DNA from: Cytophagales bacterium
Lineage (GTDB): Bacteria; Bacteroidota; Bacteroidia; Cytophagales; Bernardetiaceae
Reading direction: 5' to 3'
Length of the DNA: 62,140 bases
NCBI GenBank assembly: GCA_004293815.1
Contig: RDZD01000016.1
Coordinates: 1 to 62,140, forward strand
Made by a program: the position numbers and the translations under genes
The notes under the pieces: generated by a model
What the model saw: the letters and a program-made list of their open reading frames with translations, nothing else
Databases searched by the model: none
Told to the model about the DNA's origin: nothing
Part shown: positions 1 through 62,140 of the stretch, piece after piece
How the letters are laid out: every line of letters starts with the position of its first letter
Position numbering within the stretch: the first letter of the stretch is position 1

Positions 1-170
1 ATTTCCAGCTCAAAAACTCGTGAGGAAAGGACAGCTTTTTGAGAAATACTAGAATAAAACCCCCGCAGCGTTAAATTTAAGCACTGTTTGAGAGAAGACC
101 AGATTAGAAGCACTGCACCACAAATTAGCACCTCCACCTCACTTTCCGCCAAGCCAATGTTAGGTGCATT

Positions 171-1007
171 TTACTGTTTTTCGCTACGAAGTTGCTCTAT
201 TTGCTCGGAGGTTAAACCTGTGTCTTCTGCGATTTCCTCATTTGTCAAGTTGCGTTTAATGAGTCTTTTAGCAATTTTAATTTTTTCTTGGTTTTTTCCC
301 TTGTTCTCTGCTTGATCTAGTTTAGCCCTTTCGTCTTCCTCTCGCATAAGAGCATAATCGTAAGCCTCCAACTCTTCGGGTGTCCAAGTGTGCTTATTAG
401 CCTCTTGGTAAGCACTTTTTAGTCCTTCGTCATCTACGTTTTCAGGAATAACATCAAGATTTTCAGCATTTTTGATGAAATACACCCACTTTTCTGTCAA
501 TGTTTCCAATTCGTGTAAATCCTTATTAAACTTAGGTAGCTCTATAAAGTTAAACTCTACATCTTCCAAAAGATGTTCGTGGGTTTCTACATCTCGAATT
601 TGATGGCGACTGATGTATTTTGAGTTGATCGAAAAACTATAATCCAAAATACCAATAAAAATGACAGGCTTTAATTGTCTATAAAAATCGCCTCTTTTAA
701 TTTGTTCGCTATATGATTTTGAAAAATAGAACAACACTCTTTTCGCAAAACCATCTAGCTCGCCAACTTGCATTTCTACGATATAGTTTCTGCCGATTTG
801 GTCGGTAGCCTTTACGTCAATGATAGTTACTTTTCCTCCTCGTAATTTGGGCAATTGGTAAGGGTTCATGATCTTAACCTCTACAATTTTTTGTTTGCCT
901 TTGAAAGCTAAAACAGCGTTGAGAAACGACACTAAAGTTTCTTTTCGGTTATCATTACCAAAAATTTTGCGAAAGGCTACATCATTTTTTACGTCTGCAA
1001 ACCCCAT
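171..1007 (-). CDS. Rpn/YhgA-like PD-(D/E)XK nuclease-family putative transposase (recombination-promoting nuclease family)
   Basis: The 278-aa ORF has the conserved N-terminal stretch of this family (MGFADVKNDVAFRKIFG...LNAVL) and the central IVEMQ / D-x-E-x-K-like core. The C-terminal tail matches the charged helical tail of TIGR01784-type proteins. These genes are multi-copy in many Bacteroidota. Confidence 0.7.
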   Translation of the reverse strand: MGFADVKNDVAFRKIFGNDNRKETLVSFLNAVLAFKGKQKIVEVKIMNPYQLPKLRGGKVTIIDVKATDQIGRNYIVEMQVGELDGFAKRVLFYFSKSYSEQIKRGDFYRQLKPVIFIGILDYSFSINSKYISRHQIRDVETHEHLLEDVEFNFIELPKFNKDLHELETLTEKWVYFIKNAENLDVIPENVDDEGLKSAYQEANKHTWTPEELEAYDYALMREEDERAKLDQAENKGKNQEKIKIAKRLIKRNLTNEEIAEDTGLTSEQIEQLRSEKQ

Positions 1008-1325
1008 CGTTTTCTTCGTTAAGTTCCCATCACAAAAATACGAAATTTTCCTTGAACTATTTTTATCTTTTACCCAATTTTCAACCTGTAATCCTATTTT
1101 TTACTCCCTACTTTTTGTTTTCTTACACTCTCACCCAACACCAATTGAAATATATCAAAATAGCCAAGAACAAAATTGCTTAGCTTAATTAGTCTTTTGT
1201 TATATTTGCGGGTGAGTAGCCTATATCAAGATAAGTATTTGATTTTCAGACCTAAAATACCTCTTTTTATACTACTTTCTTAATAAAAAAGTTTAAATGA
1301 GTTCGCTTACCAAATAGCAAGTATC

Positions 1326-2261
1326 TTGAAAAAGCATCTCCGTATAGGCAGTAGGAAAAGCCCTTTGGCATTATGGCAAGCCCAAAACGTAGCTGATTTA
1401 CTCACTGCAAAAGGCTGGAACACGCAAATTATAACTTTTGAGACTACAGGAGATCTTAAACTAGACGCAAGTATTTCAAAAATAGGCTCTAAAGGTGTTT
1501 TTACGGCAGAACTTGAGGAGGCATTACGTCTACAAAACATAGACATCGCTGTGCATAGCGCAAAAGATATGCCCTCTGAAGACAGCCCAAACCTCAAATT
1601 ACTAGCTTTCACCGAGCGTGAAGCCGCCCATGACGTGCTCGTCAGCTCCAAACCCATCGTAGATGGTCAAATACCCGCAAACTGGATTATAGGGACCTCC
1701 TCCACAAGACGCGTGGCTCAGCTCAAACATTTCTATCCAAGTTTAAAAACCCAGAATGTGCGTGGCAATCTACAAACACGGTTCCGAAAGTTGTCAGAAG
1801 GCCACTGTGACGCACTGATGTTAGCCTTTGCGGGCGTACACCGCATGGGCTTTGCCGCACAAATTGTATATGAATTCCCTATCCATAAAATAGTTACTTC
1901 GGCAGGTCAAGGCAGCTTAGCTATTCAAGTAGCAGAAAAAATGCCTCAAGAACTTCAAAATGAACTCTTTGAGATACTCAACCATGAGCATACGAGTGTG
2001 GCTGTGTTGGCTGAACGGGCATTCCTCAAAACCATGCAAGGCGGGTGCAGTGTTCCCGTTTTTGTTCATGCCGAATTGCAAAATTCTGGTCAGTATTGCC
2101 TCATGGGCGGGGTGGCTTCGCTAGATGGCCAGCAGTTTTTGAGTGAAAAAACAATATGTGGAAGAGAAACCATACAGTCTTTTGCTATTCAGATGGCAGA
2201 TAAACTTCTGGAGCGCGGAGCCAAGCAGATTTTGGAAGAAATCAAACAAGAGAAAAGCTAA
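1326..2261 (+). CDS. hemC: hydroxymethylbilane synthase (porphobilinogen deaminase)
   Basis: LRIGSRKSPLALWQA is the signature HemC N-terminus, and the ORF has the full ~310-aa length. The ORF begins with TTG because no in-frame ATG lies upstream before a stop. Confidence 0.9.
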   Translation: MKKHLRIGSRKSPLALWQAQNVADLLTAKGWNTQIITFETTGDLKLDASISKIGSKGVFTAELEEALRLQNIDIAVHSAKDMPSEDSPNLKLLAFTEREAAHDVLVSSKPIVDGQIPANWIIGTSSTRRVAQLKHFYPSLKTQNVRGNLQTRFRKLSEGHCDALMLAFAGVHRMGFAAQIVYEFPIHKIVTSAGQGSLAIQVAEKMPQELQNELFEILNHEHTSVAVLAERAFLKTMQGGCSVPVFVHAELQNSGQYCLMGGVASLDGQQFLSEKTICGRETIQSFAIQMADKLLERGAKQILEEIKQEKS

Positions 2262-2408
2262 ACTGGAATCACCCTACTGGGTCAGGTTTGTGGCTGTCCA
2301 TTTATAGGTCTCAAATTTGCTTTAACAGTACTGCCAAAGAAGCTCATTTCTAATCTTTAAAAGATATTCCTCTTTGTTGTACTTTTGTATTCCTTAAGGG
2401 TTTGAGCA

Positions 2409-3056
2409 ATGTATTTTTTTATGAAAGGCGAAAAGAAAAAAAGAGGTTTTAAAGAGCTTGTTTGGATTGCAATTAGGCTTTCACTTGTGCTTTTACTCGG
2501 TTACATAGCGATGAGCAAGCTCAGGACGTTCAGCTACGCCAGTGCCGAGGATTTGGTTCGTAAAAACTATAGTGCCGAAGTAAAAAAAATTTGTGAAACA
2601 GAAAAGCTACCAGCTGCCTATTTCAATGCACTCATTATCCTAGAATGCTCTGGACGCAAGCCTTCTGGAAGCAGATTCGAGCCTCATGTGTACGATAAAC
2701 TGCTAGCCGTGAAAGAAGGGCGCAGCAAAAGTTACATGAATATCAGCAGCAAACGCTTAGAAAATATGGACGAATCCACACTCAAACAATTGGCCACGTC
2801 TTGGGGACCGCTTCAGCTTATGGGCTACCATTGCCTGACACTGGGCATTTCTATAGACGAGCTAAAAGGCCCCAACACGCTCAAGCACAGCATTAGGTGG
2901 TGTAAAAAAAATTATGGCAAGTATCTTGACAAAAAAGATTTTAAAAATGCATTTCATTTGCATAATACGGGTAGAACTCACCCAGAATGGTGGTTTTCGC
3001 GGACACACGACCCCGACTATGTGCAAAAAGGATTGGGCTACATGGACAGGTTCTAG
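2409..3056 (+). CDS. membrane-anchored lysozyme-like/lytic transglycosylase (SLT-like) domain protein
   Basis: An N-terminal TM segment is followed by motifs that resemble SLT motifs I-III: ILECSGRKPS (E-S catalytic motif), GPLQLMG (GLMQ-like) and HNTG (AYNAG-like). Only the domain assignment is offered. The start may instead be the ATG at 2421. Confidence 0.5.
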   Translation: MYFFMKGEKKKRGFKELVWIAIRLSLVLLLGYIAMSKLRTFSYASAEDLVRKNYSAEVKKICETEKLPAAYFNALIILECSGRKPSGSRFEPHVYDKLLAVKEGRSKSYMNISSKRLENMDESTLKQLATSWGPLQLMGYHCLTLGISIDELKGPNTLKHSIRWCKKNYGKYLDKKDFKNAFHLHNTGRTHPEWWFSRTHDPDYVQKGLGYMDRF

Positions 3057-3092
3057 TTTAGAAAATCAATTTTGCCAATACTGTCTTACCAC

Positions 3093-3710
3093 CTAAGGCA
3101 CAGGATCGCCAAATTTATGGCTGAAGGATTTAGGATTGCCGCCATCAAAGTCCACAACTGTATAATTGATGCTTTCATCGGTCACACTAAGCTCCGAAAG
3201 ATAAGAACAGTTAGGCTCACCGCGTGCAGCAGAACCAGTGCCACCGCATACCTGCCCCAAAGATTCTAGCTTACCATTAGGCGACAGAATATGAAAAACC
3301 ATGTAGTCAAAATGGCCTTGCTCTATGGTAACATAGACTGTGTATTCCATACTCTGGGTGCAAGCTATTGCATACGTACTCACTTCGCCACCCACTTCTA
3401 AAAGGCGGCATTCTTCGGCTGTAAGTTCTATTTCGCCATAATCGCCTCCATCTGGATTTGCTTTTTTGACACGTTCCACAAATGCTTTATTTTCTAAATA
3501 AGGGTATCTGGTGAATAGTGCTTTAAGTTCTTCGCTTATTTGAGGTTGTAAGGCTGCTTCATGAGCACTAGTTGCGGCCTCTGTTTCTGCCGCAAGGTCT
3601 GCTTGCTGTGTGCTTGTGGAGTCTTTTACGGCAGTACTCCCGCCACCGCCACAAGAAAAAAGACCCAAAGTAAGGGCTAGAGAAATTATTTGTATGGTTT
3701 TTGAAAGCAT
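3093..3710 (-). CDS. hypothetical lipoprotein
   Basis: It has a signal peptide with the lipobox LGLFSCGGGG and a Gly/Ser/Thr/Ala-rich linker. No recognisable catalytic motifs are present. Confidence 0.55.
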   Translation of the reverse strand: MLSKTIQIISLALTLGLFSCGGGGSTAVKDSTSTQQADLAAETEAATSAHEAALQPQISEELKALFTRYPYLENKAFVERVKKANPDGGDYGEIELTAEECRLLEVGGEVSTYAIACTQSMEYTVYVTIEQGHFDYMVFHILSPNGKLESLGQVCGGTGSAARGEPNCSYLSELSVTDESINYTVVDFDGGNPKSFSHKFGDPVP

Positions 3711-3930
3711 ATTATTTGAAGAGTTAAAAAATTAGGAAATCAATACTCATAAGGCTCAGAACACAAAAAAACGAACTAATTAAGGCTAAAAGAAATGATT
3801 TAAAGCACAATATTCTAAATTTGTTGTTTGAAAATATATGAATGGTCTATTTTTCTTTGCATGTGGTATGTTAGGAAATAGCTTGGCATAGAAATCAGAA
3901 TATCATTAGTCAAAAAATATATCAAATTAC

Positions 3931-4338
3931 ATGAGCCTTTTTAAAAATAATTATGTGGAGATAGACACCAGCACTGAGCCACTTGTCTTGATAACTTACT
4001 CAAGTGCTGAACCTACTCTAGCTGAGTTTGATGCCTATCTAAGAGAAATTGAAATAATTTATGAGCGTGTGCCCTACTGTGCTTTTGTGCTAGATAGCAC
4101 GCGTGTTAAGTACTTGAGATCTGAATTACGCATAAAACAAGGCACTTGGATGAAAGAGAATGAAAAGCTCATAGGAGTCAAGCAAAAAGGTGCTGCCTTT
4201 GTTGTAAATGGTGTCATGGTGCAAATGTTGCTGCAAGGTATCATGTTGGTCAATCCTTTTCCTGCTCCATACAAGGTGTTCGCAAAATACGAAGAGGCTC
4301 TGCAATGGGCTACTAATCAACTCAAAATGCAAAAGTAA
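3931..4338 (+). CDS. hypothetical protein (135 aa), possibly STAS/SpoIIAA-like fold
   Basis: The ORF is clean with coding-like composition. The fold assignment is a weak guess from the alternating beta/alpha pattern and has no motif support. Confidence 0.4.
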   Translation: MSLFKNNYVEIDTSTEPLVLITYSSAEPTLAEFDAYLREIEIIYERVPYCAFVLDSTRVKYLRSELRIKQGTWMKENEKLIGVKQKGAAFVVNGVMVQMLLQGIMLVNPFPAPYKVFAKYEEALQWATNQLKMQK

Positions 4339-4603
4339 AGCATCGTTTTGACTATCAAAAAAATGTACGATTACTCTCTAAAAATTCCTGCAAAATAGCA
4401 GAACAAGATAGTGTCCCTAGATCTGTGCTTAAAAACTATCTGCTTTTTTTATCGTGCAAGTCAATGAAAGTTTTTGGGTATTTTGTATTTGTGGCTTAGG
4501 TTTTGAAAGATAACTAAACACGCTGTTGGTCGTTCGAATAAAGTAATGCTCAGCAATGCTTGTAAAAAAACTTCCGCATCCTGCACTCAAAAACTAAATT
4601 TTT

Positions 4604-6754
4604 ATGGCAAAAAACTACATTCTAATGGTTTTACTCTTGGTCTTGGCTGGCATAAGTGAGGCAGCCTTGGCACAAAACAATCCCCCTGATTCTATTCCTC
4701 TGCCAGCTTTTTTAAGAAAAAGAAACGATATTAGAGCAGAAAAACGACTAGATAAAGAACGAAAGATAGCGGCAGCAGAAGAAAACATGCGCCGCAAAGC
4801 TGCCGGTATAGTCGCTCCTTCTATGCGCTTCAAAAATATCAACAAACCTAGCATACCTTACTATGTAAATGAAAGAGACTTGGCGCGTATTCTAACAGCA
4901 CATAAAGGCGAAGACAATGAAAAGCTTTATAGACTACTTTACAACTACGTGAGTAATTTTGGAATAAAAAACTTTATCAATGACATCGGATTGCTCTATG
5001 ATTTGGCTTCACTTTCTGCCTTTATGGGCAATCATAAGCTAAGCTCAGAACTTTATGCTCTGATTATTAAGCACTACAGAGGTACAAAAGAAGTTCCCAA
5101 ATGGGTTTATGATTCTTTGGTGCAGCCATCAACGGCTTATTTAAACTTAGCAGAATACAAAAAATTTGTACAAGAGTTAGAGCTTGTAGATTCTCTCAAA
5201 CCCGAAGTGGATTCCATAGACATCAACATGGGCGAGGAAATTAATTCCAAATACGAAGACTATGGGCTTTCTATGGCACAAGACGACAGCAGTATTGTTT
5301 TTACTTCTCAAAGAAATAAACATCCTTCAGATCCAGAGCTCAAAAATGAAGATATTTTTTTTACAAAAAAAGATGAATACGGCTACTGGGAAGCGGCCAA
5401 ACAGATTCCAGGTTTAAATACCCAATACAACGAAGGCTCGCCCTGTCTAAGTCCAGACGGCAAAACCCTTGTGTTTGCGCGGTGTTTTTCACCTGCAGGC
5501 TATGGAAACTGCGACTTATTCATATCAGAATACTCTGAGGATAGCGCGAGTTGGAGTGAACCCCGAAATTTAGGTCCTTACATCAATTCTACAGCTTGGG
5601 ACTCTCACCCCACATTCAGCACCAACGGCGATACCCTGTTTTTTGCTTCTGATCGTTTAAGCGGTTTTGGCGGCAGCGATATTTATTTTTCGCGCAAGGG
5701 GCGAGGCCAAATTTGGCTACCCTGCGAAAATTTAGGCCCTGTGGTAAACACCCGAAACGACGAAGTAAGCCCTTATTATCACACCTTACGGCGTGTTCTT
5801 TACTTTAGCTCTAGTGGGCAGCTGGTGAGCTTTGGTGGTTTTGATATTTATAAAACCTACTCGATAGATAGCACTTGGAGCGAACCTGTAAATGTAGGGC
5901 CGTTTATCAACACTCCAAGCGACGAATATTACTTTGCCATCAACGGTGATGCTAAGATAATTTTTTATGCTCAATCAGACACCAACCGCAGCGATTTAGA
6001 TCTCTTCTCTTTTCCGCTACCCATGGAGGCTCATCCAGATGCCACTGTTAAGTTTTCAGGCTCGCTGCGTGAAGAGCGCACAGGAGAGATTTTTACTGGC
6101 ACTGTGGCCATTTTTGACCTAGAAGAACGCCGAATGATTGCGCCAAAACGCACCAGCGCAGACGGCTCTTTTGAGTTTAATCTGATAAACAAACGCAAGT
6201 ACTTGCTGGTGGTAGATGGTGAAAACTTTTTCAGACTCGAGCAAGTATTTTTCTTGGATGGTCCCCAAAAGAAAGATATACAGCTCAAAAATATTCAAAC
6301 AGTGCAGTTCAAATCTGTGGAGTTTGAGCTGGGCAGTTCACGCCTATCGCCACAAATGGAGAATGATTTGCACTTAGTCATTAAGTTTTTGACGGAGCAC
6401 CCAGATTTTGAGCTGAGTATAGAAGGACATACCGACACATCTGGCTATGCAGATGCCAACAAAAAGCTTTCTCAGGAACGCGCTGATGTGATCAAAGAAT
6501 ATATTGTGTCGTATGGTAAGTTCGAAAACGACCGTATAAAAGCCATTGGCTACGGTGAGGAACGTCCTCTTGTACGTGAACTTACCGAAATGGACAGAAA
6601 AACTAACCGACGGGTAGAATTTAGACTCTTCAACAGGCCGCCTTTAGAGTCTGAAAAGGCAATTCCAGAAAAGGTAACTGACCCTGACGCACCCTTAGAA
6701 GCACCTCGAGAAGAGGATTTTAAGGAGGACAAAGATGACTTCGGAGGTGGCTGA
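4604..6754 (+). CDS. OmpA-family peptidoglycan-binding protein with TPR-like N-terminus, PD40/TolB-like beta-propeller and CarboxypepD_reg-like domain (PorE-like architecture)
   Basis: A signal peptide is followed by PD40 repeats (SPDGKTLVFAR, STNGDTLFFASDR, YYHTLRRVLYFSSSGQ). The C-terminus is a canonical OmpA_C module: FELGSSRLSPQ...IEGHTDTSGYADANKKLSQERADVIKEYI...NRRVEFRL. Confidence 0.85.
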   Translation: MAKNYILMVLLLVLAGISEAALAQNNPPDSIPLPAFLRKRNDIRAEKRLDKERKIAAAEENMRRKAAGIVAPSMRFKNINKPSIPYYVNERDLARILTAHKGEDNEKLYRLLYNYVSNFGIKNFINDIGLLYDLASLSAFMGNHKLSSELYALIIKHYRGTKEVPKWVYDSLVQPSTAYLNLAEYKKFVQELELVDSLKPEVDSIDINMGEEINSKYEDYGLSMAQDDSSIVFTSQRNKHPSDPELKNEDIFFTKKDEYGYWEAAKQIPGLNTQYNEGSPCLSPDGKTLVFARCFSPAGYGNCDLFISEYSEDSASWSEPRNLGPYINSTAWDSHPTFSTNGDTLFFASDRLSGFGGSDIYFSRKGRGQIWLPCENLGPVVNTRNDEVSPYYHTLRRVLYFSSSGQLVSFGGFDIYKTYSIDSTWSEPVNVGPFINTPSDEYYFAINGDAKIIFYAQSDTNRSDLDLFSFPLPMEAHPDATVKFSGSLREERTGEIFTGTVAIFDLEERRMIAPKRTSADGSFEFNLINKRKYLLVVDGENFFRLEQVFFLDGPQKKDIQLKNIQTVQFKSVEFELGSSRLSPQMENDLHLVIKFLTEHPDFELSIEGHTDTSGYADANKKLSQERADVIKEYIVSYGKFENDRIKAIGYGEERPLVRELTEMDRKTNRRVEFRLFNRPPLESEKAIPEKVTDPDAPLEAPREEDFKEDKDDFGGG

Positions 6755-6898
6755 CCTTGCTAGCGAAAAAATTAATGTCATAAAAAATTAATTATTTCTA
6801 AACATCGAGCAGCGTTTTTGGTTTCCTGGTCGTAATGAATATGAGTTCACAAACCGCTCACATTCCAAAGTCCAAAATAAGACTACATTCCCCACAAG

Positions 6899-6925
6899 CC
6901 CCAGCTTTAGACTGGGGTTTTGTTG
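6899..6925 (+). terminator. rho-independent terminator hairpin (CCCCAG-ctttaga-CTGGGG followed by a TTTTGTTG tract)
   Basis: A 6-bp GC-rich perfect stem is followed by a T-tract, 145 bp downstream of the OmpA-family gene stop. Confidence 0.55.
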
Positions 6926-6952
6926 TGTTGGACTGGCCTAACAAATAAACCA

Positions 6953-6984
6953 AAGAGCACAAGAAACTAGAATCTTGTGCTCTT
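6953..6984. terminator. perfect 11-bp inverted repeat (AAGAGCACAAG ... CTTGTGCTCTT, 10-nt loop), candidate terminator for the minus-strand gene ending at 7153
   Basis: The inverted repeat is seen directly in the sequence. It lies downstream of the M50B-like gene on the minus strand. Confidence 0.35.
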
Positions 6985-7152
6985 GAAAGCTCAGCGACAA
7001 TTGTCCCAAGTTAATCCATTCAAATAAATTCCATCTGGCTTTAATTGTTACAATCAGCTGTAAGCTTCGTACCCAAATGAATATCTCACTCTAAGTTAAG
7101 TATGACACATATTCTATTTGATTGTATCAACTCTCAGAAAGATTTCTGCGCC

Positions 7153-7887
7153 TTAGGCCGCTGTCTTGGGTGAACGATGGGCTATATAAAGCGAATACAA
7201 CAGCATCATAACAGAAACAAGGGCAATGCTAGTACCCCAAAACCAATAAGGCAACAAGAGCGCATTGGCTATAGCTCCTGTATCAGAAGCATACTGCGTG
7301 CCATCAACCACTGCATTATCTACAAAAAGATAGTCAAATTGTGTAAAAACAGCTATAGAAGCCTGAACACCAAGAAGACGTACCAAAAATTGTGAGGTGT
7401 TATGACCACCCTTTAAGGCCACACTCAATATAAGAACAGCCCAAAGCGGTATAAAGACAAACCCAAAAATATTTCTAACCCAAACAATCACGCTGAAAGC
7501 CATAAACAGACCCAAAATCCACAATGATGCAGTGGCTACACGGGGAGAACGGCTCAAAATAATCAACAAACTACCCGCCACTGCTGGTCCTAACAAGCCC
7601 CCTGCCGCTACAGCAGCTTCACCTAGAGGGCCAAAGAGCACATCTTTGCTGTGCTTAGCCACTCCTGAGCCATCGCTAAATATTTCTAGTTGGTGGAACG
7701 TCCCGCCAAATAGAATAGCTGTCAGACCATGACCCATTTCATGAAACCACGTACACAAAATGGTGAAAGGGTAAAGGACATAATTACCGTAAGGCACATA
7801 ATTTAAGGCAATTGTAAACAAAGCCATTAAAAAGAGCCAAATGAGCGAGCTCTTTTTTTCACTGTGACCATCTATGGTGGTGTTCAT
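7153..7887 (-). CDS. M50B-like membrane zinc metalloprotease family protein
   Basis: The HEMGH (HExxH) motif sits inside a polytopic membrane protein of about 244 aa, which is the architecture of Peptidase_M50B. Confidence 0.6.
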   Translation of the reverse strand: MNTTIDGHSEKKSSLIWLFLMALFTIALNYVPYGNYVLYPFTILCTWFHEMGHGLTAILFGGTFHQLEIFSDGSGVAKHSKDVLFGPLGEAAVAAGGLLGPAVAGSLLIILSRSPRVATASLWILGLFMAFSVIVWVRNIFGFVFIPLWAVLILSVALKGGHNTSQFLVRLLGVQASIAVFTQFDYLFVDNAVVDGTQYASDTGAIANALLLPYWFWGTSIALVSVMMLLYSLYIAHRSPKTAA

Positions 7888-7920
7888 TGTGTTTTTGAGT
7901 TTAAGGTGACGCTTTGTACT

Positions 7921-8964
7921 TTAGTCATTTTGATTCTCTTCGCGAGAACGAGGTTTTTGATGATGCTCTTTGTGGTTTTGCTCTTCTTCTGTGTTCCTCT
8001 CATAAGCTTCAATAACCTGTCTAACAAGATAATGCCTAACCACGTCCTTGCCATCTAAGTATACAAAACCTATATCCTTGATTTTTTTAAGAATATGAAC
8101 GGCATCAACCAAACCTGAGCGTTGCTTGCTGGGAAGGTCTATCTGGCTCACATCACCAGTAATAATCATTTTTGAATTTTGTCCCATGCGAGTCAGACAC
8201 ATTTTCATTTGCATAGACGTTGTGTTTTGAGCCTCGTCAAGCAAAATAAAGGCGTTAGAGAGCGTTCTGCCGCGCATAAAAGCTATGGGCGCAATCTCAA
8301 TGATATTTTCTTCAAGGTAATGATTCAGTTTTTCGGAAGGAATCATTTCCTCAAATGCGTCATAAATAGGGCGCAAATAGGGATCTATTTTTTCGCGCAT
8401 ATCACCAGGCAGAAAGCCCAAACTTTCACCAGCTTCTACTGCTGGGCGAGTGATAACAATTTTGCGCACCAATTTATTTTTGAGCGCACGAACAGCTAAA
8501 GCCACAGCTACATAGGTTTTGCCTGTCCCAGCAGGGCCTAGAGCAAATACAATGTCTTTTTCGTTCGATGCTTTGACGAGTGCTTGTTGGTTAGTTGTTT
8601 TGGCTTTTATAGGTAAGCCCTTCACCCCAAAAATAATGGTGTCGTCCTTGTCTTTGCGTAGCAATGAAGCAGAGTCATCGTTCAAACACAAGCGCACATC
8701 AGCCACGTCTACCTTTCCAAACTGGTGATAGTGCTCTAGAAGTTGGTTAATGATTTCATTGATTTTGACAATTTCAGGGCTACTACCTTGAATACGAATT
8801 TCGTTACCGCGTGCCAAGATGCGACTTTCTGGAAAAGCCAGTCTAATTTCACGAAGATTGGCATCTTCCGCCCCAAAAAAATCAGGCAGAGCCACATTTT
8901 CTAATTGTATGATTTTTTCTACCAAAACAACTTTATTTTTATTGTTGATAACATGATAAAACAC
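7921..8964 (-). CDS. PhoH-family ATPase (PhoH-like/YbeZ type)
   Basis: The Walker A motif GPAGTGKTY is followed by LLDEAQN and a TGD...Q.D motif, all characteristic of PhoH family proteins. A KH-like domain lies N-terminal to the ATPase. Confidence 0.9.
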   Translation of the reverse strand: MFYHVINNKNKVVLVEKIIQLENVALPDFFGAEDANLREIRLAFPESRILARGNEIRIQGSSPEIVKINEIINQLLEHYHQFGKVDVADVRLCLNDDSASLLRKDKDDTIIFGVKGLPIKAKTTNQQALVKASNEKDIVFALGPAGTGKTYVAVALAVRALKNKLVRKIVITRPAVEAGESLGFLPGDMREKIDPYLRPIYDAFEEMIPSEKLNHYLEENIIEIAPIAFMRGRTLSNAFILLDEAQNTTSMQMKMCLTRMGQNSKMIITGDVSQIDLPSKQRSGLVDAVHILKKIKDIGFVYLDGKDVVRHYLVRQVIEAYERNTEEEQNHKEHHQKPRSREENQND

Positions 8965-9028
8965 CCGCAGGTATCACAAATATATTAAACGATGGTCAAA
9001 AAACAAAGTTTCCTTGTCAAACATTTTT

Positions 9029-9844
9029 CTATATTTTGAGAGAGCGGTATGCAAAAATATTGAGCTGCAAATCCACTTCAGAGCCTAGTTCTAACTTGTC
9101 CAAATAAGGCTGAGATTGGTAAACTCCAGTTCGCTCCATGTAGTAACGAAAGCCAGCTTGCGTTATAATTTCCAATATTTCATGGAGAGTTTGGTCTTGA
9201 TTTGCGTAGGAATGGTACTCTACAAAAAGGTGCTTAACGCGGTGTAAATCTTGGGAAATATCATTTAGGACTTCCGTTTCAGCTCCTTCTATATCCAGCT
9301 TCAAAAAATCTACAGGTTCTTGTAAGTAAGGTCTTAAGCTAGTGGTTTCTACGTTCACAAATTCAGAGTGCTGATCTTCTAAATCTGCTATAGCACTGGC
9401 ATCATATAAATCAGCATTAAATCGTACTATCTTTTTGAATGACCAAAGAGCTTTAGGAATCAATAAAATGTCTTTTTCTTGACTTCTTGAAATATTTTTA
9501 GATAATATTTGGAATGTTTTTGGATTTGGTTCAAAAGCAATAATACTTGATTTTGGATAAAGCCATTTAAAATAAAGAACACTTAAACCAATATTAGATC
9601 CGCAATCAATAATTTTAATTTTTTTAGTATCTGATTTAAAAAAATAAATTTGTTTATTAAATATTTCATCAAATTGAAATAAAAAATTGGATTTATTATT
9701 CAAATAAAATTGTTTTTTATTCAAATAAATAAACCCAATTTCTTTAAAATCACTCCAAAATAATTTTAGCCATGAAAGCAAACTCAAATTTGAGTAGTTT
9801 TTAATAAAACTCTTGGCGAGAAGACGGCTTTCAAAGCTTAACAT
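9029..9844 (-). CDS. FkbM-family methyltransferase
   Basis: The motifs IDCGSNIGLS, FEPNP and LKLDIEGAE match the SAM-binding and FkbM signatures. The 5' half of the gene is extremely AT-rich. Confidence 0.8.
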   Translation of the reverse strand: MLSFESRLLAKSFIKNYSNLSLLSWLKLFWSDFKEIGFIYLNKKQFYLNNKSNFLFQFDEIFNKQIYFFKSDTKKIKIIDCGSNIGLSVLYFKWLYPKSSIIAFEPNPKTFQILSKNISRSQEKDILLIPKALWSFKKIVRFNADLYDASAIADLEDQHSEFVNVETTSLRPYLQEPVDFLKLDIEGAETEVLNDISQDLHRVKHLFVEYHSYANQDQTLHEILEIITQAGFRYYMERTGVYQSQPYLDKLELGSEVDLQLNIFAYRSLKI

Positions 9845-10246
9845 TTATTCCCAAATAATCACAAAACCAAGATTGCTAGCCAAAAATCCTTTTTCTTGCT
9901 TAAAGCTTATGGAATTTTTTGTATAGCTCATTAAAATGGGGTCGTTGTCTGGTTCAGCGCATTTCAGTGACTCAGCAGGCTTATTCTTCCAGCCCTTAGT
10001 GTTGAAATACTTTGTCATGTCATGTACCCTATTAGGCTCACCCTCAACAATTTCTTCTACTTTTTCGGCATCAATCAGAAACCTACGCTCTGTATCTTGA
10101 AGAGCAAGTACCCAAACGCCCCCTTTCTTACAGAATGTGCCGAGAGCTTGTTTCACATCAGGTACTGTTATCTGAATGGTCTTATTTTCAGCGTTGCTGG
10201 GTAAGGCCATCACAAAGAGATAAATAAGAATATAAACGATATCCAC
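9845..10246 (-). CDS. hypothetical secreted/membrane-anchored protein (133 aa)
   Basis: It has a hydrophobic N-terminus. Its stop codon directly abuts the start codon of the FkbM gene, which suggests translational coupling. Confidence 0.45.
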   Translation of the reverse strand: MDIVYILIYLFVMALPSNAENKTIQITVPDVKQALGTFCKKGGVWVLALQDTERRFLIDAEKVEEIVEGEPNRVHDMTKYFNTKGWKNKPAESLKCAEPDNDPILMSYTKNSISFKQEKGFLASNLGFVIIWE

Positions 10247-10272
10247 AGGATTATTTTTTTGTTGAAGATTTT

Positions 10273-11355
10273 CTAAAATACCTCCTCAAAATTCAAACCA
10301 AATTTTCTACCAGCTTCTTTGAGCGAGCCTATCACAGGGGCAATGAGCGGGATACCTTTCTGCATTCTTTCTGCTTCTGCCAAACGTTCGGGGTCGCCTG
10401 GTATCAACACTGGCTCATCTGGGTTGATTGGTTTAGCATTCCGAAAACGTTGTATCCAAATGTCCATGCTTTTTTTGAAGTCTTCGGCTGGCCTAAAAGC
10501 ATCTATACGCCATGCGCCTACAAAGTGACCAAGTCCCTCACCTACAGGATCTTGAGGCAGCGGCAAAAAGCTCACAAAGGGCGGTACCCAAGGGCCAAAA
10601 CCTGCACCAGAAAGTACGCCGCTCATAATATCAACGATGCTGCCCAAACAATAGCCTTTGTAACTGCTCCGCTGCTCATTGCTGCCTAGCGGTAATAATG
10701 CACCGCCTTTACGCAGAACAGTAGCGTCTGTACTAGCCTGACCACTAGCATCTTGCACCCACCCTTCGGGGGCATCTTGCTGCTTTCGTTCCAGAATCTC
10801 TAACTTTCCATTAGAAACAGTTGTGGTGGCCAAATCAGCTACAAAAGCGGGTTCGGTGTGTGCTGGAATAGCCAAAGCGATAGGGTTTGTGCCCAACATG
10901 CGCTCAGTGGTACGGGTGGGAGCTACCAGCGGACTGGCATTGGTCAGCGCGAAGCCTATCATGTCGTGCTCAAGTGCCATCATGGCATGATAGCCTGCAA
11001 TACCAAAGTGGTTTGAATTTTTGATAGCCACCCAGCCAGAGCCTACCATCTTAGCCTTCTCAATAGCCACTTTCATAGCATAAGGCGCAGAAACTAAACC
11101 CAATGCAGCATCAGCGTTAATCGTGGCTGTAGACGGTGTTTCGTGTACAATGTGCATTTGAGGTTGGGCGTTTACACGTCCCACCTCCCAAAGACGTACA
11201 TACCCCAACAGGCGCGCCAAGCCATGCGAGTCAATACCTCTCAAATCAGCGGCTAAGAGCACTTTTGAGGAGAGCTCTGCATCTGCTAAAGAGCAGCCCA
11301 TACCCTCAAAAACACGGCGTGTGAACTCAAAAAGCCCTTGATAAGAATAAGTCAT
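10273..11355 (-). CDS. Ldh_2-family (malate/L-lactate/sulfolactate-type) NAD(P)H-dependent oxidoreductase
   Basis: GIDSHGLARL, SNHFGIAGYH and a conserved HxxP... region match Ldh family 2 over the whole ~360-aa length. Confidence 0.85.
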   Translation of the reverse strand: MTYSYQGLFEFTRRVFEGMGCSLADAELSSKVLLAADLRGIDSHGLARLLGYVRLWEVGRVNAQPQMHIVHETPSTATINADAALGLVSAPYAMKVAIEKAKMVGSGWVAIKNSNHFGIAGYHAMMALEHDMIGFALTNASPLVAPTRTTERMLGTNPIALAIPAHTEPAFVADLATTTVSNGKLEILERKQQDAPEGWVQDASGQASTDATVLRKGGALLPLGSNEQRSSYKGYCLGSIVDIMSGVLSGAGFGPWVPPFVSFLPLPQDPVGEGLGHFVGAWRIDAFRPAEDFKKSMDIWIQRFRNAKPINPDEPVLIPGDPERLAEAERMQKGIPLIAPVIGSLKEAGRKFGLNFEEVF

Positions 11356-11378
11356 GGTATAAAAGCTATGTAAAATAC

Positions 11379-11891
11379 TTACTCTACATCTTTTGGAAAA
11401 TACTTTTTAGGAAACTCAGCAAACAAAAATTGGCTGTTACGGCTGCTGATCTCAGCCCAGGCGGTGGTGTCAAAACTAATAGCATAAATGCAACAAGTGG
11501 GCATATTGTCTATATACGCACTTATACAGAGCGAGTTGGCAAGAATCGTTATAGCTGGATTATGACCTACAAGCAAGAGGGAATCGTCCTCGTCGTTCAG
11601 ATTTTTGATGAGATCGTAGAGATAGTCTGCATCTTCGTTGTAAATATGCAAATCCCAGATAATTTTTTCTAGTGGATAAGATAAATGAGCCGCCATAACT
11701 TCTGCTGTATTTTTGGTTCGCAGAGCGGGGCTAGACACAATACAATCTATTTTATCCACTTTTTTGGCCAACAACTCGCTCATAAAGGGCAAATCTCTCT
11801 TACCGCGCTTGTTGAGTGGGCGTTCAAAGTCATCTAATTCTATATCGCGCCAGCTAGATTTGGCATGGCGCAAGAGATAAACAGTTTTCAT
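11379..11891 (-). CDS. histidine phosphatase superfamily protein (SixA-like phosphohistidine phosphatase)
   Basis: The RHAKS motif lies at the N-terminus (catalytic RHG-type histidine). The ~160-aa length and the ...GHNP motif match the SixA branch. Confidence 0.8.
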   Translation of the reverse strand: MKTVYLLRHAKSSWRDIELDDFERPLNKRGKRDLPFMSELLAKKVDKIDCIVSSPALRTKNTAEVMAAHLSYPLEKIIWDLHIYNEDADYLYDLIKNLNDEDDSLLLVGHNPAITILANSLCISAYIDNMPTCCIYAISFDTTAWAEISSRNSQFLFAEFPKKYFPKDVE

Positions 11892-11982
11892 AATAGCATT
11901 CTTTGCATTGATGCGCCAAATTTAGCTGAAATATATGTAGCTAAGTGCTACTTTAGATAAATTTAACATGAGTAAAGAAATC

Positions 11983-13041
11983 TTAATGCAAGCGCACGCG
12001 TGGATCCAGCCAAGCGTAGAGAATGTCTACAAGAATGTTGATAAGCACAAACATCATAGCCACTATCACGGTGGCACCCATAATGATAGGGAAGTCTAGT
12101 TTATTTACTGCGCTAATAGTGGTGTAGCCTAAACCTTTCCAGCTAAAGATATATTCAACAAAAAATGCACCAGCCAACATGATAGCCAACCAAGATGAAA
12201 TGGCAGTTACCACGGGGTTAAGGGCATTTTTGAGGGCATGTTTGAATACAATTTGATAAGAAGAAAGCCCCTTAGCTTTGGCAGTACGGATATAATCTTG
12301 TCCAAAAACTTCCAACATAGAGTTGCGCATAAGCTGGGCTATGATAGCCAAAGGCTTTAGACCTAGTGTAATAGCAGGAAGAATAAGATTTTTGGGTGTC
12401 AGCACACGTTCACCATAATCGTTGATTTCCCACAGGCTTCCTGTCATTTCCAAGCCTGTATAATCGCTTAAATGATACCCAAAAAGCATAGCCAGCACAA
12501 TCCCTATCACAAATGAGGGTGCAGAAATTCCAAAAACAGAAGACGAGATTAACAAATGATCCCACCAAGAACCAGGCTTGAGCGAGGCCAGAATACCAAA
12601 CAAAATGCCCCAAAACGCGGCAAACCCCATGGCACCAATCGCTAACCAAAAAGTACCATCAAGATTTTCCATAATTACTTCACTCACACGCCTATTGGTG
12701 AGATATGAGCGGCGAAAATATGGACTTTTAAGTGCCAGTACTTTAGAACCGCCAATAGGTATGGCCACCCAGAATTCATACTCTGTTTTGTTTTCGGGGG
12801 TGTCGGCATGTACAGAAATGATGCTCAAGTCATTTAGATACATGGCTAATTGATGAGGTAGGGGTTTATCTAAGCCATAATAACGATTAATAAAATTAAG
12901 CGTTTCTTGGTCTGCGCGTCCGTGCGTAATCATCTTGGCAGGATCGCCAGGAAGCGCGTGAAATATAAAGAACACCACGACAATAACCCCAAAAACAACC
13001 AAACCTCCATAAAGAAGCCGCTGCAAAATAAACTTGAGCAT
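11983..13041 (-). CDS. peptide/nickel-type ABC transporter permease (DppB/OppB-like)
   Basis: It has six predicted TM helices with an EAA-like loop and the BPD_transp_1 signature (AKAKGLSSYQIVFKHALKNAL). Confidence 0.85.
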   Translation of the reverse strand: MLKFILQRLLYGGLVVFGVIVVVFFIFHALPGDPAKMITHGRADQETLNFINRYYGLDKPLPHQLAMYLNDLSIISVHADTPENKTEYEFWVAIPIGGSKVLALKSPYFRRSYLTNRRVSEVIMENLDGTFWLAIGAMGFAAFWGILFGILASLKPGSWWDHLLISSSVFGISAPSFVIGIVLAMLFGYHLSDYTGLEMTGSLWEINDYGERVLTPKNLILPAITLGLKPLAIIAQLMRNSMLEVFGQDYIRTAKAKGLSSYQIVFKHALKNALNPVVTAISSWLAIMLAGAFFVEYIFSWKGLGYTTISAVNKLDFPIIMGATVIVAMMFVLINILVDILYAWLDPRVRLH

Positions 13042-13679
13042 ATGAGAAACTCTTGGCCGAATTAAAATAAAAACTGTATGAGTGTTGCAAATTTAAGTAA
13101 GTGCTTACAGAAACACAAATTTTGATAGGTTTTATTATCTGCACCAATAAAAAAGCAGCTTGCAGCTCAATCACCTTTATATAGGATTCGAAATCAACAG
13201 CAGCAGTACAGAATGCTTGTGCATGGTTCTGGAATGCGTGTTTTGAAGAATAGAGTTTTGCTTATTTTGGGATACACTGTAGACACAATAAGTGCTTTTA
13301 TTAGCCTCTATAACACTTTGGTATGAAGTCATTAATTTTTTTTTGATTTAGTCTTTGTTTCTAAGCGTTTATGATATCTAAAATTTGTATAAAATAGCCT
13401 TTTAGCTTATATTTGCCTGCCCAACAATGATTCTAACTAAAGGTATTTAAATTTTGCCAAAATGTGTTTTTATACAGAGTAGATTTTAATTTATTGACAT
13501 TCAAATTCTTGTGCATTGCTTTTGTTTGAACTAAAAAAATCAGACTAAGACCATAAATTTTTAGAACAATTTTTAAACCTATTTAGTTCTAAACACTCTT
13601 AGGCTCTGATTTTGAGTAGCTACTACTATGATTTATTGCTTTTCTATAATATTCTATTTAACAGTCTAATTTCATTTCT

Positions 13680-16600
13680 TTGTCGCTCAACACTGCCATG
13701 AATTCAAAGATTTACTCACCCCACACTCAAAAAATCACCTATCTGCTTTTTTATACCCTCCTTTTGGGTTTGTTTAGCCTATTGGGCTTATCAAAAGTAC
13801 AAGCCCAGTGCAGTAAAACCACAGAGGGTACTGAATTCTGGCTCGGTTTTGCAGATGCTCGCGACGGTACGGACGAGGAGTTAAGCATTACCGTAACCTC
13901 ACGCGTGGGTGCAACGGTGAGCGTGTTTGGTGGTGCAAGCAGTACTTTACTGGCTACTTTCATTGTGCCTGCGGGAGGCTCAGTTAAAACCGTTGTACCA
14001 GAGCTGTGGGAAAATGAGACCTCTGAAATCATCGAAGACAAAGGTATTCGTGTGGAATGCACTGCAGCCTGCAATGTTTATGCCTTGAGCTATCAACGCA
14101 ACTCGGCAGATGCGACTTTGATTTACCCAACCACCACACTAGGCGACAAATATTACATCATGTCCTATGCACAGGCTACTAACCTAACCAACACACAGGT
14201 GCGTAATAGCGAGTTTGTGATTGTAGCCACCCAAGACGCTACAAGTATTACCATAATACCCAATAAAATTACAACTGCGCTAAAGCCTGCCAATGTGCCC
14301 TTTAGTATCACACTCAACAAAGGCCAAAGTTATCAAGTAAAATCAGGTGAGTTTAGCGGTGCTGGCACGGCTCTGCCTGCTGGACAAGGCGACCTTACTG
14401 GCTCAAAAGTAACTTCTTCTAAACCTATTGCTGTTTTTGGAGCCAATATCGCCACCGTAGTGCCCAATATCAATACTTGTTGCTGGGATCATCTCTACGA
14501 GCAAATGCCACCTACAGCTGTTTGGGGCAAAGAGTACATTACTGTACCTTACAAAACCCGCCTCTGGGATGTTTTTAGAGTGCTCGCACGAATAGACGGT
14601 ACGGTTGTGAGCATAGACGGTGCACCAGTGGCCACGCTCAACGAAGGACAGTTTTATGAGTTCAATACTACGGGCAGTAATTTCCCCAAAGTGATTACAG
14701 GAACTAATCCTATTATGGTTATGCATTTCAGCACCTCTACCAATGCGGATGCTGTGAGCGAGGCAGATCCTTTTATGATTAATCTCAGCCCTACCGAACA
14801 GTCTGTAGAAGACATCACTTTTGTGGCTTTTACCTCAACCGTTATAACAGCTTACTACCTAAATATTTTGACAGAAACCAGCAATGTGCCCAACATGCGT
14901 CTGGATGGTGTGCTGATTGCACCTACAAGCTTTACGGCGGTTCCAGGCACAGTCTTTTCACGTGCACAGCTCAACTTAACTCCTGGTACGCACCGCTTAA
15001 CTAACAGTGGCAGTGGCAGAGGCTTTACTGCAAATATTTATGGCTACGGCCCTTTTGAATCTTACGGCTATGCAGCAGGCGTAAATCTCACTCCACAACT
15101 CAACTTCCTTTTTGGGTCGTCTAGCGTGGATAATGATGCGGAGGATTTCTGTGACAGCGAAGGCGCGCAAACCTTTGTAGCTGAATACAGTGTCCCAGGC
15201 GCAACCTTAGAGTATAAATGGAAGAATCTTACCACAGGAGCTATTGTGAGTACTACTGATGCCATGACTGCTAATGTCTTTTCTAGTACCACTGACTATG
15301 AGCTAACTATAGATGACATAGGCGGATCTTGTTCTATTAAAGATACACTGAGGGTAATTTTCTATAAAGTACCCACAGCAGAAGTCAAACACGCAGATTC
15401 TACCCGAAATACCTATAATTTTTGTTTGGCAGACGGAGAACAAAGCTTTTCAGGTACACACCCTGACAACGCGGGGCTTGACATAGACTATTTCTGGATT
15501 TCTATGGATTCTGGCGATACGCTTGGCACTGCCTCAAGCCAGACCTTGCCAGTACAGTTAGGCTCATTCCAATACATGCTCCACACTTACAACAGCTCTG
15601 ACACCTCAAAAGTTTGCTTTGATGCCGATACCATTACTTTGGTTTACAACACGGGTTTACCTGTTGATATCAAGCATTTGGGTATTGTCAAAGATACAGT
15701 GGTGTTTTGTGATGATGATGGTGCGCAGACTTTGGATGCCTCGCACCCCAGCCATACGAGTGTGTCATATCAGTGGCGCGACCTTACGCGAGACAACGAT
15801 TTGGGAACGGCCTCTACCCAAACAGCCAATATCTTTGGTCAGAACACGCTGTACGAAGTAGAAGTAACCAACTTGCTCACAGGCTGTACCAGCAAAGATA
15901 GCATTCTGGTTGTATTTTTTGCAGCCAATGTGAGAAGTGGCGGTACTGTAGTTTCTGATACCTTCCGCTTTTGCGACGATGATGGCCCCCGAGTACTCGA
16001 TGCCTTTGATCCACTAAACGGCCCTACAGTAGAATATCAATGGAAGGATTTAGGTACAGGTACAGTAGTTAGCTCCACATCGGTTCTAAATGCTGCCAAT
16101 TTTTCAGATACTACAGTTTATGAAATCTTCTTACGCGACGTGGTAAGTACTTGCGAAGCGCGAGACACTATTATGGTTATTTTTCGACCTACACCAACGG
16201 CCATTGTGAAGCTAAATGGTGTATCAATGTCATCATACATTCTCTGCAATGGTTCGGGGTCTGTAAGGCTTAATGGATTTGCAGCCACTAACCAACATGT
16301 GCGTTATCAGTGGCGACGTAACGGCACTCTTATAAGTACTGACACAGCCATTACCGTTACAGATGTTTCATTTGGAACATTTACCTACCTGCTCACAACA
16401 ACCGATACAGTGTCTAACTGTGTGGCCACAGACGAGATTGTTATAACTGTTTACCCACGCCTTTCTGGCCGCACTACGGGTTCAGCTAATATTTGTGCCG
16501 GAAAAACCACCACTGTAACTTTTACTTTGGCAGGTAGTTTTCCGATGAACATGACCTATTCGGTAAAAGATATTACAACAGGAGCGGTTATTTCCACAAC

Positions 16601-19600
16601 CACCATTAGCGGCATCACAGCAAGTCCAGTGACTCTTACGGTGGGCAGTGCAGGCATTTATCAAATTAGTGCACTATCTAGTGTGGTTGGGTGTACAGCA
16701 TCGGCCTCTGCGCTCACGGACAGTGCTAGAATTCAAGTTATTCCTGTGCCCAATGTGGTGCTAACCTCTAATGACTTTGATAACAAAATTTGTAGGGATC
16801 AAGGTATCAAATTTACAGCCACAGGAGCAGCTTTTTACCGATTCTTCATCAATGGGGTTTTGATGCAAGAAGGCACCTCGGCCAACTACACGCCTCCCGT
16901 AGGCATACTCAACACGGGAGACTTAGTTTGGGCTACAGGAGTTAATCCCCCTACCGACTGTGGAGATACGAGCAATGTTATTACCATGACTGTAAACCGC
17001 ATTCCTGTTACGTCTATTGGTGTTTCACCTCGTGAACTCTGTCCAGGCGGTGACTCTCTCAAGCTCACCTCCACGCTGGTAGGAGCTACTGGCGCATTCA
17101 CTTATGATTGGCGCAAAATTGTTGGCAGTACAGCTGTGCCGGTGGGTACAGGCAAAGCCACTTTGTCGGTGATAGATACTGGACGATATTTTTTGATTAT
17201 TACAGAAAACTTAATAACGGGCTGCCAATATAGAACAGATACCATCAAAGTCAACTTCAAAGCCCCACCTGTGCTCAACGTGCGCGATACAGTAGTGTGT
17301 ATGGATAACCGTCCAGCTATTTTGGTGGCGCAAGACTTGACGCACGGCTCTGCTATCACCTACCAATGGTTTAACACCGCCAACCCAACAGCAGTGATTG
17401 GCACAGCTGGAACTTTGGCCGTAAATTCAGCAGGTTTGTATAGGGTCATTATACGCGACACACTCACGGGCTGCACAAGAACCGACCTTGCTCGTGTTGA
17501 CTTTAACCCAAATCCTGACTTTGAAATTAAAGGGCACGATAAACCGCTTTGTGAAGGGCGTGACACACTTACTTTAGATGCTTCTAACCTAGACAGCATG
17601 CAAATTGTGTGGGTAGGTGATGGACTCATTCAACTTGGAACTGATCAAAGAAGCCGAATTGTTACCAAAAGCGGTGTGGTTACGGTCATTGTTACAGACA
17701 CCTCAAAATCTACGCTCTGCCGTACTATCAAGTCCATTGACGTGATTATCAATGACAAACCCATTATCAATCCGAAATTGAAAGACTATGTAGTTTGTGA
17801 AGATACCACCTTGCGTATAGAAGCATTACATCCTACTCACGCCTCAAATGCAACCTATCAATGGCGCAATCTGACCAAAGGAACTGTAGCAGGCACAGAA
17901 TCTGCACTTGTTCTAAGCTTTGAGGAGGATTATAGTGAAAATATCTACGAAATACTTGTTACACACCCGAACTCTGGCTGTACAAGCCGCGATACAACAT
18001 CGATTAGATTCCAGAAAAAATCTAATGCTGAAATCAGTATTGAAAGAGGCCAATTGAAGCTTTGCGTGGGTGAAAGCGTCGTTTTGAGAGCTTCTGGAGG
18101 AACAGGCTATCTCTGGAACACAGGCGAAACGACCGAACTCATCAGTTTTAAGGCCATACAAAAGGGCTTTTTCCCAATTGTTTTGACGGGTGATTTTAAT
18201 ACCACTTGTGGACAAAGCAAAGACACTGTTGAAATTGAGGTCAGAGACCAACCCTTGGCTGCTATTCCCGATACACTCATAACAGTTTGTCAAACAACGC
18301 CTTTAGTCATAGATGCGGCTCTGCCTGAACATGATTTCTACACTCTTTACACTTGGACCAATCTGTCTAATGGCGAAACTCTGAGCAATCAATCCAAACT
18401 GGTTTTAACTTTCGACAGTTTGACAAGTCCAACCTTTGATCCTTTTCAAGTGGTTCTTCGCGTGCAAGATAGCTTGACGAACTGTTTTAGTCAGGATACT
18501 GTTGTGGTTAATTTTGAGCGAGGCAGTAAGGTTCAAATAGACAGCAATGCTGTACAAGAAGTTTGTCTAGGCGACAGTATCACACTTTCTGCCAGCGGCG
18601 CGGCGCGATATGTTTGGAATACTGGCGATACCACAGCCACCATCAAAGTTAAAGCAGAAGTGGCAGGCTTTATGACCTTTATCGTCAAAGCCGATGCCGC
18701 TAATCTATGTGCGAGTACTTCTGACACCTTGTTTGTTCGGGTGCGTCCGCTCCCGCGTATACAGGCTCATACACAAGATACCGTTAAAATCTGTGCTGAT
18801 GATTCTTTGACACTTTACCCCTCTGGTGGATTGTCCTACGAATGGCTTAACGATCCGCTTCTACGCGACACCATTACGGTAAGTCCCCAAAAGCCAACCA
18901 TGTACTACACCCTTGGTACTGATGCTTTTGGCTGTAAAAACTTGGACTCGGTATTTGTAGACGTATCGCCCACGATAGATTTAGGTCCTGACTTGATAGC
19001 TTGTCTGGGCGACACCTTAATCATAGGCCAAGTGAGCAGCGATAGCACCGCTACCTACAGCTGGTCGCCAAGTGGCCAACAGACACCCATTATTCAGGTA
19101 TGGAAGTCTGGCACTTATACCGTAAAGGTTCAAACCGCAGAATGCAGCTACAAGCGCAGTGTAAAGGTCAACTTTAAAGAAGAGCCTAAAATCCTGCTGG
19201 TACAAGACACTGTGTTTTGTTTTGACCCATGGCCTAACAGGGGCGTTGTGGAAAAAGAGCTGGGCAGTGCTTTGTTAAACCCTGATACTTCTGCTCGCTA
19301 CGTGTACGTTTGGACGGATTCTACTGGTGAGATTGTGGGCACAGAACCCGTTCTAAAAGTGAAGCAAGGCGGCAAGTACTACTTGAAAGTTGCAGCTCTT
19401 TATAGCGTTACTTGCGAAACCAATAGGGACGTGCAAATTGATGATGCTTGTCCGTCTAGAATCTTTGTACCAAATGCCTTCACGCCCAATAACGATGGGT
19501 TGAACGACTATTTTCAAGTATTTGGTGGTAACATCAAGTTCTTTGAGATGATGATATTCAACCGTTGGGGCGAAGTGGTCTACTTGAAAAGTACACAAGA

Positions 19601-19754
19601 CTTTGGCAGTATTCGAGGCGATGACTTCTGGAACGGTCAGTATAAAGGCAAAGATGTGATGGAAGGCAATTATGTGTATGTCATTAAGTACAACTCAGAA
19701 GACGATCTTTCTAAAATAGAAAAAGTGCAAGGCAGCTTTACACTTCTGCGCTAA
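13680..19754 (+). CDS. giant secreted surface protein/adhesin (2024 aa) with many Ig-like repeats and a T9SS type-B (gliding motility-associated) C-terminal sorting domain
   Basis: A signal peptide is followed by an N-terminal module with a CCWDHLYEQMPP motif that looks like an IgGFc-binding-protein-like domain. About 12-13 divergent ~95-aa repeats follow, each with a conserved Cys pair, for example FCDDDGAQTL...TGCTSKDSILVVF. The last ~90 aa (IFVPNAFTPNNDGLNDYFQVFG...FNRWGEVVY...GNYVYVIKY...GSFTLLR) match the TIGR04131-type CTD. Confidence 0.9.
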   Translation: MSLNTAMNSKIYSPHTQKITYLLFYTLLLGLFSLLGLSKVQAQCSKTTEGTEFWLGFADARDGTDEELSITVTSRVGATVSVFGGASSTLLATFIVPAGGSVKTVVPELWENETSEIIEDKGIRVECTAACNVYALSYQRNSADATLIYPTTTLGDKYYIMSYAQATNLTNTQVRNSEFVIVATQDATSITIIPNKITTALKPANVPFSITLNKGQSYQVKSGEFSGAGTALPAGQGDLTGSKVTSSKPIAVFGANIATVVPNINTCCWDHLYEQMPPTAVWGKEYITVPYKTRLWDVFRVLARIDGTVVSIDGAPVATLNEGQFYEFNTTGSNFPKVITGTNPIMVMHFSTSTNADAVSEADPFMINLSPTEQSVEDITFVAFTSTVITAYYLNILTETSNVPNMRLDGVLIAPTSFTAVPGTVFSRAQLNLTPGTHRLTNSGSGRGFTANIYGYGPFESYGYAAGVNLTPQLNFLFGSSSVDNDAEDFCDSEGAQTFVAEYSVPGATLEYKWKNLTTGAIVSTTDAMTANVFSSTTDYELTIDDIGGSCSIKDTLRVIFYKVPTAEVKHADSTRNTYNFCLADGEQSFSGTHPDNAGLDIDYFWISMDSGDTLGTASSQTLPVQLGSFQYMLHTYNSSDTSKVCFDADTITLVYNTGLPVDIKHLGIVKDTVVFCDDDGAQTLDASHPSHTSVSYQWRDLTRDNDLGTASTQTANIFGQNTLYEVEVTNLLTGCTSKDSILVVFFAANVRSGGTVVSDTFRFCDDDGPRVLDAFDPLNGPTVEYQWKDLGTGTVVSSTSVLNAANFSDTTVYEIFLRDVVSTCEARDTIMVIFRPTPTAIVKLNGVSMSSYILCNGSGSVRLNGFAATNQHVRYQWRRNGTLISTDTAITVTDVSFGTFTYLLTTTDTVSNCVATDEIVITVYPRLSGRTTGSANICAGKTTTVTFTLAGSFPMNMTYSVKDITTGAVISTTTISGITASPVTLTVGSAGIYQISALSSVVGCTASASALTDSARIQVIPVPNVVLTSNDFDNKICRDQGIKFTATGAAFYRFFINGVLMQEGTSANYTPPVGILNTGDLVWATGVNPPTDCGDTSNVITMTVNRIPVTSIGVSPRELCPGGDSLKLTSTLVGATGAFTYDWRKIVGSTAVPVGTGKATLSVIDTGRYFLIITENLITGCQYRTDTIKVNFKAPPVLNVRDTVVCMDNRPAILVAQDLTHGSAITYQWFNTANPTAVIGTAGTLAVNSAGLYRVIIRDTLTGCTRTDLARVDFNPNPDFEIKGHDKPLCEGRDTLTLDASNLDSMQIVWVGDGLIQLGTDQRSRIVTKSGVVTVIVTDTSKSTLCRTIKSIDVIINDKPIINPKLKDYVVCEDTTLRIEALHPTHASNATYQWRNLTKGTVAGTESALVLSFEEDYSENIYEILVTHPNSGCTSRDTTSIRFQKKSNAEISIERGQLKLCVGESVVLRASGGTGYLWNTGETTELISFKAIQKGFFPIVLTGDFNTTCGQSKDTVEIEVRDQPLAAIPDTLITVCQTTPLVIDAALPEHDFYTLYTWTNLSNGETLSNQSKLVLTFDSLTSPTFDPFQVVLRVQDSLTNCFSQDTVVVNFERGSKVQIDSNAVQEVCLGDSITLSASGAARYVWNTGDTTATIKVKAEVAGFMTFIVKADAANLCASTSDTLFVRVRPLPRIQAHTQDTVKICADDSLTLYPSGGLSYEWLNDPLLRDTITVSPQKPTMYYTLGTDAFGCKNLDSVFVDVSPTIDLGPDLIACLGDTLIIGQVSSDSTATYSWSPSGQQTPIIQVWKSGTYTVKVQTAECSYKRSVKVNFKEEPKILLVQDTVFCFDPWPNRGVVEKELGSALLNPDTSARYVYVWTDSTGEIVGTEPVLKVKQGGKYYLKVAALYSVTCETNRDVQIDDACPSRIFVPNAFTPNNDGLNDYFQVFGGNIKFFEMMIFNRWGEVVYLKSTQDFGSIRGDDFWNGQYKGKDVMEGNYVYVIKYNSEDDLSKIEKVQGSFTLLR

Positions 19755-19804
19755 GAGGCTTTCTAGCATCTGCTTTTAAAGCTTATTTGAACTCCAGTCT
19801 TGGC

Positions 19805-19843
19805 AATCCTGTGGCTTAAGCATTATGCCTAAGCCACAGGATT
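19805..19843. terminator. 14-bp stem hairpin (AATCCTGTGGCTTA ... TAAGCCACAGGATT) between convergent genes; bidirectional terminator
   Basis: The near-perfect inverted repeat lies 50 bp after the adhesin stop and 114 bp beyond the murI stop. It is followed by TTTATTG. Confidence 0.6.
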
Positions 19844-19956
19844 TATTGAGAAATAAGGCTTAGTAGCAAAATGGCATGCCCTCTTTAGTTTTTTTGACTA
19901 AAAGCATCTGCACTCCCTAAAAACTGTACTCGCTGGCTGTTGAAGTGTATTAAGTC

Positions 19957-20793
19957 TTACTCCCAAAGTTTATACAAAGCCAGCTGTACAGCTTCACCAA
20001 AAAAAATACGCGTAGTGGCCGCAAAGGATTCCGTAAAATCTGATACAAAAAAGAAGTCCTGAGCAGGCTTTGTGGCATTTCTACAGATGCTTTCCGATAC
20101 CAATGCTTTTCTTACCGCCTCAGCCACAATTCCTGAGGCATCTATCACTTCTACCCCCACACCTAGAAAAGCCTCAATTTCTTTTTTGATGAGGGGGTAA
20201 TGAGTACATGCTAAAACCAAGCCTTTTATAGGCTTACTGGCGAAATTTTGTAGGTATTCCGCCACAATCTGCTGGCTGATACTATTGTTAAAAAAGCCCT
20301 CTTCTATCATTCCAGCCAACAAAGGCGTGGCTAGAGCGTGTAGCTTCACGGTAGGGTTGCGGGCTGCCAGCTTGTGTTCATAGACGCGTGAATGAACCGT
20401 TTGTCTCGTACCTATAAGCCCAATATCTTGATTGTCAAATTTTTGTGATATATATTCTACAATAGGGTCTATCACATTGACCACCCTTACACGGCTGCCC
20501 ACGTAAGCTTGTGCCAATTCAAAAGCCGCTGCTGAGGCGGAGTTACAAGCTATCAAAATAAGTTTGGCGTTTTGTTCCAACAAAAAGTCTATAGACTTGA
20601 TAACATAGGCTTGCAGTGACGCTTTGGACTTTTCGCCATAAGGCAAATGAGCGGTATCGCCAAAATAAACCAAAGACTCATTCGGAAGCACGGTTTTGAG
20701 TGCTTTGGCCACCGTCAGACCGCCAATCCCGCTGTCAAAGACACCAATAGGATCGTCGGTAGATTTAGAACGGCTTAAAAAACTTGGTTGCAT
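19957..20793 (-). CDS. murI: glutamate racemase
   Basis: VFDSGIGGLTV, ACNSASA and the conserved Cys motifs (CTHYP) are present in a ~278-aa ORF. Confidence 0.9.
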   Translation of the reverse strand: MQPSFLSRSKSTDDPIGVFDSGIGGLTVAKALKTVLPNESLVYFGDTAHLPYGEKSKASLQAYVIKSIDFLLEQNAKLILIACNSASAAAFELAQAYVGSRVRVVNVIDPIVEYISQKFDNQDIGLIGTRQTVHSRVYEHKLAARNPTVKLHALATPLLAGMIEEGFFNNSISQQIVAEYLQNFASKPIKGLVLACTHYPLIKKEIEAFLGVGVEVIDASGIVAEAVRKALVSESICRNATKPAQDFFFVSDFTESFAATTRIFFGEAVQLALYKLWE

Positions 20794-20859
20794 AAGTAAA
20801 ATACTGCTTTGCAGAGACTTTCTAAAACAAAAATGGATACTTGAGGGCGGTTAGACGCT

Positions 20860-23679
20860 TTATAGCTTCATTTCTTGAGCCAAAAACTTTCCCGTATGGC
20901 TTTTCTTATTCTTACAAATTGCTTCGGGTGTACCTTGCGCAATGAGTACACCGCCGCCTATGCCACCCTCTGGCCCCATGTCAAATACATAGTCTGAGAC
21001 TTTTATAACGTCTAGGTTATGTTCAATAATCAAAACCGTGTTGCCTTTTTCTACCAGCTTGTTAAGTACATCGAGCAAATGGACAATGTCTTGGAAGTGT
21101 AAGCCTGTAGTGGGCTCATCCAGAATATAAAGCGTTTTACCAGTGTCTTTGCGTGAAAGCTCTGTGGCTAATTTTACACGTTGTGCCTCGCCTCCCGAAA
21201 GCGTGGTGGCGTGTTGCCCGAGCGTGATATAGCCTAAGCCTACGTCCGCCAAAGTTTGCACTTTACGCAGAATAGCAGGTTGATTATCAAAAAAGCCTAA
21301 TGCCTCACTGATACTCATATCCAGAACATCAGAAATAGATTTACCCTTAAAACGGATTTCAAGCGTTTCGCGGTTATAGCGTTTGCCACGGCAGGTATTA
21401 CAATCTATGTAAACGTCTGGCAGAAATTCCATTTCTATGGTCTTTTTGCCGCCGCCCTCACAGTCTTCACATCTGCCTCCTTTGACGTTAAAGGAGAAGC
21501 GTCCATTTTTATACCCTCTGATTTTGGCTTCGGGCATTTGCGCATAAAGTGCGCGAATATCCGTAAACATTCCCGTATAAGTAGCTGGATTCGAGCGAGG
21601 TGTACGGCCTATTGGCGACTGGTCTATTTCTATAACTTTGTCAATGTGTTCAAGCCCTTCTAAGGCTTTGTAGGGCAAAGGCTGTTTTTTGGCTCTAAAA
21701 AAATGTGCATTGAGAATTGGATAAAGGGTTTCATGTATTAGAGAAGACTTCCCGCTGCCCGAAACCCCCGTTATAGCAATCATTTTGCCCAACGGCAACT
21801 TCAGAGTTACATCCTGTAAATTATGTCCAGTACAACCCTTCAAAGTTAGGAAAAGGCCATTGCCCTCTCTCCTTTTTTCGGGCGTTTTTATGGTCAAATT
21901 GCCATTCAAATATCCCGCAGTGGTGCTAGTTTTGTCTAAAAAACTAGCCGGTTTGCCTTCTGCTACTACACGTCCGCCAAATTTGCCTGCACCTGGGCCA
22001 ATATCAATCAGATAGTCGGCCTGCAACATCATGTCCTTGTCATGCTCCACCACCAAAACCGTATTACCAAGATCTCTTAAATTTTGTAAGGCTTTGATGA
22101 GCTTGTCGTTATCGCGTGGATGCAAGCCTATGCTTGGCTCATCGAGAATGTATAGAACCCCCACCAACTGCGTACCGATTTGGGTGGCAAGGCGTATCCG
22201 TTGCGCCTCCCCGCCCGAGAGCGTTCGCATAGCGCGTGTGAGAGTCAGGTAGTCTAAGCCCACGTCTCTCAAGAAGCCTATGCGCTTGTTAATTTCCTTG
22301 AGTACTTCGTCTGCTATGCTTTTCTGACGGCCAGAGAGCTTGGGCGGAAGACTCTTGAACCACTCGGCTAAGGTCTTGATATCCATACCAGAAAGCTCTG
22401 CAATGTTCTTTTCACCTATTTTGAAGAATAAGGCTTCTTGCTTGAGGCGCGCGCCGTCGCAAGAATGGCATACTTTGGTCTCTACAAAGTCTTCAGCCCA
22501 TTTCTGCATTTTCTCTGTCCCCTCTGCCACTTGCTTTTTGAGGAAAGGGATTACACCCTCATAAGTAGTATCCCATTGTGTGCCAGGATATTTAACTGAA
22601 TTAACCTGAACAGGTGTAGGACTGCCATACAAGAGTACTTGCATGGCTTCCTCAGAAAACTTATCGAGCGGTGTATTAAGATTGACTTTGTAGGGCTTCA
22701 ATACAGCTTCTAACTTCTTGAAAAGCCAAATTTCTCTGTACTCGCCAAAGGGAGCCAGCGCACCTTGTGAGATACTTAGTTTGGGATCTGGTATGATTTG
22801 TCCACCAGTAAACTCGTTAACAACTCCTAAGCCAGAGCAAGTGGTGCACATGCCATAGGGTGAATTGAACGAAAACGTGTTTGGTGCTGGTTCATCGTAG
22901 GCCATACCTGTGGCAGCACACATCAAATTGCGCGACAAAAAGCGAAGATTATCTGCATCATCAAGCAACATCAAAACACCGTTGCCTTCCTTAAGAGCTA
23001 GCCTGACCGACTGAGTGAGCCGTTTCATATCCTCCTCGCGGACAAGAAGGCGATCTATAACCGCCTCAATATCATGTGTTTTGTAGCGATCTAGCTGCAT
23101 TTTTGGTGTAATCTCTTCTACTACACCGTTTATGCGCACTTTTGTAAAGCCCATTTTACGCACTTTAACAAATAGTTCGCGGTAGTGTCCTTTACGTGCA
23201 CGCACGAGCGGTGCTAAAATGCTTATTTTCTTATCTTTATATTGTTCAAAAATTTGTTCTATAATTTGTTCTTCGGTTTGGCGAATCATTTTTTGGCCTG
23301 TGTGGAGCGAGTAGGCATCGGCAGCACGTGCGTAAAGCAACCTCAAAAAGTCGTAAATTTCCGTTAGCGTGCCCACTGTGGAGCGAGGATTTCGCGAGGT
23401 GGTTTTTTGTTCTATACTGATGACAGGGCTAAGTCCATTGATTTTGTCCACATCAGGACGCTCCATATTGCCCAAAAAAGAACGGGCATAGGCCGAAAAG
23501 CTTTCCATATAACGGCGTTGACCTTCAGCATAAATGGTATCAAAGGCCAATGAAGATTTACCGCTGCCGCTTATACCTGTGATAACTACTAGTTTGTTGC
23601 GAGGGATATTGATGTCAATATTCTTTAGATTATGTTCGCGTGCGCCGTAAACTTCTATAAATTCTTCTTGAATGGACAT
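20860..23679 (-). CDS. uvrA: excinuclease ABC subunit A
   Basis: Two ABC ATPase modules are present (GISGSGKSSL, GVSGSGKSSL), with LSGGEAQR signature motifs and zinc-finger Cys clusters. The start is placed at MSIQEEF. Confidence 0.95.
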   Translation of the reverse strand: MSIQEEFIEVYGAREHNLKNIDINIPRNKLVVITGISGSGKSSLAFDTIYAEGQRRYMESFSAYARSFLGNMERPDVDKINGLSPVISIEQKTTSRNPRSTVGTLTEIYDFLRLLYARAADAYSLHTGQKMIRQTEEQIIEQIFEQYKDKKISILAPLVRARKGHYRELFVKVRKMGFTKVRINGVVEEITPKMQLDRYKTHDIEAVIDRLLVREEDMKRLTQSVRLALKEGNGVLMLLDDADNLRFLSRNLMCAATGMAYDEPAPNTFSFNSPYGMCTTCSGLGVVNEFTGGQIIPDPKLSISQGALAPFGEYREIWLFKKLEAVLKPYKVNLNTPLDKFSEEAMQVLLYGSPTPVQVNSVKYPGTQWDTTYEGVIPFLKKQVAEGTEKMQKWAEDFVETKVCHSCDGARLKQEALFFKIGEKNIAELSGMDIKTLAEWFKSLPPKLSGRQKSIADEVLKEINKRIGFLRDVGLDYLTLTRAMRTLSGGEAQRIRLATQIGTQLVGVLYILDEPSIGLHPRDNDKLIKALQNLRDLGNTVLVVEHDKDMMLQADYLIDIGPGAGKFGGRVVAEGKPASFLDKTSTTAGYLNGNLTIKTPEKRREGNGLFLTLKGCTGHNLQDVTLKLPLGKMIAITGVSGSGKSSLIHETLYPILNAHFFRAKKQPLPYKALEGLEHIDKVIEIDQSPIGRTPRSNPATYTGMFTDIRALYAQMPEAKIRGYKNGRFSFNVKGGRCEDCEGGGKKTIEMEFLPDVYIDCNTCRGKRYNRETLEIRFKGKSISDVLDMSISEALGFFDNQPAILRKVQTLADVGLGYITLGQHATTLSGGEAQRVKLATELSRKDTGKTLYILDEPTTGLHFQDIVHLLDVLNKLVEKGNTVLIIEHNLDVIKVSDYVFDMGPEGGIGGGVLIAQGTPEAICKNKKSHTGKFLAQEMKL

Positions 23680-24085
23680 ACTTGAGCGTGTGCTTGGGCT
23701 TTTGAGCATGCAAAGATACAGCAAAATCTCTAATTAATGAACCCCTGAAACGCATTTTTCTTGTCGTGTTTAAAGCCTAACGAGGTTTAAAAATCTCAAA
23801 AAACTTGACTCCCTGATTTTTAATCTAAAAAGCGTATATGCAAAGCCAACATGTCATCAACTGGCTTGACTTTACCCATCCAGAGCGCAAGATGTTGTTC
23901 GTGCATGACTATTCTGTGAAAAATTAACAAAAATACTAGCACCCAATAGCATACCATGCAACTCATCAGCCCCTATTCATCACAATTTGATCGAAAAATA
24001 TTAAGGCTCTTCGCAACGCAATTTTTTATATGTGTTACTTAGGACGAAAAATAAACTAACTTTGCCAAAAATTTCGGCAAATGCT

Positions 24086-25105
24086 ATGAAAAACCGCTAC
24101 GATTATGAAGAGGAAGATAATTTGTATGAGCACTACTATTTACAAGTAGATGCTGGACAAACCTCTATGCGGATAGACAAGTTTCTCACCATGCGCTTGC
24201 CTAACGTGAGTAGAAATAGAATTCAAAATAGCTTAAAAGCTGGCTTTATTACGGTCAATGCCACACCTTGTAAACCAAACTACAAGATTAGACCCGCCGA
24301 TGAAATTTCTATTCGTCTGCCTGAACCGCCTCACCTTGAAGACCTTGTACCTGAAGATATTCCATTGGATATAGTGTATGAAGACGACGATCTTATGATC
24401 ATCAACAAGCCCGCAGGTTTGGTGGTTCACCCTGCTCCCGACAACTGGACAGGCACTTTGGCCAATGCGGTACATTTTTATTTGCTCAAACAGGGGCTTA
24501 CTGGTTTTTGTGGTTTAGTACACCGCATTGATAAAGGCACAACGGGTCTCATGGTAGTACCCAAAAACGAGCTGGCGCGCACCATGCTCTCGAAGCAATT
24601 TTTTGATCACAGCATAGAAAGAACCTATAACGCACTTGTCTGGGGTGAGTTAGAGGCAGAGAAAGGCACTTACAGAGGGAACATCGCTCGCAGCCCCTAC
24701 AATCGTAAAGTAATGATGGTTTTTCCAGACGGTGGAGAGGTGGGAAAAGTGGCAGTGACTCACTACAAAGTGCTCAAACATTTCCGTTACGTCACTTTGG
24801 TGCAATGCAACCTAGAAACAGGGCGAACACACCAAATCAGAATTCACTTTAAAACCAATGGGCATCCACTTTTTGGTGACCCCACCTATGGCGGTGACCG
24901 TATTTTGAAAGGAACTGTATTCTCGCGTTATAGCGATTTTATAGAAAAATGTTTTGGCTTTATGCCAAGACAAGCACTACATGCCAAATCTTTGGGCTTC
25001 GTACACCCAAGAACTCAGCAATTTATGCAGTTTGACTCCGAGCTTCCTCAGGACATGCAAACTCTTCTCAAAGCATGGTCTGATTATACTGCTCATCCTG
25101 AATAA
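24086..25105 (+). CDS. RluA-family 23S rRNA pseudouridine synthase with N-terminal S4 domain (RluD/RluC-like)
   Basis: An S4 domain (RIDKFL...) is followed by the catalytic motif HRIDKGTTGLMVV. The ORF track starts at a GTG at 24032, and I chose the first ATG. Confidence 0.9.
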   Translation: MKNRYDYEEEDNLYEHYYLQVDAGQTSMRIDKFLTMRLPNVSRNRIQNSLKAGFITVNATPCKPNYKIRPADEISIRLPEPPHLEDLVPEDIPLDIVYEDDDLMIINKPAGLVVHPAPDNWTGTLANAVHFYLLKQGLTGFCGLVHRIDKGTTGLMVVPKNELARTMLSKQFFDHSIERTYNALVWGELEAEKGTYRGNIARSPYNRKVMMVFPDGGEVGKVAVTHYKVLKHFRYVTLVQCNLETGRTHQIRIHFKTNGHPLFGDPTYGGDRILKGTVFSRYSDFIEKCFGFMPRQALHAKSLGFVHPRTQQFMQFDSELPQDMQTLLKAWSDYTAHPE

Positions 25106-25112
25106 TTCAATG

Positions 25113-26501
25113 CTATTGTAAGCCGTGTTTTTCCAATCGCCTATAAAGAGACGCGCGAGTGAGTCCCAACACCTTTGCGGCCTTAGAGAGATTACCGCCG
25201 TGTTTTGAGAGTGCTTTTTGTATAACAATTTTTTCCACATTTTCAAGATTGAAGTCTGTGATATCCAACTCGCTAGCCTCGCTTTTTTGAAGTAAGAATA
25301 AAAAATCGCCAGCCGCTAACTCATCGCAGTCGCTCATAATGACGGCTCTTTCAATGGCGTGTTGCAGCTCACGCACATTACCTGGCCAGTGGTATTCTTG
25401 CATTTTTTTGAGAGCCTGCCCACTAAAGGTTTTCTCTTCCTGATTGTACTTTTGGCAATAGATTTTTATAAAGTGCTCTGCCAGAATGGGAATGTCTTCC
25501 ACACGCTCACGCAGAGCTGGCAAATGCAACTCCACAGTGTTGATTCTATACAACAGGTCTTGTCTAAACTCATTGTTTTGCACCATGTCATAAAGATGCA
25601 TATTGGTAGCACATACCAAGCGAATATCTACAGAAATGGGCTGATTTGAGCCTACACGCACCACTTTGCGCTGCTGAAGTGCCGTTAGAAGCTTAGACTG
25701 CAATGCCAGAGGCAAGTTACCAATTTCGTCTAAAAACAGCGTCCCTGTGTGAGCTGCTTCAAAACGACCTTCTCGGTCTTCTTTGGCATCTGTAAAAGAC
25801 CCTTTCTTATGCCCAAAAAGCTCACTCTCGAACAGCGTAGAGGTAATAGCCCCCATATCCACACTCACAAAAGACTTTGCATTCCGCAAAGACTGCTGGT
25901 GTATGGCCTTGGCTATAACTTCTTTACCAGTACCGTTTTCACCCAAAATAAGTATGTTCGCATCGGTGGCCGCCACTTTTTTGATGATTGTAAAGATATT
26001 TCTCATGGATTCGCTCTGGCCTATGATACAGTCCGAGCTTGAAAGTTCGGAACCAATCGGGCGTTTGCTTTTTTTCGTTTGCGGACTGCCTTGAGCTTCA
26101 TTGTCAGCGGCTTGCTCTGTCTGACGCGGTTGAGCAGCATTTTGAATGGTGGCCACTAGCTTATCATTTTGCCATGGCTTTAGCACAAAGTCTCGCGCAC
26201 CAATTTTGAGAGCTTTTACAGCCATTTCTACCTCGCCAAAGGCAGTTATCATCACCACATTAGCTTCAGGTTTTTGCTCCAAAATGTGCTCTAGCCAGTA
26301 AAATCCTTCTTTCCCGCTCGTAATATCTTCGCTGAAATTCATATCCAACAAAATGACATCATATTGCTGGTGATTGAGCAAAAAAGGGATTTTTTTTGGG
26401 TTTTTTTCAATAAAAATATTTTTTGCGTATTTTTTAAGCAAAAGCTTAAGAGCCAACAACACATCTTCGTTGTCATCAATTACAAGAATATTCTGAAGCA
26501 T
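25113..26501 (-). CDS. sigma-54-dependent Fis-family response regulator (NtrC-like: receiver + AAA+ + HTH)
   Basis: The receiver domain has a DMNF Asp pocket. The AAA+ core has GENGTGKE (Walker A), the GAFTGA-like ESELFGHKKGSFTDA motif and an arginine finger. A Fis-type HTH lies at the C-terminus. Confidence 0.9.
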   Translation of the reverse strand: MLQNILVIDDNEDVLLALKLLLKKYAKNIFIEKNPKKIPFLLNHQQYDVILLDMNFSEDITSGKEGFYWLEHILEQKPEANVVMITAFGEVEMAVKALKIGARDFVLKPWQNDKLVATIQNAAQPRQTEQAADNEAQGSPQTKKSKRPIGSELSSSDCIIGQSESMRNIFTIIKKVAATDANILILGENGTGKEVIAKAIHQQSLRNAKSFVSVDMGAITSTLFESELFGHKKGSFTDAKEDREGRFEAAHTGTLFLDEIGNLPLALQSKLLTALQQRKVVRVGSNQPISVDIRLVCATNMHLYDMVQNNEFRQDLLYRINTVELHLPALRERVEDIPILAEHFIKIYCQKYNQEEKTFSGQALKKMQEYHWPGNVRELQHAIERAVIMSDCDELAAGDFLFLLQKSEASELDITDFNLENVEKIVIQKALSKHGGNLSKAAKVLGLTRASLYRRLEKHGLQ

Positions 26502-26931
26502 AGAGCTGCGGGATTTGTGCTATTTTGATGCTCAAAATTAGTGTAATTAAGCAGTATTTCAAAAAACGATTGGGTTTATTTTTGTGTGTTTGGGGCTTTA
26601 TAGAGGAGCTATGCTTCAACGCTTTTTGACTTTACGGCATACCCCAAGCCGCTTAAATATAACAATTTCAAAACTTTTCGTAATCCTTACAGGCTAGAGT
26701 TATCGATAATTTTTGATTGGCGTTTGGGACTTCTCTTTTTGGACTCCTAGCAGAGATATTTTTTTATTTTTGCAACCCCATTACAAATTTTGCGTTTAGA
26801 GCCTTGTGTAAGTTTTCTGGGCTCCCCACCTCATTATAGCTTAGCTTAAAACCATTAAATAATTTTCTGTAGACTAAATTGCCTCTTTAACTCACGCTGT
26901 TTCAAGGGTGAGAGTAAACGCTTTTTTAGCT

Positions 26932-28353
26932 ATGCGTGTTTTTTATCTTTTTAATACCAGCACTGTGTCATTATCAAATAAACTAACCAAGATAGTAGGC
27001 TTAATAAAAGAGTCTTTTAGCAGCGAAAATCAGGATTACACACAAGGAAGCATTCCTAAAGCCGTGTTCTTGTTGGCAGTGCCTATGATTTTAGAACTAA
27101 GCCTAGAAAGTGTTTTTGCACTCGTAGATATTTTTTTTGTCAGCAAACTTGGCCAAAACGCCATTGCCACAGTTGGGCTTACTGAATCCGTGATTACCAT
27201 TGTTTATTCGGTGGCTATCGGCTTGAGTACTGCTGCTACAGCCATAGTGGCGCGGCGCGTGGGCGAAAAGAACCATGAGCAAGCCTCACAGGCAGGTATA
27301 CAAGCCTTGCTTATATCTTTAGTGGCTACTTTGCTAATCAGTATTTTGGGGGTGGTGTATGCCCATAAAATTCTTGAGTTGATGGGCGCAAGCCAAGCCG
27401 TTATTAGCGAGGGCACTGTATTTACACAAATTATGATGGGTGGAAGTGTATCAATCATGCTTTTGTTTTTGATAAATGGCATTTTTAGAGGTGCTGGCAA
27501 TGCGGCTATGGCTATGAAGAGTCTTTGGTTGGCCAGTATTATCAATATCATCTTATGTCCTATTTTGATACACTTCTGGGGATTGAAGGGCGCTGCTATT
27601 GCCACAGTGATTGGGCGCAGCACAGGAGTGCTGTATCAGTTGTATTATCTTTTTAAAGGCAGTGGACATCTTCAAATTAAATGGGTTTATTTCAAGCCAG
27701 ATTGGTCTTTGATCAAATCTATTGTAGAAGTGGCTTACCCTGCTACTTTGCAGTTTATTTTAGCAAGCGGAAGCTGGATTATCCTAGCCAAGTTGGTAGC
27801 TGAAACGGGGGGAACTGGTGCCTCAGCTGGCTATCAGATTGCTATACGCAATATTGTGTTCTTTATTCTACCAGCTTGGGGTTTGAGTAACGCAGCGGCC
27901 ACACTTGTTGGTCAAAACTTAGGGGCAAAGCAAGTATTGCGAGCAGAACAAAGTGTCTGGATTTGCACAAAGTATAATGCTATCTTTATGGCGTTTGTGA
28001 TGGTGCTGTTTCTCACACTTGCCGAGCCTATCATGCGCCTTTTTACGCAGCAAGAGGAACTTGTGTCGTATGGTGCTAAAACTTTACAAGTCATAGGAAT
28101 AGGCTATATTTTTTATGGAATTAGCATGGTAATGATGCAGGCACTCAATGGGGCGGGTGATACCAAAACGCCCACTTACATTAATTTGGTGTGTTTTTGG
28201 CTCATACAAGTGCCTATGGCTTATGTTTTAGCTGTTACGCTGGACTGGGGTGTGCTTGGTGTACTCATAGCCATTCCCACAGCTGAAATCTTACTTGCGC
28301 TGGCTTCTTGGTACTTTTTTAGAGCAGGTAAATGGAAAACTATAGAGCTTTAG
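26932..28353 (+). CDS. MATE-family multidrug/oligosaccharidyl-lipid efflux transporter
   Basis: It has twelve predicted TM helices, with the MATE repeats VDxxFVSKLGQNAIAxVG near the N-terminus and again in the second half. Confidence 0.85.
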   Translation: MRVFYLFNTSTVSLSNKLTKIVGLIKESFSSENQDYTQGSIPKAVFLLAVPMILELSLESVFALVDIFFVSKLGQNAIATVGLTESVITIVYSVAIGLSTAATAIVARRVGEKNHEQASQAGIQALLISLVATLLISILGVVYAHKILELMGASQAVISEGTVFTQIMMGGSVSIMLLFLINGIFRGAGNAAMAMKSLWLASIINIILCPILIHFWGLKGAAIATVIGRSTGVLYQLYYLFKGSGHLQIKWVYFKPDWSLIKSIVEVAYPATLQFILASGSWIILAKLVAETGGTGASAGYQIAIRNIVFFILPAWGLSNAAATLVGQNLGAKQVLRAEQSVWICTKYNAIFMAFVMVLFLTLAEPIMRLFTQQEELVSYGAKTLQVIGIGYIFYGISMVMMQALNGAGDTKTPTYINLVCFWLIQVPMAYVLAVTLDWGVLGVLIAIPTAEILLALASWYFFRAGKWKTIEL

Positions 28354-28529
28354 GAATCTTAGAGACCTGTATGCTCAGTATGCATGAAATATTTTTGAGG
28401 CTAATTACTGCACAATAAATATTTAAACTTACATTTGCATTGCGATGATTTAAGCGAAAAAAGCCTCTTGTGTTTAAAAACAATATTGTTTTTTGAATAT
28501 CCTATTTTAGGTATTAGAATTTGTATAAG

Positions 28530-28904
28530 ATGGAACAAAAAAAACTTTTGATAGCTGAAGATAGTTCTGTGATTCAGAACGTGATGGCCAAGGTGCTCAA
28601 GTTTCAAAACTATGAGATAGATTATGCCAAAAACGGTGTGCAGGTACTCACAAAACTTGAAGGCAAAGATTTTGATGTTATTCTCATGGACATCAATATG
28701 CCCGAAATGGATGGGATGGTCTGTGCAAAAAAGATCAGAGCATTAGCCGCACCCCAGAAATCTACAATACCTATCATTGCCGTAACTGGAAATGCGCAAA
28801 ACTACAGCATAGAAGACTTTAAAGATGCTGGAATTACAGATTATTTACCCAAACCTATTGACTTTGACGTTCTTATCAATAAGCTAAACGAACTTTGGAA
28901 GTAG
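28530..28904 (+). CDS. stand-alone response-regulator receiver domain protein (CheY-like)
   Basis: The E-D acidic pair (AEDS), the phospho-acceptor Asp in VILMDINMPEMDG, T/S (AVTG) and K (LPKP) are all conserved. No output domain is present. Confidence 0.85.
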   Translation: MEQKKLLIAEDSSVIQNVMAKVLKFQNYEIDYAKNGVQVLTKLEGKDFDVILMDINMPEMDGMVCAKKIRALAAPQKSTIPIIAVTGNAQNYSIEDFKDAGITDYLPKPIDFDVLINKLNELWK

Positions 28905-28928
28905 CAGCCTTCTTTTAGACTCAAAAAA

Positions 28929-29192
28929 ATGACGCTAGAAAAGAAAGACTTGAAAGCATTAGAGGATCTTTTGGCTAAACATGGCTATGGGGTTCGCTAT
29001 GAAAAAGGTACTTTTAAAGCGGGTGCTTGTATGATTAAAGGTTTAAAGCAAATTGTAGTTAATAAGCATTTTAATACCGAGGGTAAGGCCATTTGTTTGC
29101 TTGAAATGCTTTTGCAAATGGAGCTAAATCCAGAACTGGTAAGCAGCGAACAATATCAACTCTTAGAAAAATACAGCAGTAAAAAACCTTGA
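28929..29192 (+). CDS. hypothetical protein (87 aa)
   Basis: A small ORF lies 25 bp after the receiver gene and 49 bp before the thioredoxin-like gene. No recognisable motif is present. Confidence 0.4.
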   Translation: MTLEKKDLKALEDLLAKHGYGVRYEKGTFKAGACMIKGLKQIVVNKHFNTEGKAICLLEMLLQMELNPELVSSEQYQLLEKYSSKKP

Positions 29193-29241
29193 AAACTTTG
29201 TTTTAAACCTACTTTTAATCATCATATCAATAAAATATATC

Positions 29242-29802
29242 ATGGCCAAAACAGAAACCCTATCTATACCGCTTGGATTTGAAGCACCGCACTTTGTGCT
29301 ACCCGACGCGGTAAGCGGTCAAAACAAATCTCTAAGTGAGCTTATGGGCAGCAAAGCTACCGTTGTGGTCTTTATGTGCAATCATTGTCCTTACGTAACG
29401 CATATCATTGCACCTATGCTGCAAATAGCGCGCGATTTCGCCAGTTTGGGGGTTAAATTTATTGCTATTAACTCTAACGACGTGGTCAATTATCCACAAG
29501 ATTCGCCCGAAAATATGAAAAAATGGGCAGAGGAACTCAATTTTCCTTTCCCTTTTTTGTATGATGAAACGCAAGATGTGGCTAGACTCTATCAAGCAGC
29601 TTGTACACCAGATTTTAGTGTGTTTGATGCTCAAAAAAAATGTGTCTATCGTGGCCAGTTTGATGATTCCAGACCCAAAGGCACTATTCCAGCTACAGGC
29701 AAAGATTTACGCTATGTACTTGAGAATATTCTCATAGAACGTGAGCTTCCTAGTTATCAGATACCTAGCATGGGTTGTAACATTAAATGGAAGAAGGCAT
29801 GA
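29242..29802 (+). CDS. thioredoxin-fold thiol-disulfide oxidoreductase (redoxin/AhpC-TSA-like, CxxC = CNHC)
   Basis: The VVVFMCNHCPYV active-site region lies in a ~186-aa thioredoxin fold. No signal peptide is present. Confidence 0.8.
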   Translation: MAKTETLSIPLGFEAPHFVLPDAVSGQNKSLSELMGSKATVVVFMCNHCPYVTHIIAPMLQIARDFASLGVKFIAINSNDVVNYPQDSPENMKKWAEELNFPFPFLYDETQDVARLYQAACTPDFSVFDAQKKCVYRGQFDDSRPKGTIPATGKDLRYVLENILIERELPSYQIPSMGCNIKWKKA

Positions 29803-30084
29803 AGCTGAGCTTTTGCTCTTCTTATTATACCATAACTCTAGTTTTTTAGCAATAATTTCATTACGAAATCTTACAAGATTGCAGCTTTTGCAGTCTTGCT
29901 TCCTTAGTAGTTTTTGTCTCTAGCCTTATCCTAAAAAGCGTCTCAAATAGTTAATATTTAGACAGTTATATTTTTATACATTTCAATCAAAGCTAAAAAA
30001 ATCCAAGTGCGGTAGACTTTAAGGCTATAAAATAAATTTATTAGCTTTTAGGTGATATTTCTAACGTTTTTTACACTTCCCTGT

Positions 30085-30615
30085 ATGAAGACAAAACAAA
30101 TTGCACAAATGCGCACACGCGAGTCAATAATACTAGAACTATATGAAGAGGCTTTTCCTGAAGCGGCGGTCTTTGTACGCAAAATGGGAGGCTCCTTGAA
30201 TGATGCAAAAGACATTTTTCATGACGCTTTGGTGATTTACTATGAACAAAAACTAACTCTTGGCTTTACACCCGAACAAGGGCACAAGGTTTATTTGAGT
30301 GGTATTGTCAAAAATTTATGGTACAAAAACTATCAGAAATCAAAACTGATTGAGCCACTGGCAGATAACATGTTGTTTGCAGACGACTCACCCAAAGTCT
30401 CTATACGTTTGATGCGATTCTTAGAGCTTTCGGGTAAGCGTTGTATGGAACTTTTGTCTGCTTTTTATTTTGAAAAAATGCCTTTGGCAGACTTGGTAGA
30501 GCGTTTTGGATTTTCAGGTGTGCGTTCAGCCACTGTACAGAAATTCAAATGTGTAACCAAGCTCCGCGAAGCGGTTCGCGAGCGTACACTAAAACAAGAA
30601 GATTTTTATGAATGA
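30085..30615 (+). CDS. ECF-type RNA polymerase sigma-70 family factor
   Basis: A region-2-like segment (DAKDIFHDALVIYYEQ ... YLSGIVKNLWYKNYQK) and a region-4 HTH (MPLADLVERFGFSGVRSATVQKFKCVTKLRE) are present. The start is chosen at MKTKQ. Confidence 0.7.
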   Translation: MKTKQIAQMRTRESIILELYEEAFPEAAVFVRKMGGSLNDAKDIFHDALVIYYEQKLTLGFTPEQGHKVYLSGIVKNLWYKNYQKSKLIEPLADNMLFADDSPKVSIRLMRFLELSGKRCMELLSAFYFEKMPLADLVERFGFSGVRSATVQKFKCVTKLREAVRERTLKQEDFYE

Positions 30616-30862
30616 GACCGAACTAATAGAACACTATCTACAGGGACTACTTACGCCAGAGGACAGGCTATTGCTGGAGGCTAAGTTACTTCTATACCCT
30701 GATTTAAAACAGAAAATTGAATTACAAAGCCTCGTCTATGACATTGCAAAAGTATATGGGGAGCAAGCATTAAGGCAAGACATTGCTACAGCCGAGCGCA
30801 AGCTCTTTACAGAATCACGCTTTCAGAATTTTAGATCGCTCATTTTCAATATCTTTAACTAA
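30608..30862 (+). CDS. small hypothetical protein (84 aa), candidate anti-sigma factor partner
   Basis: The ORF overlaps the sigma gene by 8 nt. Its N-terminal LIEHYLQGLLTPEDRLLLEAKLLLYPDL motif resembles the N-termini of Bacteroidota anti-sigma-like proteins. It has no TM segment. Confidence 0.4.
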   Translation: MNETELIEHYLQGLLTPEDRLLLEAKLLLYPDLKQKIELQSLVYDIAKVYGEQALRQDIATAERKLFTESRFQNFRSLIFNIFN

Positions 30863-30870
30863 TCTCACGC

Positions 30871-31422
30871 ATGAATACTCCTTCTTTACAGGATATCATT
30901 GATGAAAAAATTCTGCGCAGCAGAAGAATCTTTTTATGGGGACAGGTAGATGATGCTTCCGCCAAACATGTTATAGACCGTCTTCTCTATTTAGAGCTTG
31001 TACAGCCTGGACAAGAAATTCAGCTTATCATCAACAGCCCAGGAGGCTACGTAACTTCTGGATTTGCTATTTATGACACAATGAAAAGTATTACAAGCCC
31101 TATTTCTACGGTTTGTTCAGGTTTTGCGGCCTCAAAAGGCTCTATTTTACTGTCTGCTGGTGCAAAGGGCAGGCGTTTCATACTGCCTCACGCACGTGTC
31201 ATGATACACCAGCCAAGTGGTGGGGCGAGAGGTCCTGCGTCTGACATAGAAATACAAATGGACGAAATCATCAAAGCTAAAAAGCTCGGTGCAGAAATAT
31301 TGGCAGCTAATTGCCAAAAGTCTGTGGAACAAGTGATGAAAGACTTTAATCGTGATTACTGGATGTCAGCAGAAGAGTCAGTAGCCTATGGCATTGTAGA
31401 TAAAGTACTCGACCGGCTTTGA
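30871..31422 (+). CDS. clpP: ATP-dependent Clp protease proteolytic subunit paralogue (183 aa, short N-terminus)
   Basis: NSPGGYVTSGFAIYDTM, the catalytic Ser in GFAASKG, His in MIHQPSGG and Asp in RDYWMSAEE are all present. The gene starts 8 nt after the stop of the preceding small ORF. Confidence 0.9.
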   Translation: MNTPSLQDIIDEKILRSRRIFLWGQVDDASAKHVIDRLLYLELVQPGQEIQLIINSPGGYVTSGFAIYDTMKSITSPISTVCSGFAASKGSILLSAGAKGRRFILPHARVMIHQPSGGARGPASDIEIQMDEIIKAKKLGAEILAANCQKSVEQVMKDFNRDYWMSAEESVAYGIVDKVLDRL

Positions 31423-31479
31423 GAATCATTTGAGGTATTGTCTCATAAATCTAGGCAGAACAAACGCACAAGGTAGATT

Positions 31480-31965
31480 CTAGAAAATGCCGTTAAAAAT
31501 CCACACAAAAATCATGAGAATATTAAGTGCTTCAGGAAAAAACAACCCACAAATTGCGGTAATCAGCCCAGAAAGCACCAATAAACCACAAACAGGTAAG
31601 ATAGAAGGAATGGCAAGCATAAAAGCCAGAGCCACTCCCAAAAGCCCTAATCCACCCATCACACAACCGCTGTAAAACATAATAGGACTTCGGGGAATGT
31701 TGCCCTCATCTCCCCAGTCCTTGGGTTGTTTAAAGTACTTTTTGGTGCTTTGCTTTTCTATCTTTTTAGTAATTTTCTTTTCCAAACGCTTCAAAACAAA
31801 CTTTTGGGCAGCATTAAGCTTAGGCCTTGCTGTTTTTATTACTTGCGCCTTTGTCTCAGAGGTGCTTGTAGCTGTTTGAGTCGGAGCCTCTACGCATGCG
31901 GAAAACACCAAGTAAGGCAGCGTCAAGAAATAAAAGAAGAGGAGGAATAGAATGGATTTTTTCAT
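31480..31965 (-). CDS. hypothetical Lys-rich membrane (lipo)protein
   Basis: A signal peptide with a Cys (LVFSAC) is followed by a Lys-rich segment and two C-terminal TM helices. Confidence 0.45.
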   Translation of the reverse strand: MKKSILFLLFFYFLTLPYLVFSACVEAPTQTATSTSETKAQVIKTARPKLNAAQKFVLKRLEKKITKKIEKQSTKKYFKQPKDWGDEGNIPRSPIMFYSGCVMGGLGLLGVALAFMLAIPSILPVCGLLVLSGLITAICGLFFPEALNILMIFVWIFNGIF

Positions 31966-32070
31966 GGCTTTCTAAAAAATAGTATTTTATGTGCCTCAAA
32001 GATGACAAAAGATACATAGAGGTTGCTTAAGAAAAATATTTCTTCAGAAAATGCCGATTTAGTCTTGAGC

Positions 32071-33336
32071 CTATTGTTTGGCAATTATTTTGCGAAAAAT
32101 CTCGTTCAAAACGATGACACTGTTGTGCAAACCCCTAAACTTAATAGCTGTATGCCTACAACGCTCTCGCAAAAGGCTAGGTGGTGAACTTAATAGCAAC
32201 TGAATTCTGGGCATAGCCTCTTCTATATCCTTATCACTCAAGCTTTCACAAACCACGCCCACACGTTCCATTTCAGCAAGCGCATCATCATCAGCTATGC
32301 CGCGAACAATCAAATAAGGCACTCCACAAGAAAGGTAGTTGCCCACTTTTACAGGCGTACGGAACTTCTGAGAAGGCAAAGGAGGAATAGCTACAATGCC
32401 TAGGTCTGCCACAGAAATAAACTTATCTATTTCTGAATAAGGCACTTTATCCAACACCAAAACATGTTCATGCGTAAGCCCTACACTATAAAAAGCCTCC
32501 TCTACTTCTTTTTTGGGTAAGGTGGTGATAAGCAAGCCAAAAATCTTTGGATTGAGTCTGATAGCGGTCTTGTAAAAAGCCGCCACCTCCTTAGCACTAT
32601 AATAAATGCCGTCAAACTTGCCCACATAAAGCCATATTTCACGATTACTCAAGCCGTGTTGGGCACGAAAACGTTCATTGAAAGCCTCATCGAACATAAA
32701 TTTATCGGTGTCAATGCTTATGGGAACTGTAAAAATCTGTTTGGCTTTGGGCTTCCAAGAACGTACCAGTGCCTCCGTGTGGCTGGTTGGTACAGTCAAA
32801 TACTCCGCACTTCTTACCTCTAATTTTTCTATAAAATTCAAGATGCGATATTTAAGCGAACTCTTAGACCAAGTGCCAAAATCTAGCATATATTCACTAT
32901 GTGGTTCAAAGCAATAAAGCGCAAAAGGCCAATTAAACAAGCGAGAAAGCAAATAGGCAAAACCGCCCGCAATCACCAAATAGCCCAAAATCAAACGAGG
33001 TTTGTAATGCTTTTGAATATAGGACGCATAACGAATGCTTTGCAAAAAGTCTTTAAGACGGTTCAGAAGCACCAACTTGCCTGTGTGATATTGCACTGGA
33101 TACCAACTGATGCTATATTCCTTCATCTCGTCACGCAGAAGTGTTTCCTCCTCACTTGTATAGGAATAAGCAGCCTGTTCGTGCGTAATGACATGAAAAT
33201 GGTAGGTTTTGTGGATGTTCAACTGCTTGAGGTAAGTATAAATCAAACCACTAAAAAGAGGATCTTTTACGCCTTGCAGGGAATAAACCACAATATGATG
33301 TTGTTCGAGTTGCCCCATACCCAAAAAGTCTACCAA
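32071..33336 (-). CDS. GT-B fold glycosyltransferase (GT4/GT1-like)
   Basis: The C-terminal half carries the E-x7-E-like / KVGNYLSCGVPYLI motif typical of retaining GT-B enzymes. The N-terminal domain is divergent. Confidence 0.5.
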   Translation of the reverse strand: MVDFLGMGQLEQHHIVVYSLQGVKDPLFSGLIYTYLKQLNIHKTYHFHVITHEQAAYSYTSEEETLLRDEMKEYSISWYPVQYHTGKLVLLNRLKDFLQSIRYASYIQKHYKPRLILGYLVIAGGFAYLLSRLFNWPFALYCFEPHSEYMLDFGTWSKSSLKYRILNFIEKLEVRSAEYLTVPTSHTEALVRSWKPKAKQIFTVPISIDTDKFMFDEAFNERFRAQHGLSNREIWLYVGKFDGIYYSAKEVAAFYKTAIRLNPKIFGLLITTLPKKEVEEAFYSVGLTHEHVLVLDKVPYSEIDKFISVADLGIVAIPPLPSQKFRTPVKVGNYLSCGVPYLIVRGIADDDALAEMERVGVVCESLSDKDIEEAMPRIQLLLSSPPSLLRERCRHTAIKFRGLHNSVIVLNEIFRKIIAKQ

Positions 33337-33995
33337 TTAATACTCGTTTGATGATGTATTTTTAAATAATCGTTGGCCTTGCTAAAATGCTTGCAACCCA
33401 AAAAGCTTCCTCTAGTTTGCGCCAGAGGGGAAGGGTGAACCGCCTCCAAAACCAAATGCTTCTGTTTATCCACTACTGCCCCTTTGTCTTGGGCGTAGCG
33501 TCCCCAAAGCATAAACACCACATGATTTTGCTGTTCGGAAATCAGTTTTACCACTGCGTCGGTAAACGTTTCCCATCCCTTTTTCTGATGAGAGCCAGCC
33601 TCATTGGCGCGCACAGTAAGCGTGGCATTGAGCAAAAGTACTCCTTGCTGTGCCCAGCGTTCTAAGTTACCAGAAACAGGAATAGGCAACAAAAGATCAT
33701 CATGCAACTCTTTAAAGATATTGAGCAGAGAGGGTGGTTTCCTAACCCCATCATTTACTGAAAAACTTAGCCCATGAGCTTGATCGGGGCCGTGGTAGGG
33801 GTCTTGTCCTATGATGACAACCTTCACCGCACTGAGGGGGCAGAGGTCAAAAGCATTAAAAATGAGCTTACCAGAGGGATAAATTTTATAGGTTTGATAT
33901 TCTTTTTTTACAAACTGAATCAGAGTTTTAAAATAGTCTTTTTCAAACTCTGATTTCAGCGCGCTTTTCCAACTGTCGTGTATTTGAACGCTCAT
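33330..33995 (-). CDS. ung: uracil-DNA glycosylase (family 1)
   Basis: GQDPYH, the LLLN leucine loop, and the water-activating and HPSPL motifs are all present. Confidence 0.9.
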   Translation of the reverse strand: MSVQIHDSWKSALKSEFEKDYFKTLIQFVKKEYQTYKIYPSGKLIFNAFDLCPLSAVKVVIIGQDPYHGPDQAHGLSFSVNDGVRKPPSLLNIFKELHDDLLLPIPVSGNLERWAQQGVLLLNATLTVRANEAGSHQKKGWETFTDAVVKLISEQQNHVVFMLWGRYAQDKGAVVDKQKHLVLEAVHPSPLAQTRGSFLGCKHFSKANDYLKIHHQTSINW

Positions 33996-34016
33996 CTTTG
34001 AAGCAATATTTTTGAA

Positions 34017-34673
34017 CTAAAACCCTTGGGGTCTTTTGTGTGAAATGATCTCTTTTAGTTCGCTGATAATCATAGAAGTAGCACCCCAGATTTCTTTGTC
34101 TTGAAGGGAATAATAAGGCGTAATCCACTCCGTTTTGTCGGGGTGAATGGTAGGTCTTGTTTTATAAGCTTCAGGCTTCCAAAAGTCTCGAAGTTTGAAG
34201 TCTATAACGCTCACCACTTCGCGCTCATCAGGTTGGTAGGTGATTTTCTGAGGGATATAGACTAAATACGGCGTGACAAGGGAGTCGCTTGGTGGAATGT
34301 AAATGTCCGTGAGTGCGCCCAAAACGTGCTCTGCATCAGCTTTTACACCTATTTCCTCGTAAAGTTCGCGCAACGCGGTATAAAGAAGTGTAGGATCTTC
34401 AGGATCTTTTTTACCGCCTGGAAAGGATATTTGCCCACTGTGCACTCCTGCATAAACAGGTCTTTGTATGAGAGGTAATACCAAATCTGATCCTTGCTCC
34501 AATAAAAGCACTGTTACTGCACAAATCTTTGTTTTTGCAGTAGGCTGTAGGCTTTTCCAGTCGCCAACAGAGCGGCGGGTCATGCACATCTTAAGGTGTG
34601 CTGCGTCGCCAGGTAGTGGTTCGTTTTGTATGAAATAACGAATCTCTTCTATAAGGTGGTTATTGGCAGGCAT
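34017..34673 (-). CDS. NUDIX hydrolase, CoA pyrophosphatase-like (NudL type)
   Basis: A Nudix box GG.....E......RELYEEIGV is present. The upstream UPxxxE-like motif typical of CoA pyrophosphatases is plausible (SFPGGKKDPED). Confidence 0.8.
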   Translation of the reverse strand: MPANNHLIEEIRYFIQNEPLPGDAAHLKMCMTRRSVGDWKSLQPTAKTKICAVTVLLLEQGSDLVLPLIQRPVYAGVHSGQISFPGGKKDPEDPTLLYTALRELYEEIGVKADAEHVLGALTDIYIPPSDSLVTPYLVYIPQKITYQPDEREVVSVIDFKLRDFWKPEAYKTRPTIHPDKTEWITPYYSLQDKEIWGATSMIISELKEIISHKRPQGF

Positions 34674-34836
34674 TACTAAACAGCTAACAAGTTTATTTTC
34701 TGTAACTTATAACAAAGAGCACCTCAATTCCAATTCCCTATAGTACGATGAGGACTCCTGACAAACTCAAATACCGCAACTATGAGGTTGCGGTTTTGAA
34801 AAGCTAAAGTTTTGAAAAATTGGTTCTGAAAACAAA

Positions 34837-35178
34837 TTAACCAGCTTGGCTCTTATAAAGCTCAATCAGAGACTTAACAGCGTTGATGTTTTCGGCTATG
34901 ATTTCATGTCCACGCGCTTCTTTGCTCGCATGAAAGTTGCGCAACCACTCGTAACGGTCGTTGAGCATTTCTGTGCTGAAGTGAGTAGTCATGTCACCAT
35001 CAATAAGGTCTATTTTAGAAAAAATAACTTTAAACTCTGCATCAGAGCGTGGAGCTACTTGGTCTTTGCCATCTACCACATAGTCACCTACAATAGTTTT
35101 AATTTCTAAGGTGGTCAAATTGGATATTTTCTCACCTATATTTTTGATAAAGTCTTGAAAACGATTTTGATTTTCCAT
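34837..35178 (-). CDS. hypothetical protein
   Basis: The ORF is clean. The start is chosen at MENQNRF, because the longer ORF-track N-terminus is hydrophobic and low-complexity. Confidence 0.35.
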   Translation of the reverse strand: MENQNRFQDFIKNIGEKISNLTTLEIKTIVGDYVVDGKDQVAPRSDAEFKVIFSKIDLIDGDMTTHFSTEMLNDRYEWLRNFHASKEARGHEIIAENINAVKSLIELYKSQAG

Positions 35179-35358
35179 AAAGTTTAGTTGCAGATAAAAA
35201 AGAACTTGAGCAAATAAACGAAACACTAAACTATATTCCAAATTTATGTTTAAGTAAAACACAAAATTTAGATAAAATAAACCTTAAAGCAGTTTCAGCA
35301 ATTATTTCATGAGTGGGCAAGTCTTTGTTAGACATTTGACTTATCTAGCTAAATGGCA

Positions 35359-36195
35359 TTAAATCAGCTTGAAAGTGCAGACACTGACGCTGGAGTGGTT
35401 GGCTACCCCTTCGGCTATGCTACCTGCCAACATGCGCGCCACACCTGTACGCCCGTGTGTACACATGATGATAAGGTCTGCTTTGCAATCTTCGGCATAA
35501 GCTACTATGCCCTCTTCTTCAGAGAATTCGTTATAGGAATGCACCTCGTAGTGCTCTAAATTGTACTTAACAGCAAAATTATTTAGTCGCTTGCGGGTAT
35601 TGCGCGAAGGCTCGAAGGTTTTGGCCGTGATGACGGTAAGTAAATGAACCTTAGAGTTATAAAAGCTTTGTAAAGTCTGTACAAAATCTACTGACTCTTG
35701 GCTATAATCTTCAAAATTGGATGCAAAAACAATGTTGCGCAGCAAAAAAGGCTTGTTATTTTTTACCACCAAAACGGGACAGTTGGCATTCCTGATGACT
35801 TTTTGAGAGTTAGAGCCTACCAAAAGCTCGTCCCAGCCCTCCGCACCGCTCGAACCCATAAGAATTAGGTCTATATCTAGTGTTTCCACACAGTCAAAAA
35901 TTTGCTGATGCACTTTGTTCATCAACACATGGTCTTGTGTTTTGACAGAAGGATAAAGCTTTTTAAGCTCCGTCATTTTGTCTTTGATAACAGCTGTAGA
36001 TTTTGTCAGATAAGGCACCAGCGACTCACTATTGCGATTATCCCCCGTTACCTCTTTCAAATTGGGCATCTCAAGTACATGAAGTAGATGAATTTCAGCA
36101 TCAAAATGCTTGGCCAAGTTGCAGGCAGCCACAAAAGCGGCATTAGAGCGAACCGAAAAGTCTATTGGAACAAGTATTTTTTTTATTTGCAACAT
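35359..36195 (-). CDS. tandem universal stress protein (UspA-family, two USP domains)
   Basis: Two USP repeats are present. Each ends in the ATP-binding-like motif G-x2-G-x9-G(S/T)xS...VLVV. Confidence 0.85.
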   Translation of the reverse strand: MLQIKKILVPIDFSVRSNAAFVAACNLAKHFDAEIHLLHVLEMPNLKEVTGDNRNSESLVPYLTKSTAVIKDKMTELKKLYPSVKTQDHVLMNKVHQQIFDCVETLDIDLILMGSSGAEGWDELLVGSNSQKVIRNANCPVLVVKNNKPFLLRNIVFASNFEDYSQESVDFVQTLQSFYNSKVHLLTVITAKTFEPSRNTRKRLNNFAVKYNLEHYEVHSYNEFSEEEGIVAYAEDCKADLIIMCTHGRTGVARMLAGSIAEGVANHSSVSVCTFKLI

Positions 36196-36216
36196 AGTTC
36201 CTTCTGTCTATTTGAA

Positions 36217-37650
36217 TTAAGAAGTTCTTTTAATCAAGTAGTTAGCAAAGCTCAAAAGAGGCCCCTCTTCAAAGGCACTAGCCATAATCTGCAAACCGAT
36301 AGGTAAATTATTACTATCTTGGCCGTTAGGCACAGAAATAGCCGGCACGCCCGCTACAGATGCTTGCACTGTAAACAAATCCGACAAGTACATTTCTACG
36401 GTTTTTTCGCTTAACTCGCCTATCTTAAACGCCGTGGTGGGTGTAGTAGGGCAAATCAAAAAATCAAATTTTTGGAAGAAGTCTAGCGTTTGCTCGCGAA
36501 TTAAACGTCTCACTTTCTGAGCTTTGGTAAAATACGCATCGTAGTAGCTGGCCGACAAAACAAATGTGCCAAGCATGATTCTACGCTTTACCTCACGGCC
36601 AAAACCTTCAGAACGAGATTTTTTATACAAAGACTCAATATCTGTCACATTTGGACTGCGATAACCATAGCGCACACCATCAAATCTGGCCAGATTCGTA
36701 CTGGCTTCAGCTGTGGTAAGAATATAGTAAACAGGCAGTGCGTATTCCAAGAGAGAAAAATCTACCGCCTCGAGCGTGTGTCCCTCAGATTTTAGCCAAG
36801 CTATGGTATCTTGTGTGGCCTTGCGCACTTCTGGATTTACCCCCTCGTGCGAAATGGTATTGTCAATATAAGCAATGCGAAGCTTCTCTGGCTTTTTAGC
36901 CAAAAATGACTGATAATTGGGCACTTCACGCTGTGAAACCGTGCTATCAAACTCATCTGCACCTGCCATGATTTCTAAGACCAAGGCCAAATCTTCAGAT
37001 GATTTTGCAAAAGCTCCTACAGTGTCAAAAGAAGAAGCATAAGCAATAAGCCCATGCCTAGAAATGCGAGAATAAGTAGGTTTAAAACCCATGATACCAC
37101 ACAATGCAGCTGGCTGACGCACCGAACCGCCCGTATCAGAGCCTAAGGCAACTAGGCACATATCTGCCTGAACCGCCACCGCTGAACCACCCGACGAGCC
37201 TCCTGGAACCAAGTTTTCGCCAAGCGCATTTTTAACTGGGCCAAAAGCCGATGTTTCGTTCGAAGATCCCATAGCAAACTCATCGCAGTTCTGGCGACCA
37301 ATGATGATGGCATCTTCATCAAGTAGCCTTTGTACGCAAGTGGCCGTAAACTGTGACTCAAAGCCATTCAGAATCTTACTAGACGCTTGCAAACCATGTT
37401 CTGCATAACAAAACACATCTTTGAGTCCTATCACCATACCAGCCAAACGCCCTGCTTTGTCTACTTTGAGCTTTTCATCTATTTCTTTGGCACGGAGCAG
37501 AGCCTCTTGCTCATAAACGGCAAGAAAGGCATTCAAATTTTTATTCTTCTCAATATTGGTCAAATAATGCTGTACAAGTTCTAAACAGCTTATTTTTGAG
37601 GCGGTCAAATCTTTTTGGATTTGGCCAAATGATGTATAGGAAAGGCTCAT
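36217..37650 (-). CDS. gatA: Asp-tRNA(Asn)/Glu-tRNA(Gln) amidotransferase subunit A
   Basis: The amidase signature GGSSGGSAVAV...GSDTGGSVRQPA is present, with GatA-like length and N-terminus. Confidence 0.9.
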   Translation of the reverse strand: MSLSYTSFGQIQKDLTASKISCLELVQHYLTNIEKNKNLNAFLAVYEQEALLRAKEIDEKLKVDKAGRLAGMVIGLKDVFCYAEHGLQASSKILNGFESQFTATCVQRLLDEDAIIIGRQNCDEFAMGSSNETSAFGPVKNALGENLVPGGSSGGSAVAVQADMCLVALGSDTGGSVRQPAALCGIMGFKPTYSRISRHGLIAYASSFDTVGAFAKSSEDLALVLEIMAGADEFDSTVSQREVPNYQSFLAKKPEKLRIAYIDNTISHEGVNPEVRKATQDTIAWLKSEGHTLEAVDFSLLEYALPVYYILTTAEASTNLARFDGVRYGYRSPNVTDIESLYKKSRSEGFGREVKRRIMLGTFVLSASYYDAYFTKAQKVRRLIREQTLDFFQKFDFLICPTTPTTAFKIGELSEKTVEMYLSDLFTVQASVAGVPAISVPNGQDSNNLPIGLQIMASAFEEGPLLSFANYLIKRTS

Positions 37651-37732
37651 AGCAAAGCAATTTGCCAAATGGTTGTTGTCTTAATTTGAATAAAAAATAT
37701 TGTTTCAACAAAAAAGCAATAAAGTTGTGTCT

Positions 37733-37942
37733 TTAAGCGTCTTTTTTGTCTTCAATACGAGTCCCTTTTTCAATATCAGACTTTATCTCGTTGGTGGCTT
37801 CTTTGAATTCTCTGAGCCCCTTGCCCAAGCCACGCGCCAAGTCAGGAATGCGCTTTGCACCAAAAAGGAGTAAAACCACAAATAAGATAAGGAGGAGTTC
37901 CCAGCCGCCAATGCCGCCAATAAACAAAAGAGAATTTAACAT
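37733..37942 (-). CDS. tatA: twin-arginine translocase subunit TatA/E
   Basis: A single TM helix followed by an amphipathic helix ([23 protein letters not shown]) is the typical TatA layout. The start is chosen at MLNSLLF. Confidence 0.8.
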
Positions 37943-38241
37943 AGCTAAATTAATCTGAGTGAAGTGTTCTTTGAAAACTGCCATGCAAAGTTACAACATC
38001 GATTTGCGTTTTCAAAAAAATACGCTTAAATATGTCGTATATCTGTTTCTAAAGCCATTGATAGCCAATTTACTTTCTGCAGAGATGACTTCCTGTTGTA
38101 ATAGAGCAGTTTTTTTACAGCAATATCCTTTTGTGTGAGATTTTTTTAATATTTCTTGCATTCTTATCACATTAATCTCAAATTTAGATAAAAAATTAAA
38201 TCAAGCTTGAGATTTCATCAGGCATTATGAGATGTCCCAAA

Positions 38242-38259
38242 TAATACGTCTAATACGTC
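38242..38259. repeat. tandem direct repeat TAATACGTC x2 abutting a start codon
   Basis: Two identical 9-mers end 1 nt before the ATG at 38261. Confidence 0.3.
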
Positions 38260-38260
38260 A

Positions 38261-38704
38261 ATGAAGATTACCCAAGATATACAAAGGCTTATTTTACATG
38301 ACGCTCGTTTTAAGAATGAGATAAGAACCAATAATGATCTGGTTATTACTTTTGATTTTGCACGTCTCAAGCATTTGACAGAACTTGGTATACATGAAAC
38401 GGTAGTCCTTGGAAAAACCACTCTTGCGATTAAAGGCATCAAGAATGAGCAACTCAAAGCATATTACGAAGGTCCAAAATATAGATTGATAGATTTCCCT
38501 GAGAATGTAGGAAAGTATTGGAATGAAGTGCAAAACACTGAAATTGATGAGCACCAAAAGAGACTTCAACTAGACGGCTTGTTCTCGAAGGACGGCGAGA
38601 ACTTTTGGGTGGAGTGGTCCTTGAATTATGAGAGTTGTGAGGTAGAGTGGGACTCACACATAACAGTAGCGCAGTGGTACGATGGCCAGCAGCCTGATGA
38701 GTAA
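38261..38704 (+). CDS. hypothetical protein (147 aa)
   Basis: The ORF is clean with coding-like composition and no recognisable motif. Confidence 0.45.
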   Translation: MKITQDIQRLILHDARFKNEIRTNNDLVITFDFARLKHLTELGIHETVVLGKTTLAIKGIKNEQLKAYYEGPKYRLIDFPENVGKYWNEVQNTEIDEHQKRLQLDGLFSKDGENFWVEWSLNYESCEVEWDSHITVAQWYDGQQPDE

Positions 38705-39036
38705 CAGATAAATACAGGCTTAAATCCGTTTTTTTAGATTATTTGTTTTATGAATTGTGAGTTTTTCTAGCGCAGTCCAATAATGTGAGTCGATATTTGG
38801 CTAGAACTTTGCTTAGTCCAGAAAGTCTGAACTAACCGTATTCTTTCTGCTTTTTATGGATAATTTATGCATTTTTAACCCTTTTTATAGCCATTATTAA
38901 ACGAAAAAACGTTAAAATAGTTTAATTAGCCTGTGCATTTTGATGCACTGAACTAATTGTATTAGTTCTCATTGCCTACATTTTGCAACGGATTAGAGCT
39001 TTTGTAGAAATTTTTACGAAGAATAAAAAATAGAAC

Positions 39037-40563
39037 ATGGACAGTTGGACTTATACAATCAAACAACTTTTTTTACTTCTCGCTTCGCTTTTAATAGCTT
39101 GCTTGGCTCAGGCTCAATCAGCAGAGGGCAACAAGCTAATTTTTTTAATCGGAAAACCCAAGAGTGATGCCAACTTGCAAAGCTTTATGCAAGCCTTAGG
39201 GACTCCCAGCCCTTCTTTGAGCACTCCCCAAGCTATGGTTTATCCTGACAAAGGTGTCAAGCTGATGTTTTATAAAGATCAGCTTTTATCTAAGATTTAT
39301 CTTTTTGGAAGCAGTTTTACTGTCAATGAAACTTCCTTTAAAGCCTATCAGGGCAAACTCCCTGAACGTGTGACGTTTATTGATACTAAAGAGACCCTCA
39401 TTCTCAAGCTCGGACTCCCATCCAATGAAAAACATAAAATGTTAGAGTACAACTACTCGTTGGCCACCATGCTGTTTGTGTTTAATGGCGACCAGCTTAA
39501 ATCTAGGCTCAGTTATGTAGAAATTCGCTTCAAAAACTGCGTTGAAGGCAACTGCCAAAGTGGGAGTGGAGTTTGGCTTGACATGGACGGAAGCCGCTAT
39601 GAGGGAGGTTGGCTCAACGGCAAACGGCACGGCGATGGCAAAATTACGCTGGCAAATGGGAAAATATATGAAGGTTATTGGGAAAATGGAAAGTTTAAAG
39701 GCAAAAACTTTTTTAAAACAAACAACCTCTACGACCTGTTAGGAAAACACAAAGACAGTAAGACAGTTATAGATCTCACACAAAGCCACAAAGACGGCTA
39801 CCAAAAATTCCAGATGGCTTTTGATTATATGCGCTATGCTTTTTCGCAGGATCGTTTGCTGCTTTATTTTGATGACTATGGCTTTCTATACAAAATTCAT
39901 ATCTTTAAAATAGGTTTCAAAGATTTTTCACATGCCCTCACCAACAAAATCAAGGTGGCAGGCGATATGAGCTACGTCCACTATGTGATGGGAAAGCCCG
40001 TGCGTGAAGAAAAATCTGGCTTTGGCACTCTCTGGTACTACCGCGAAGGCAGTTATGACTTACTTATTTATTTCAACACCCGCAAAGGCATAGAAAGTAT
40101 AGAAATTAAACTCAACGACGCTTATTCTGTGCTAGATCACTCCAAAGGCTTCTGTTTAAAAGGCGACTGCCAAAACGGTACAGGCGAGCAAGTAAGTGAG
40201 GTGGGTAAATATGTGGGTAAATTCAAAGATGGCAAGTTTTCAGGCGAGGGGACTCTCTATCTCAAATCAGGTGGGGTCTATACAGGCCAGTTCCTCAACA
40301 ATAAAAAACATGGATCAGGGTCTCAGAGATGGTCTGATCAGAGCTACTACAACGGCCAGTGGGTACACGGACACATACAAGGTGAAGGAGTGATGATTTA
40401 TGCTGACAAGAGCCGTTATGAGGGACAGTGGCTTGCCGATAAAAGACACGGTGTCGGCTCTATGCTTTATCCCAACGGCGATAAGTATGTGGGCATCTGG
40501 CGTAATAATGCTCCCTCTGGCGAAGGAAAAATGTACTATGCCAAACCCATAAAACAGCCATAG
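39037..40563 (+). CDS. secreted MORN-repeat protein
   Basis: A signal peptide is followed by two blocks of MORN repeats (YEGGWLNGKRHGDGKITLANGKIYEGYWENGKF, and later YTGQFLNNKKHGSGSQRW...YEGQWLADKRHGVGSMLYPNGDKYVGIW). A non-repeat insert separates the blocks. Confidence 0.75.
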   Translation: MDSWTYTIKQLFLLLASLLIACLAQAQSAEGNKLIFLIGKPKSDANLQSFMQALGTPSPSLSTPQAMVYPDKGVKLMFYKDQLLSKIYLFGSSFTVNETSFKAYQGKLPERVTFIDTKETLILKLGLPSNEKHKMLEYNYSLATMLFVFNGDQLKSRLSYVEIRFKNCVEGNCQSGSGVWLDMDGSRYEGGWLNGKRHGDGKITLANGKIYEGYWENGKFKGKNFFKTNNLYDLLGKHKDSKTVIDLTQSHKDGYQKFQMAFDYMRYAFSQDRLLLYFDDYGFLYKIHIFKIGFKDFSHALTNKIKVAGDMSYVHYVMGKPVREEKSGFGTLWYYREGSYDLLIYFNTRKGIESIEIKLNDAYSVLDHSKGFCLKGDCQNGTGEQVSEVGKYVGKFKDGKFSGEGTLYLKSGGVYTGQFLNNKKHGSGSQRWSDQSYYNGQWVHGHIQGEGVMIYADKSRYEGQWLADKRHGVGSMLYPNGDKYVGIWRNNAPSGEGKMYYAKPIKQP

Positions 40564-40808
40564 AGGCTCTTTTAGATTATTGTGAAGTCATGCACTTTTT
40601 TTTGAATGCTTTGAGGCGATTCTTTGGGTAAGGCTTAAAAAAACTGTATTGTTATAGTTTTAAATACCTCCATAAGTCACTGATTGATAATTATTGTGCG
40701 AATCTTTGCTATATTTTTCTACTGGATTCCTTGCTTTATCTTTTTTTTGTTATAATTTGGCAAAGTTTTAGAGTATGCTCTCTATATCATTTTATGTAAA
40801 AGCTATTA

Positions 40809-43235
40809 ATGCGTTTGGGTTGTAACATCGCTGCATTCTTAATAACTCTGTCTACTTGCCTCTTATATGTGCAGGTGGGACAGGCGCAACGTCTTTCTCC
40901 AAATAAATCCATTACACAATACGGTATTGTGAACTGGGGTGTAGACAAGGGCTTGCAATCTGCCTCTGTCTTGGACATAGCCCAAACCGTAGATGGGTTT
41001 TTATGGCTTGCCACATTCGACGGAGTAGTGCGCTTTGATGGTCATCGCTTTAAAACCTACAATAAGCAGAATACCCCAGCCTTTTTGACCAATGGCGTGC
41101 AGTGCCTGACTCAAGACCATTCAGGAACAATGTGGATGGGTCTGAAAGGTGGCGGACTTATTAAATACGAAAATGGAAAATTTAGAACTAATGCTAGTGA
41201 GACTCTAGCTACAGAAACCATTTTTTCTATTTATGAAGATTTTAATGAAGAAATGTGGTTCGGAACTTTTTCTGATGTCTTTAAAACAGACAAAGAAGAA
41301 GGTACCATCACGAAAGTGGGACATGAAATAGGAATTAACAGCGAGGTAAGAGCTTTTGCAAGAGACGAAGAAGGTAGACTTTGGATAGGAAGTACCCAAA
41401 ACGGTTTGGTGGCAGTGGACAAGGACTCCCTTGGCAAGCTTCGCGGCACACCTTATATGCAAGACCATAACATCACGGCACTTCATTATATGCCCTATAA
41501 TGGGCAACTCTGGATAGGGACTGACAAAGGGCTTTATACTATAAAAACAGTAAAAGATACCAATCCTCGCCCCTTTTTGTACAACGGAGAACCCATCTCA
41601 AGCGTTACCTGTATACACGAAGACCAAAACAGAACGCTTTGGATAGGTACAGAAAAAGGCATTTATAGACTTAGGCCCAACAGAACAGACTATATTGGAA
41701 AGAAAACAGGCTTGGCAGATGACTATGTGCGCAGTCTTTTTACAGACAATGAAGGCAACCTTTGGATGGGTACAGATATTGCCGGACTCATCCAAATAAA
41801 AGATGGTAAATTCCTGACCTTCGGTACACAAAATGGCCTTTTGGACGACATTGTCCATGCAACCTCACAAGATCTAGAAGGACGGGTATGGGTGGGTACA
41901 CAATCTGGTGTGAGTGTGCTGGATCCTCATCTTCGCACTGCCACCAACATAGATTTGAGCAAGTTCTTTAAAAACCTACAAATCAGAGATATTTATTGTC
42001 ACAATGACGGCAGAGTATGGATAGCCTCCTACGGCGATGGCCTTTTAGAAATGAAAGCAGGCGCAAAGCCTATTTTATACAATGCGACCAACTCTGGCCT
42101 CAAAGAGTGCTCTGTTAGGCGTTTGCTTTACACACCAGATGGCAAGCTTTACATGGGCACAAAACGAGGGCTTTTTGTACTAGAAGAAGGTGTCATTCAA
42201 AAAGTGGATTTGTCTCAAGCCAAATCTTCAGAATACGTCATGGATTTACGCTATAGTCCTCGTTATGGCATTATAGTCAGCACCAACAACGGTGGGGTAG
42301 TAATCATAAAAAATAATGAAATAAAAACGATTAAAGAAGAAGATGGTCTAGCTGGTTCGGTAGTTTATTGTGCTTTTGAGGACAGCGAAGGCGTACTTTG
42401 GTTTGGTACCAACAACGGCCTAACGCGCTTACAGAACGCCAATGCTGCACAAATTAACGCCACCAAAGGCTTGCCCGATGATATCATTTTCCAAATTGCT
42501 GAAGATATGGCAGGCAATCTTTGGATGACTTGCAAAAGAGGTATCTTCACCATCAAAAAAAGCGATGTGGTCAAGCTGGCTGTAAATCGCCTTGATAATG
42601 TTAAGTGTAGGCTTTATGACCACAATGATGGCCTTCGTAGCACTGAGATAACCGCCAATGGAAAAATCACAAAGCTCAATGATGGTAGACTGGCCTTTGC
42701 TACTCTTAAAGGCTTGGCATTCATACACCCAGACAGCATACCAACCAACTACAATCCGCCCCAAGTGTTCATCAACTCGCTTTTTCTGGACGGAGAAGAG
42801 ATAGAGGTAAACCGCCGTAAACGGATGGAAGTAAATGATGGGTTTGGCCGATTAACAATAGAGTTTTCTGCATTGAGCTTTGCAGCACCCTCAAAAGTTA
42901 AGTTCCGCTACAAGCTAGAACCCGTTGAGCGCGAGTGGGTAGAGATAGAAAATTTACGCCATATAGATTTTACAGGACTTTCGGGCGGGGAGTATGTGTT
43001 TAAATTACAGGCCTGTAACAACGACCAGATTTGGAACGAAGCTGGTAATTCTCTAGTGATTTATATAAAACCTGTATTTTATAAAGCTTTTTGGTTTAGA
43101 GGCTTAGTAGTAATGCTTTTAGGCTTTTTGATATTCTTCATCTGGCTTTATGGTTATAAAGTGGCCGTTTTCAAAGTCAAACGAAGCCTCATAAATGCCA
43201 AATGGTATATCAAAGAGCAACAAGATGAGGCTTAA
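40809..43235 (+). CDS. two-component-regulator propeller + Y_Y_Y domain protein (periplasmic sensor module with one TM helix; no kinase or output domain)
   Basis: A signal peptide is followed by repeated propeller blades (WIGTDKGLYTI, WIGTEKGIYRL, WMGTDIAGLIQI, WVGTQSGVSVL, WFGTNNGLTRL). The Y_Y_Y region (FRYKLEPVEREWVEI...GEYVFKLQACNNDQIWNE) is followed by a TM helix. The protein ends 28 residues after the TM helix. Confidence 0.75.
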   Translation: MRLGCNIAAFLITLSTCLLYVQVGQAQRLSPNKSITQYGIVNWGVDKGLQSASVLDIAQTVDGFLWLATFDGVVRFDGHRFKTYNKQNTPAFLTNGVQCLTQDHSGTMWMGLKGGGLIKYENGKFRTNASETLATETIFSIYEDFNEEMWFGTFSDVFKTDKEEGTITKVGHEIGINSEVRAFARDEEGRLWIGSTQNGLVAVDKDSLGKLRGTPYMQDHNITALHYMPYNGQLWIGTDKGLYTIKTVKDTNPRPFLYNGEPISSVTCIHEDQNRTLWIGTEKGIYRLRPNRTDYIGKKTGLADDYVRSLFTDNEGNLWMGTDIAGLIQIKDGKFLTFGTQNGLLDDIVHATSQDLEGRVWVGTQSGVSVLDPHLRTATNIDLSKFFKNLQIRDIYCHNDGRVWIASYGDGLLEMKAGAKPILYNATNSGLKECSVRRLLYTPDGKLYMGTKRGLFVLEEGVIQKVDLSQAKSSEYVMDLRYSPRYGIIVSTNNGGVVIIKNNEIKTIKEEDGLAGSVVYCAFEDSEGVLWFGTNNGLTRLQNANAAQINATKGLPDDIIFQIAEDMAGNLWMTCKRGIFTIKKSDVVKLAVNRLDNVKCRLYDHNDGLRSTEITANGKITKLNDGRLAFATLKGLAFIHPDSIPTNYNPPQVFINSLFLDGEEIEVNRRKRMEVNDGFGRLTIEFSALSFAAPSKVKFRYKLEPVEREWVEIENLRHIDFTGLSGGEYVFKLQACNNDQIWNEAGNSLVIYIKPVFYKAFWFRGLVVMLLGFLIFFIWLYGYKVAVFKVKRSLINAKWYIKEQQDEA

Positions 43236-43401
43236 ATCAAAAGAGCTTATTGCATTAGATTTGATATACGCTGCAAAGAGCTGCACCCCAAAATTGATAA
43301 TTGCTTTATGAGGCACCGCAAGTAAAACTTGTGCTTATCAGAAAAATATACCATATTCTACGTTGAGCCTATTAAGCTTTAGGCGTAAGTCTCTAAAAAT
43401 C

Positions 43402-43442
43402 TAAGCCCGTTCCCTAAAGTCTAGGTTTAGAGAACGGGCTTA
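43402..43442. terminator. ~18-bp imperfect hairpin (TAAGCCCGTTCCCTAAAG ... GTTTAGAGAACGGGCTTA) between convergent genes; terminator
   Basis: It lies 21 bp beyond the permease stop on the minus strand. On that strand a T-rich run (ATTTTTAGAG) follows it. It also lies 167 bp after the plus-strand propeller gene. Confidence 0.6.
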
Positions 43443-43462
43443 GTTCAAATAGCATATAGAGC

Positions 43463-44914
43463 TTACTTCTGCTCTATTTTGTTTAAATTACTGTGCCTTT
43501 GGCCATATACGAAATAGACCACCACACCAATCAAAAGCCAGCCTATGGCTAACATCTGTGCCAAGTAACTAAGTTTATAAATCAAAAATAGGTTAGTGCA
43601 TATACCCAGCGTGGCAATCACAGGTAGTGCTGGCACTCTAAATCCACGCTCTAAGTTTGGCTCACGCGAGCGCAAAATCCAAACTGCGCCACAAACCATA
43701 GCAAAAGCGAAGAGTGTACCAAAACTAGTCATGTCGCCCAAGACTGTAATAGGAGTGAAGGCAGCTACTAAAGACACCACAAAGCCTACCAAAATTGTAC
43801 TTTTGTACGGTGTTTTAAAATCTGCATGAATACTTTTAAAAAACTCTGGCAATAAGCCATCTTTAGCCATTCCCAAGAAAACACGCGTTTGACCTAGCAT
43901 CATGACGAGCATTACAGAAATAAGACCAGTGGTTGCTGCTGCTGTAATGATAAAAACTGCCCAAGGCATACCAGCTTTTTCAAAAGCCGCCGCCACTGGT
44001 GCTTTGAGCGCATCACCTACAATATCTTTATAGTTAATCATGCCAGTAAGAACCAAAGAAACAGCAATATAAAGAACGGTACATATCAACAGCGAAGTGA
44101 TAATGGCAAAAGGCATATCGCGTTTTGGGTTAATGGCCTCGCCTGCTTGCGTAGATACCGCATCAAAACCGATGTAGGCAAAGAAAATAGCCGCTGCGCC
44201 ACCAAAAATACCGCCTACTCCATAGGCAGTGTGCGGTGCACCGTTCTCGCCTGGTATTTCAATGGCCTCAGGAATGAAAGGAACCCAGTTAGCTGCATCT
44301 ACAGCAAAAGCACCTACAATGATGACAAATAATACAGCAGTTACTTTCAAAACCACAATGACATTGTTAGCACCCGCGGCCTCTTTGATACCTTTAACCA
44401 AAATGGCTGTTACAACCCAAACAATAACGAAAGCTGGTAAATTTAGAGCCATATCTCCATAGCTAAAAGGATCTGTAGTTAGAACCTTGGGTAGCTCTAC
44501 GCCAAACAACTTGAGTAGCTTATTGAAGTAGCCTGACCAACTCACTGCCACTGTCATAGCTCCCATGGCGTACTCTAAAATAAGCCCCCAGCCAATAATC
44601 CATGCAAAAAGCTCACCCACTGTCCCGTAGGCATAAGCATAAGCAGACCCCTCTACGGGTAACATAGAAGCAAACTCTGCATAGCAAAGTGCTGCAAAAA
44701 TACAGGCTATGCCCGCCACAACAAACGACAAGGCCAAGGCGGGGCCAGCATGATAATGCGCAGCTGTGCCCGTTAGTACAAAAATACCGCCGCCAATGAT
44801 AGCTCCTATCCCAATGGCGGTCAGGCTCCATTTACCAAGCACCCGTTGTAAGGTGCTCTTTTTCATGTCTTCTTCAAAAGCACTTATCGGCTTTTTTCTC
44901 CACATCATACTCAT
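43463..44914 (-). CDS. APC-superfamily amino acid permease
   Basis: It has twelve TM helices. The N-terminal TAIGIGAIIGGGIFVLTG signature and overall length fit amino acid/polyamine transporters. Confidence 0.9.
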   Translation of the reverse strand: MSMMWRKKPISAFEEDMKKSTLQRVLGKWSLTAIGIGAIIGGGIFVLTGTAAHYHAGPALALSFVVAGIACIFAALCYAEFASMLPVEGSAYAYAYGTVGELFAWIIGWGLILEYAMGAMTVAVSWSGYFNKLLKLFGVELPKVLTTDPFSYGDMALNLPAFVIVWVVTAILVKGIKEAAGANNVIVVLKVTAVLFVIIVGAFAVDAANWVPFIPEAIEIPGENGAPHTAYGVGGIFGGAAAIFFAYIGFDAVSTQAGEAINPKRDMPFAIITSLLICTVLYIAVSLVLTGMINYKDIVGDALKAPVAAAFEKAGMPWAVFIITAAATTGLISVMLVMMLGQTRVFLGMAKDGLLPEFFKSIHADFKTPYKSTILVGFVVSLVAAFTPITVLGDMTSFGTLFAFAMVCGAVWILRSREPNLERGFRVPALPVIATLGICTNLFLIYKLSYLAQMLAIGWLLIGVVVYFVYGQRHSNLNKIEQK

Positions 44915-45315
44915 AAACTATACATTTTTTGTTTAGGACAAGAGTAAAAATTTTTGAATCACCAAGAAATTGCCCAAAAACACTCTGTCAGGTTAGTTGT
45001 AGGGTTAAAAAAATCTGCATCAAACATAATGCTTTATTTATTGCAAAGCGTTTTTGAACAACTTTTTTTTTGGTAAAATCCTCTTTTTACCAACATTTAT
45101 TTTGCAATCGTTGCACTCAGCAACTAAAATCTCAGTATAATTTTGTATTAGTTCTCAAATTTTATTTAATTTACCCATTAACTGAGTGCAACTCTCTTGT
45201 TGTGTTTTTTGTCTTCATACCAAAATTGATTGCTCAATTTTTCGGAAAATATTTTACCACTCAGGCACTTACATACCATATTATTTTTGTCCTTATCTGT
45301 TTAAAACGACCCAAC

Positions 45316-45852
45316 ATGTTCAAATCATTCAGAATACCGACTGGACTCCTGCTTTTAATGCTAGTTTTTTCCACGTTTTGCTGTTCTCAAGTTGAACCAA
45401 ACGTATTTTCGGCTTGTTATAGGCCTGTTTACATGAAACTTGAGGAAGTAAAAACTATTCGTATGGAAGCACCCAAAGCGATGCTTTCTGCTGATAAGAT
45501 TTACTACAAAGACAACTACATATTCATCTGTGAAAGAAGCAAAGGAATTCATGTTTTGGATAACAAAGACCCTAAAAACCCTGTTCAAGTTTGCTTTTTG
45601 AGGATTCCTGGCAGTCAAGACGTGGCTATAAAAGGCAATATTTTGTATGCAGATAATTACAAAGATCTCGTATCCATAGATATCAGTAATATCAAGGAAC
45701 CTAAAGTACTCAGCAGAACGGAGAATGTATTCAATGTACCACAGTACCCTCCGCACGGCAATGTAAAATTTGAGTGCCCTAATCCCCAAAAAGGAATACT
45801 TGTAGGTTGGGAAGAAATCCCTTTAAACAGCAAAGTGGATTGTTTCCGTTAA
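45316..45852 (+). CDS. LVIVD-repeat lipoprotein (2 repeats)
   Basis: A signal peptide with Cys (FSTFCCSQ) is followed by two LVIVD-type repeats (YIFICERSKGIHVLDNKDPKNP, ILYADNYKDLVSIDISNIKEPK). Confidence 0.6.
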   Translation: MFKSFRIPTGLLLLMLVFSTFCCSQVEPNVFSACYRPVYMKLEEVKTIRMEAPKAMLSADKIYYKDNYIFICERSKGIHVLDNKDPKNPVQVCFLRIPGSQDVAIKGNILYADNYKDLVSIDISNIKEPKVLSRTENVFNVPQYPPHGNVKFECPNPQKGILVGWEEIPLNSKVDCFR

Positions 45853-45908
45853 AAAAGTCTTGAAGTCAATTTTTAAAAAATTTATACTCAATAAATCTCT
45901 AAAAAAAC

Positions 45909-46697
45909 ATGAACTCATTCATAAAAAACATCAGAGCAACGGTCATGTTGGCCTTTCTACTAGGCTCATTGGCAGCTTGCGATTCGCAAGGAGAAGGAGA
46001 CTACATGAGCCCACCTGAGCGAAGCGACAACACAGGAGAAGCTGGCTCTATGGCGCGTTTTGGCCTTTCTGGCAACCAGCTTTATGTAGTTGGCAATGAC
46101 AATCTTAGATATTTTGATATCAGTGATCCCCGAAAACCTGTTTTTCAAAATACTATCAATCTTCCTGATGGTGTAGAAACTATTTTTCCTTATGGTAATC
46201 ATTTATTTCTGGGTACTATGAATGGGGTTATTATCATGAATATATCCAACCCTTTGGCTCCCATTATATCAAGCACATATAGCCATGTCACGTCTTGTGA
46301 CCCTGTGGTGGTGCAAAATAACTATGCCTATGTAACCATGCGCAACGGTACTGCTTGTAACCGAGGTATCAATCGCTTAGAGGTGTTAGATGTCGGCGCG
46401 CCTTGGGAACCATCTATGATAAATAGCATGGCGATGATTAACCCACACGGTTTGGGTGTTGAGGGGTCTCAACTCTTTGTTTGCGAGGGTGCTTCAGGTC
46501 TAAAGGCATTTGATATATCTACTCCTTACAAGCCTAAGATGGTTCAATTATTAAATGGCTTTGATGCCTTTGACTTGATTGTGGACAATGGTCTTTTGAT
46601 GGTTATAGGCAAAACAGGGCTGATGCAGTTTCAATACGACACAAGCCCTCAAGCACCCAATATGCGTTTGGTAAGCCGTATCAACATTGGTTCTTAA
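45909..46697 (+). CDS. LVIVD-repeat lipoprotein (about 4 repeats)
   Basis: A lipobox (LGSLAACD) is followed by four LVIVD-type repeats (LYVVGNDNLRYFDISDPRKP, LFLGTMNGVIIMNISNPLAP, AYVTMRNG...LEVLDVGAPWEP, LFVCEGASGLKAFDISTPYKP). Confidence 0.65.
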   Translation: MNSFIKNIRATVMLAFLLGSLAACDSQGEGDYMSPPERSDNTGEAGSMARFGLSGNQLYVVGNDNLRYFDISDPRKPVFQNTINLPDGVETIFPYGNHLFLGTMNGVIIMNISNPLAPIISSTYSHVTSCDPVVVQNNYAYVTMRNGTACNRGINRLEVLDVGAPWEPSMINSMAMINPHGLGVEGSQLFVCEGASGLKAFDISTPYKPKMVQLLNGFDAFDLIVDNGLLMVIGKTGLMQFQYDTSPQAPNMRLVSRINIGS

Positions 46698-46716
46698 AAA
46701 TAATTTCCTAGATTTT

Positions 46717-47439
46717 ATGAAAAAAATTGCTAATATTTTAACGTGTATTGCTCTGGTTTGTGGGTTTGTTTACGAGAATGCACAGGCCAGTGTGGGTGAT
46801 TCTACAGCCAAAGACAGCACTGGCGTTGCAAAAATAGTGTCAGGAAAGAACCTGCGAGCCATTCTATTTGTGTCTCCTATGGCTCATTTAAATTCTCGAA
46901 GCCCTGCAGTATTGCAGATAGGTGTGGAAAGACCTATAAGCAAATACGGTTCTTTGCTTTTTGAGGCGGGTTTTCTGCGGGGCAATAGCCGCATGCGCCG
47001 TTATGATACACATGTTAAGTATGGTGCTAGGCTCAGGGCGGAGTCACGCACATATATGCAGCCTATTCACGTCAAACAGCGCAGATGTAGATCTTTTTTA
47101 GGTTTAGACATGACTTTCAAGCACATGCGTCTTAATGACTGGGACGAAATTGTACCGGTAGAATCTGACCCTGACAGACTTGGCCATGAATACTTAATGA
47201 CCGTCTGGACGAGAGACTATGACACTCTTTTAGCTTTAGCATTTAAGCAAGGTGTACAGTATCAGTTCGATACGCAATTGCCTATTTTCCGAAATTTGGC
47301 GGTTGATTTTGAATGGGGGTTGGGAGCAGCCTATTTCTTTAATGGCTCAAAGCGAGGTTTTGGGCTTTTTAGAGATGCTGAGAATAAATCAGTACTTTAC
47401 GGCTCACTTGAGTTCAGAATAGGTTATATCCTTCGGTAG
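46717..47439 (+). CDS. hypothetical secreted protein, possible small outer-membrane beta-barrel
   Basis: A signal peptide is followed by alternating hydrophobic strands. The C-terminus ends in an aromatic-rich strand (LEFRIGYILR). The OMP assignment is tentative. Confidence 0.35.
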   Translation: MKKIANILTCIALVCGFVYENAQASVGDSTAKDSTGVAKIVSGKNLRAILFVSPMAHLNSRSPAVLQIGVERPISKYGSLLFEAGFLRGNSRMRRYDTHVKYGARLRAESRTYMQPIHVKQRRCRSFLGLDMTFKHMRLNDWDEIVPVESDPDRLGHEYLMTVWTRDYDTLLALAFKQGVQYQFDTQLPIFRNLAVDFEWGLGAAYFFNGSKRGFGLFRDAENKSVLYGSLEFRIGYILR

Positions 47440-47734
47440 TAGAGTGTTGTAGCAATCAAGGAGTCTATCCTACACCCAATGAGTCTGCTGATACACCTCA
47501 ATAACTGGTGGATTTTGGCAATCTTTCTATTGCAGCAGACTCTTGGTGTGAGAAGAGTAAAAAAATAATGCTTCGCTAATTTCTTTTTTGATATTCGGCA
47601 TCAATATTGCCCTTATTGATGCAAGAAATCCCATGTCCGCTAAGCTACTCACAATAACACATTTTACCAAAAATAAAAACCAAACAATGTTTAAGAACAG
47701 CAGCATATCTTATACATTTCAACAAATCAAAACC

Positions 47735-48616
47735 ATGCAACTATCTAGATTTTATTGGTTAGGACTCTTGTCGCTGTTTTTAGGCGGCTGGTATCTGGTG
47801 TTTTCTTATGCGTCGCCGCAGCCTAGCCAGACACCATATTTAGATCTCCAAACCGAAAAAAATATAGATGCTTACTTTTTGAGTGAAAATCCTCTTTCGC
47901 CACTCCAGAGTTTAGCAGCCGTGCCACAAAGAACAATGGCACTTCTCCAAACAAAAAAAGACCGCTACATTCGCTCTCAAATCAACACCCAAAATACAGA
48001 TATTTCTGATTTTGAGGCAGCTCAAAAGTTAGGCGTGTGTGCAGTAGCATGGGCGTATGCCGTTCATTATGAGCGCAGTCCTGAGAAGGAGGCCTATTTA
48101 GTTGCGGCAGAGCAGTACGCACAGCAGCTCAATTTTGCTAGCTATACCACCAATGAGCCTTCTCTAGTGGCCTCACTCAAAGATTCCCAAAATAGAAAAA
48201 ATCTCTTTTCAGCAGCTATAGACCAACTAGAAATGGTGGCTTTTCAGCTCAAAAAAGAAAAAAGAGAATATCTTTGTGCAGATGTATTGGCTGGTGCTTG
48301 GTTAGAACTTGCTTACCTACAAGTGGGTGCATACGTGTCTAGACCCAATGAGGGCATGAGACAAGAAATTATTGCCCAACAGTATGTGTTGGACGACCTA
48401 ATTTTTGCTTTGGAGCCTTATCGCGAACAACAGCATCATGGTGAGCTACTTAAAACATTAGAAAATCTCCTCAAGCTTTATCGCTCTATACCACCCCTGC
48501 CAGCTGGCTGGGAGAGTGCATCTAGCAGCAAACCTAAGCTAAACTTACAGACGGATCGCCAAATAAAAATCATATTTGATGAGTTGGTTAGTTACAGAGT
48601 AAAATGGCATTTCTAA
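47735..48616 (+). CDS. hypothetical membrane-anchored/secreted alpha-helical protein
   Basis: There is a signal peptide or anchor (MQLSRFYWLGLLSLFLGGWYLVFSYA). Alternative upstream starts lie at 47687 and 47588. Confidence 0.4.
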   Translation: MQLSRFYWLGLLSLFLGGWYLVFSYASPQPSQTPYLDLQTEKNIDAYFLSENPLSPLQSLAAVPQRTMALLQTKKDRYIRSQINTQNTDISDFEAAQKLGVCAVAWAYAVHYERSPEKEAYLVAAEQYAQQLNFASYTTNEPSLVASLKDSQNRKNLFSAAIDQLEMVAFQLKKEKREYLCADVLAGAWLELAYLQVGAYVSRPNEGMRQEIIAQQYVLDDLIFALEPYREQQHHGELLKTLENLLKLYRSIPPLPAGWESASSSKPKLNLQTDRQIKIIFDELVSYRVKWHF

Positions 48617-48776
48617 ATATCAAAGCATCATAAATTTACAAGTTGTCGCTTTGTATCCATTTGCTTATTTCCAACAGCCTTTTTATATTTGGGCGTTCAA
48701 TAATCAAAGCAAGCATACTTCGTTATGATAAACAGAATTCTATCAACTGTTTAATTATCAAGACCTCACACCACCC

Positions 48777-49454
48777 ATGACCACAAAACGTTTTTTGTAT
48801 TCTATTTTATTCCTTTTGTGCTCTTTTACCTTTGTAATCCATAGCGCACAAGCTCAAGACGATGCAGATGATGCTGGTTGGATTGAAGACCCGCTCAAGA
48901 AGCCTGCTATCTGGGAAAAACTTTTGGACAACCCCACGGACTCAGAACTCTGGGAAAGCTATGTGGGGCAAGAAATGAAAGGCATGAGCCCCAAAGAGCG
49001 TGAAAGACTAAACCTTTGGAAGCAAGAACTTATGCTTCGTCATATTTTAGACAACGAAAACGTGATTGGCATTAAAGTGAATGATAAAGCTACCGATGGG
49101 GTATTTATTGACGAGACAGCCTTTAAAGAATTTCAACAAAAGCTAAAAGATGCTCCCAAAGGTGAGAGCATTACGGTAGCAGAAATTGCTGGTATAGAAG
49201 CTATTATTATGTCTGAACAGAGTGATCTCAAAGAGTTACGCACCAATGTGGCTCAGAATTTTGTAATTCTTGAAGATGTCTACTTTGATGCTTTTGAACA
49301 GCTCGGAGTCAAGTATCTGTACTACAAAGACAAATACCCAAAAGGCGAAATAACCCAAATGAAGTGGGTGGAGCAACATGACGAAGAACTCAAAAAACTC
49401 AAAAAAAATGAGTTTGATAAGTTACGCGCTCAAATGAAAGGCAGCAATAAATAA
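48777..49454 (+). CDS. hypothetical secreted charged protein (225 aa)
   Basis: A signal peptide (FVIHSAQAQ) is followed by a Glu/Lys-rich helical sequence. Confidence 0.45.
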   Translation: MTTKRFLYSILFLLCSFTFVIHSAQAQDDADDAGWIEDPLKKPAIWEKLLDNPTDSELWESYVGQEMKGMSPKERERLNLWKQELMLRHILDNENVIGIKVNDKATDGVFIDETAFKEFQQKLKDAPKGESITVAEIAGIEAIIMSEQSDLKELRTNVAQNFVILEDVYFDAFEQLGVKYLYYKDKYPKGEITQMKWVEQHDEELKKLKKNEFDKLRAQMKGSNK

Positions 49455-49484
49455 AGTAAACAGACATAAAAACAATTTAGACTT

Positions 49485-49521
49485 GTGCGCTTGCGTTTTC
49501 TTAACCAAGCGCACTTTTTTT
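49485..49521 (+). terminator. rho-independent terminator (GTGCGCTTG-12 nt loop-CAAGCGCAC followed by T7)
   Basis: A perfect 9-bp GC-rich stem is followed by a run of seven T, 31 bp after the stop of the preceding gene. Confidence 0.8.
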
Positions 49522-49832
49522 ATTCAAGCAGGCTCTTAAAAAAACCTTTAAACGGTTTTAAGAAAACAAGTTACAACATAAAGCACCTTATCTAAAGAAC
49601 AAAGAACTTGGCATTTCTTACATCCACATAAGCCAAGATAATTCTAGGCTTATGTTAAAAAAGACGGTCTATACCAAAAAAAACTAAAAACTGTATCTAA
49701 AATTGGCTTTTGCAAATATAAAATTTATATTTGCACGTGAAAGATTTACTTTTGCACTGTTTTTTTGGACACCCAACGGAGCAAATTTTCTGGTTCACAC
49801 TTCATAAAAAAATATTACACAAAAATACCGTT

Positions 49833-50714
49833 ATGAGCGTTTTAGTAAACAAAAATTCTCGTGTGTTGGTACAGGGCTTTACAGGCAAAGAAGGTACTTT
49901 CCATGCTACTCAGATGATAGAATACGGCACAAACGTGGTGGGTGGAGTTACACCTGGACGTGGTGGCGAAACACACCTTAATAAGCCTGTCTTCAACACG
50001 GTTCAGGAGGCTGTTCAAGCTACTCAAGCAGACGTTTCTATTATTTTTGTGCCGCCTGCTTTTGCAGCAGATGCCATCATGGAGGCCGCTGATGCTGGCG
50101 TGAAACTGATTGTGTGTATTTCGGAGGGTATTCCAGTCAAAGACATGATTGCGGTTAAGGCATACATTTCAGATAAATCTTGCCGCTTGGTGGGGCCTAA
50201 CTGCCCTGGTCTTATCACGCCAGGCGAAGCCAAAGTAGGTATTATGCCTGGCTTCATACATCGCAAAGGTAGAATCGGTATCGTGTCACGCTCAGGCACA
50301 CTCACCTACGAAGCCGTAGACCAAATCACTAAAATTGGCATGGGACAGTCCACTTGCATTGGCATAGGAGGCGACCCTATCATTGGCACAACCACTAAAG
50401 AAGCCGTCCAAATGCTTATGGAAGACCCCGAAACCGATGCTATTGTTATGATTGGTGAAATCGGAGGCGGCATGGAAGCAGAGGCCGCACGCTGGATACA
50501 ACAACATGGCACTAAGCCTGTAGTGGGCTTTATTGCTGGACGCACTGCGCCAAAAGGCAAGAGAATGGGACACGCTGGTGCCATTATTGGCGGCGAAGAT
50601 GACACCGCAGAAGCCAAAATGAAAATCATGGCTGAGTGCGGACTTTATGTAGTGGAGTCGCCAGCTAATATCGGTGAAACTATGAAAAAAGCTTTAGATG
50701 CAGTAAAAGCATAA
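49833..50714 (+). CDS. sucD: succinate--CoA ligase [ADP/GDP-forming] subunit alpha
   Basis: The CoA-binding N-terminus ([14 protein letters not shown]), the active-site His region ([10 protein letters not shown]) and the ~294-aa length match SucD. The ORF-track extension upstream of MSVLVNK is unlikely to be translated. Confidence 0.95.
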
Positions 50715-50720
50715 ATATTC

Positions 50721-50766
50721 AAAGCTGTTCATAGATAGCGACTTTGAGTTATCTATGAACAGCTTT
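50721..50766. repeat. perfect 17-bp inverted repeat AAAGCTGTTCATAGATA / TATCTATGAACAGCTTT with a 12-nt loop
   Basis: It is seen directly in the sequence. It lies 7 bp after the sucD stop and 105 bp before the next gene. No T-tract follows it on the plus strand. Confidence 0.5.
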
Positions 50767-50871
50767 GAGAGAGCATCAAATCGACTAATTATCAATTGCA
50801 TAAAACTAGTTTTTTATAAGATTGAACTATAAATAACCACTTTAAATAATTTGTCATAGACTTTCAGGTCA

Positions 50872-52119
50872 ATGTCAGAGGTAAAAGAAACTCTAAAATC
50901 GCCGCTAAGACAAGCACTCGATAGATTTGTAGCTAATAAGCCAGCTGTTTTTGGCTTGTTTGTTATTATATTGTCTATTTTAGTCATGGCAAGCGGTACT
51001 TTGTTTTTGAGAGATAAAACACCTGACGCAAACAACGGAGACACTAGGATTCACAAGAAACCACCTGGCTACAAGGTGAAAGTGCTCAAGTTTATCAAAG
51101 ACCGAGATATTGACCAAGTGGGCTTCTTTACAAAACTTTATTGGGGACAAGAAGACAATTATACGATTGTGCCCGTTGAAGAATTTGCGATAGAGGGCAA
51201 TCAAATCAAGTTTGTAAATTGCGACCGCCGCAAAAGCAGTGAAACAGCCACACTCATCAAAGCCATGCGCCGCATCAATAATGATCCACCCGCACAGCTT
51301 CGTTTGGACAGTATCGCTAATTTTGTGGTGGAAGGTGACCAAATAACCTATATAAGCCCTGATAACAAAGTTGTTTCTGAGAGCTTGAGTAAGCTTAAAA
51401 AAGAGTTTGAAACACAACTGGTAGAAGAGCGTTATTATCCTCTCGGCACCGATGCACTAGGGGCAGATATGCTGAGCCGACTAATGCTCGGCACTAGGGT
51501 ATCGCTTCTGATTGGCTTTTTGGCTGTGCTTATTTCTATGCTCATCGGTGTTCCAGTGGGTGCACTGGCGGGTTATATGGGTGGACGCGTGGACGCACTC
51601 TTTATGTGGCTGATGACGGTGGTATGGTCTATACCGAGTATTATGTTGGTCATTGTCATTAGTCTGGCTTTGGGCAGCAAAGAAATTTGGGTTATTTTTG
51701 TGGCAGTAGGTTTTACTATGTGGGGCGATGTAGCGCGTGTAGTTCGCGGTCAGATGTTGAGTATCAAGGAAAAACTATTTATAGAAGCTGCCAAAGCTTT
51801 TGGCATGGGCAACGGGCGCATTATTTTCAAGCATGTCATGCCAAACATTACAGCCCCTATCATCGTAACTGCTACAGCTAATTTTGCCTCTGCTATTCTT
51901 ATTGAAGCAGGTTTAAGCTTTCTGGGCTTGGGCGTGCAGCCACCTACACCTTCGTGGGGACAAATGGTGCATGAAGGTTTTAAAGCCTTAGGCTCTGAAA
52001 ATAGCCTTCATCTTATTCTTTTGCCAAGTATTTGTATCTGGCTACTTGTTTTGTCCTTCAATTTACTTGGCAATGGCATCAAAGATGCGTTTTTGCCCAG
52101 TGAGGGACGCAAATTCTAA
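50872..52119 (+). CDS. peptide-type ABC transporter permease (DppC/OppC-like) with a ~190-aa N-terminal extracytoplasmic extension
   Basis: The C-terminal 230 aa carry the BPD_transp_1 EAA motif (IEAAKAFGMGNGRIIFKHVMPN). An N-terminal TM helix and a long loop precede the core, which is common in Bacteroidota OppC homologues. Confidence 0.85.
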   Translation: MSEVKETLKSPLRQALDRFVANKPAVFGLFVIILSILVMASGTLFLRDKTPDANNGDTRIHKKPPGYKVKVLKFIKDRDIDQVGFFTKLYWGQEDNYTIVPVEEFAIEGNQIKFVNCDRRKSSETATLIKAMRRINNDPPAQLRLDSIANFVVEGDQITYISPDNKVVSESLSKLKKEFETQLVEERYYPLGTDALGADMLSRLMLGTRVSLLIGFLAVLISMLIGVPVGALAGYMGGRVDALFMWLMTVVWSIPSIMLVIVISLALGSKEIWVIFVAVGFTMWGDVARVVRGQMLSIKEKLFIEAAKAFGMGNGRIIFKHVMPNITAPIIVTATANFASAILIEAGLSFLGLGVQPPTPSWGQMVHEGFKALGSENSLHLILLPSICIWLLVLSFNLLGNGIKDAFLPSEGRKF

Positions 52120-52166
52120 AAAACTGCTTGGTTAAAAACCTTTAGTTTTATATTCAACACAACATC

Positions 52167-53156
52167 ATGGATACTTCTCAATTTATTCAGCTCACACGCC
52201 GACCACGACGTTTGCGCCAGTCTGTTGCTATCAGAAATTTGGTAGAAGAGACCCAAATCCATACCAAAGATTTAGTCCAACCCCTCTTCCTGATGAGCGG
52301 ACAAAATACCAAAGAGGATATTCCATCTATGCCCAACATTTATAGATTAAGCCTAGATTTGCTTCTGTATGAAGTGGAAGATTGTCTCAAATTGGGTATT
52401 CAGGCTTTTGCACCTTTTCCTTATCTTCCCGACCACGAAAAAGACCACTTAGCCACTCGCAGCGTCCAAGAAGACGGACTTTACTTGAACGCTATTCGTA
52501 TGCTCAAGCAGAAGTTCCCTGAAATATGCCTCTTTACAGATGTGGCTATGGATCCTTACAGTTCAGATGGTCATGATGGCATTGTAGAGAATGATGAAAT
52601 TTTGAACGATGAAACACTCGTCGTGCTTGGAAAAATGGCTTTGGCTCAAGCTCAGGCGGGTGCAGACTTTGTAGCCCCCTCAGACATGATGGACGGACGC
52701 GTAGGATACATACGCGAGGTACTGGATCAGGCAGGCTACCATAAAGTAGGCATCATGGCCTATACCGCCAAGTATGCAAGTGCTTTTTACGGCCCTTTCC
52801 GTGATGCACTCCAGTCTGCGCCTAAGTTTGGCGATAAAAAGACATACCAAATGAACCCCGCGAATAGTCAAGAAGCACTGGTTGAGGCTGAGCTAGACTT
52901 TTTGGAAGGGGCAGACATGATGATGGTAAAACCCGCTTTGTCTTATTTAGATATCATTCAAAAACTATCACAAAACTTCAATATTCCTATTGCAGCTTAT
53001 AACGTGAGTGGTGAATATGCTATGCTTAAAGCCGCTGCGCAAAACAAATGGATAGATGGCGACCGTGTAGCGCACGAAATTTTGCTTTCAATTAAAAGAG
53101 CTGGTGCAAAGGTTATTTTTACATATTTAGCCAAAGAGTTTGCAGCCCGTTCTTAA
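52167..53156 (+). CDS. hemB: porphobilinogen synthase (delta-aminolevulinic acid dehydratase)
   Basis: RRLRQS, the active-site Lys regions (GADMMMVKPAL, SGEYAM) and the ~329-aa length match HemB. Confidence 0.95.
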   Translation: MDTSQFIQLTRRPRRLRQSVAIRNLVEETQIHTKDLVQPLFLMSGQNTKEDIPSMPNIYRLSLDLLLYEVEDCLKLGIQAFAPFPYLPDHEKDHLATRSVQEDGLYLNAIRMLKQKFPEICLFTDVAMDPYSSDGHDGIVENDEILNDETLVVLGKMALAQAQAGADFVAPSDMMDGRVGYIREVLDQAGYHKVGIMAYTAKYASAFYGPFRDALQSAPKFGDKKTYQMNPANSQEALVEAELDFLEGADMMMVKPALSYLDIIQKLSQNFNIPIAAYNVSGEYAMLKAAAQNKWIDGDRVAHEILLSIKRAGAKVIFTYLAKEFAARS

Positions 53157-53361
53157 AAAAGGTTTTAGTTTTTGTAATATTACATGAGCAATGCTAATTG
53201 AACTGATAAACACATCTTTTTTTATTTTATGTTCTAAATTTTCGTATTTTTGCAAGCACAAGATTGCCCCCATAAAGCACTTATTCTGCCCCCCGACATC
53301 ACGTTAGATGCTTTTTTCTACTCAACTTTGGTAGTTTTCTTTAGTTTCTCTTAACTCGTTC

Positions 53362-54810
53362 ATGCTGGTTTACTCACTTAGAATTGCGGTGCTGAGCTTT
53401 TTGCTCTTGTCCACCAATGCGCTTTTAGCTCAAAAAAACACATGGGATTTGCAAACTTGCATAGACTACGCCCTCAAAAACAACCTTCAACTTCAGCAAA
53501 ATAGCCTCAATATTGCACGCGCACAGTCCAATCTTAGTGCTGCCAAAGAGGCTTTTTATCCCAACTTGAATGCTAGCTCAAGTCTAGGTTCTAACTTTGG
53601 ACGCTCTATTGACCCTTTTACCAACACGTTCGTGAACAAGCGTATAGAAAGCGTGAACACGTCCATAGGCGCGAACATGACCCTCTACAATGGCGGCACT
53701 GTGCGCCAAACTATCCAGCAAAACAGCGTAGACCTGAGCACGGAACAAGCCAACTTACAACGTGCTCAAAATGATCTGATGCTTAATGTAGCCTCTGCCT
53801 TCTTGCTTGTGCTACAGAATACGGAGCTTCTTAACAACGCCAAATTACAAATAGTAGGTGTCAAAGAGCAAATAGATCGCACTGAAAAGCTCATCAAGGC
53901 AGGAGCACTAGCCGAATCGGCTATTTTTACACTCAACTCTCAGCTTGCCACCAATGAAGTGCAGATTGTGAATGCCGAAAACGGCCTCATGCTGGCCAAA
54001 ATACAACTCAAGCAGCTTTTACAGATGCCTGCCAACGAAGTTCTAGAAATAGCCGTTCCGATTTTGCCAGACGTAGATGTTAATGCTGTGTTGATGAATA
54101 CGGACGAGATTTATGCCGCCGCAGAAAGTACCCTACCACAAATCAAAGCAGCGGACTTGGGTATAAAAAGCTCCGCCATTGGCATCAAGTTAGCGCAAGC
54201 TAACCGTCTTCCTGTAATTACCTTTGGAGCTAATGCCTTTACGGGTTATAGTAGCGCACAGAATAAATTTTTTGAGGGTGATGGCACAAAAACCACCGTT
54301 GAACTACCTGTTGGCTACTTGGGTAGTGATCCTACTCAGCTGGTTTTTAAGCAACAAGAAATCCCTAATGGTAAAATTGTAGATTTTGGCTTTGGCCGCC
54401 AATTTAAAGAGAGTTTTCGCCATAACTACGGACTTTCATTGCAAGTACCCATATACAACCGCGGACAAGTGCGGAATGCCACCAGACAAGCTCAAATCCG
54501 ATTGAGTGCCTCCGAAATAAACGCAAAAATTGTGCGTAATCAACTGCGCCAGACCATAGAGCAAGCCTACGCAGACGCACGCGCTGCACAGGCCTCATTT
54601 ACAGCCAACACACGCCGCTATGAGGTTTTGAAACAAAGCTACGACATGACCGAAAAAAGTTTGGCACTAGGACGCGCCAATGCTTCAGAGTTTAACTTAG
54701 CTAAAAACAACCTTGATATTGCTCAAAACGAGTTGATTAGAGCCAAATATGACTATATTTTTAGACTAAAAGTTTTAGACTTTTATATGGGAAAACCGCT
54801 CTCTCTCTAA
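53362..54810 (+). CDS. TolC-family outer membrane efflux protein
   Basis: A signal peptide is followed by two OEP repeats rich in Q/N/L/A coiled-coil segments, in a ~480-aa protein. Confidence 0.85.
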   Translation: MLVYSLRIAVLSFLLLSTNALLAQKNTWDLQTCIDYALKNNLQLQQNSLNIARAQSNLSAAKEAFYPNLNASSSLGSNFGRSIDPFTNTFVNKRIESVNTSIGANMTLYNGGTVRQTIQQNSVDLSTEQANLQRAQNDLMLNVASAFLLVLQNTELLNNAKLQIVGVKEQIDRTEKLIKAGALAESAIFTLNSQLATNEVQIVNAENGLMLAKIQLKQLLQMPANEVLEIAVPILPDVDVNAVLMNTDEIYAAAESTLPQIKAADLGIKSSAIGIKLAQANRLPVITFGANAFTGYSSAQNKFFEGDGTKTTVELPVGYLGSDPTQLVFKQQEIPNGKIVDFGFGRQFKESFRHNYGLSLQVPIYNRGQVRNATRQAQIRLSASEINAKIVRNQLRQTIEQAYADARAAQASFTANTRRYEVLKQSYDMTEKSLALGRANASEFNLAKNNLDIAQNELIRAKYDYIFRLKVLDFYMGKPLSL

Positions 54811-54827
54811 ATCGCTTGCTTCAAAGC

Positions 54828-56105
54828 TCACAGACGTAGATCTTTAACCGCTTGGTGAAGGGCTTCGTAAAAAGCATACACGTCCTCAAAGGTGTTGTAC
54901 AGCGGTACGGGTGCTACTCTGACCACATCGGGTTCGCGCCAGTCCGTAACAACACCGTTTTGACTCAGATATTGATGTATTTCTCGTCCGTGTTTGTCAA
55001 AAACTAAAGAAAGCTGACAACCGCGCTCTTCTTCGGCAGTGGGCGTAAGGATTTGTACATTGACTGCATGTTGTTCTTGTGAAAAAGCTCTCACAAGGGT
55101 TTCCATAGTTCGGGTGAGCATTCTAGACTTTTCATGTAAATTGCTCATAGGCATAGCAGCTTTGAACACATCTAAAGACGCTCTATAAGCTGCCATGAGC
55201 AAAATAGGTACGTTGCTCAACTGCCAAGCTTCAGCGGTGGGAGCTGGTTCAAACTGCTTTGGCATCTTGAAGCGCGTGAGCGGATTGTGTCCCCACCAGC
55301 CTTCCAGACGCGGTATACCTGGTTTTTGGTGATGTTTTTCGTGAACAAAAGCACAAGCCACACCGCCAGGGCCAGAGTTAAGATATTTGTAAGTACACCA
55401 CACCGCAAAGTCCACCTCCCATTCATGCAGGTGCATGAGCGTATTACCTGCTGCATGTGCGAGGTCAAAGCCCACACGCGCACCCACACGATGGCCCGCC
55501 TTAGTAATTTCGGGCATGTTGTAGAACTGGCCTGTATAGTAATTTACTCCACTGAGCATAACTAGAGCCAGCTCTTCATCTAGTTGCTCTATAGTTTGTA
55601 TTAAATCTTCGGTTCTGAGCAAATGTTCACCCTCTCGAGGCGCGACTTCAACCACACAAGAGGGATCTAAACCATACAAACGCACTTGAGAATGAACAGC
55701 ATATCTGTCTGACGGAAAAGCATCACTCTCAATAAGTATTTTACGTCTTCGGCCAAAAGGACGGTAAAAAGAGAGCATAAAAAGATGTAGGTTTACCGTG
55801 AGGCTGTTCATTACCACCACCTCGTGCGGCAGTGCCCCTACTAGTTCTGCAGACTGTTCGTTAACTAAAAGCTCGTAGCTTTTCCATGGGTTTACAGCAT
55901 GAAAATGTCCTTCCACACCAAACTCTTGCCATTTGAGCAACTCTTCTTGCACATAAGCAGGAGTGTTTTTAGGCTGTAAGCCTAAGGAGTTGCCACAGAA
56001 ATACCTCACATCTTGGCCTTTGTGTTGGGGTATAAAAAAATGGTGGCGAAAAGAAGGAGTGTTGTTGTCTAAAAACAAACAGTCTGATTTATGAATAGTG
56101 GCCAT
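54828..56105 (-). CDS. kynU: kynureninase
   Basis: YFCGNSLGLQPK, the PLP-lysine region (WCTYKYLNSGPGGVA) and the length match kynureninase. The start is chosen at MATIHKS. Confidence 0.9.
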   Translation of the reverse strand: MATIHKSDCLFLDNNTPSFRHHFFIPQHKGQDVRYFCGNSLGLQPKNTPAYVQEELLKWQEFGVEGHFHAVNPWKSYELLVNEQSAELVGALPHEVVVMNSLTVNLHLFMLSFYRPFGRRRKILIESDAFPSDRYAVHSQVRLYGLDPSCVVEVAPREGEHLLRTEDLIQTIEQLDEELALVMLSGVNYYTGQFYNMPEITKAGHRVGARVGFDLAHAAGNTLMHLHEWEVDFAVWCTYKYLNSGPGGVACAFVHEKHHQKPGIPRLEGWWGHNPLTRFKMPKQFEPAPTAEAWQLSNVPILLMAAYRASLDVFKAAMPMSNLHEKSRMLTRTMETLVRAFSQEQHAVNVQILTPTAEEERGCQLSLVFDKHGREIHQYLSQNGVVTDWREPDVVRVAPVPLYNTFEDVYAFYEALHQAVKDLRL

Positions 56106-56228
56106 CGTAAAGTTTATCGTTTGAGTGCACTGGGTGCAAATATACACTTTTTGGATTAGCTCCAAAACTAAAAAATATAGTCCAGACTTTGAGTCTGGAC
56201 TATGAAACTTTGAGTAAAAAAATACTCG

Positions 56229-58838
56229 TTAAATGACATTTTCAAATATAAACTGCCGAGCGTTGACATCGTAGTCTATCATCACCGCGCTTGAACGGAT
56301 TATTTTGCCCTGCAAAATCTGTTTTGAAAGTTCATTGAGTATATTTTTTTGGATAAAACGCTTGAGCGGTCTTGCGCCAAAATCAGTATCTGCACCTCTT
56401 TGCACCAGTGCCTCAATGGCCTGTGGCGTGGCATCTACATATAAATCGTTTTCAGCCAAACGCTTTTGCAATTCTCTAATTTGAATACGGGCTATTTCAG
56501 TCAATATCTCATAACTTAATGGCCTGAATATCAAAACTTCATCTACACGGTTTAGGAATTCTGGTTTGAGAGTGCGCTTCAAATGTTCGTAGGCTTGTTC
56601 TTGTGTGCGCTCATAAATTTTGGCTTCGCTGAGATCCGTTCGCTGGTAGTTCTTTGTGATTAGTTCTGCGCCCATGTTGGAGGTCATGACAATAATGGTA
56701 TTTTTAAAATTAGCCAGTCTTCCTTTGTTATCAGTCAGCTGCCCGTCATCTAATACCTGTAAAAGCACATTGAAAACGTCTGGGTGTGCTTTTTCTATTT
56801 CATCTAACAGCATCACACTGTAAGGTCTCCTTCTGATAATCTCTGTTAGCTGTCCGCCCTCATCGTAGCCCACATAGCCAGGGGGCGAACCAATGAGCCT
56901 GCTCACACTGTGTCGCTCCTGATACTCAGACATATCTATGCGTACGATGGCATTTTCGTCGTTAAAAAGCTGTTCTGCAAGTGCTTTTGCTAATTCAGTC
57001 TTACCCACACCCGTAGGCCCCATAAAAATGAAAGAGGCCATGGGTTTTTTAGGATCTTGTAAATTGGCGCGGCTTCTTCTTACGGCATCTGCCACCGCTA
57101 CAATGGCCTCTTTCTGCCCTGCCACGCGCAGCGAGAGTTCTTGCTCTAAATTGAGCAATTTTTCTTTGTCGCTTTGTAGCATTTTGCTCACAGGTACGCC
57201 CGTCCAACGAGCCACCACCTCCGCAATTCGCTCTGCTGTAACTTCTTCTTTCATCACTTGGTTATTGCCGTTTTTGTCCATATTAGCCAATTGATTTTCA
57301 AGTTCCAGAAGTTTGGTTTGAGCGTCTTTAATGAGTCCGTAACGCAACTCCGCAGCCCGCCCATAGTCGGCGTTTCTTTCGGCTTGTTCTGCCTCCAGAT
57401 TGTATTGTTCAATATTCTTTTTTTGTGTTCTGATGTTATCCAGTAAATGTTTTTCACTTTGCCAGTCTTCCAAAAGCAAGGTTCTTTGTGAGTTGAGATC
57501 CGCAATTTCTTTGCTCAACAAAGCTTCTTTGTCGGGATCCTTTTCGCGGCGAATAGCTTCTCTTTCGATTTCTAGCTGCATGATACGCCTTTGCACCTCG
57601 TCTAGAGCTTCTGGCATAGAATTTATCTCAATTCTGAGCTTGGCAGCCGCTTCGTCCATCAAGTCAATGGCCTTATCTGGTAGAAACCTATCTGAAATAT
57701 AGCGGCTTGAAAGCTGCACTGCCGCCATAACAGCCGCATCGAGTATGCGCACACCATGATGCAGTTCGTATTTTTCTTTGATTCCTCTCAGAATTGAAAT
57801 GGCATCAGCCTGTGAGGGTTCATCAACAAAAATGCTCTGAAAACGCCGTTCTAAGGCTTTATCTTTTTCTATGTATTTTTGGTACTCATTTAGTGTAGTG
57901 GCTCCAACTACACGCAGCTCCCCCCGAGCCAGAGCAGGCTTGAGCAAGTTGGCAGCGTCAAGTGCGCTATCACCCCCGCTCCCTGTGCCTATGAGCGTAT
58001 GTATTTCGTCAATAAACAAAATGATTTGACCTTCAGCAGCTACCACCTCTTGAATAACAGATTTGAGCCTCTCTTCAAACTCTCCTTTGTATTTTGCACC
58101 AGCCACCAAAAGCCCCATATCTAGTACAAAAAGGCGAACATTCTGGAGATTTTCGGGCACATCTCCTGCCACAATGCGCCTAGCCAAACCTTCCACAATG
58201 GCGGTTTTGCCTACGCCCGGTTCTCCGATAAGCATGGGGTTGTTCTTGGTACGCCTAGATATGATTTGCAGCAAACGCCTAATTTCTTCATCGCGGCCAA
58301 TGACAGGATCTATTTTTCCAGCCTTCACAAGCTCTATAAGATCTTTGGCATATCGGCTGAGCGCACGGTAAGTATTTTCAGCGTTCTGGTCGCTTACTTT
58401 TTTTAAACCGCGAAGGTCTTTAATGGCTTTAATCGCTATTTTTTCATCAAAACCGTTGTTTTTGAGGCTGTAAGCTACTTGGTCTGTGTTGCTGCCCAAG
58501 GCCAAAAACAAATGCTCGAGAGCCACAAAATCGTCTTTAAACTCTTGACGATAATTTTCAGCTTTAGACAGCACTTGATGTGCTTGAGAGGATAAATAAG
58601 CTGACTGTTGGCCAGAAGATTTTGGGTAGGAAAGTAGCGTTTTTTCAAGTTCGTCAAGAAGCGCGGCCTTACCTATCCCTATTTTCTGAAATAAAAATTC
58701 AAAAAGTTTTTCATCCGTAAGCCAAAGAGCTTTGAGGATATGACCTGTTTGAATAATTTGCTGCTGTGATGAGGTAGCTATTTGTGAAGCCTTTTCTATG
58801 CTTTCGTATGCTTTGACGGTATATTTGTCCAGATTCAT
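56229..58838 (-). CDS. clpB: ATP-dependent chaperone ClpB
   Basis: Two AAA+ modules are present ([30 protein letters not shown]). A long coiled-coil M-domain separates them, and the sensor-2 and C-terminal D2 small domains are also present, in an 869-aa protein. Confidence 0.95.
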
Positions 58839-59149
58839 GATGTTTGTTATGCTTTGTGTGCTTGAAGATGTTTCCCGTGAAACGACTACTTAAGCTTTAT
58901 CAAACTATATACCTTTGCTAGAATTATGACAAAAAGACTTGTTTTCGTAGCAAAGCAGCTCATTTTTAAATACAAATCTGACTTTTTTACAGTTAAATCA
59001 TTTTTTTGACAAAATCCAGACGCTACACCAAACCGCTGGACTTGGAGAACATCTAGAGTATGTTGTTTTTATAGAAAATATTAAAGACCTTAGAGGCTTA
59101 AAAGTGTTGTATTCATGCTTTGTTAAATCTCTTACTTTCTATTGCTTAT

Positions 59150-62140
59150 GCGTTTTAAACATTCTAAGTTACTCCCTTGGGGACTACTCTTGGCTGGATT
59201 TTTTCTGTCCGACTACAGAGCTTGGGCACAAGACGATCAAAAAAAATGGTCTGTCACTGACTTCAATAAAAATTTATCTGCTAACGAGGTCAGTATTCAG
59301 ACCTCTGAAGGTACGTGGATGAATGTGGATGTGAGTCCTGATGGCAAAGAAATTGCCTTTGACTTGTTGGGTGATATCTATCTTATGCCTATTACAGGTG
59401 GTACAGCCAAGTTGCTGCGCGGAGGTGCTGCGTGGGAAGTACAGCCACGCTTTAGTCCCGATGGCTCAAAAATCGCTTTCACCTCTGATGCGGAAGGTGG
59501 TGATAACATTTGGACTATGAGCAAAGATGGCTCAAACGCCAAGTCTGTAACGACAGAAACCATGCAATTGCTGAATAATCCTTGTTGGACACCAGATGGT
59601 CAGTATATTGTGGCGCGCAAGCATTTTACGTCTGAGCGTTCTGCGGGCGCGGGCGAAATGTGGCTCTACCACGTTTCAGGTGGAAGTGGTACACAGCTCA
59701 CTGCCCGTAAAAACGATCAGCAGGACGTAAACGAGCCTAGTATGTCACCTGACGGCCGCTATCTCTACTTTAGTGAGGACTTTTATCCGGGTGGATACTT
59801 TCAATACAACAAAAATCCTAACTCTATGATTTATGTCATTAGACGCTTTGACCGACAGAAGGGGCGTTTAGACAATATCATAGCAGGGCCTGGCGGTGCT
59901 TTTCGTCCACAGGTATCGCCCAACGGTCAGTTACTGGCTTTTGTAAAGCGTGTGCAAGAAAAAACCGTGCTTTACGTGCATAACCTAGCCACAGGCGAAG
60001 AGTATCCAGTTTATGACAAACTTTCTAAAGATCAGCAAGAAGCATGGGCTTTGTTTGGGGCTTACACAGGCTACAACTGGCTACCTGACAACCAACATGT
60101 GGTTATCTGGGCACAAGGCAAGATTATGAAAGTGGATACTAAAAGCTTTAATGCCACCGAAATCCCCTTTGTAGCTGAAGCTAAACACCGTGTTACAGAC
60201 GCGGTAAGATTTGAACAGAAGCCTTATGATACAGATTTTGAGGCACAAGTCATACGCCACGCCACCACCTCACCCGATGGCAAAACCTTGCTCTTTAGTG
60301 CTTTGGGCTATATTTGGAAAAAGGACTTGCCCAGCGGTACACCCACACGCCTCACGACTCAGAGTACAGACTTTGAGGCTGAACCTTGTTTTTCACCCGA
60401 CGGAAACAGCATTGTATACGTCACCTGGAATGATGAAAATTATGGCAGCATCTATCAATATGCTTGGAAAAATCCGAAGCTAAAACCTGAACAACTCATT
60501 AAAGACAAGGGTATTTATCGTACCCCAGCCTTCTCCCCAGACGGCAAAAAGATTGTGTTTCATAAAGAAGAAGGCAACGACCATCAAGGTTTTACATACT
60601 GCAAAACACCAGGGCTTTATTGGATGGAAGCTAAAGTGGGCAGTAAGCCTAACTTGATTGTAGAAGAAGGAGAAAAGCCCTCTTTTAACAAAGACGGCAG
60701 CCGTATTTTTTATATGACAGGGGGCTATTTGTTTGGTTCACTCCAAAAAGCCTTTAAAAGCTGTAAGTTGGATGGCGGCGAGCCTCTCACGCATTATAAC
60801 TCTACGTATGCCAACCAGTATGCCGTAAGCCCTGATAATCAATGGCTTGCTTTTGGCGAGCTACATCAAGTATACGTAACCCCTTTGGTGCAGAACGGTT
60901 TAGCCATGAATCTTTCTTCAGGAAGCAAAGATTTTCCTATCACACGTATTACCCAAGACGCTGGTATCAATATCCATTGGTCAACGGATAGTAAAAATAT
61001 ACTCTGGACTTTGGGCGATGAGTATTTCAGCCGCAAACTTTCGGACTGCTTCACCTTTGTACCCAATGCACCAGACTCGCTCCCTAAGCCGAGCGCAACA
61101 GGTCTGAAAGTAGGATTAAAAGTTCAATCAGATGCTCCAAAAGGACTTTTAGCTCTCAAGAATGCCCGTATCATTACTATGAATGCACAGCGTCAGGTGA
61201 TAGAAAACGGTGTTGTCTTAATAGAGAACAACCGCATTAAAGCGGTGGGTACAGCTGCGGAGGTACAAATTCCTGCCAACACCAAAACAGTGGATTTAAG
61301 TGGAAAAACAATCATTCCAGGTCTTGTGGACGTTCACGCGCATTTGGGCACTTTCCGACAGGGTCTTTCGCCTCAGAAACAATGGCAATATTACGCCAAC
61401 TTAGCTTATGGCGTTACTACCACACATGATCCTTCGTCTAACTCTGAAATGGTATTTTCGCAAGCCGAAATGGTGAAGGCTGGTCAGATGGTAGGCCCTC
61501 GCATTTTTTCTACTGGTACTATCATTTATGGTGCAGACGGCGACTTTAAAGCAGTCATTAACAATTTAAACGATGCAGAATCAGCCCTAAGACGTACACA
61601 AGCCTACGGTGCTTTTTCTGTAAAAAGTTATAATCAGCCACGCCGCGAACAGCGTCAGCAAGTCATTCAAGCAGCGCAAAAGCTGGGCATGATGGTTTAT
61701 CCCGAAGGAGGTTCTCACTTTTTTCATAACATGACCATGATACTAGACGGGCACACGAGTATAGAACACAATATTCCTGTGGCACCTCTTTATAACGATG
61801 TTGTAAAGCTCTGGTCTGCCTCTAAAACCGTGAATGCCCCCACTCTGATTGTTTGTTATGGTGCAGTAAATGGCGAATATTACTGGTATCAGAATACAAA
61901 TGTTTGGGAAAAACAACGGCTTTTGAACTTTACTCCGCGTTCTGTGCTAGATGCGCGTGCTCGCCACAGAACTATGATTCCTCAAGGTGAGTATGAAAAT
62001 GGGCATATATTGGTGTCAAAATCTCTAAAAAAGCTTCACGACGCAGGGGTATGTATAGGTGTGGGCGGACACGGTCAGCTGCAAGGTTTGGGGGTTCACT
62101 GGGAAATGTGGATGCTGGCGCAAGGCGGTATGAGCAGCAT
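59150..62140 (+). CDS. PD40/TolB-like beta-propeller fused to metal-dependent amidohydrolase domain protein (3'-truncated by the window end)
   Basis: A signal peptide is followed by PD40 repeats (SPDGKEIAFD, SPDGSKIAFTSD, SPDGRYLYFS, SPNGQLLAFV, SPDGKTLLFS, SPDGNSIVYV, SPDGKKIVFH). An amidohydrolase core follows (IIPGLVDVHAHLG...HDP...GVGGHG). The reading frame remains open at 62140. Confidence 0.8.

Follow-up and report, generated by a model that had tools for sequence, protein, structure and literature searches.

An AT-rich trough within an FkbM-family methyltransferase gene looks like an inherited feature of a rare two-gene module in Cytophagales

The DNA analyzed here (the window, 62,140 nucleotides from a Cytophagales bacterium) carries a lineage-restricted two-gene module in which the gene for an orphan 133-aa protein is followed directly by that of a methyltransferase. 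The 5' part of the methyltransferase gene is exceptionally AT-rich, and this AT bias has persisted through the turnover of amino acids as well as synonymous sites between this gene and its orthologue. On an evidence base of two orthologues, the trough looks like an inherited and maintained quirk of the module.

The methyltransferase

The gene at 9029–9844 on the minus strand specifies a 271-aa class I SAM-dependent methyltransferase. A preliminary description had assigned it to the FkbM family, and this is borne out by matches to PF05050 [67.9 bits against a cut-off of 22.7, 1.6e-18, residues 80–234] and TIGR01444 [91.5 bits against a cut-off of 37.7, 6.5e-26]. Foldseek with the AF2 model of the protein (pLDDT 84, pTM 0.85) returned 2py6, “Methyltransferase FkbM,” as the top match, followed by other SAM methyltransferases, and 2py6 came up in a PDB profile search as well [1.7e-5]. 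The glycine-rich SAM-binding motif I, IIDCGSNIG, occupies residues 78–86 and is invariant in the family alignment; KLDIEGAE and FVEYHS are also kept, as are 34 of the 34 invariant columns in an alignment of 20 sequences. The protein is a genuine, intact and ordinary FkbM-family methyltransferase with the class I SAM Rossmann fold.

With the Bacteroidota and cyanobacterial subfamily of ~265–280-aa FkbM proteins (PF05050 Methyltransf_21/TIGR01444) it shares its length, including the N-terminal extension. Unlike that subfamily, it lacks the PRY and D-SAS N-terminal motifs and the SEGADGGR loop, it is uniquely paired with an orphan ORF, and the first 125–180 codons of the gene and its orthologue contain about 20% GC. 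While sampled relatives are found among genes for GT2, GT1 and GT11 glycosyltransferases, Wzx, DegT and epimerases, the window gene lies outside any polysaccharide locus. The module is flanked by Ldh_2 on one side and PhoH on the other, and no glycosyltransferase, flippase, polymerase or sugar-nucleotide genes were found among window ORFs of at least 150 aa up to 52 kb (four ORFs beyond 52 kb were outside the scan). Within that range the reported lack of a glycan or lipid context was confirmed.

Characterized FkbM-type enzymes transfer a methyl group to a hydroxyl of a sugar, a macrolide or a Nod factor. Because close family members sit in surface-polysaccharide loci, its most likely activity is that of a sugar or glycan O-methyltransferase, the acceptor being suggested by the glycan loci of its relatives and by a GT4 gene which abuts the orthologue in convergent orientation.

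Extent and composition of the trough

A maximum-likelihood three-segment partition placed the trough at 9463–9809, that is, codons ~12–127 of the methyltransferase gene, with 19.3% GC between flanks of 0.353 and 0.406. The very low GC content ascribed earlier to the 5' part of the gene is therefore real, and the trough is the lowest stretch of the window. Window-wide minima at 150, 300 and 360 nt (12.7%, 18.7% and 19.7%) all fall inside this gene, the next-lowest values elsewhere being 22%, 24.7% and 24.7%. The window average had been put at about 45%; the actual mean is 41.8%. Of the “sharp break” that had been described, the contrast stands, but in the window the 3' side is a gradient rather than a knife-edge, with GC contents of 0.25, 0.33, 0.36 and 0.43 in successive 120-nt blocks. 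By segmentation the onset lies ~35 nt inside the gene.

All three codon positions are depressed in the 5' part: GC1/2/3 is 0.25/0.25/0.16 in nt 1–390 and 0.54/0.27/0.34 in the remainder. The lowest GC3 in the trough (0.09 in 100-codon windows) compares with a mean of 0.419 (sd 0.052, minimum 0.26, n = 1248 windows of 100 codons) in 40 other genes, and the 3' half of the gene and the adjoining small ORF have normal values (0.34–0.40). The trough is AT-richer even than noncoding DNA, the pooled short intergenic stretches containing 33.4% GC, although these are an imperfect neutral standard. Strand-biased deamination was ruled out as a cause, since on the coding strand A≈T and G≈C (A.38, T.40, G.11, C.11).

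The AT-rich part codes for a confidently folded and family-conserved region, so it is not the low-complexity N-terminus that had been offered as one explanation. Residues 1–130 are modeled as helices and strands (pLDDT 72–95) and include 13 of the 34 invariant residues; homology to the family runs through the whole segment without an insertion, and all family-invariant residues within it are retained. A 45-nt core at 9644–9688 on the minus strand (codons 53–67, NFLFQFDEIFNKQIY) encodes the most conserved N-terminal motif of the family and is identical to the orthologue at 44 of 45 nucleotides. Fourteen of its 15 codons are identical where 10.7 would be expected from trough codon usage, a marginal excess (P≈0.03) in a stretch that was picked post hoc.

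Unusual composition is all that speaks for an assembly or chimeric-contig artefact at 9480–9850, a reading which we consider extremely improbable. Contigs from three sequencing runs (SRR7244345, SRR12360564 and SRR12360546) match the window over this region at 100%, 99.96% and 100% identity, and the same sequence in three independent assemblies shows that the trough is no artefact. The intact frame with its family motifs, and the same pattern in an independently assembled genome, also argue against it.

Searches for elements embedded in the trough were negative. No Rfam match was better than E 0.2, no significant inverted repeats or invertible-promoter architecture were present, promoter- and terminator-like sites did not exceed the expectation from shuffled sequence, and no 10–11-bp AA/TT periodicity (helical A-tract phasing), as expected of intrinsic curvature, was common to both orthologues. 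Nor is a “rare codon” brake likely, since most codons in this 42%-GC genome end in A or T. Easing of translation initiation, re-initiation or a “ramp” was also rejected as the cause. In Bacteroidetes the requirement for low structure at the translation start spans only −20 to +20 (PMC6847099), while the trough is 10–20 times longer than the relevant region and in the window begins 35 nt after the ATG; initiation therefore cannot explain 350–540 nt.

The upstream ORF and the stop-start junction

The orphan ORF at 9845–10246 on the minus strand has a GTG start, codes for 133 aa with an N-terminal hydrophobic stretch MDIVYILIYLFVMALPSNA, and has a normal GC3 of 0.40. Its stop codon (9845–9847) directly precedes the methyltransferase start (9842–9844), so that the junction TAA/ATG at 9842–9847 of the minus strand (...GAA TAA ATG TTA) has a spacer of 0 nt, as had been noted. 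Adjacency is kept in the orthologue, where the junction is TAA GCT ATG with a 3-nt spacer, and the order of small ORF and FkbM gene on the same strand is preserved in two unrelated neighborhoods. Abutting codons and conserved adjacency are compatible with co-translation of the two genes. The arrangement resembles stop-start abutting operon pairs in its spacerless TAA/ATG (3 nt in the orthologue) and conserved order; coupling here is putative. Bacteroidota start translation without Shine-Dalgarno pairing (PMC6847099), and for that reason their rules of re-initiation are poorly known.

No Pfam or NCBIfam family was found for the window ORF, neither small ORF matched a Pfam model even at E ≤ 10, and an exhaustive HMMER search of 1.84 billion representatives gave the orthologous ORF as the sole credible relative [36% identity, 3e-27]. 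Length, N-terminus (MDI...) and position are conserved between them. Of the features of a Sec-type signal peptide, a hydrophobic h-region is present and conserved (IVYILIYLFVMALP and ILPALVFLIVSFLP), and SNA/E and QSA/H come after it as candidates for a small-x-small cleavage motif; the product, called secreted on inspection of the sequence, may be so, but the n-region is M-D (the start reads M-D-I) and carries no positive charge. One gene caller placed the start at Met13 (P0121), with which the leader is lost.

An AF2 single-sequence model of the small ORF (pLDDT 38) was unusable. Two giant proteins matched it at E of about 5e-4, and kinship with Ig_7 adhesin repeats is an unconfirmed lead. 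In one of these (P0124) the “six stretches” which matched are near-identical copies of a single Ig_7 repeat, so that the significance of the match is inflated. The other (P0123) carries PepSY_like repeats according to Pfam, and from this and inspection of one segment we judged the match to be compositional.

The orthologous locus

The orthologue, P0002, is a full-length FkbM protein with 53% identity, encoded in a different neighborhood in the related Cytophagales MAG GCA_013299045. A homologous 135-aa ORF lies 3 nt upstream of its gene. Segmentation placed the orthologous trough at L004:10005–10546 (22.1% GC; codons 2–182). The small ORF there has 44.6% GC, the first 540 nt of the FkbM gene about 21–22% and the last 260 nt about 41–43%. 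The trough ends at codon ~182, as against ~127 in the window.

We consider it very unlikely that the trough reflects a recent, genome-specific mosaic, that is, a laterally acquired N-terminal segment as had been suggested, or a low-complexity insertion. The compositional contrast itself speaks for such a reading. Against it, family homology and the predicted fold continue throughout, and P0002, which possesses the trough elsewhere, was the top match for both halves. The 5' and 3' halves are 63.8% and 64.8% identical to it at the nucleotide level (51% and 62% in amino acids). With the same nearest relative and the same nucleotide divergence for both halves, a recent mosaic is unsupported. We hold with high confidence that the trough is neither a recent mosaic, nor a low-complexity region, nor an assembly artefact.

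Though related, the two genomes have diverged deeply. Their Ldh_2 proteins are 80% identical, and their synonymous sites are near saturation (identity at 4-fold sites 0.348, n = 112; dS about 1.5). This Ldh_2 orthologue has wholly different neighbors in the related genome, and so does a 67% homologue. A trough shared by both FkbM gene copies must be older than their divergence, which may have come with the split of the genomes or with an older transfer. With synonymous sites near saturation, a passive relic should have largely ameliorated.

Codon identity between the FkbM orthologues at conserved residues equals random expectation (41 against 38.2, and 29 against 25.6), and across the alignment no overall excess of synonymous conservation, as expected of sequence-specific constraint, was detected. 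Yet codons whose amino acid has changed keep the composition of their region: in the 5' part 63 such codons have GC contents of 0.26 and 0.24 in the two genes, as against 0.39 and 0.46 for 34 codons in the 3' part. That the trough is “conserved” rests on n = 2 orthologues.

The wider family

Homologues of the window protein number about 1973, typically at 41–50% identity. The GC content of the 5' part minus that of the 3' part was 0.000 ± 0.037 in 78 genome homologues and −0.18 in the window gene; the sole outlier was the orthologue (−0.176). Three further homologues picked for an N-terminal excess of FYMINK (AT-codon) amino acids had no trough either, which rules it out as a property of the family (absent in 78 + 3, or 81, homologues). 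Homologues sharing the composition would have reduced it to lineage-typical bias. One orthologue does share it, but the 78 members without a trough show that it is not typical of the lineage.

The window protein and its orthologue form a subclade without the near-invariant N-terminal PRY motif of the family. No further members were found by a word-indexed protein search or a scan of 185,579 species genomes, and the five matches of a motif scan of JGI metagenomes were two ordinary family members and three chance hits on contigs of 18–25% GC. Only two orthologues are known in about 15 billion proteins.

Maintenance of the AT bias

The bias looks as if it is actively maintained, as a composition rather than as a sequence, because AT-richness also marks the codons that were substituted after the split, and because GC in the trough is lower than between genes. 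A trough at 0.19, with GC3 of 0.09–0.16, below intergenic DNA at 0.334 speaks against mere drift toward a neutral equilibrium. We are inclined, tentatively, to infer that what holds the bias is selection for base composition as such, in the DNA or the RNA, rather than for a specific motif. The most plausible role of the trough would then lie in holding back or adjusting methyltransferase expression relative to that of the upstream ORF. It might do so as a stretch of mRNA that is AU-rich, unstructured and nuclease-sensitive, or as a DNA tract whose AT-richness draws silencing or pausing.

Alternatively, and in our opinion improbably, the trough is functionless: under relaxed constraint and AT-biased mutation the 5' part would be drifting in both lineages to an AT-rich mutational equilibrium, having escaped whatever holds GC at ~42% elsewhere (codon selection, or GC-biased recombination or repair). 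Loss of the PRY motif in the subclade and the mere 32% identity of residues 1–45 between the orthologues are in keeping with this. So are the N-terminal parts of both proteins, the most FYMINK-rich and GARP-poor (that is, with the fewest GC-codon amino acids) of 119 homologues, which is the outcome expected of mutation pressure; the strand symmetry and the lack of detectable sequence-specific constraint; and the generally greater AT-richness of accessory genes (PMC5303225). However, the deepest part of the trough (codons 40–120) covers the SAM-binding motif and the best-conserved protein segment (residues 45–90, 71% identity), GC3 is normal in the orphan ORF and in the other, 3' half of this low-expression gene, and the trough is far below intergenic GC.

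An ancient partial transfer, in which the 5' part was replaced by recombination in a common ancestor with an allele of a very AT-rich donor and persists as an incompletely ameliorated relic, is in our estimation quite unlikely. It is suggested by the sharp 3' edge in the orthologue, where GC rises from 0.21 to 0.43 between adjacent 90-nt blocks, and by the family's presence in horizontally mobile glycan loci, its GC content averaging 2.7 points below that of the flanks. Persistently low-GC blocks are also well documented among polysaccharide genes, as in O-antigen clusters, and are usually credited to transfer from low-GC donors (PMC3715488). Against transfer, the two halves share their nearest relative and their divergence, the end of the trough falls at a different codon in each orthologue, and no AT-rich donor-like sequence was found in 5.8 billion protein clusters or in JGI metagenome contigs. 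Moreover, a rough two-state model at dS of about 1.5 predicts that GC3 would be 0.30 or more even after a start at 0, while 0.09–0.19 was observed, and with synonymous sites saturated the codons substituted since the split have stayed AT-rich.

A stronger form of selection on composition, which we regard as doubtful, would make the 350–540-nt AT tract a functional “compositional domain” within the coding sequence, selected in both lineages and acting by composition alone. It might serve as an intragenic platform to which a putative silencing or nucleoid protein of Bacteroidota binds, or determine decay or pausing through its AU-richness, and its effect would be to set the ratio of methyltransferase to co-translated orphan partner. 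If true, base-composition selection would here be strong enough to reshape the amino acids of the SAM-binding half of an enzyme.

Relation to other AT-rich glycan genes

A close parallel is provided by the low-GC O-antigen genes of Salmonella and E. coli (wzx, wzy and glycosyltransferase genes), which are likewise of glycan type, have GC contents far under that of the genome, stay low in GC across very divergent alleles and show block boundaries. There, however, whole genes or multi-gene blocks inside a hypervariable cluster are affected, whereas at this locus the boundary falls within one gene that lies outside any cluster, and both the 3' half and the partner ORF are normal.

The enzyme is ordinary, and the trough in its gene a modest curiosity. 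As this case shows, an intragenic GC break, however striking, need not mean a mosaic gene or a misassembly, a reading which comparison with a single orthologue sufficed to overturn. The persistent low GC of such polysaccharide genes “needs explanation” (PMC3715488). A low-GC block within one gene, flanked by module parts of normal GC and persisting past synonymous saturation, provides a compact test object for mutation bias versus selection on composition, and a small but unusually clean case for the old question of why some glycan-type genes stay far AT-richer than their genomes.

The methyltransferase

The minus-strand ORF at 9029–9844 specifies a 271-residue protein which is unambiguously a member of the FkbM methyltransferase family (PF05050, 67.9 bits; TIGR01444, 91.5 bits). 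It has approximately 1973 homologs, mostly 41–50% identical and 265–280 residues long. In a 20-sequence alignment it retains all 34 invariant positions, 13 of which (E60, Y67, F69, the SAM-binding D80-G82-N84-G86-L87, K93, F104-E105-P106 and N117) are encoded within a strikingly AT-rich block. In the AlphaFold model based on that alignment, which is confident (pLDDT 84, pTM 0.85), residues 1–130 begin with two helices, continue through a β-hairpin and one more helix, and end in the opening two β-α units of a Rossmann fold (pLDDT 72–95). Among solved structures the best match is 2py6 ("Methyltransferase FkbM"), with further class I SAM methyltransferases ranking after it; the protein thus possesses the defining sequence and fold features of the family. 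The confident fold and the 13 invariant residues rule out a low-complexity or disordered N-terminus, the former having been suggested in the preliminary description. Nor is the block an insertion relative to the family, with which it aligns, invariant positions included.

Sampled relatives lie in classical surface-polysaccharide loci together with GT2, GT1 and GT11 glycosyltransferases, a Wzx-type flippase, a DegT aminotransferase and epimerases. In the orthologous locus of the Cytophagales metagenome-assembled genome (MAG) GCA_013299045 (L004) the 3' end of the gene shares 11 nt (L004:10794–10804) with a GT4 glycosyltransferase gene convergent with it. Because of these associations the role of a sugar or glycan O-methyltransferase is a reasonable default for this enzyme. 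An NTP_transferase (sugar-nucleotide) gene lies some 8 kb away in L004; this and the GT4 gene are the sole glycan-related context seen for the subclade. The window itself was said to offer no glycan context, and none of its scanned ORFs of ≥150 aa, up to 52 kb, is a glycan gene.

Gene organization and conservation of the module

The methyltransferase gene is preceded by a 133-residue ORF with a GTG start (9845–10246, minus strand), and the two abut as previously claimed, the TAA of the first being followed directly by the ATG of the second. Together they sit between Ldh_2 and PhoH genes, within a run of unrelated housekeeping genes. This module seems to be part of a long operon-like array: seven co-directional genes of unrelated function (7153–13041, minus strand; ABC permease, His_Phos_1, Ldh_2, small ORF, FkbM, PhoH and M50B peptidase) are separated by gaps of 0–91 nt. 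The 26-nt gap in front of the module leaves no obvious room for a promoter of its own; its ortholog is preceded by a 114-nt AT-rich gap.

Several other features of the window may be recorded. At 171–1007 (minus strand; lowish GC, 36%), some 8 kb away from the module, there is a gene of mobile-element type, for a PD-(D/E)XK nuclease-family transposase (PDDEXK_2, E 2e-55); no link between it and the module was seen. The 638-nt AT-rich intergenic region at 13042–13679 contains the window's second-lowest GC (24.7% over 300 nt), and downstream of it lies a gene for a 2024-residue T9SS cargo protein with IgGFc_binding, Ig_7 and CHU_C domains (13680–19754, plus strand). Five co-directional plus-strand ORFs occupy 45070–49454 (45070–45852, 45909–46697, 46687–47439, 47588–48616 and 48777–49454); the second specifies LVIVD repeats, and no Pfam model matches any of the other four at E ≤ 1e-6. 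Of the five, the first is low in GC (35%), and the 56-nt spacer following it (45853–45908) is very AT-rich (18% GC).

Only one homolog of the methyltransferase, P0002 from GCA_013299045, aligns over its full length (53% identity). A gene for a 135-residue homolog of the small ORF product (36% identity, E 3e-27) ends 3 nt before its own (TAA GCT ATG); this homolog has an ATG start codon and shares the MDI... start, hydrophobic leader and C-terminal end. That module lies between genes for a 1072-residue Por_Secre_tail protein and the convergent GT4 glycosyltransferase, an entirely different neighborhood. The adjacency first described for the window is therefore kept in two unrelated settings. 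Together with the conserved order and the abutting stop and start codons (3 nt apart in the ortholog), this indicates that small ORF and enzyme are inherited and expressed as a unit, and it fits the coupled translation first suggested for the pair.

The small ORF product belongs to no Pfam or NCBIfam family, and its single-sequence structure prediction was unusable (pLDDT 38). An exhaustive HMMER search against 1.84 billion representatives of known proteins returned only itself, its ortholog and two giant repeat proteins (E ~5e-4). The small ORF product weakly resembles (about 30% identity over some 85 residues) an Ig_7 (CHU_C-associated Ig-like) repeat of the larger of these, a giant CHU_C/T9SS adhesin (P0124, 4630 residues; residues ~3190–4110). 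The E-value of 7e-4 is inflated, the six matching stretches being near-identical copies of one repeat, and for this reason we do not count the apparent Ig-like resemblance as established. No small-ORF homolog adjoined any FkbM homolog other than P0002. Both small proteins have the hydrophobic stretch and an SNA/QSA motif, the n-region is acidic, and one gene caller began the ORF at Met13, omitting the leader; export of this small protein is uncertain.

An inherited AT-rich block

Whether measured over 150, 300 or 360 nt, the GC minimum of the entire 62 kb lies within the methyltransferase gene (12.7%, 18.7% and 19.7%); the next-lowest regions, all outside this gene, have 22–25%. A three-segment likelihood partition places the block at 9463–9809 (19.3% GC; approximately codons 12–127), with flanks of 35% and 41%. 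The compositional break noted previously is thus real and its coordinates were essentially right. The window mean is 41.8% rather than about 45%, the block begins some 35 nt inside the gene, and its 3' edge in the window is a gradient and not a sharp step. All three codon positions are lowered (GC1/2/3 of 0.25/0.25/0.16 in nt 1–390 versus 0.54/0.27/0.34 in the remainder). The lowest GC3 over 100 codons is 0.09; 1248 such windows in the other 40 genes average 0.419 ± 0.052, and the lowest of them is 0.26. Contigs from three separate runs are 99.96–100% identical across the region, which excludes the assembly artefact that had been considered.

In the orthologous locus the small ORF has 44.6% GC, nt 5–546 of the methyltransferase gene 22.1% (L004:10005–10546) and the 3' flank 41%, and the trough is again the lowest 300-nt window in its 20.8-kb locus. 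Scanning 185,579 species genomes gave 78 homologs, in which the difference in GC between the equivalent 5' and 3' segments was 0.000 ± 0.037; the P0002 locus (−0.176) was the single outlier, and the value for the window is about −0.18. Three further homologs chosen for N-termini relatively rich in FYMINK (AT-codon) residues also lacked the trough, which is therefore not a family trait. A motif scan of JGI metagenomes added no members to the subclade, and the evidence for an inherited trough comes from two orthologs.

Origin and maintenance

The preliminary description also suggested a mosaic or laterally acquired N-terminal segment. When the protein was split at residue 135, P0002 was the best match for both halves, and nucleotide divergence from it is alike: 63.8% identity for residues 1–130 (51% at the protein level) and 64.8% for residues 181–271 (62%). 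Neither half shows a separate origin or age, and a recent mosaic or lateral segment is thereby rejected. Any recombination which made the block would be older than the separation of the modules.

These genomes are related (72% identity in a shared Y_Y_Y regulator fragment, 80% in Ldh_2), yet their synonymous sites are near saturation: fourfold sites at conserved Ldh_2 residues are 34.8% identical (n=112), or roughly 1.5 substitutions per site. Codon identity at conserved FkbM residues is 41 versus 38.2 expected by chance from regional codon usage in the 5' part (P=0.26) and 29 versus 25.6 in the 3' part. By a simple two-state amelioration estimate of our own (~0.75 substitutions per site per lineage, ~80% of them changing GC) only about 30% of any initial GC deficit would survive. 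Even from a start of zero, GC3 would be at least 0.30; the values observed (0.16 and 0.19 across 130 codons, 0.09 for the core) fall below this, and we regard an ancient partial transfer, incompletely ameliorated, as unlikely.

Codons for residues that differ between orthologs have been substituted since their split. In the 5' part these 63 codons have a GC content of 0.26 and 0.24 in the two genes; the 34 in the 3' part have 0.39 and 0.46. Because the changed codons are still low in GC in the 5' part and not in the 3' part, AT pressure must have kept acting in both lineages, and only there. Relaxed constraint with AT-biased mutation might supply such pressure, and we give it slightly more credence than the transfer while still doubting it. 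Pooled short intergenic DNA, an imperfect neutral standard, has 33.4% GC; since the block is well below this, we favor selection on composition over drift to a neutral equilibrium.

Possible role of the trough

No Rfam match, meaningful inverted repeats or invertible-promoter architecture were found in the trough, and promoter- and terminator-like motifs occur at shuffle expectation. It showed no strand asymmetry in base composition, no overall excess of synonymous conservation, and no 10–11-bp A-tract phasing common to both orthologs. Homopolymer runs of 6–8 nt (A6, T6, T7 and A7 in the window; A8, A7 and three T6 in the ortholog), and the AAT AAA AAA (N-K-K) at aligned codons 42–44 common to both, are potential slippage sites; nothing at these runs in either ortholog points to phase variation.

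A 45-nt core (9644–9688, minus strand; codons 53–67) encodes NFLFQFDEIFNKQIY, the most conserved N-terminal motif of the family. Between these 53%-identical orthologs 44 of its 45 nt are identical, and 14 of 15 codons are the same versus 10.7 expected (P≈0.03, for a stretch chosen post hoc). This codon excess is a weak flag; the core could reflect a conserved motif under extreme AT codon bias or a short nucleotide-level element.

A rare-codon brake is implausible, since A/T-ending codons already predominate in this genome (GC3 0.42). Easier initiation or re-initiation at the abutting start also fits poorly, because the low-structure requirement in Bacteroidetes spans about −20 to +20 (PMC6847099) and the trough is 350–540 nt long, starting 35 nt past the ATG in the window. 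As a class, a composition-dependent effect on transcript or DNA is our leading, if tentative, choice. The trough would reduce or adjust how strongly the methyltransferase is expressed compared with the upstream ORF, perhaps through an AU-rich, unstructured, nuclease-sensitive transcript segment, or through an AT tract which draws nucleoid or silencing proteins or causes polymerase pausing.

Very low GC has long been noted in O-antigen and capsule genes, where block-like boundaries are usually credited to low-GC donors (PMC3715488), and it is the persistent low GC of those genes that the trough most resembles. Unlike those blocks, its boundary falls within one gene, the conserved module continues at normal GC on both sides of it, and no glycan cluster surrounds it in the window. 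The compositional feature is the unusual element, and the enzyme is ordinary: an ordinary gene carrying a real, inherited anomaly which is apparently maintained.

What the first reader, a model, noticed from the sequence alone, without database searches (positions are those of the whole stretch)
30052..31422. Tight ECF sigma / small partner / atypical ClpP cassette
Three ORFs are packed with almost no spacing. The sigma gene and the 84-aa ORF overlap by 8 nt, and clpP starts 8 nt after the 84-aa ORF stop, so co-transcription is very likely. The ClpP has an intact Ser-His-Asp triad (GFAASKG, MIHQP, RDYWMSA). Its N-terminus is about 9 residues shorter than canonical ClpP and lacks the PxVIE-type axial-loop segment that gates the pore and contacts ClpX or ClpA. 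A canonical housekeeping clpP normally sits with tig and clpX. A clpP paralogue hard-wired behind an ECF sigma and a soluble putative anti-sigma is not an arrangement I recognise. It suggests a dedicated proteolytic switch in which the anti-sigma is degraded by its own operon-encoded protease, or a sigma-driven specialised ClpP.
Basis: partly seen in the sequence, partly recalled or inferred. Interest (0 to 1): 0.7.

Follow-up and report, generated by a model that had tools for sequence, protein, structure and literature searches.

The report
Sigma-controlled ClpP protease cassette, Bacteroidota
A small three-gene unit (a divergent alternative sigma factor, a tiny partner protein and a stripped-down ClpP protease subunit) sits behind one conserved promoter; the same unit is found across the phylum Bacteroidota and seems not to have been described, so it is probably a dedicated switch for turning on an extra protease subunit.

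Summary
Three + strand genes are packed as described: an 8-nt overlap, then an 8-nt gap. One correction: the sigma gene starts at ATG 30085.

The unit is not a local oddity. Sigma, small partner and ClpP occur in that order in all 81 assessable related loci, from Sphingobacteriales, Cytophagales, Flavobacterium, Chitinophagaceae, Saprospiraceae and Rhodothermaceae-labelled contigs. Their flanks are unrelated.

A bipartite motif, GGTGAT-N17-CACWT, precedes the sigma gene in 81 sigma-bearing sequences and occurs only 5 times elsewhere in 1.5 Mb of fetched loci.

The sigma fails curated HMM cut-offs, but its model folds like ECF sigmas. The 84-aa protein has no significant homology to anti-sigma factors, so that role is inferred.

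The ClpP has an intact triad but lacks the axial hairpin and key ATPase-docking aromatics. It belongs to a large short-ClpP family that is usually a stand-alone gene; in one lineage it lies in tig-clpP1-clpP2-clpX.

Best reading: an autoregulated ECF-like sigma/anti-sigma operon whose output is an alternative ClpP isoform. Self-degradation of the anti-sigma is untested. I rate it a new variant of a known kind, of moderate to high interest.

The parts
30051..30078 (+). ECF-type bipartite promoter-like element GGTGATA-N16-CACTT. The -35-like box is 30051-30057 and the -10-like box 30074-30078, which ends 6 nt before the sigma ATG.
   Evidence: GGTGA[TC]-N17-[CA]AC[AT]T, always with a 17-nt spacer, lies 34-69 nt upstream of the sigma ATG in 71 of 81 loci; the other 10 carry one-base variants. 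With a slightly relaxed last box it occurs 81 times upstream of sigma genes (the redundant copies L001-L003 included) and 5 times elsewhere in 1.52 Mb scanned on both strands. It is the only perfect match in the window, and one-mismatch hits are at chance level. The consensus of 54 dereplicated loci has three conserved blocks: GGTGATA, CACtT and AAA.
30085..30615 (+). Divergent ECF-like (group IV) sigma factor of 176 aa.
   Evidence: 468 homologues of about 178 aa, many named sigma-70/sigma24 family by their sources. Pfam Sigma70_r2 hits in 16 of 19 family members, but none for the window protein. NCBIfam TIGR02985 at E 2e-5 and TIGR02937 at 20 bits, both below cut-off. AlphaFold2 model with pLDDT 77: two helical domains joined by a disordered linker. 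Foldseek top 20 PDB matches are all ECF sigmas, including SigH, SigL, an RpoE bound to NepR, BldN, AlgU and sigma-E, with probability 0.90-1.00 and best E 1e-3.
30608..30862 (+). 84-aa helical soluble partner protein, a putative cognate anti-sigma factor. Its gene overlaps the sigma stop by 8 nt.
   Evidence: Found by tblastn directly after the sigma gene in 77 of 80 genome loci. It always overlaps the sigma gene, by 8, 17 or 20 nt, in 77 of 77 loci measured. 273 representatives at E<=1e-3 in the 1.84-billion-protein library; 149 of the best 150 are stand-alone proteins of 81-93 aa. No Pfam or PDB match. Sub-threshold anti-sigma NCBIfam hits account for 4 of the 26 member matches, 2 each to two models. 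Similar (E 7e-7) to the N-terminal module of P0384, a 429-aa protein with a hydrophobic stretch that gives weak zf-HC2 and anti-sigma hits. Sources call it 'hypothetical protein'.
30871..31422 (+). Short ClpP paralogue of 183 aa ('class A', ClpP2-like). The triad is intact, but there is no axial beta-hairpin segment and the unfoldase-docking cleft is altered.
   Evidence: Pfam CLP_protease at E 2.7e-67. Passes the NF009205 subfamily cut-off (236.6 against 228) but not the ClpP equivalog TIGR00493 (207.7 against 308.6). Alignment with E. coli and B. subtilis ClpP: Ser/His/Asp conserved, N-terminal loop absent, and positions equivalent to E. coli Y60/Y62/F82 are Q/I/S. Among the 120 closest relatives those positions are mostly Q / I, F, L or V / S, G or A. 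Relatives at 75-84% identity occur in Marinilabiliales, Prolixibacteraceae, Salinivirgaceae and Sunxiuqinia, where NCBI names one 'ClpP family protease'.

Best explanation
This is an autoregulated three-gene operon, in the order promoter, sigma, partner, clpP.

Shown:
- A conserved bipartite promoter-like element sits immediately upstream.
- The first gene product has the fold of an ECF sigma factor.
- The second gene is translationally coupled to the first and co-conserved with it.
- The third gene is always a ClpP-family peptidase.
- The trio moves through Bacteroidota as a unit, with unrelated flanks.

Inferred:
- The sigma recognises its own promoter, GGTGATA-N16-CACTT.
- The 84-aa protein is its soluble anti-sigma and holds it inactive.
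- An unknown cue releases the sigma, which then raises transcription of the whole operon.
- The physiological output is therefore a burst of this ClpP isoform.

In the window's lineage the isoform is a short ClpP2-type subunit. It lacks the N-terminal gating hairpin and two conserved aromatic residues of the unfoldase-docking cleft. It most likely cannot work with ClpX, ClpA or ClpC on its own. By analogy with Pseudomonas ClpP2, it would stack as a heptamer on the housekeeping ClpP1 ring and change the cleavage properties of the Clp protease under the inducing condition. Feedback of the induced protease on the sigma or its partner is possible but untested.
For: Gene order and spacing.

Conservation: the trio is present in 81 of 83 sigma-bearing loci, the other two being truncated by contig ends, across several orders. 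No other gene family is shared by more than 25 loci.

Promoter: the motif has a fixed 17-nt spacer, is essentially exclusive to the sigma upstream region, is absent upstream of clpP, and is absent from stand-alone short clpP genes. No Bacteroidetes-type TAnnTTTG box lies in the 29803-30084 intergenic region.

Sigma: ECF-like fold and Sigma70_r2 hits in 16 of 19 members.

Functional coupling: three different ClpP classes occupy the same third position. The sigmas of the class A cassettes form one clade. This is paralogue displacement within a conserved slot, which argues for coupling between the sigma pair and 'a ClpP'.

Short ClpP as a second isoform: in L160/L162, and in part in L158/L167, a class-A-like ClpP lies between a canonical Bacteroidota-type clpP and clpX, downstream of tig.

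Cleft and N-terminus differences.

Analogy: PaClpP2 is active only in a ClpP1-ClpP2 heterocomplex. [quoted passage not shown]

Composition: the three genes match their neighbours, so the cassette looks native rather than recently acquired.
Against: - The sigma fails every curated sigma/ECF cut-off, and a sequence profile of the family finds no PDB sigma. The best Foldseek E-value is only 1e-3.
- The partner has no significant similarity to any anti-sigma family by HMM, profile-profile or fold comparison. Its model is of low confidence, pLDDT 57.
- No expression data exist.
- I could not show that the window's organism has a canonical ClpP1 or ClpX elsewhere.
- In most cassettes (classes B and C) the ClpP keeps a normal N-terminal loop, so the ClpP2-type stacking model applies only to the class A sub-clade.
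- Class B clusters next to the one tig-linked canonical ClpP available. It may be the sole ClpP in those genomes.
- Most short ClpPs are not sigma-linked: 63 of 64 assessable metagenome loci.
Confidence: 0.5

Rival explanations
1. Dedicated proteolytic switch. The main job of the operon-encoded ClpP is to regulate the module itself. With an unfoldase it degrades the 84-aa anti-sigma (positive feedback, switch-like induction) or the sigma (negative feedback, pulse). It would not be supplying a general stress protease.
For: ClpP is the only conserved non-regulatory gene of the operon. No other perfect promoter copy lies in the 62-kb window or in the flanks of about 80 loci, so the regulon may be tiny. 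Precedents taken from the ECF classification paper: S. coelicolor sigma-R' is degraded by sigma-R-induced ClpP1/P2, and Clp proteases finish anti-sigma degradation after regulated intramembrane proteolysis.
Against: No degron could be identified on either protein. There are no C-terminal AA or LAA-type tails; the partner ends in F-x-K-R-like sequences. The window's ClpP lacks the features needed to receive substrates from ClpX or ClpA by itself. Whole-genome regulon scans were not possible, so 'tiny regulon' is not established.
Confidence: 0.2
2. The 84-aa protein is not an anti-sigma. It is a ClpP-directed factor (adaptor, assembly chaperone or inhibitor of the co-encoded ClpP isoform), and the sigma is controlled in some other way, for example through its two invariant sigma-4 cysteines.
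For: There is no significant homology to anti-sigma domains. The protein is as tightly linked to clpP (median gap 12 nt) as to the sigma gene. The sigma family has two invariant Cys residues.
Against: The partner gene always overlaps the sigma stop codon, which is typical of sigma/anti-sigma stoichiometric coupling. Its sequence stays recognisably the same family while the ClpP behind it switches between three classes that are 35-48% identical. That fits a sigma-binding protein better than a ClpP-binding one. Weak but repeated sub-threshold hits point to anti-sigma models, both directly and through P0384. It was never seen next to stand-alone short clpP genes.
Confidence: 0.12
3. This ClpP is simply the organism's housekeeping ClpP, and the sigma pair gives it a stress-inducible promoter. 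This would be a Bacteroidota substitute for the sigma-32 control of clpP in E. coli.
For: Class B cassette ClpPs look canonical, with a full N-terminal loop and the Bacteroidota N-extension. They cluster next to a tig-linked ClpP1, and their NF011091 scores (334-360) exceed that of the tig-linked ClpP1 (318). For Sphingobacteriales this reading stays open.
Against: For the window's ClpP this reading fits poorly. It lacks the axial hairpin and the Y62/F82-equivalent aromatics. Its family is usually an orphan gene, and in one lineage it co-occurs in one operon with a canonical clpP. NCBI names a relative 'ClpP family protease', not ClpP. No clpX or tig is nearby.
Confidence: 0.08
4. Chance adjacency or a mobile or phage-derived ClpP-like protease with no functional link to the sigma.
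For: ClpP-like prohead protease models give sub-threshold hits, 87 bits against a cut-off of 120.
Against: The order is conserved in 81 of 81 assessable loci across orders. Composition is native. No phage or mobile genes flank it. ClpP models score far higher than prohead-protease models.
Confidence: 0.02

Closest known systems
ECF115 group of ECF sigma factors (Firmicutes) with a Clp protease in the conserved genetic context (Casas-Pastor et al. 2021, supplementary text; bioRxiv 10.1101/2019.12.11.873521)
   Same: An ECF-type sigma whose only conserved neighbour is a Clp protease gene. Regulation by that protease was proposed on genomic grounds only.
   Different: ECF115 is 100% Firmicutes, carries a C-terminal extension of about 70 aa, has no co-encoded anti-sigma, and has a predicted promoter of ATC-Xn-CGT. 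The present family is from Bacteroidota, is 176-180 aa with no extension, always has an overlapping 84-90-aa partner gene, and has the motif GGTGATA-N16-CACTT. No Bacteroidetes group with a Clp context or this motif appears in that classification's text or tables.
Sigma-R / RsrA / ClpP1P2 circuit of Streptomyces coelicolor (ECF12)
   Same: An ECF sigma with a small soluble anti-sigma. Both the sigma and ClpP1/P2 are upregulated on stress, and the protease feeds back on an unstable sigma isoform. I take this from the ECF classification paper.
   Different: As far as I know, clpP1P2 is not encoded in the sigR-rsrA operon (from memory, not checked here). RsrA is a zinc-binding redox sensor, whereas the window's 84-aa protein has no Cys. 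No redox or other sensing mechanism is evident here.
Pseudomonas aeruginosa ClpP1/ClpP2, and similar two-isoform ClpP systems in Mycobacterium, Listeria, Chlamydia and Streptomyces
   Same: A second ClpP isoform with an intact triad but a divergent N-terminus lacking outward beta-hairpins and with less hydrophobic docking clefts. It is active only when stacked on ClpP1, and ClpX was seen bound to the ClpP1 ring (PMC12451819). The window's ClpP shows the same kinds of sequence deviation. A relative lies between clpP1 and clpX in L160.
   Different: No biochemical data exist for the Bacteroidota short ClpP. PaClpP2 occludes its clefts with a C-terminal extension, which the window protein lacks. 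A dedicated sigma/anti-sigma pair in the same operon is not something I know for PaClpP2 (from memory, not tested here).
Sigma-E/RseA (E. coli) and sigma-W/RsiW (B. subtilis) anti-sigma degradation completed by ClpXP
   Same: Clp proteolysis is the last step that frees an ECF sigma (established knowledge; echoed).
   Different: Those anti-sigmas are membrane proteins processed first by site-1 and site-2 proteases, and clpP is not part of the sigma operon. Here the partner is small and soluble, with no predicted TM segment.

Membership tests
ECF (group IV) sigma-70 family sigma factor | Only sigma-2 and sigma-4 domains, about 170-200 aa | tested here: met
   176 aa. The AlphaFold2 model has two helical domains (residues 12-88 and 107-165) with a disordered linker. 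The top 20 Foldseek PDB matches are full-length ECF sigmas.
ECF (group IV) sigma-70 family sigma factor | Passes curated sequence models (Pfam Sigma70_r2/r4_2, NCBIfam TIGR02937 sigma70-ECF) | tested here: not met
   The window protein has no Pfam hit at E<=0.1. TIGR02937 scores 20.0 bits against a cut-off of 42.9, and TIGR02985 scores 24.8 against 126.4. At family level, 16 of 19 members hit Sigma70_r2 at E<=0.01. A family profile finds no PDB sequence at E<=0.01.
ECF (group IV) sigma-70 family sigma factor | Conserved bipartite -35/-10-like motif upstream of its own gene (autoregulation) | tested here: met
   GGTGAT-N17-CACWT in 71 of 81 loci under the strict pattern. Under a slightly relaxed pattern there are 81 hits upstream of sigma genes and 5 elsewhere in 1.52 Mb scanned on both strands. 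That the sigma itself reads this motif is an inference.
ECF (group IV) sigma-70 family sigma factor | Binds RNA polymerase core and directs transcription | not testable with these tools
   Needs in vitro transcription or ChIP.
Class I anti-sigma factor (anti-sigma domain) | Sequence or fold homology to known anti-sigma domains (zf-HC2, RskA, RseA_N and others) | tested here: not met
   No Pfam hit for the family. No PDB profile hit; the best is HigB-2 at E 0.08. hhalign against two anti-sigma N-termini gives probabilities of 7.6% and 0.1%. The low-confidence model gives only generic helical matches. Only sub-threshold hints remain: PRK13920 at E 0.018, 4 of 26 member matches to anti-sigma models, and the link through P0384.
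Class I anti-sigma factor (anti-sigma domain) | Encoded immediately downstream of, and co-transcribed or translationally coupled with, its sigma | tested here: met
   Overlaps the sigma stop by 8, 17 or 20 nt in 77 of 77 loci.
Class I anti-sigma factor (anti-sigma domain) | Binds and inhibits the cognate sigma | not testable with these tools
   Complex prediction with a paired alignment was not available. Needs two-hybrid, pull-down or AlphaFold-Multimer.
ClpP (MEROPS S14) peptidase family | CLP_protease domain above the curated threshold, with a Ser-His-Asp triad | tested here: met
   PF00574 at 226.6 bits against a cut-off of 20.2. Ser88, His113 and Asp162 lie in invariant alignment columns.
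Canonical (housekeeping, unfoldase-coupled) ClpP | N-terminal axial beta-hairpin segment (PxVIE...GER) | tested here: not met
   Absent. The ORF cannot be extended upstream because of a stop 4 codons before the ATG. 109 of the 120 closest relatives have only 20-23 residues before the FLWG motif, against 29-30 in E. coli and B. subtilis.
Canonical (housekeeping, unfoldase-coupled) ClpP | Conserved aromatic residues of the IGF/LGF-loop docking cleft (E. coli Y62, F82) | tested here: not met
   The equivalent positions are Ile and Ser in the window protein, and I/F/L/V and S/G/A in its family. The residue list for E. coli comes from my memory of the ClpP literature, not from a tool.
Canonical (housekeeping, unfoldase-coupled) ClpP | Passes a ClpP equivalog model and lies in a tig-clpP-clpX context | tested here: not met
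   TIGR00493 scores 207.7 against 308.6, and NF011091 scores 201.4 against 361. No clpX or tig lies in the window. Caveat: a tig-linked ClpP1 in L160 also falls below these cut-offs, so the cut-off alone is a weak criterion.
Two-isoform ClpP1/ClpP2 systems | A canonical ClpP is encoded in the same genome as the divergent isoform | tested here: inconclusive
   This is shown for a related class-A-like ClpP in L160/L162, with the order tig-clpP1-clpP2-clpX. It could not be checked for the window's organism, because only this contig is available.
Two-isoform ClpP1/ClpP2 systems | Hetero-tetradecamer formation, with the divergent isoform inactive alone | not testable with these tools
   Needs biochemistry or multimer modelling.
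ECF115 (Firmicutes ECF group with Clp protease context) | C-terminal extension of about 70 aa, no anti-sigma, ATC-Xn-CGT promoter, Firmicutes | tested here: not met
   The window sigma has no extension, at 176 aa. A partner gene is always present. The promoter differs. The host phylum is Bacteroidota.

The most novel reading that the evidence does not exclude
A previously unclassified, phylum-wide family of ECF-like sigma factors exists essentially to control one gene, a ClpP isoform. Together with its minimal soluble anti-sigma it would form a self-contained proteolytic feedback switch. The induced ClpP would remodel the Clp core (ClpP1-ClpP2-type hetero-complexes in the window's clade) and, with an unfoldase, degrade the anti-sigma or the sigma. 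The repeated replacement of the ClpP type in the third slot would then show that the sigma-ClpP coupling itself is what is selected.
Probability: 0.25. Interest if true: 0.75.

Novelty: new variant of a known kind. Interest (0 to 1): 0.58.

Why it matters
Regulation of proteolysis and of stress responses in Bacteroidota is, to my knowledge, poorly understood. My recollection, not checked here, is that the phylum lacks sigma-32 and most of its many ECF sigmas are unstudied. This finding offers four things.

1. A compact, highly conserved module with a sharply defined promoter that can be tested directly in tractable genera such as Flavobacterium, Pedobacter, Sphingobacterium and Mucilaginibacter.
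2. A sigma family that the curated models used here miss and that I could not find in the 2021 ECF classification.
3. An 84-90-aa protein family, annotated only as hypothetical, that may be a new minimal anti-sigma type.
4. A large family of short ClpP subunits lacking gating loops, whose biochemistry is unexplored, including possible hetero-oligomers with ClpP1.

If the feedback idea holds, this would be a rare case in which a sigma, its anti-sigma and their protease are hard-wired in one operon.

Tried and rejected
1. Homology of the 84-aa protein to anti-sigma factors. All of the following were negative or sub-threshold:
- Pfam on 26 members.
- NCBIfam on 26 members.
- PDB profile search; the best hit was HigB-2 toxin at E 0.08, judged noise.
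- hhalign against two anti-sigma N-termini.
- Single-sequence AlphaFold2, pLDDT 57, and Foldseek on that model, which gave only generic helical bundles.

2. The word-indexed protein search with the 84-aa protein found only itself, so no permitted alignment was available for structure prediction.

3. The NCBIfam ClpP equivalog cut-offs were tried as a test of 'paralogue versus housekeeping'. I rejected them as unreliable, because a tig/clpX-linked ClpP1 also falls below them.

4. A second promoter copy in front of clpP, elsewhere in the window, or upstream of stand-alone short clpP genes: none found.

5. Sigma-70-type and terminator consensus scans of the locus gave nothing above background for promoters, and only weak intragenic terminator-like hairpins.

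6. Phage prohead-protease, SppA and SDH readings of the ClpP were rejected on scores.

7. Literature searches for a described Bacteroidetes sigma-ClpP cassette found none. The only ECF group with a Clp context in the ECF classification is the Firmicutes group ECF115.

8. I could not search whole genomes for a second clpP.
Full report
**1. What is in the window**

Three + strand ORFs occupy 30052-31422. The DNA shows the sigma stop and the start of the small ORF sharing ATGAATGA, an 8-nt overlap. Exactly 8 nt then separate the small ORF's TAA from the clpP ATG. The next gene downstream (31480-31965) is on the other strand, so the unit ends with clpP. The same three genes, with 100% identical proteins, occur on several independently assembled contigs. 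NCBI holds the ClpP and the small protein as 'ATP-dependent Clp protease proteolytic subunit' and 'hypothetical protein EAZ57_05210' of a Cytophagales MAG. GC and GC3 of the three genes match their neighbours. The rest of the window is ordinary Bacteroidota chromosome: ClpB, UvrA, a sigma-54-dependent response regulator, a MATE/MurJ-family transporter, a peroxiredoxin, a glycosyltransferase, UDG and NUDIX. No clpX, tig or second clpP lies in the 62 kb.

**2. The unit is conserved across the phylum**

The sigma-like protein has at least 468 homologues of about 178 aa, in Mucilaginibacter, Pedobacter, Sphingobacterium, Flavobacterium, Catalinimonas and many MAGs.

- tblastn found the 84-aa protein directly after the sigma gene in 77 of the 80 genome loci. 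ClpP followed in 78 of them.
- Clustering of all ORFs put a ClpP ORF in 81 of the 83 sigma-bearing loci. The two exceptions (L016, L018) are cut by contig ends.
- No other gene family is shared by more than 25 loci, and no clpX or tig is nearby.
- The small gene always overlaps the sigma stop, by 8, 17 or 20 nt in 77 of 77 loci. The median gap to clpP is 12 nt, at most 15 nt in 49 of 76 loci and at most 308 nt overall.

**3. A conserved promoter, and a corrected start codon**

Upstream regions are otherwise unalignable across orders, yet all carry GGTGATA-N16-(G)CAC(T/A)T. Most also have an AAA block about 10 nt further on.

- The strict pattern GGTGA[TC]-N17-[CA]AC[AT]T is present in 71 of 81 loci, always with a 17-nt spacer. 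The other 10 have single-base variants.
- A slightly relaxed pattern hits 81 times just upstream of sigma genes and 5 times elsewhere in 1.52 Mb scanned on both strands.
- In the window the element is at 30051-30078. It is the only perfect match in 62 kb, and one-mismatch hits are at chance level.
- It never occurs between the small gene and clpP, nor upstream of stand-alone short clpP genes.
- Two invariant blocks at a fixed 17-nt spacing, 34-69 nt before the ATG, is the usual signature of an autoregulated ECF promoter. That the sigma reads it is an inference.
Homologues align from ATG 30085, giving 176 aa.
- In the window the -10-like box ends only 6 nt before that ATG, so the mRNA may be leaderless or nearly so. 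This is noted but not resolved.

**4. The sigma**

The window protein has no Pfam hit and only sub-threshold NCBIfam hits: TIGR02985 at E 2e-5 and TIGR02937 at 20 bits against 42.9. A family profile finds no PDB sequence. Other evidence points the opposite way. Sixteen of 19 family members hit Sigma70_r2. An AlphaFold2 model built on the family alignment (pLDDT 77) has two helical domains joined by a disordered linker. Its top 20 Foldseek matches in the PDB are all ECF sigmas over their full length, including SigH, SigL, an RpoE bound to NepR, BldN, AlgU and sigma-E, with probability 0.90-1.00 and best E 1e-3. I therefore call it a divergent ECF-like sigma that works like an ECF, while recording that it fails the curated membership thresholds. 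The family has two invariant cysteines in sigma-4.

**5. The 84-aa protein**

It belongs to a discrete family. There are 273 representatives at E<=1e-3 among 1.84 billion proteins, and 149 of the best 150 are stand-alone proteins of 81-93 aa. Every source calls it hypothetical. It is predicted to be all-helical, although the model is poor, with pLDDT 57. No significant similarity to anti-sigma domains was found by Pfam, NCBIfam, PDB profile, hhalign or Foldseek.

What remains is weak:
- An N-terminal 'YLxGxLxPEDxLLxEAxL' motif that resembles the first helices of anti-sigma domains.
- Sub-threshold anti-sigma hits, accounting for 4 of 26 member matches.
- E 7e-7 similarity to the repeated N-terminal module of P0384. 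This 429-aa protein has a hydrophobic stretch and itself gives weak zf-HC2 and anti-sigma hits.

The anti-sigma role is thus inferred from position, translational coupling and strict co-conservation with the sigma.

**6. The ClpP**

It is a genuine S14 peptidase, with PF00574 at E 2.7e-67 and an invariant Ser/His/Asp triad. The N-terminal axial hairpin is missing, and the ORF cannot be extended. Positions equivalent to E. coli Y60/Y62/F82 of the unfoldase-docking cleft are Q/I/S. The residue list is from my memory of the ClpP literature. These traits are shared by its closest relatives. That family of about 185-aa ClpPs is large, 75-84% identical to the window protein, and found in Marinilabiliales, Prolixibacteraceae, Salinivirgaceae, Bacteroidales and Sunxiuqinia, where NCBI names one 'ClpP family protease'.

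This short ClpP ('class A') is usually not sigma-linked. Four looked-up places and 63 of 64 assessable metagenome loci have no sigma or partner upstream. In one freshwater lineage (L160/L162; partial in L158/L167) a class-A-like ClpP lies between a canonical Bacteroidota-type clpP and clpX, downstream of tig. There it is a second isoform inside the ClpXP operon.

Behind the sigma pair, three ClpP types occur:
- Class A: the window and five genome loci.
- Class B: the long Bacteroidota N-extension plus a normal loop, in Sphingobacteriales, Flavobacterium and Chitinophagaceae.
- Class C: a normal N-terminus, an unusual IHMHP motif and a C-terminal tail, in Cytophagales, Saprospiraceae and a Rhodothermaceae-labelled contig. 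NCBI names the Rufibacter ruber member 'ClpP family protease'.

In neighbour-joining trees the class A cassette sigmas form one clade. Their ClpPs are nested inside the otherwise stand-alone class A family. This suggests that a ClpP2-type gene replaced the ancestral ClpP in that slot. These are distance trees and should be treated as indicative.

**7. Mechanism**

Best-supported reading (confidence 0.5): an autoregulated ECF-like sigma/anti-sigma operon whose conserved output is a ClpP isoform. In the window's clade the isoform probably cannot dock an unfoldase itself. By analogy with P. aeruginosa ClpP2, it would act as a ring stacked on ClpP1. PaClpP2 is active only in ClpP1-ClpP2 heterocomplexes, its N-terminus does not form outward hairpins, its clefts are less hydrophobic, and ClpX was seen bound to the ClpP1 ring (PMC12451819).

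Other rivals:
- The small protein is a ClpP factor rather than an anti-sigma (0.12).
- The ClpP is simply the housekeeping one under a stress promoter (0.08 for this window; it stays open for class B).
- Chance adjacency (0.02).

**8. Comparison with what is known, and novelty**

The 2021 ECF classification lists only one group with a Clp protease context. That is ECF115, from Firmicutes, with a C-terminal extension, no anti-sigma and an ATC/CGT promoter. No Bacteroidetes group with this motif or context appears in it. Five literature searches found no description of the cassette. The parts are of known kinds: an ECF-type sigma, a small partner and a ClpP paralogue. The family, its promoter and the hard-wired sigma-partner-ClpP architecture in Bacteroidota appear undescribed. 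I rate it a new variant of a known kind, with interest 0.58.

**9. Limits**

- There are no expression or interaction data.
- The organism's other Clp genes could not be examined.
- The anti-sigma role is inferred.
They behaved as expected in alignments and searches.
- The 80 genome loci are the best-scoring of more than 525, so more distant relatives may differ.

Noticed in passing
L160:1659-5813 (also L162; partial in L158 and L167): A freshwater metagenome contig carries tig, clpP1 (229 aa, Bacteroidota N-extension), clpP2 (206 aa, class-A-like, with an acidic N-terminal tail instead of the axial hairpin) and clpX in one tight + strand array. This is a two-ClpP ClpXP operon in a Bacteroidota-like lineage.
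   Followed up: partly
window 30085-30615 (residues C120 and C156 of the 176-aa sigma): Two cysteines in the sigma-4 domain are invariant across 19 diverse family members. This could be a redox or metal site in the sigma itself. The 84-aa partner of the window has no Cys.
   Followed up: no
window 31132-31134 (Lys89 of ClpP, motif GFAASKGS): The residue after the catalytic Ser is Lys. It is Met in 112 of the 120 closest relatives, and only 7 share Lys. The same sequence occurs on several independent contigs, so it is not an assembly error.
   Followed up: partly
window 30074-30087: The -10-like box CACTT ends only 6 nt before the sigma ATG, and the downstream AAA block seen in most other loci is missing. 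The transcript may be leaderless, or the start may be the next ATG at 30109.
   Followed up: no
window 29242-29802 (+): An AhpC/TSA-type peroxiredoxin gene lies directly upstream of the cassette on the same strand, preceded by an orphan response-regulator receiver (28521-28904) and an 87-aa ORF. This neighbourhood was seen only in the redundant loci L001-L003, not in the other cassette loci I mapped.
   Followed up: partly
window 31480-31965 (-): A 161-aa ORF with a lipoprotein-like signal (…LVFSAC), a Lys-rich middle and hydrophobic C-terminal segments converges on clpP. It was found only in the near-identical contigs L001-L003, not in other cassette loci.
   Followed up: no
window 56229-58838 (-): A full-length ClpB disaggregase (869 aa) lies 25 kb from the cassette. 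It is the only other Clp-family gene in the window.
   Followed up: no
P0384 (429-aa protein from the representative library): Two tandem copies of a module resembling the 84-aa protein are followed by a hydrophobic stretch and a C-terminal domain. The protein gives weak zf-HC2 and anti-sigma hits. It may be a membrane-anchored relative of the small partner family.
   Followed up: partly
L034, L053, L069, L079, L080 (class C ClpP genes, about 6800-7600 in each locus): The ClpPs behind the sigma pair in Cytophagales, Saprospiraceae and a Rhodothermaceae-labelled contig have a normal N-terminal loop. They also have an unusual IH(M/N)HP motif around the catalytic His, GF(S/T)GSM around the Ser, and a C-terminal tail of about 25 aa. 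NCBI names the Rufibacter ruber member (L079) 'ClpP family protease'.
   Followed up: partly

What the first reader, a model, noticed from the sequence alone, without database searches (positions are those of the whole stretch)
40809..43235. Sensor-type propeller/Y_Y_Y protein that ends right after its transmembrane helix
The signal peptide, beta-propeller repeats and Y_Y_Y domain are the periplasmic input module of Bacteroidota hybrid two-component systems and of some AraC or LuxR one-component regulators. Here the protein terminates 28 residues after the single TM helix. It has no HisKA/HATPase and no DNA-binding output. A strong hairpin terminator and a convergent permease gene follow. It is either a decoy or co-sensor acting through a partner, or a recently truncated sensor.
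Basis: partly seen in the sequence, partly recalled or inferred. Interest (0 to 1): 0.5.

Follow-up and report, generated by a model that had tools for sequence, protein, structure and literature searches.

The report
Conserved sensor protein without an output
This gene encodes a membrane-anchored copy of a well-known bacterial sensor module that lost its signalling half long ago and has been kept intact since, so it is a small real protein family whose partner or role is still unknown, not a broken gene.

Summary
ORF 40809-43235 (+) encodes 808 aa: a signal peptide, 14 Reg_prop blades forming two 7-bladed propellers, a Y_Y_Y domain, one TM helix and a 25-aa tail. It has no output domain, and there is no room or frame for one downstream. 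The "recent truncation" and "sequencing error" readings are refuted. The identical gene occurs in four independent assemblies. Orthologues with the same short architecture exist at 72%, 40% and 37% identity, in different gene neighbourhoods. In a distance tree these short proteins form one clade (100/100 bootstraps) among 86 full-length relatives. Synonymous sites are saturated while pN is 0.19. The architecture is rare: 0 of 75 3'-complete metagenomic relatives end this early. Within the clade the periplasmic module is conserved. The motifs that full-length sensors keep at the membrane junction and in the juxtamembrane helix have decayed, and the tail is the least conserved part. So the function sits in the periplasm and the helix is mainly an anchor. 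The most likely role is a kinase-less accessory receptor that binds a periplasmic ligand and acts on a separately encoded partner. A non-signalling binding or scaffold role is the main rival. No partner is identifiable from gene context. Interest is moderate: a new variant of a known kind.

The parts
40564..40808 (+). 245-bp upstream intergenic region; presumed own promoter (not identified)
   Evidence: The gene is separated from the upstream MORN-repeat gene, which ends at 40563. No TAnnTTTG motif was found. Sigma-70-like matches do not exceed the shuffled expectation.
40809..40886 (+). Signal peptide, residues 1-26 (MRLGCNIAAFLITLSTCLLYVQVGQA | QR)
   Evidence: N-terminal hydrophobic segment. 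Helix 2-23 in the model. All four clade members end this segment with A-Q or G-Q. It is the least conserved region, at 12-32% identity.
40896..41828 (+). First seven-bladed Reg_prop beta-propeller, about residues 30-340 (boundary approximate)
   Evidence: Pfam Reg_prop. 28 strands in the model. Foldseek match to BT4663 and BT3049 periplasmic domains.
41829..42743 (+). Second seven-bladed Reg_prop beta-propeller, about residues 341-645
   Evidence: Pfam Reg_prop. Strands 29-56 in the model. Foldseek match.
42744..43076 (+). Y_Y_Y beta-sandwich domain, about residues 646-756
   Evidence: PF07495, E 2.4e-14, residues 691-754. Strands 652-754 in the model.
43089..43157 (+). Single transmembrane helix, about residues 761-783 (FWFRGLVVMLLGFLIFFIWLYGY)
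   Evidence: Hydropathy maximum of 2.3 at 760-778. Helix 761-807 in the model. Homologous to the TM helix of full-length sensors, but the junction motif has decayed and there is a 4-residue insertion.
43158..43235 (+). 25-residue cytoplasmic tail (KVAVFKVKRSLINAKWYIKEQQDEA) plus TAA stop; remnant of the start of the signalling helix
   Evidence: It aligns with the first ~25 residues after the TM helix of full-length relatives, but it lacks their R786 and R804. Tail identity between subclades is 10-24%. The stop is identical in four assemblies.
43401..43443 (-). 18-bp-stem hairpin followed by a T-run on the minus strand; terminator of the convergent permease, possibly acting in both directions
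   Evidence: Terminator scan: 18 pairs, 8 GC, tail ATTTTTAG on the minus strand. Sequence read directly.

Best explanation
What it is (shown). The gene encodes a member of a small, old, output-less clade of the Reg_prop/Y_Y_Y sensor superfamily. The protein is exported by a cleavable signal peptide and held on the periplasmic face of the inner membrane by one C-terminal helix. It displays the same module (two 7-bladed propellers plus Y_Y_Y) that serves as the ligand-binding input of BT4663-type hybrid kinases, classical kinases, Ser/Thr kinases, diguanylate cyclases and BguR-type one-component regulators. The cytoplasmic transmitter was lost once, in the ancestor of the clade. The remainder has been kept by purifying selection. 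How it works (inferred). It acts as a kinase-less accessory receptor, a bacterial counterpart of plant receptor-like proteins or of accessory proteins such as YycH/YycI. The propeller module binds a periplasmic ligand, probably a glycan or oligosaccharide. The ligand-bound or ligand-free state is then read by a separately encoded membrane signalling protein, through periplasmic or intramembrane contacts. The 25-residue tail is not the signalling element. It and the junction motifs have drifted, so the helix serves mainly as an anchor that keeps the module at the membrane.
For: Architecture. Fold: Foldseek top hits are BT4663 (4a2l/4a2m) and BT3049 (3v9f), TM-score 0.74-0.83, E 1e-42 to 1e-48; sequence hits to the same entries are at E about 1e-50. 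Real stop codon: the identical 808-aa gene occurs on four contigs from independent runs, with 0-1 mismatches over 2899 nt. Conserved short architecture: P0002 (810 aa, 72%), P0003 (814 aa, 40%), and the P0121/P0300 cluster (803-804 aa, 37%; 7 member sequences, five of them 803-804 aa) all end 25-35 aa after the TM helix. Single origin: the five short proteins are monophyletic in 100/100 NJ bootstraps among 86 full-length relatives. Selection: pN 0.19 against pS 0.78 (saturated) versus P0002; all 33 superfamily-invariant columns are retained. Rarity: 0 of 75 3'-complete metagenomic relatives, and none of the other relatives sampled from genomes that reach the Y_Y_Y domain, end within 60 aa of it. 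Function lies in the periplasm: identity between subclades is 36-45% in the propellers and Y_Y_Y but 10-24% in the tail. The motifs kept by 87-96% of full-length relatives (P-x-F-Y-Q-T-x-W-F-Y, R786, E803-R804) are largely lost. Signalling context in one subclade: in L019/L020 the short gene is followed 153 bp downstream, on the same strand, by a 2-TM HAMP-GAF-PAS protein. Precedent: the module is dimeric in BT4663 and signals by moving its membrane-proximal ends (PMC5121618, PMC8534201). Membrane accessory proteins are known to modulate kinases through their TM regions (PMC8534201).
Against: No partner is identified. Neighbours are not conserved between the window, L001 and L019. The window has no histidine kinase or paralogue; it has only a lone receiver gene and an NtrC-type regulator 12-15 kb away. 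Decay of the junction and juxtamembrane motifs fits a protein that no longer signals at all equally well. The HAMP-GAF-PAS neighbour is confined to one subclade and itself has no catalytic output. Ligand binding and dimerisation were not tested.
Confidence: 0.45

Rival explanations
1. It is a non-signalling periplasmic protein. The double-propeller/Y_Y_Y fold has been recruited as a membrane-anchored binding, scaffold or hand-over module for an envelope polymer. This would resemble PorZ, which uses the same fold to deliver anionic LPS in type IX secretion. No regulatory partner would be involved.
For: The transmembrane-signalling motifs have decayed, and the tail is the least conserved part. 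There are no conserved signalling neighbours. The best NCBIfam match is PorZ, E 3.7e-30, which shows that the fold has a documented non-signalling use (PMC5121618, PMC8545088). The organism has type IX secretion cargo: a CHU_C-tailed 2024-aa protein at 13680-19754. In L001 the convergent neighbour is a Glycos_transf_4 envelope enzyme.
Against: The protein is far closer in sequence and fold to true sensors than to PorZ: TM-score 0.74-0.83 against 0.30, and 105 bits against a PorZ cut-off of 260. In one subclade it sits directly upstream of a HAMP-GAF-PAS transducer gene. The Y_Y_Y-to-TM geometry and the W762/F763 junction residues are still kept in most members.
Confidence: 0.3
2. It is a decoy or dominant-negative receptor. 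It would form inactive heterodimers with a full-length paralogue, or titrate that paralogue's ligand, and so damp its signalling.
For: The sensory module of this family is dimeric (PMC5121618). A transmitter-less subunit in a dimer is a classic dominant-negative design. The periplasmic module is conserved.
Against: No full-length protein above 35% identity appeared among the best 120 hits of the word-index search of 5.8 billion clusters, nor above the short clade among the best 150 of the exhaustive profile search of 1.84 billion representatives. A matched full-length partner with a compatible interface is therefore not evident. There is no paralogue in the window. The clade has persisted through divergence to 37% identity without a recognisable co-diverging full-length sister. 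Pure ligand titration is not excluded.
Confidence: 0.12
3. It is a recently truncated sensor, a decaying pseudogene fragment of a histidine kinase.
For: The tail aligns with the start of the signalling helix of full-length relatives, so the family did arise by loss of the transmitter.
Against: The same architecture is found at 72%, 40% and 37% identity in different genomic contexts. The clade is monophyletic. Selection is strongly purifying, with saturated synonymous sites. There is no kinase remnant downstream: the 227-bp spacer has stops in all frames and is followed by an intact convergent gene.
Confidence: 0.02
4. A sequencing or assembly error (indel or chimeric join) hides a downstream kinase ORF.
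For: None was found.
Against: Four contigs from independent runs and MAGs carry the identical gene and spacer, with 0 and 1 mismatches in 2899 nt. Alternative frames near the 3' end are closed. Orthologues end at the same place.
Confidence: 0.01

Closest known systems
Periplasmic sensor domain of Bacteroides thetaiotaomicron hybrid two-component systems BT4663 (PDB 4A2L/4A2M) and BT3049 (3V9F)
   Same: Signal peptide, two seven-bladed Reg_prop propellers, a Y_Y_Y domain, then a single TM helix. TM-score 0.74-0.83 and sequence E about 1e-50.
   Different: Only about 21% identity. BT4663 continues into HisKA, HATPase, receiver and AraC domains, whereas this protein stops 25 residues after the membrane. 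It is not next to a polysaccharide utilisation locus.
Full-length Reg_prop/Y_Y_Y sensors with HisKA_3/HATPase, Ser/Thr kinase, GGDEF or SpoIIE outputs (nearest sequence relatives; where named by a source, mostly Acidobacteriota)
   Same: 30-35% identity over the whole periplasmic module and the TM helix. All 33 invariant columns are shared.
   Different: They keep the P-x-F-Y-Q-T-x-W-F-Y junction, R786 and the E-R of the signalling helix, plus 200-600 further residues of output. The short clade has lost these.
BguR-type membrane-spanning one-component regulators (bioRxiv 10.64898/2026.01.10.698779)
   Same: The same sensor module and a single TM helix, with phosphorelay domains missing. This shows the module can work with minimal cytoplasmic parts.
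   Different: BguR (940 aa) keeps a helical linker and a GerE DNA-binding domain. This protein has no DNA-binding domain.
PorZ, the type IX secretion A-LPS delivery protein (PDB 5M11; NF052228)
   Same: Two seven-bladed propellers followed by a beta-sandwich domain. It is a non-signalling use of the fold (PMC5121618, PMC8545088).
   Different: The match scores 105 bits against a cut-off of 260, and TM-score is 0.30. PorZ has a T9SS C-terminal domain, is monomeric and sits at the cell surface. This protein has a TM anchor and no CTD.
Membrane-anchored accessory proteins of two-component kinases (YycH/YycI, SafA, MzrA-type) and, as a concept, plant receptor-like proteins and animal decoy receptors
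   Same: An extracytoplasmic domain, a single TM helix and a negligible cytoplasmic part. These proteins act only through a partner (PMC8534201 for the bacterial cases; the plant and animal comparison rests on my own knowledge).
   Different: There is no sequence or fold relationship. No partner is known here. This is a comparison of how it may work, not of family membership.

Membership tests
Reg_prop/Y_Y_Y periplasmic sensor module (BT4663 type) | Fourteen Reg_prop repeats forming two seven-bladed beta-propellers | tested here: met
   PF07494 at E 4e-51. 56 strands, i.e. 14 blades, in a pLDDT 91.5 model. Foldseek TM-score 0.74-0.83 to 4a2l/3v9f.
Reg_prop/Y_Y_Y periplasmic sensor module (BT4663 type) | Membrane-proximal Y_Y_Y beta-sandwich followed by a single TM helix, with an N-terminal signal peptide | tested here: met
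   PF07495 at E 2.4e-14. Two hydrophobic segments only. Helix 761-807 in the model.
Reg_prop/Y_Y_Y periplasmic sensor module (BT4663 type) | Homodimer that binds a ligand on the propeller entry faces | not testable with these tools
   Only monomer prediction was available, and there is no binding assay.
Hybrid two-component system / sensor histidine kinase | Cytoplasmic HisKA (or HisKA_3) and HATPase_c domains | tested here: not met
   No such Pfam hit at E<=1. The protein ends 25 aa after the TM helix, and there is no downstream ORF.
Hybrid two-component system / sensor histidine kinase | Conserved junction and juxtamembrane signalling-helix motifs (P-x-F-Y-Q-T-x-W-F-Y; R786; E803-R804) | tested here: not met
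   These are present in 87-96% of 76 full-length relatives. In the window protein Q759, T760, Y764, R786 and R804 are replaced.
Membrane-spanning one-component regulators (BguR/LuxR or AraC type) | Cytoplasmic GerE or AraC helix-turn-helix domain | tested here: not met
   No HTH family in Pfam or NCBIfam. The BguR architecture is described.
PorZ (T9SS A-LPS delivery protein, NF052228) | Score above the equivalog cut-off, and a T9SS C-terminal sorting domain | tested here: not met
   105 bits against a cut-off of 260. No Por_Secre_tail or CHU_C hit. Foldseek TM-score 0.30 to 5m11.
C-terminal sorting signals (PEP-CTERM, GlyGly-CTERM and similar: motif + TM + short basic tail) | Match to a sorting-signal model, with the signal not homologous to a sensor TM segment | tested here: not met
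   No NCBIfam sorting-signal family at E<=1. The TM helix and tail align column by column with the TM helix and signalling helix of full-length sensors.
Pseudogene / recent truncation | Architecture unique to one genome, relaxed selection, remnants of the lost part downstream | tested here: not met
   The same architecture occurs in 4 lineages. The clade is monophyletic at 100/100. pN is 0.19 against pS 0.78. No remnants are present.
Output-less Reg_prop/Y_Y_Y clade (defined here) | A full sensor module plus TM helix, ending 25-35 aa after the membrane, and grouping with P0002/P0003/P0121 | tested here: met

The most novel reading that the evidence does not exclude
The clade may be a bacterial equivalent of kinase-less 'receptor-like proteins'. 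Under this reading it is a complete double-propeller ligand receptor that signals only by engaging a separately encoded, sensor-less transducer in the membrane. One candidate is the HAMP-GAF-PAS protein encoded next to it in one subclade. That would define a split-receptor mode for the very large Reg_prop/Y_Y_Y sensor superfamily.
Probability: 0.35. Interest if true: 0.6.

Novelty: new variant of a known kind. Interest (0 to 1): 0.38.

Why it matters
The Reg_prop/Y_Y_Y module is one of the most widespread extracytoplasmic sensor inputs in bacteria; the profile search found about 145,000 representative clusters. In every studied case it is fused to its output. A clade that has kept the whole input, threw away the output once, and then stayed under selection shows that the module can be useful on its own. 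If it works through a partner, it offers a clean natural system to ask how this receptor passes information sideways in the membrane. It would also warn annotators that proteins labelled 'ligand-binding sensor domain-containing protein' are not all autonomous sensors. If it is non-signalling, it is a second case after PorZ of this sensor fold being recruited for envelope biology. Either way it is a modest, testable lead and not a major surprise.

Tried and rejected
1. A kinase remnant or frameshift downstream was rejected. The 227-bp spacer has stops in all frames, alternative frames near the 3' end are closed, and the next gene is an intact convergent permease.

2. A paralogue or kinase inside the 62-kb window was sought. 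phmmer with 57 full-length relatives found only the gene itself, a lone receiver (28521-28904) and an NtrC-type regulator (25113-26501).

3. Conserved gene neighbourhood was sought. There is none between the window, L001 and L019, so no partner could be inferred.

4. The scan of 185,579 species genomes returned only one close relative (L005, the same locus as L001). The other 13 loci were distant. All of those that reach the Y_Y_Y domain continue into further cytoplasmic sequence.

5. The metagenome scan returned 80 loci, all at or below 35% identity, with no new clade member. I used them as a sample of architectures instead.

6. The second word-index search, run with the four-sequence profile, found no new short members. 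It did not return P0121, although P0121 was part of the query.

7. A C-terminal sorting signal was rejected.

8. PorZ membership was rejected.

9. The literature searches found no paper describing an output-less, TM-anchored Reg_prop/Y_Y_Y protein. One search on 'Reg_prop/Y_Y_Y' was swamped by unrelated 'YYY' hits. The BT4663 structure paper (PMC3358863) is not held, so its mechanism is cited through PMC5121618 and PMC8534201.

10. A search for a Bacteroidota -7 promoter motif (TAnnTTTG) in the upstream spacer found none.
Full report
**Observation**

The ORF at 40809-43235 on the plus strand encodes 808 residues, from the first start codon of its open frame to a TAA stop. Pfam finds Reg_prop (E 4e-51, nine scored stretches) and Y_Y_Y (residues 691-754, E 2.4e-14). 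It finds no kinase, receiver, DNA-binding, cyclase or phosphatase domain, even at E<=1. Hydropathy shows two hydrophobic segments only, the N-terminal 25 residues and residues 757-788.

An AlphaFold2 model built on 79 sequences is confident (pLDDT 91.5, pTM 0.85). It shows 56 strands, i.e. fourteen four-stranded blades, then a beta-sandwich at 652-754, then one continuous helix at 761-807. Foldseek places the model next to the periplasmic domains of BT4663 (4A2L/4A2M) and BT3049 (3V9F), with TM-scores of 0.74-0.83. Sequence search of the PDB gives the same entries at E about 1e-50.

The protein ends 25 residues after the helix. Downstream there are 227 bp with stops in every forward frame. An intact, convergent amino-acid permease gene follows.

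One detail needs correcting. The 18-bp-stem hairpin at 43401-43443 is followed by a T-run on the minus strand only, so it is first of all the permease's terminator.

**Is it a broken gene?**

No. The identical 808-residue product is recorded for two NCBI MAGs (Cytophagales bacterium, locus tags EAZ57_05270 and EAZ67_06310) and on contigs assembled from two independent sequencing runs. The gene and both flanking spacers differ at 0 and 1 of 2899 positions. That excludes an indel error.

A search of 5.8 billion protein clusters returned two further proteins with the same short architecture:

- P0002: 810 aa, 72% identity, from Cytophagales MAG GCA_013299045.1.
- P0003: 814 aa, 40% identity.

An exhaustive profile search of 1.84 billion representatives added P0121, 803 aa and 37% identical. 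Its 90% cluster has seven member sequences, five of them 803-804 aa, and includes P0300, which lies on contigs of up to 203 kb. All of these end 25-35 residues after the TM helix.

In P0002's genome the next gene is a convergent glycosyltransferase only 69 bp away. In P0300's contig the next gene is on the same strand but unrelated to a kinase. The short form therefore recurs in different contexts.

In a neighbour-joining tree of the periplasmic region (728 columns, 91 sequences), the five short proteins are monophyletic in 100 of 100 bootstrap replicates among their 86 closest full-length relatives. Between the window gene and P0002's gene, synonymous sites are saturated (pS 0.78) while pN is 0.19. 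All 33 columns that are invariant in the 79-sequence alignment are retained.

The transmitter was therefore lost once, long ago, and the remainder has been maintained by selection.

**How unusual is the architecture?**

The superfamily is very large: 144,851 representative clusters at E<=0.001. Samples of relatives gave the following.

- Of 80 relatives fetched from metagenomes, 75 are complete at the 3' end. None ends within 60 residues of the Y_Y_Y domain. Five have short tails of 61-130 residues, and the other 70 carry 131 or more further residues.
- Among the 13 other relatives fetched from species genomes, every one that reaches the Y_Y_Y domain continues into further cytoplasmic sequence.
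- Among the best 150 representatives, only the clade members are complete and output-less. P0204 (781 aa) stops before its TM helix and looks cut by a contig end.

**Where does the constraint lie?**

Between subclades, identity is 36-45% in both propellers and in Y_Y_Y. It is 18-41% in the TM helix and 10-24% in the tail.

The 76 full-length relatives keep three sets of motifs:

- a junction motif P-x-F-Y-Q-T-x-W-F-Y (87-96% per position);
- an arginine two to three residues into the cytoplasm (R786, 96%);
- the E-R of the signalling helix (E803 and R804, 91-92%).

In the window protein Q759, T760, Y764, R786 and R804 are replaced. The other clade members are similarly degenerate. TM length also varies: the window protein and P0002 have a four-residue insertion, and P0121 has a shorter helix.

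The tail still aligns with the first turns of the signalling helix, so it is a remnant of it. It is not a new motif, and it is not a C-terminal sorting signal; no such NCBIfam family matches. What is conserved is therefore the periplasmic module. The elements that transmit a signal through the membrane in full-length relatives have been released from constraint.

**Context**

The window's neighbours are as follows:

- upstream: a secreted MORN-repeat protein, a TatA gene, GatA and a universal stress protein;
- downstream: the permease, LVIVD-repeat proteins and housekeeping genes.

There is no kinase and no Reg_prop paralogue anywhere in the 62 kb. There is a lone receiver gene at 28521-28904 and an NtrC-type regulator at 25113-26501. 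None of the flanking genes is shared with P0002's or P0300's loci.

The only suggestive neighbour is in the P0300 subclade. A 657-residue protein is encoded 153 bp downstream on the same strand. It has two TM helices and HAMP, GAF and PAS domains, and it also lacks a catalytic output. It has no counterpart in the window.

**Mechanism**

Shown: the protein is an inner-membrane-anchored, periplasm-facing copy of a ligand-binding sensor module, without an output, and it is conserved.

From the literature: in BT4663 this module is a dimer, binds disaccharide on the propeller entry faces and switches between bound and unbound conformations. Y_Y_Y acts as a spacer and dimerisation element next to the membrane (PMC5121618). 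The movement has been described as scissor-like (PMC8534201). The same module can drive a bare DNA-binding domain without any phosphorelay (BguR). Membrane accessory proteins are known to modulate kinases through TM contacts (PMC8534201).

Inferred: the most likely role is a kinase-less accessory receptor whose ligand state is read by a separately encoded membrane partner, through periplasmic or intramembrane contacts and not through the drifting tail. I put this at about 0.45.

The main rival, at about 0.3, is that signalling has been abandoned altogether and the fold serves as an anchored binding or scaffold module. PorZ is a precedent for such a use (PMC5121618, PMC8545088). However, this protein is clearly not PorZ: it scores 105 bits against a cut-off of 260, its TM-score to PorZ is 0.30, and it has no T9SS C-terminal domain.

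A dominant-negative decoy, at about 0.12, is weakened because no full-length relative above 35% identity appeared among the best 120 hits of the word-index search, nor above the short clade in the exhaustive profile search. Recent truncation and sequencing error are refuted.

**Comparison and novelty**

The protein is a member of the Reg_prop/Y_Y_Y sensor superfamily by every sequence and fold criterion I could test. It is not a hybrid two-component system, a histidine kinase, a BguR-type one-component regulator or PorZ, because a defining feature of each was tested and not met. It would work like the single-pass accessory proteins of two-component systems or, as a concept, like plant receptor-like proteins, but it is unrelated to them.

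I found no paper describing an output-less, TM-anchored member of this superfamily. Source databases label relatives only as 'hypothetical protein' or 'ligand-binding sensor domain-containing protein'. I rate it a new variant of a known kind, with moderate interest (0.38). The architecture is rare, old and selected, which is more interesting than a pseudogene. But output-less sensor paralogues are not conceptually surprising, and no partner or ligand can be named from sequence alone.

Noticed in passing
window 43401-43443: The strong 18-bp-stem hairpin between the convergent genes is followed by a T-run only on the minus strand. It is therefore primarily the terminator of the permease gene (43463-44914, minus strand). 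The sensor-like gene has no canonical intrinsic terminator of its own within its 227-bp 3' spacer.
   Followed up: partly
Relatives P0161, P0142, P0231, P0242, P0180 (855-891 aa; not in the window): Several relatives carry, after the TM helix and a short coiled coil, a ~60-residue Cys-rich C-terminal mini-domain (LPICAxCKKIRDDxGYWxQ...HSxAxFSHGxCPxC). It has no Pfam family. It looks like an uncharacterised, probably zinc-binding, minimal output domain.
   Followed up: partly
L019 3949-5922 (also L020 3930-4901): Directly downstream of the short sensor gene in the P0300 subclade is a 657-aa protein with two TM helices, a ~180-aa periplasmic loop, and HAMP, GAF and PAS_4 domains, but no catalytic output. 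Two output-less signalling-type membrane proteins lie in tandem, which makes this a candidate partner pair.
   Followed up: partly
L015 5830-8454: A Cyclobacteriaceae relative of 875 aa ends about 110 residues after its TM helix, in a coiled coil and a DHp-like segment, with no HATPase domain. This is another reduced-output variant of the superfamily.
   Followed up: no
window 39037-40563: Immediately upstream is a 508-aa secreted protein with a signal peptide and MORN repeats at both ends of two repeated ~150-aa units. This is unusual for a bacterial periplasmic or secreted protein. It is not conserved next to the orthologues.
   Followed up: no
window 13680-19754: A 2024-aa protein has an IgGFc_binding-like domain, Ig/PKD domains and a CHU_C type IX secretion signal. 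This shows that the organism is a T9SS-bearing Bacteroidota.
   Followed up: no
window 45070-46697: Two adjacent LVIVD-repeat (beta-propeller) lipoprotein-like genes lie downstream of the permease. Two ORFs with no family match follow at 46687-48616.
   Followed up: no
window 25113-26501 and 28521-28904: An NtrC-type sigma-54 activator with a receiver domain and a stand-alone 127-aa receiver protein lie 12-15 kb upstream. Neither has a cognate kinase gene within the window.
   Followed up: no
window 9029-10246 versus L001 1-1200: The only genes shared between the window and the P0002 contig, apart from the sensor-like gene, are a Methyltransf_21 gene pair (53% and 35% identity). They lie about 30 kb from the gene in the window and about 9 kb from it in L001, which points to extensive rearrangement around the gene.
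   Followed up: no

What the first reader, a model, noticed from the sequence alone, without database searches (positions are those of the whole stretch)
45316..49454. Co-oriented run of five signal-peptide proteins including tandem LVIVD beta-propeller lipoproteins
Five consecutive plus-strand genes all encode proteins with N-terminal signal peptides, and none has an assignable enzymatic function. The first two are adjacent lipoproteins built from LVIVD repeats, with 2 and about 4 repeats and each with its own lipobox. Together they would make roughly one complete 6-bladed propeller, so they may represent a split heteromeric propeller. They are followed by a putative small OM beta-barrel, a membrane-anchored helical protein and a charged secreted protein. 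The block sits between a permease with a 400-bp leader and a strong terminator at 49485. It is a candidate uncharacterised cell-envelope module.
Basis: partly seen in the sequence, partly recalled or inferred. Interest (0 to 1): 0.55.

Follow-up and report, generated by a model that had tools for sequence, protein, structure and literature searches.

The report
Split LVIVD propeller lipoprotein with barrel partner
The first three genes form a cassette conserved across Bacteroidota: a seven-bladed propeller lipoprotein naturally split into a 2-blade and a 5-blade lipoprotein, followed by a small outer-membrane barrel, whereas the last two genes are an unrelated neighbouring pair.

Summary
There are five co-oriented + strand genes with N-terminal export signals. 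The first two pass Pfam's LVIVD threshold (26.0 and 40.9 bits; cut-off 20.2). The "five-gene module" reading does not hold.

g1 (45316-45852) and g2 (45909-46697) are the two halves of a protein that is a single ~410-450 aa lipoprotein in 44 of 79 related loci. In 35 loci it is split, and each half has its own signal peptide and Cys. An AlphaFold2 model of a fused homologue (pLDDT 87.9) shows a 7-bladed propeller. Blades 1-2 correspond to g1 and blades 3-7 to g2. The break lies in the only disordered loop.

The split is not a sequencing error. An independent sequencing run has the same junction, and fused and split copies coexist in some genomes. At least two fissions are likely.

g3 (46717-47439) is the conserved partner, a divergent DUF3575-like 8-stranded outer-membrane barrel. 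In relatives its start usually overlaps the C-half stop by 4 nt.

g4 and g5 appear in none of 80 related loci. In the closest genome they sit together on another contig.

Function is unknown. I infer a lipid-anchored heteromeric propeller working with the barrel. This is a new variant of a known kind, of moderate interest.

The parts
45282..45289 (+). TATTTTTG, a match to the Bacteroidota -7 promoter motif TAnnTTTG, 27 nt upstream of the g1 ATG. It is a candidate promoter for g1-g3.
   Evidence: The motif is enriched in the window (111 hits against 72 +/- 8 expected). No + strand match lies between g1 and the middle of g4. This is a consensus match only.
45316..45852 (+). g1, the N-half of the split LVIVD propeller lipoprotein (178 aa). 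It comprises a signal peptide with Cys22/23, a long beta-strand, blades 1-2, and a C-terminal extension ending in CFR with conserved Cys154 and Cys176.
   Evidence: Pfam LVIVD scores 26.0 bits against a cut-off of 20.2. It aligns to residues 13-160 of the fused 417-aa P0015 (E 9e-29). It is 50% identical to the N-half in L082. Cys23, Cys154 and Cys176 are invariant in 27/27. The identical gene is called as 178 aa in an independent run.
45909..46697 (+). g2, the C-half of the split LVIVD propeller lipoprotein (262 aa). It has its own signal peptide and LAAC lipobox, an acidic Ser/Gly-rich tether, and blades 3-7.
   Evidence: Pfam LVIVD scores 40.9 bits. It aligns to residues 196-414 of P0015 at 49% identity (E 8e-73). 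There are 3077 homologues in two length classes. Its mature start falls in the disordered linker of the fused model.
46717..47439 (+). g3, a small outer-membrane beta-barrel (240 aa). It is a divergent DUF3575-like protein and the conserved downstream partner of the split propeller.
   Evidence: It lies directly downstream of the C-half in 25 loci, plus 3 more found with the family HMM. The median gap is -4 nt. Ten of 22 family members hit Pfam DUF3575, best E 1.5e-7. The AF2 model has 8 strands but pLDDT is only 56.7. The best folds are OmpW, OmpA, NspA and Ail. g3 itself has no Pfam hit.
47735..48616 (+). g4, NOT part of the cassette. It is an unannotated protein of about 293 aa with a hydrophobic N-terminus. 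An alternative start at 47687 gives 309 aa. It forms a separate pair with g5.
   Evidence: It is absent from 80 LVIVD loci. A family of about 201 representatives, each about 300 aa, has no Pfam or PDB match. The 56% homologue P0137 lies on another contig of GCA_013299045.1, directly upstream of a g5 homologue. The P0137 alignment starts at query residue 22, which favours the ATG at 47735.
48777..49454 (+). g5, NOT part of the cassette. It is a secreted, charged 225-aa protein (signal peptide ...SAQA|QDD) paired with g4.
   Evidence: It is 75% identical to the gene downstream of P0137 in L091. One 48% relative sits in a metagenome contig without LVIVD genes. There is no Pfam, NCBIfam or PDB hit. 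A TAnnTTTG match lies at 48684 in the g4-g5 spacer.
49485..49520 (+). An intrinsic-terminator-like hairpin (GTGCGCTTG...CAAGCGCAC) followed by TTTTTTT, downstream of g5.
   Evidence: No + strand terminator-like site lies in the g3-g4 or g4-g5 spacers.

Best explanation
g1, g2 and g3 form a self-contained three-gene outer-membrane cassette that is widespread in Bacteroidota. The ancestral form is a single lipoprotein of about 420 aa that folds into a 7-bladed LVIVD beta-propeller, encoded next to a small 8-stranded outer-membrane barrel. In the lineage to which this window belongs, the propeller gene underwent fission inside its one long disordered loop.

Shown:
- The N-half (blades 1-2 plus a beta-ribbon) and the C-half (blades 3-7) are now separate genes.
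- Each has its own Sec/SPII-type signal and an invariant Cys.

Inferred:
- Both halves are exported and lipidated separately, then dock into one heteromeric 7-bladed propeller held on the outer membrane by two lipid anchors.
- That propeller works together with the co-translated g3 barrel. It most likely acts as a ligand- or protein-binding platform of the cell envelope rather than as a soluble enzyme.
- The acidic residues just after the Cys resemble the Bacteroidota lipoprotein export signal, so the propeller may face the cell surface.

g4 and g5 are an independent neighbouring gene pair of unknown function.
For: Fission of one gene:
- g1 aligns to residues 13-160 and g2 to residues 196-414 of the fused 417-aa P0015.
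- Of 79 classifiable genome loci, 44 are fused and 35 are split. The N-half is always directly upstream of the C-half.

A real and old split:
- Splits occur in different frames and with different gaps, from -13 to +167 nt.
- A signal peptide plus Cys is present in 34/34 N-halves and 34/38 C-halves. The other four are cut by contig ends.
- A split-specific C-terminal motif ...C[YF]R comes with two invariant Cys.
- Both forms coexist in Dyadobacter CY261, Larkinella VNQ87, Nibrella and Sabulibacter.
- The junction is identical in an independent run.

One ring:
- The AF2 model of the fused form has pLDDT 87.9 and pTM 0.83, with 2 + 5 four-stranded blades. Its only long disordered segment, residues 172-193, lies at the split point.

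Both halves under selection:
- g1 is 50% and g2 51% identical to the closest relative.
- The motifs INE and YADN are kept in split N-halves.

Barrel partner:
- g3-type barrels follow split propellers in 28 loci. A different small barrel follows fused ones in 37 loci.
- The C-half stop usually overlaps the barrel start by 4 nt.
- DUF3575 is hit by 10 of 22 members.

g4/g5 are separate.

LES-like acidity after the Cys: compared with the motif in PMC5080379.
Against: - No physical evidence shows that the two halves associate. No co-folding could be run.
- Engineered 7-bladed propeller fragments failed to form hetero-oligomers in vitro (PMC6805158), so assembly is not automatic.
- g3 itself has no Pfam hit, and its model is of low confidence (pLDDT 56.7).
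- The g1 lipobox (STFC-C) is atypical.
- The profile comparison between the two barrel families is inconclusive (hhalign probability 38%).
- The NJ tree has short, unsupported deep branches, so the number of fissions is uncertain.
- No functional clue is specific to the split cassette. Its neighbours differ between genera.
- The 80 loci are those most similar to g2, so the 44:35 ratio is not an unbiased frequency.
Confidence: 0.6

Rival explanations
1. One reading: all five genes (g1-g5) form one uncharacterised cell-envelope module.
For: All five are co-oriented, carry export signals, and end at one strong terminator. No terminator-like site lies in the g3-g4 or g4-g5 spacers.
Against: g4 and g5 are absent from all 80 related LVIVD loci. 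In the closest genome the g1-g3 cassette and the g4-g5 pair are on different contigs with different neighbours. The spacers are long: 247-295 nt before g4 and 160 nt before g5. g5 has its own TAnnTTTG match.
Confidence: 0.07
2. After fission the two halves became functionally independent. For example, the 5-blade C-half works alone or as a homo-oligomer with the barrel, while the 2-blade N-half has a separate role or is decaying.
For: Five-blade fragments can dimerise, and propeller fragments prefer homo-oligomers in vitro (PMC6805158). The C-half is more tightly coupled to the barrel (4-nt overlap) than to the N-half (median gap 38 nt). The distance correlation between C-half and barrel (r = 0.84) exceeds that between N-half and C-half (r = 0.63).
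Against: The N-half is retained directly upstream in every split locus. Its signal peptide is intact and its blade motifs are conserved. It diverges from the closest relative by about as much as the C-half does, 50% against 51% identity. No C-half was seen without an N-half.
Confidence: 0.2
3. The two LVIVD ORFs are one gene broken by a sequencing or assembly error, or by a recent pseudogenising mutation.
For: They lie in different frames, 56 nt apart, and together are colinear with single-gene homologues.
Against: g2 has a complete signal peptide and lipobox of its own. The junction is identical in an independent run, SRR12360564. The same architecture is found in 35 loci from many isolate genomes. 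Split-specific conserved C-terminal Cys motifs are present.
Confidence: 0.02
4. The propeller is an enzyme, for example a metal-dependent hydrolase or lactonase, rather than a binding platform. The barrel would supply or remove its substrate.
Confidence: 0.2

Closest known systems
Single-chain 'LVIVD repeat-containing protein' lipoproteins of Bacteroidota (e.g. Pedobacter alpinus P0015, Runella zeae P0086, Daejeonella P0064, Pontibacter P0110)
   Same: They are colinear homologues. g1 is 31-47% and g2 about 45-50% identical to the two parts. They share the lipoprotein signal and the 7-blade LVIVD propeller, and they also have a small barrel gene downstream.
   Different: They are a single polypeptide of about 410-450 aa with a disordered loop where the window's genes are separated. 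Their partner barrel belongs to another sequence cluster. They often lie behind an ECF sigma / anti-sigma / serpin / META cluster, which the split cassette lacks.
Pfam DUF3575 (PF12099), uncharacterised small Bacteroidota outer-membrane beta-barrels
   Same: Size, signal peptide, alternating beta pattern and predicted 8 strands all agree. Ten of 22 g3-family members hit the model, and UniRef names one member a DUF3575 protein.
   Different: g3 itself is below detection. The family has a long insert (residues about 138-170, often with a Cys pair in relatives) and is dedicated to the split LVIVD cassette.
BamB (8-bladed propeller lipoprotein of the BAM complex)
   Same: It is a lipid-anchored beta-propeller that works with an outer-membrane barrel protein. 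It is the top Foldseek PDB hit.
   Different: The similarity is generic (TM about 0.5, rmsd about 8 A, about 10% identity). BamB has 8 blades against 7 here, uses a different repeat family, and has no BamA context. The window protein is not a member.
Multi-chain beta-propellers: engineered oligomeric propellers (PMC6805158); Sec13-Nup145C and lectin trimers (from my own knowledge)
   Same: A closed propeller ring is built from blades on more than one polypeptide.
   Different: Those are homo-oligomers, or single-blade donations in eukaryotic coat and nucleoporin complexes. Here an asymmetric 2+5 hetero-pair of bacterial lipoproteins, exported separately, is inferred. It has not been shown.
Haloalkylphosphorus hydrolase (Sb-PTE, PDB 5hrm/5ioj) and 7-bladed lactonase-type propellers
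   Same: The fold is a 7-bladed propeller. The only PDB sequence match of the family profile is to this enzyme (E 4e-4 over two blades).
   Different: There is no evidence for the binuclear metal site or for catalysis. Identity is very low.

Membership tests
LVIVD repeat family (Pfam PF08309) | Sequence match to the 42-residue LVIVD repeat above Pfam's gathering score | tested here: met
   g1 scores 26.0 bits and g2 40.9 bits (2 stretches); the cut-off is 20.2. Most homologues carry a precomputed PF08309 hit.
LVIVD repeat family (Pfam PF08309) | Repeats form the blades of a closed beta-propeller | tested here: met
Bacterial lipoproteins (SPII substrates) | N-terminal signal peptide ending in a lipobox with an invariant Cys | tested here: met
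   g2 has ...LGSLAA|C and g1 has ...VFSTF(C)|C, which is atypical at -1. The Cys is invariant in 27/27 aligned homologues of each half. It is present in 34/34 N-halves, in 34/38 C-halves (the other four are truncated), and in 43/44 fused forms.
Bacterial lipoproteins (SPII substrates) | Actual acylation, and outer-membrane or surface localisation | not testable with these tools
   This needs palmitate labelling or globomycin treatment, fractionation, and protease shaving. Only an LES-like acidic stretch after the Cys was seen (motif from PMC5080379).
DUF3575 / small outer-membrane beta-barrels | Match of g3 itself to PF12099 or another OMP barrel model | tested here: not met
   g3 has no Pfam or NCBIfam hit at E <= 1. 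The family profile has no PDB sequence hit.
DUF3575 / small outer-membrane beta-barrels | Family-level match to PF12099 | tested here: met
   Ten of 22 members of the g3 family alignment hit DUF3575, best E 1.5e-7. P0130 is named 'DUF3575 domain-containing' by UniRef.
DUF3575 / small outer-membrane beta-barrels | Closed 8-stranded transmembrane barrel fold | tested here: inconclusive
   The AF2 model shows 8 long strands, but mean pLDDT is 56.7. The Foldseek best hits are OmpW, OmpA, NspA and Ail, with E >= 4e-3 and TM 0.3-0.4.
BamB | 8-bladed propeller with specific sequence similarity, associated with BamA | tested here: not met
   There are 7 blades. Identity is about 10% and TM about 0.5. 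No bamA lies in any neighbourhood.
Heteromeric (multi-chain) beta-propeller | Blades from two different chains close one ring | not testable with these tools
   This is inferred from fused homologues and strict adjacency. No multimer prediction or experiment was available.
   g1-g2-g3 are conserved together, but g4 and g5 are found in 0 of 80 loci. They are on a different contig in GCA_013299045.1.

The most novel reading that the evidence does not exclude
The cassette encodes an obligate heterodimeric 7-bladed beta-propeller. Its 2-blade and 5-blade parts are secreted and lipidated separately and assemble only at the outer membrane, possibly on the cell surface. This arrangement arose by fission more than once at the same loop. 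Each propeller lineage has co-evolved with its own dedicated 8-stranded barrel. That would be a previously undescribed type of lipoprotein-barrel outer-membrane complex in Bacteroidota, and a natural counter-example to the rule that propellers are single chains.
Probability: 0.45. Interest if true: 0.65.

Novelty: new variant of a known kind. Interest (0 to 1): 0.45.

Why it matters
Beta-propellers are almost always single chains, and attempts to build 7-bladed hetero-oligomers from fragments failed (PMC6805158). A natural, conserved and apparently recurrent 2+5 split, with fused and split paralogues in the same genomes, would be a ready-made system. It could be used to study how repeat folds tolerate fission, and how two separately exported lipoproteins find each other in the envelope.

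It also defines a widespread, wholly uncharacterised propeller-plus-small-barrel cassette in environmental Bacteroidota. More than 3000 homologues were detected, and no paper was found on its function. In the fused lineage the cassette is linked to ECF sigma factors and serpins.

In practical terms, it corrects the annotation. g1 and g2 should be treated as one functional unit together with g3. g4 and g5 should not be grouped with them.

Tried and rejected
- A direct homologue search with g3 found nothing at E <= 1e-3. A profile of 22 locus-derived sequences returned only 16 hits from one subfamily, so the g3 structure model stayed at low confidence.
- Profile-profile comparison of the two barrel families (g3 type against the fused-locus type) gave 38% probability, which is inconclusive.
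- PDB sequence searches for g3 (family profile), g4 and g5 found nothing. NCBIfam had only sub-threshold 'choice-of-anchor' hits for g2.
- An Rfam scan of 44500-49900 found nothing credible, only snoR113 at E 0.21. There is therefore no evidence for a leader RNA in the 400-bp region.
- The sigma-70 promoter scan was at chance level, 14 found against 13 expected.
- BamB membership was considered because of the Foldseek ranking. It was rejected on blade count and on the generic scores.
- An intermolecular disulfide between the halves was considered. It was rejected because the two split-specific Cys (154 and 176) both lie in the N-half.
- The metagenome scan for g5 gave a single locus cut at its upstream end, which says nothing about g4 linkage. 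More distant g4-family members (P0139, P0141) lack a g5 neighbour or sit on contigs too short to tell.
- The NJ tree cannot fix the number of fission events, because it has no support values and short deep branches.
Clustering of conserved residues and the inter-half interface could therefore not be examined.


Full report
**What is there**

The region holds five + strand ORFs:
- g1, 45316-45852, 178 aa
- g2, 45909-46697, 262 aa
- g3, 46717-47439, 240 aa
- g4, 47687 or 47735-48616
- g5, 48777-49454, 225 aa

All begin with a hydrophobic export signal. Pfam's LVIVD repeat model hits g1 (26.0 bits) and g2 (40.9 bits), against a gathering score of 20.2. g3, g4 and g5 have no Pfam or NCBIfam hit.

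A hairpin with a T-run follows g5 at about 49485-49520. The amino-acid permease upstream is on the minus strand. The 400 bp between it and g1 is therefore a divergent intergenic region. It holds no Rfam match. It does hold a Bacteroidota-type -7 motif, TAnnTTTG, 27 nt before the g1 ATG. That motif is enriched in the window, 111 hits against 72 +/- 8 expected.

The window is the same sequence as a Logan contig from run SRR7244344.

**g1 and g2 are two halves of one ancestral gene**

Homologues of g2 number 3077 at E <= 1e-3. They fall into two length classes, about 250 aa and about 410-440 aa.

Against the 417-aa Pedobacter alpinus protein P0015:
- g1 aligns to residues 13-160 (31% identity, E 9e-29).
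- g2 aligns to residues 196-414 (49% identity, E 8e-73).

In a 50-sequence alignment, g1 ends and mature g2 begins inside the gappy, variable segment of the long proteins.

In 80 genome loci fetched with a g2-family profile, a g1-like sequence always lies directly upstream of the g2-like one. The two are in one ORF in 44 loci and in two ORFs in 35 loci. L066 was re-read as fused.

Split loci come from many genera, including Larkinella, Dyadobacter, Arcicella, Runella zeae, Nibrella, Thermoflexibacter, Marinoscillum, Pontibacter ummariensis and Sabulibacter. They also include a Kapaibacterium MAG.

**The split is real and old**

- The two ORFs lie in different relative frames, with gaps from -13 to +167 nt (median 38).
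- Every full-length N-half (34/34) has a hydrophobic signal followed by a Cys. So do 34/38 C-halves, and the other four are cut by contig ends. So do 43/44 fused proteins.
- The main split type has a specific C-terminus...P-K-C-[YF]-R. In the window it is ...VDCFR. Cys154 and Cys176 are invariant in 27/27.
- Four genomes carry both a split and a fused copy: Dyadobacter sp. CY261, Larkinella sp. VNQ87, Nibrella saemangeumensis and Sabulibacter ruber.
- An independent sequencing run, SRR12360564, has the same g1 stop, spacer and g2 start, with 1 mismatch in 711 nt. Its gene call for g1 is the 178-aa form.
- The closest genome, GCA_013299045.1, has the same split at 50% (g1) and 51% (g2) identity. 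Both halves have thus diverged by about the same amount.

**Structure**

AlphaFold2 on P0015, using the 50-sequence alignment, gave mean pLDDT 87.9 and pTM 0.83. The DSSP string shows seven four-stranded blades:
- blade 1, residues 66-100
- blade 2, residues 107-139
- blade 3, residues 204-237
- blade 4, residues 242-278
- blade 5, residues 282-328
- blade 6, residues 335-370
- blade 7, residues 375-412

Two long strands (29-43 and 154-168) flank the first two blades.

The only long low-confidence segment is residues 172-193, which is exactly the split point.

So g1 carries blades 1-2 and g2 carries blades 3-7. The count is 2 + 5 = 7, not 2 + 4 = 6. No solved structure belongs to the family. 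The only PDB sequence hit of the family profile is a weak match (E 4e-4) to a 7-bladed phosphotriesterase.

**The conserved partner is g3**

Neighbouring ORFs in the 80 loci were clustered.
- The g3 family (about 235 aa) lies directly downstream of the C-half in 25 loci.
- A different small protein (about 195-260 aa, ending in Phe, with weak OMP_b-brl hits) lies downstream of the fused gene in 37 loci.
- HMMs add three more g3-type barrels. They also show that three split loci (L028, L040, L054) carry the fused-type barrel. In the tree, those three nest among fused sequences.

Together with the different N-half termini, this suggests at least two independent fissions. The NJ tree has no support values.

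In most split loci the C-half stop overlaps the barrel start by 4 nt. The median gap is -4 nt, and it is 19 nt in the window.

On the identity of g3:
- Ten of 22 g3-family members hit Pfam DUF3575, best E 1.5e-7.
- One member is named DUF3575 by UniRef.
- The g3 model is poor (pLDDT 56.7) but has eight long strands.
- Its best fold matches are OmpW, OmpA, NspA and Ail.

g3 is therefore probably a divergent 8-stranded outer-membrane barrel. g3 itself fails the Pfam test.

**g4 and g5 do not belong**

Neither was found in any of the 80 loci (tblastn, E <= 1e-3).

In GCA_013299045.1 the g1-g2-g3 cassette lies between smpB and hisIE on contig JAAFJX010000001. The g4 homologue (P0137, 56%) and the g5 homologue (75%) lie side by side on contig JAAFJX010000005, followed by an LPG_synthase_TM gene.

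g4 belongs to a family of about 201 cluster representatives, each about 300 aa, with no Pfam or PDB match. g5 has one 48% relative in a metagenome contig without LVIVD genes.

The window block is therefore two independent units that happen to be adjacent. Read-through from g3 into g4 cannot be excluded, because no terminator-like site lies between them.

**How it most likely works**

Shown:
- gene fission at a disordered loop
- separate lipoprotein signals on both halves
- strict adjacency of the halves
- a dedicated barrel gene in tight, often overlapping, linkage
- one-ring geometry in the fused form

Inferred:
- g1 and g2 are exported by Sec, acylated on Cys23 and Cys24, and dock into one 7-bladed propeller tethered by two lipids.
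- That propeller acts with the g3 barrel in the outer membrane.
- Near-invariant polar residues come from both parts: E77 in the N-part, and E243, H279, D284, R298, N331, H333, E346 and D377 in the C-part of P0015. This is consistent with a site that needs both halves. I could not map them in 3D.
- Residues +2 to +6 after the Cys are acidic in most members. Fused members such as P0015 start C-K-D-E, matching the K-(D/E)2 lipoprotein export signal of Bacteroidota (PMC5080379). The propeller may therefore be surface-exposed.

In Dyadobacter, Larkinella, Spirosoma and Nibrella, fused relatives sit behind an ECF sigma factor, an anti-sigma-like protein with a C-terminal OMP barrel, a serpin and a META lipoprotein. 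This hints at an envelope-stress or protease-related role. The split cassette has no such constant neighbours.

**Comparison with what is known**

LVIVD repeats were defined computationally in 2004 (PMC2447325). In 2021 they were still listed among repeat families without a solved structure (PMC8078820). I found no functional study of this Bacteroidota family or of DUF3575.

Propellers are "almost always" single chains. Attempts to make 7-bladed hetero-oligomers from fragments failed (PMC6805158). A natural 2+5 hetero-propeller would therefore be unusual. It is inferred here, not demonstrated.

**Verdict**

The real feature is the three-gene cassette g1-g3, a new variant (the split form) of an annotated but uncharacterised family. 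Interest is moderate (0.45).

Noticed in passing
L048, L051, L056, L058, L060, L069, L072, L080 (about 5 kb upstream of position 10001 in each): Fused-type LVIVD genes in Dyadobacter, Larkinella and Nibrella lie in a conserved co-oriented cluster. The order is: ECF sigma factor; a ~500-aa protein with an anti-sigma-like N-terminus, one TM helix and a C-terminal OMP beta-barrel domain; a serpin (PF00079, E 8e-107); a META-domain lipoprotein; the LVIVD propeller; a small barrel. A related arrangement occurs in Spirosoma (L039). A membrane-spanning anti-sigma factor fused to an OM barrel, next to a bacterial serpin, is unusual.
   Followed up: partly
window 40809-43235 (+): An 808-aa Reg_prop / Y_Y_Y sensor-like protein ends about 25 residues after a transmembrane helix. 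It has no kinase, receiver or HTH output domain, unlike the usual hybrid two-component proteins of about 1300 aa with this sensor.
   Followed up: no
window, whole; + strand hits at 45138, 45282, 48684: The Bacteroidota -7 promoter motif TAnnTTTG is enriched in the window: 111 matches against 72 +/- 8 in shuffles, and no shuffle reached 111. This supports a Bacteroidota origin. Hits lie before g1 and before g5, with none in the g3-g4 spacer.
   Followed up: partly
L066 7138-10723; L035 8909-10479; L053 1882-2664 and 4047-4754: The cassette has local duplications. L066 (Roseivirgaceae MAG) has two tandem copies of fused LVIVD plus barrel. L035 has two tandem g3-type barrel genes. L053 (Arsenicibacter) has g3-type barrels on both sides of the split pair.
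   Followed up: no
window 45775-45852 (g1 residues 154-178), and the 27 aligned N-halves: Split-type N-halves share a C-terminal extension, YPP..FEC..KG.V.GWE....P-K-C-[YF]-R. Its two Cys are invariant in 27/27 and absent at these positions in fused proteins. Many fused proteins instead pair a Cys at +5 after the lipid Cys with a Cys near the loop. This looks like a rewired disulfide stabilising the new terminus.
   Followed up: partly
L091 910-4458 (GCA_013299045.1 contig JAAFJX010000005): The g4-g5 pair of the closest relative is followed, on the same strand, by an LPG_synthase_TM gene, a CDP-alcohol phosphatidyltransferase and a methyltransferase. This is a possible membrane-lipid context for g4/g5, and it is not present in the window.
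   Followed up: no
L014 17280-18743 (Arcicella rosea): A 72%-identical homologue of the window's amino-acid permease lies about 6.5 kb downstream of the Arcicella split cassette. This may be residual synteny between the cassette and the permease.
   Followed up: no
window 39037-40563 (+): A 508-aa protein with weak MORN-repeat hits lies upstream of the Y_Y_Y protein. It was seen only in the gene table of the matching Logan contig.
   Followed up: no
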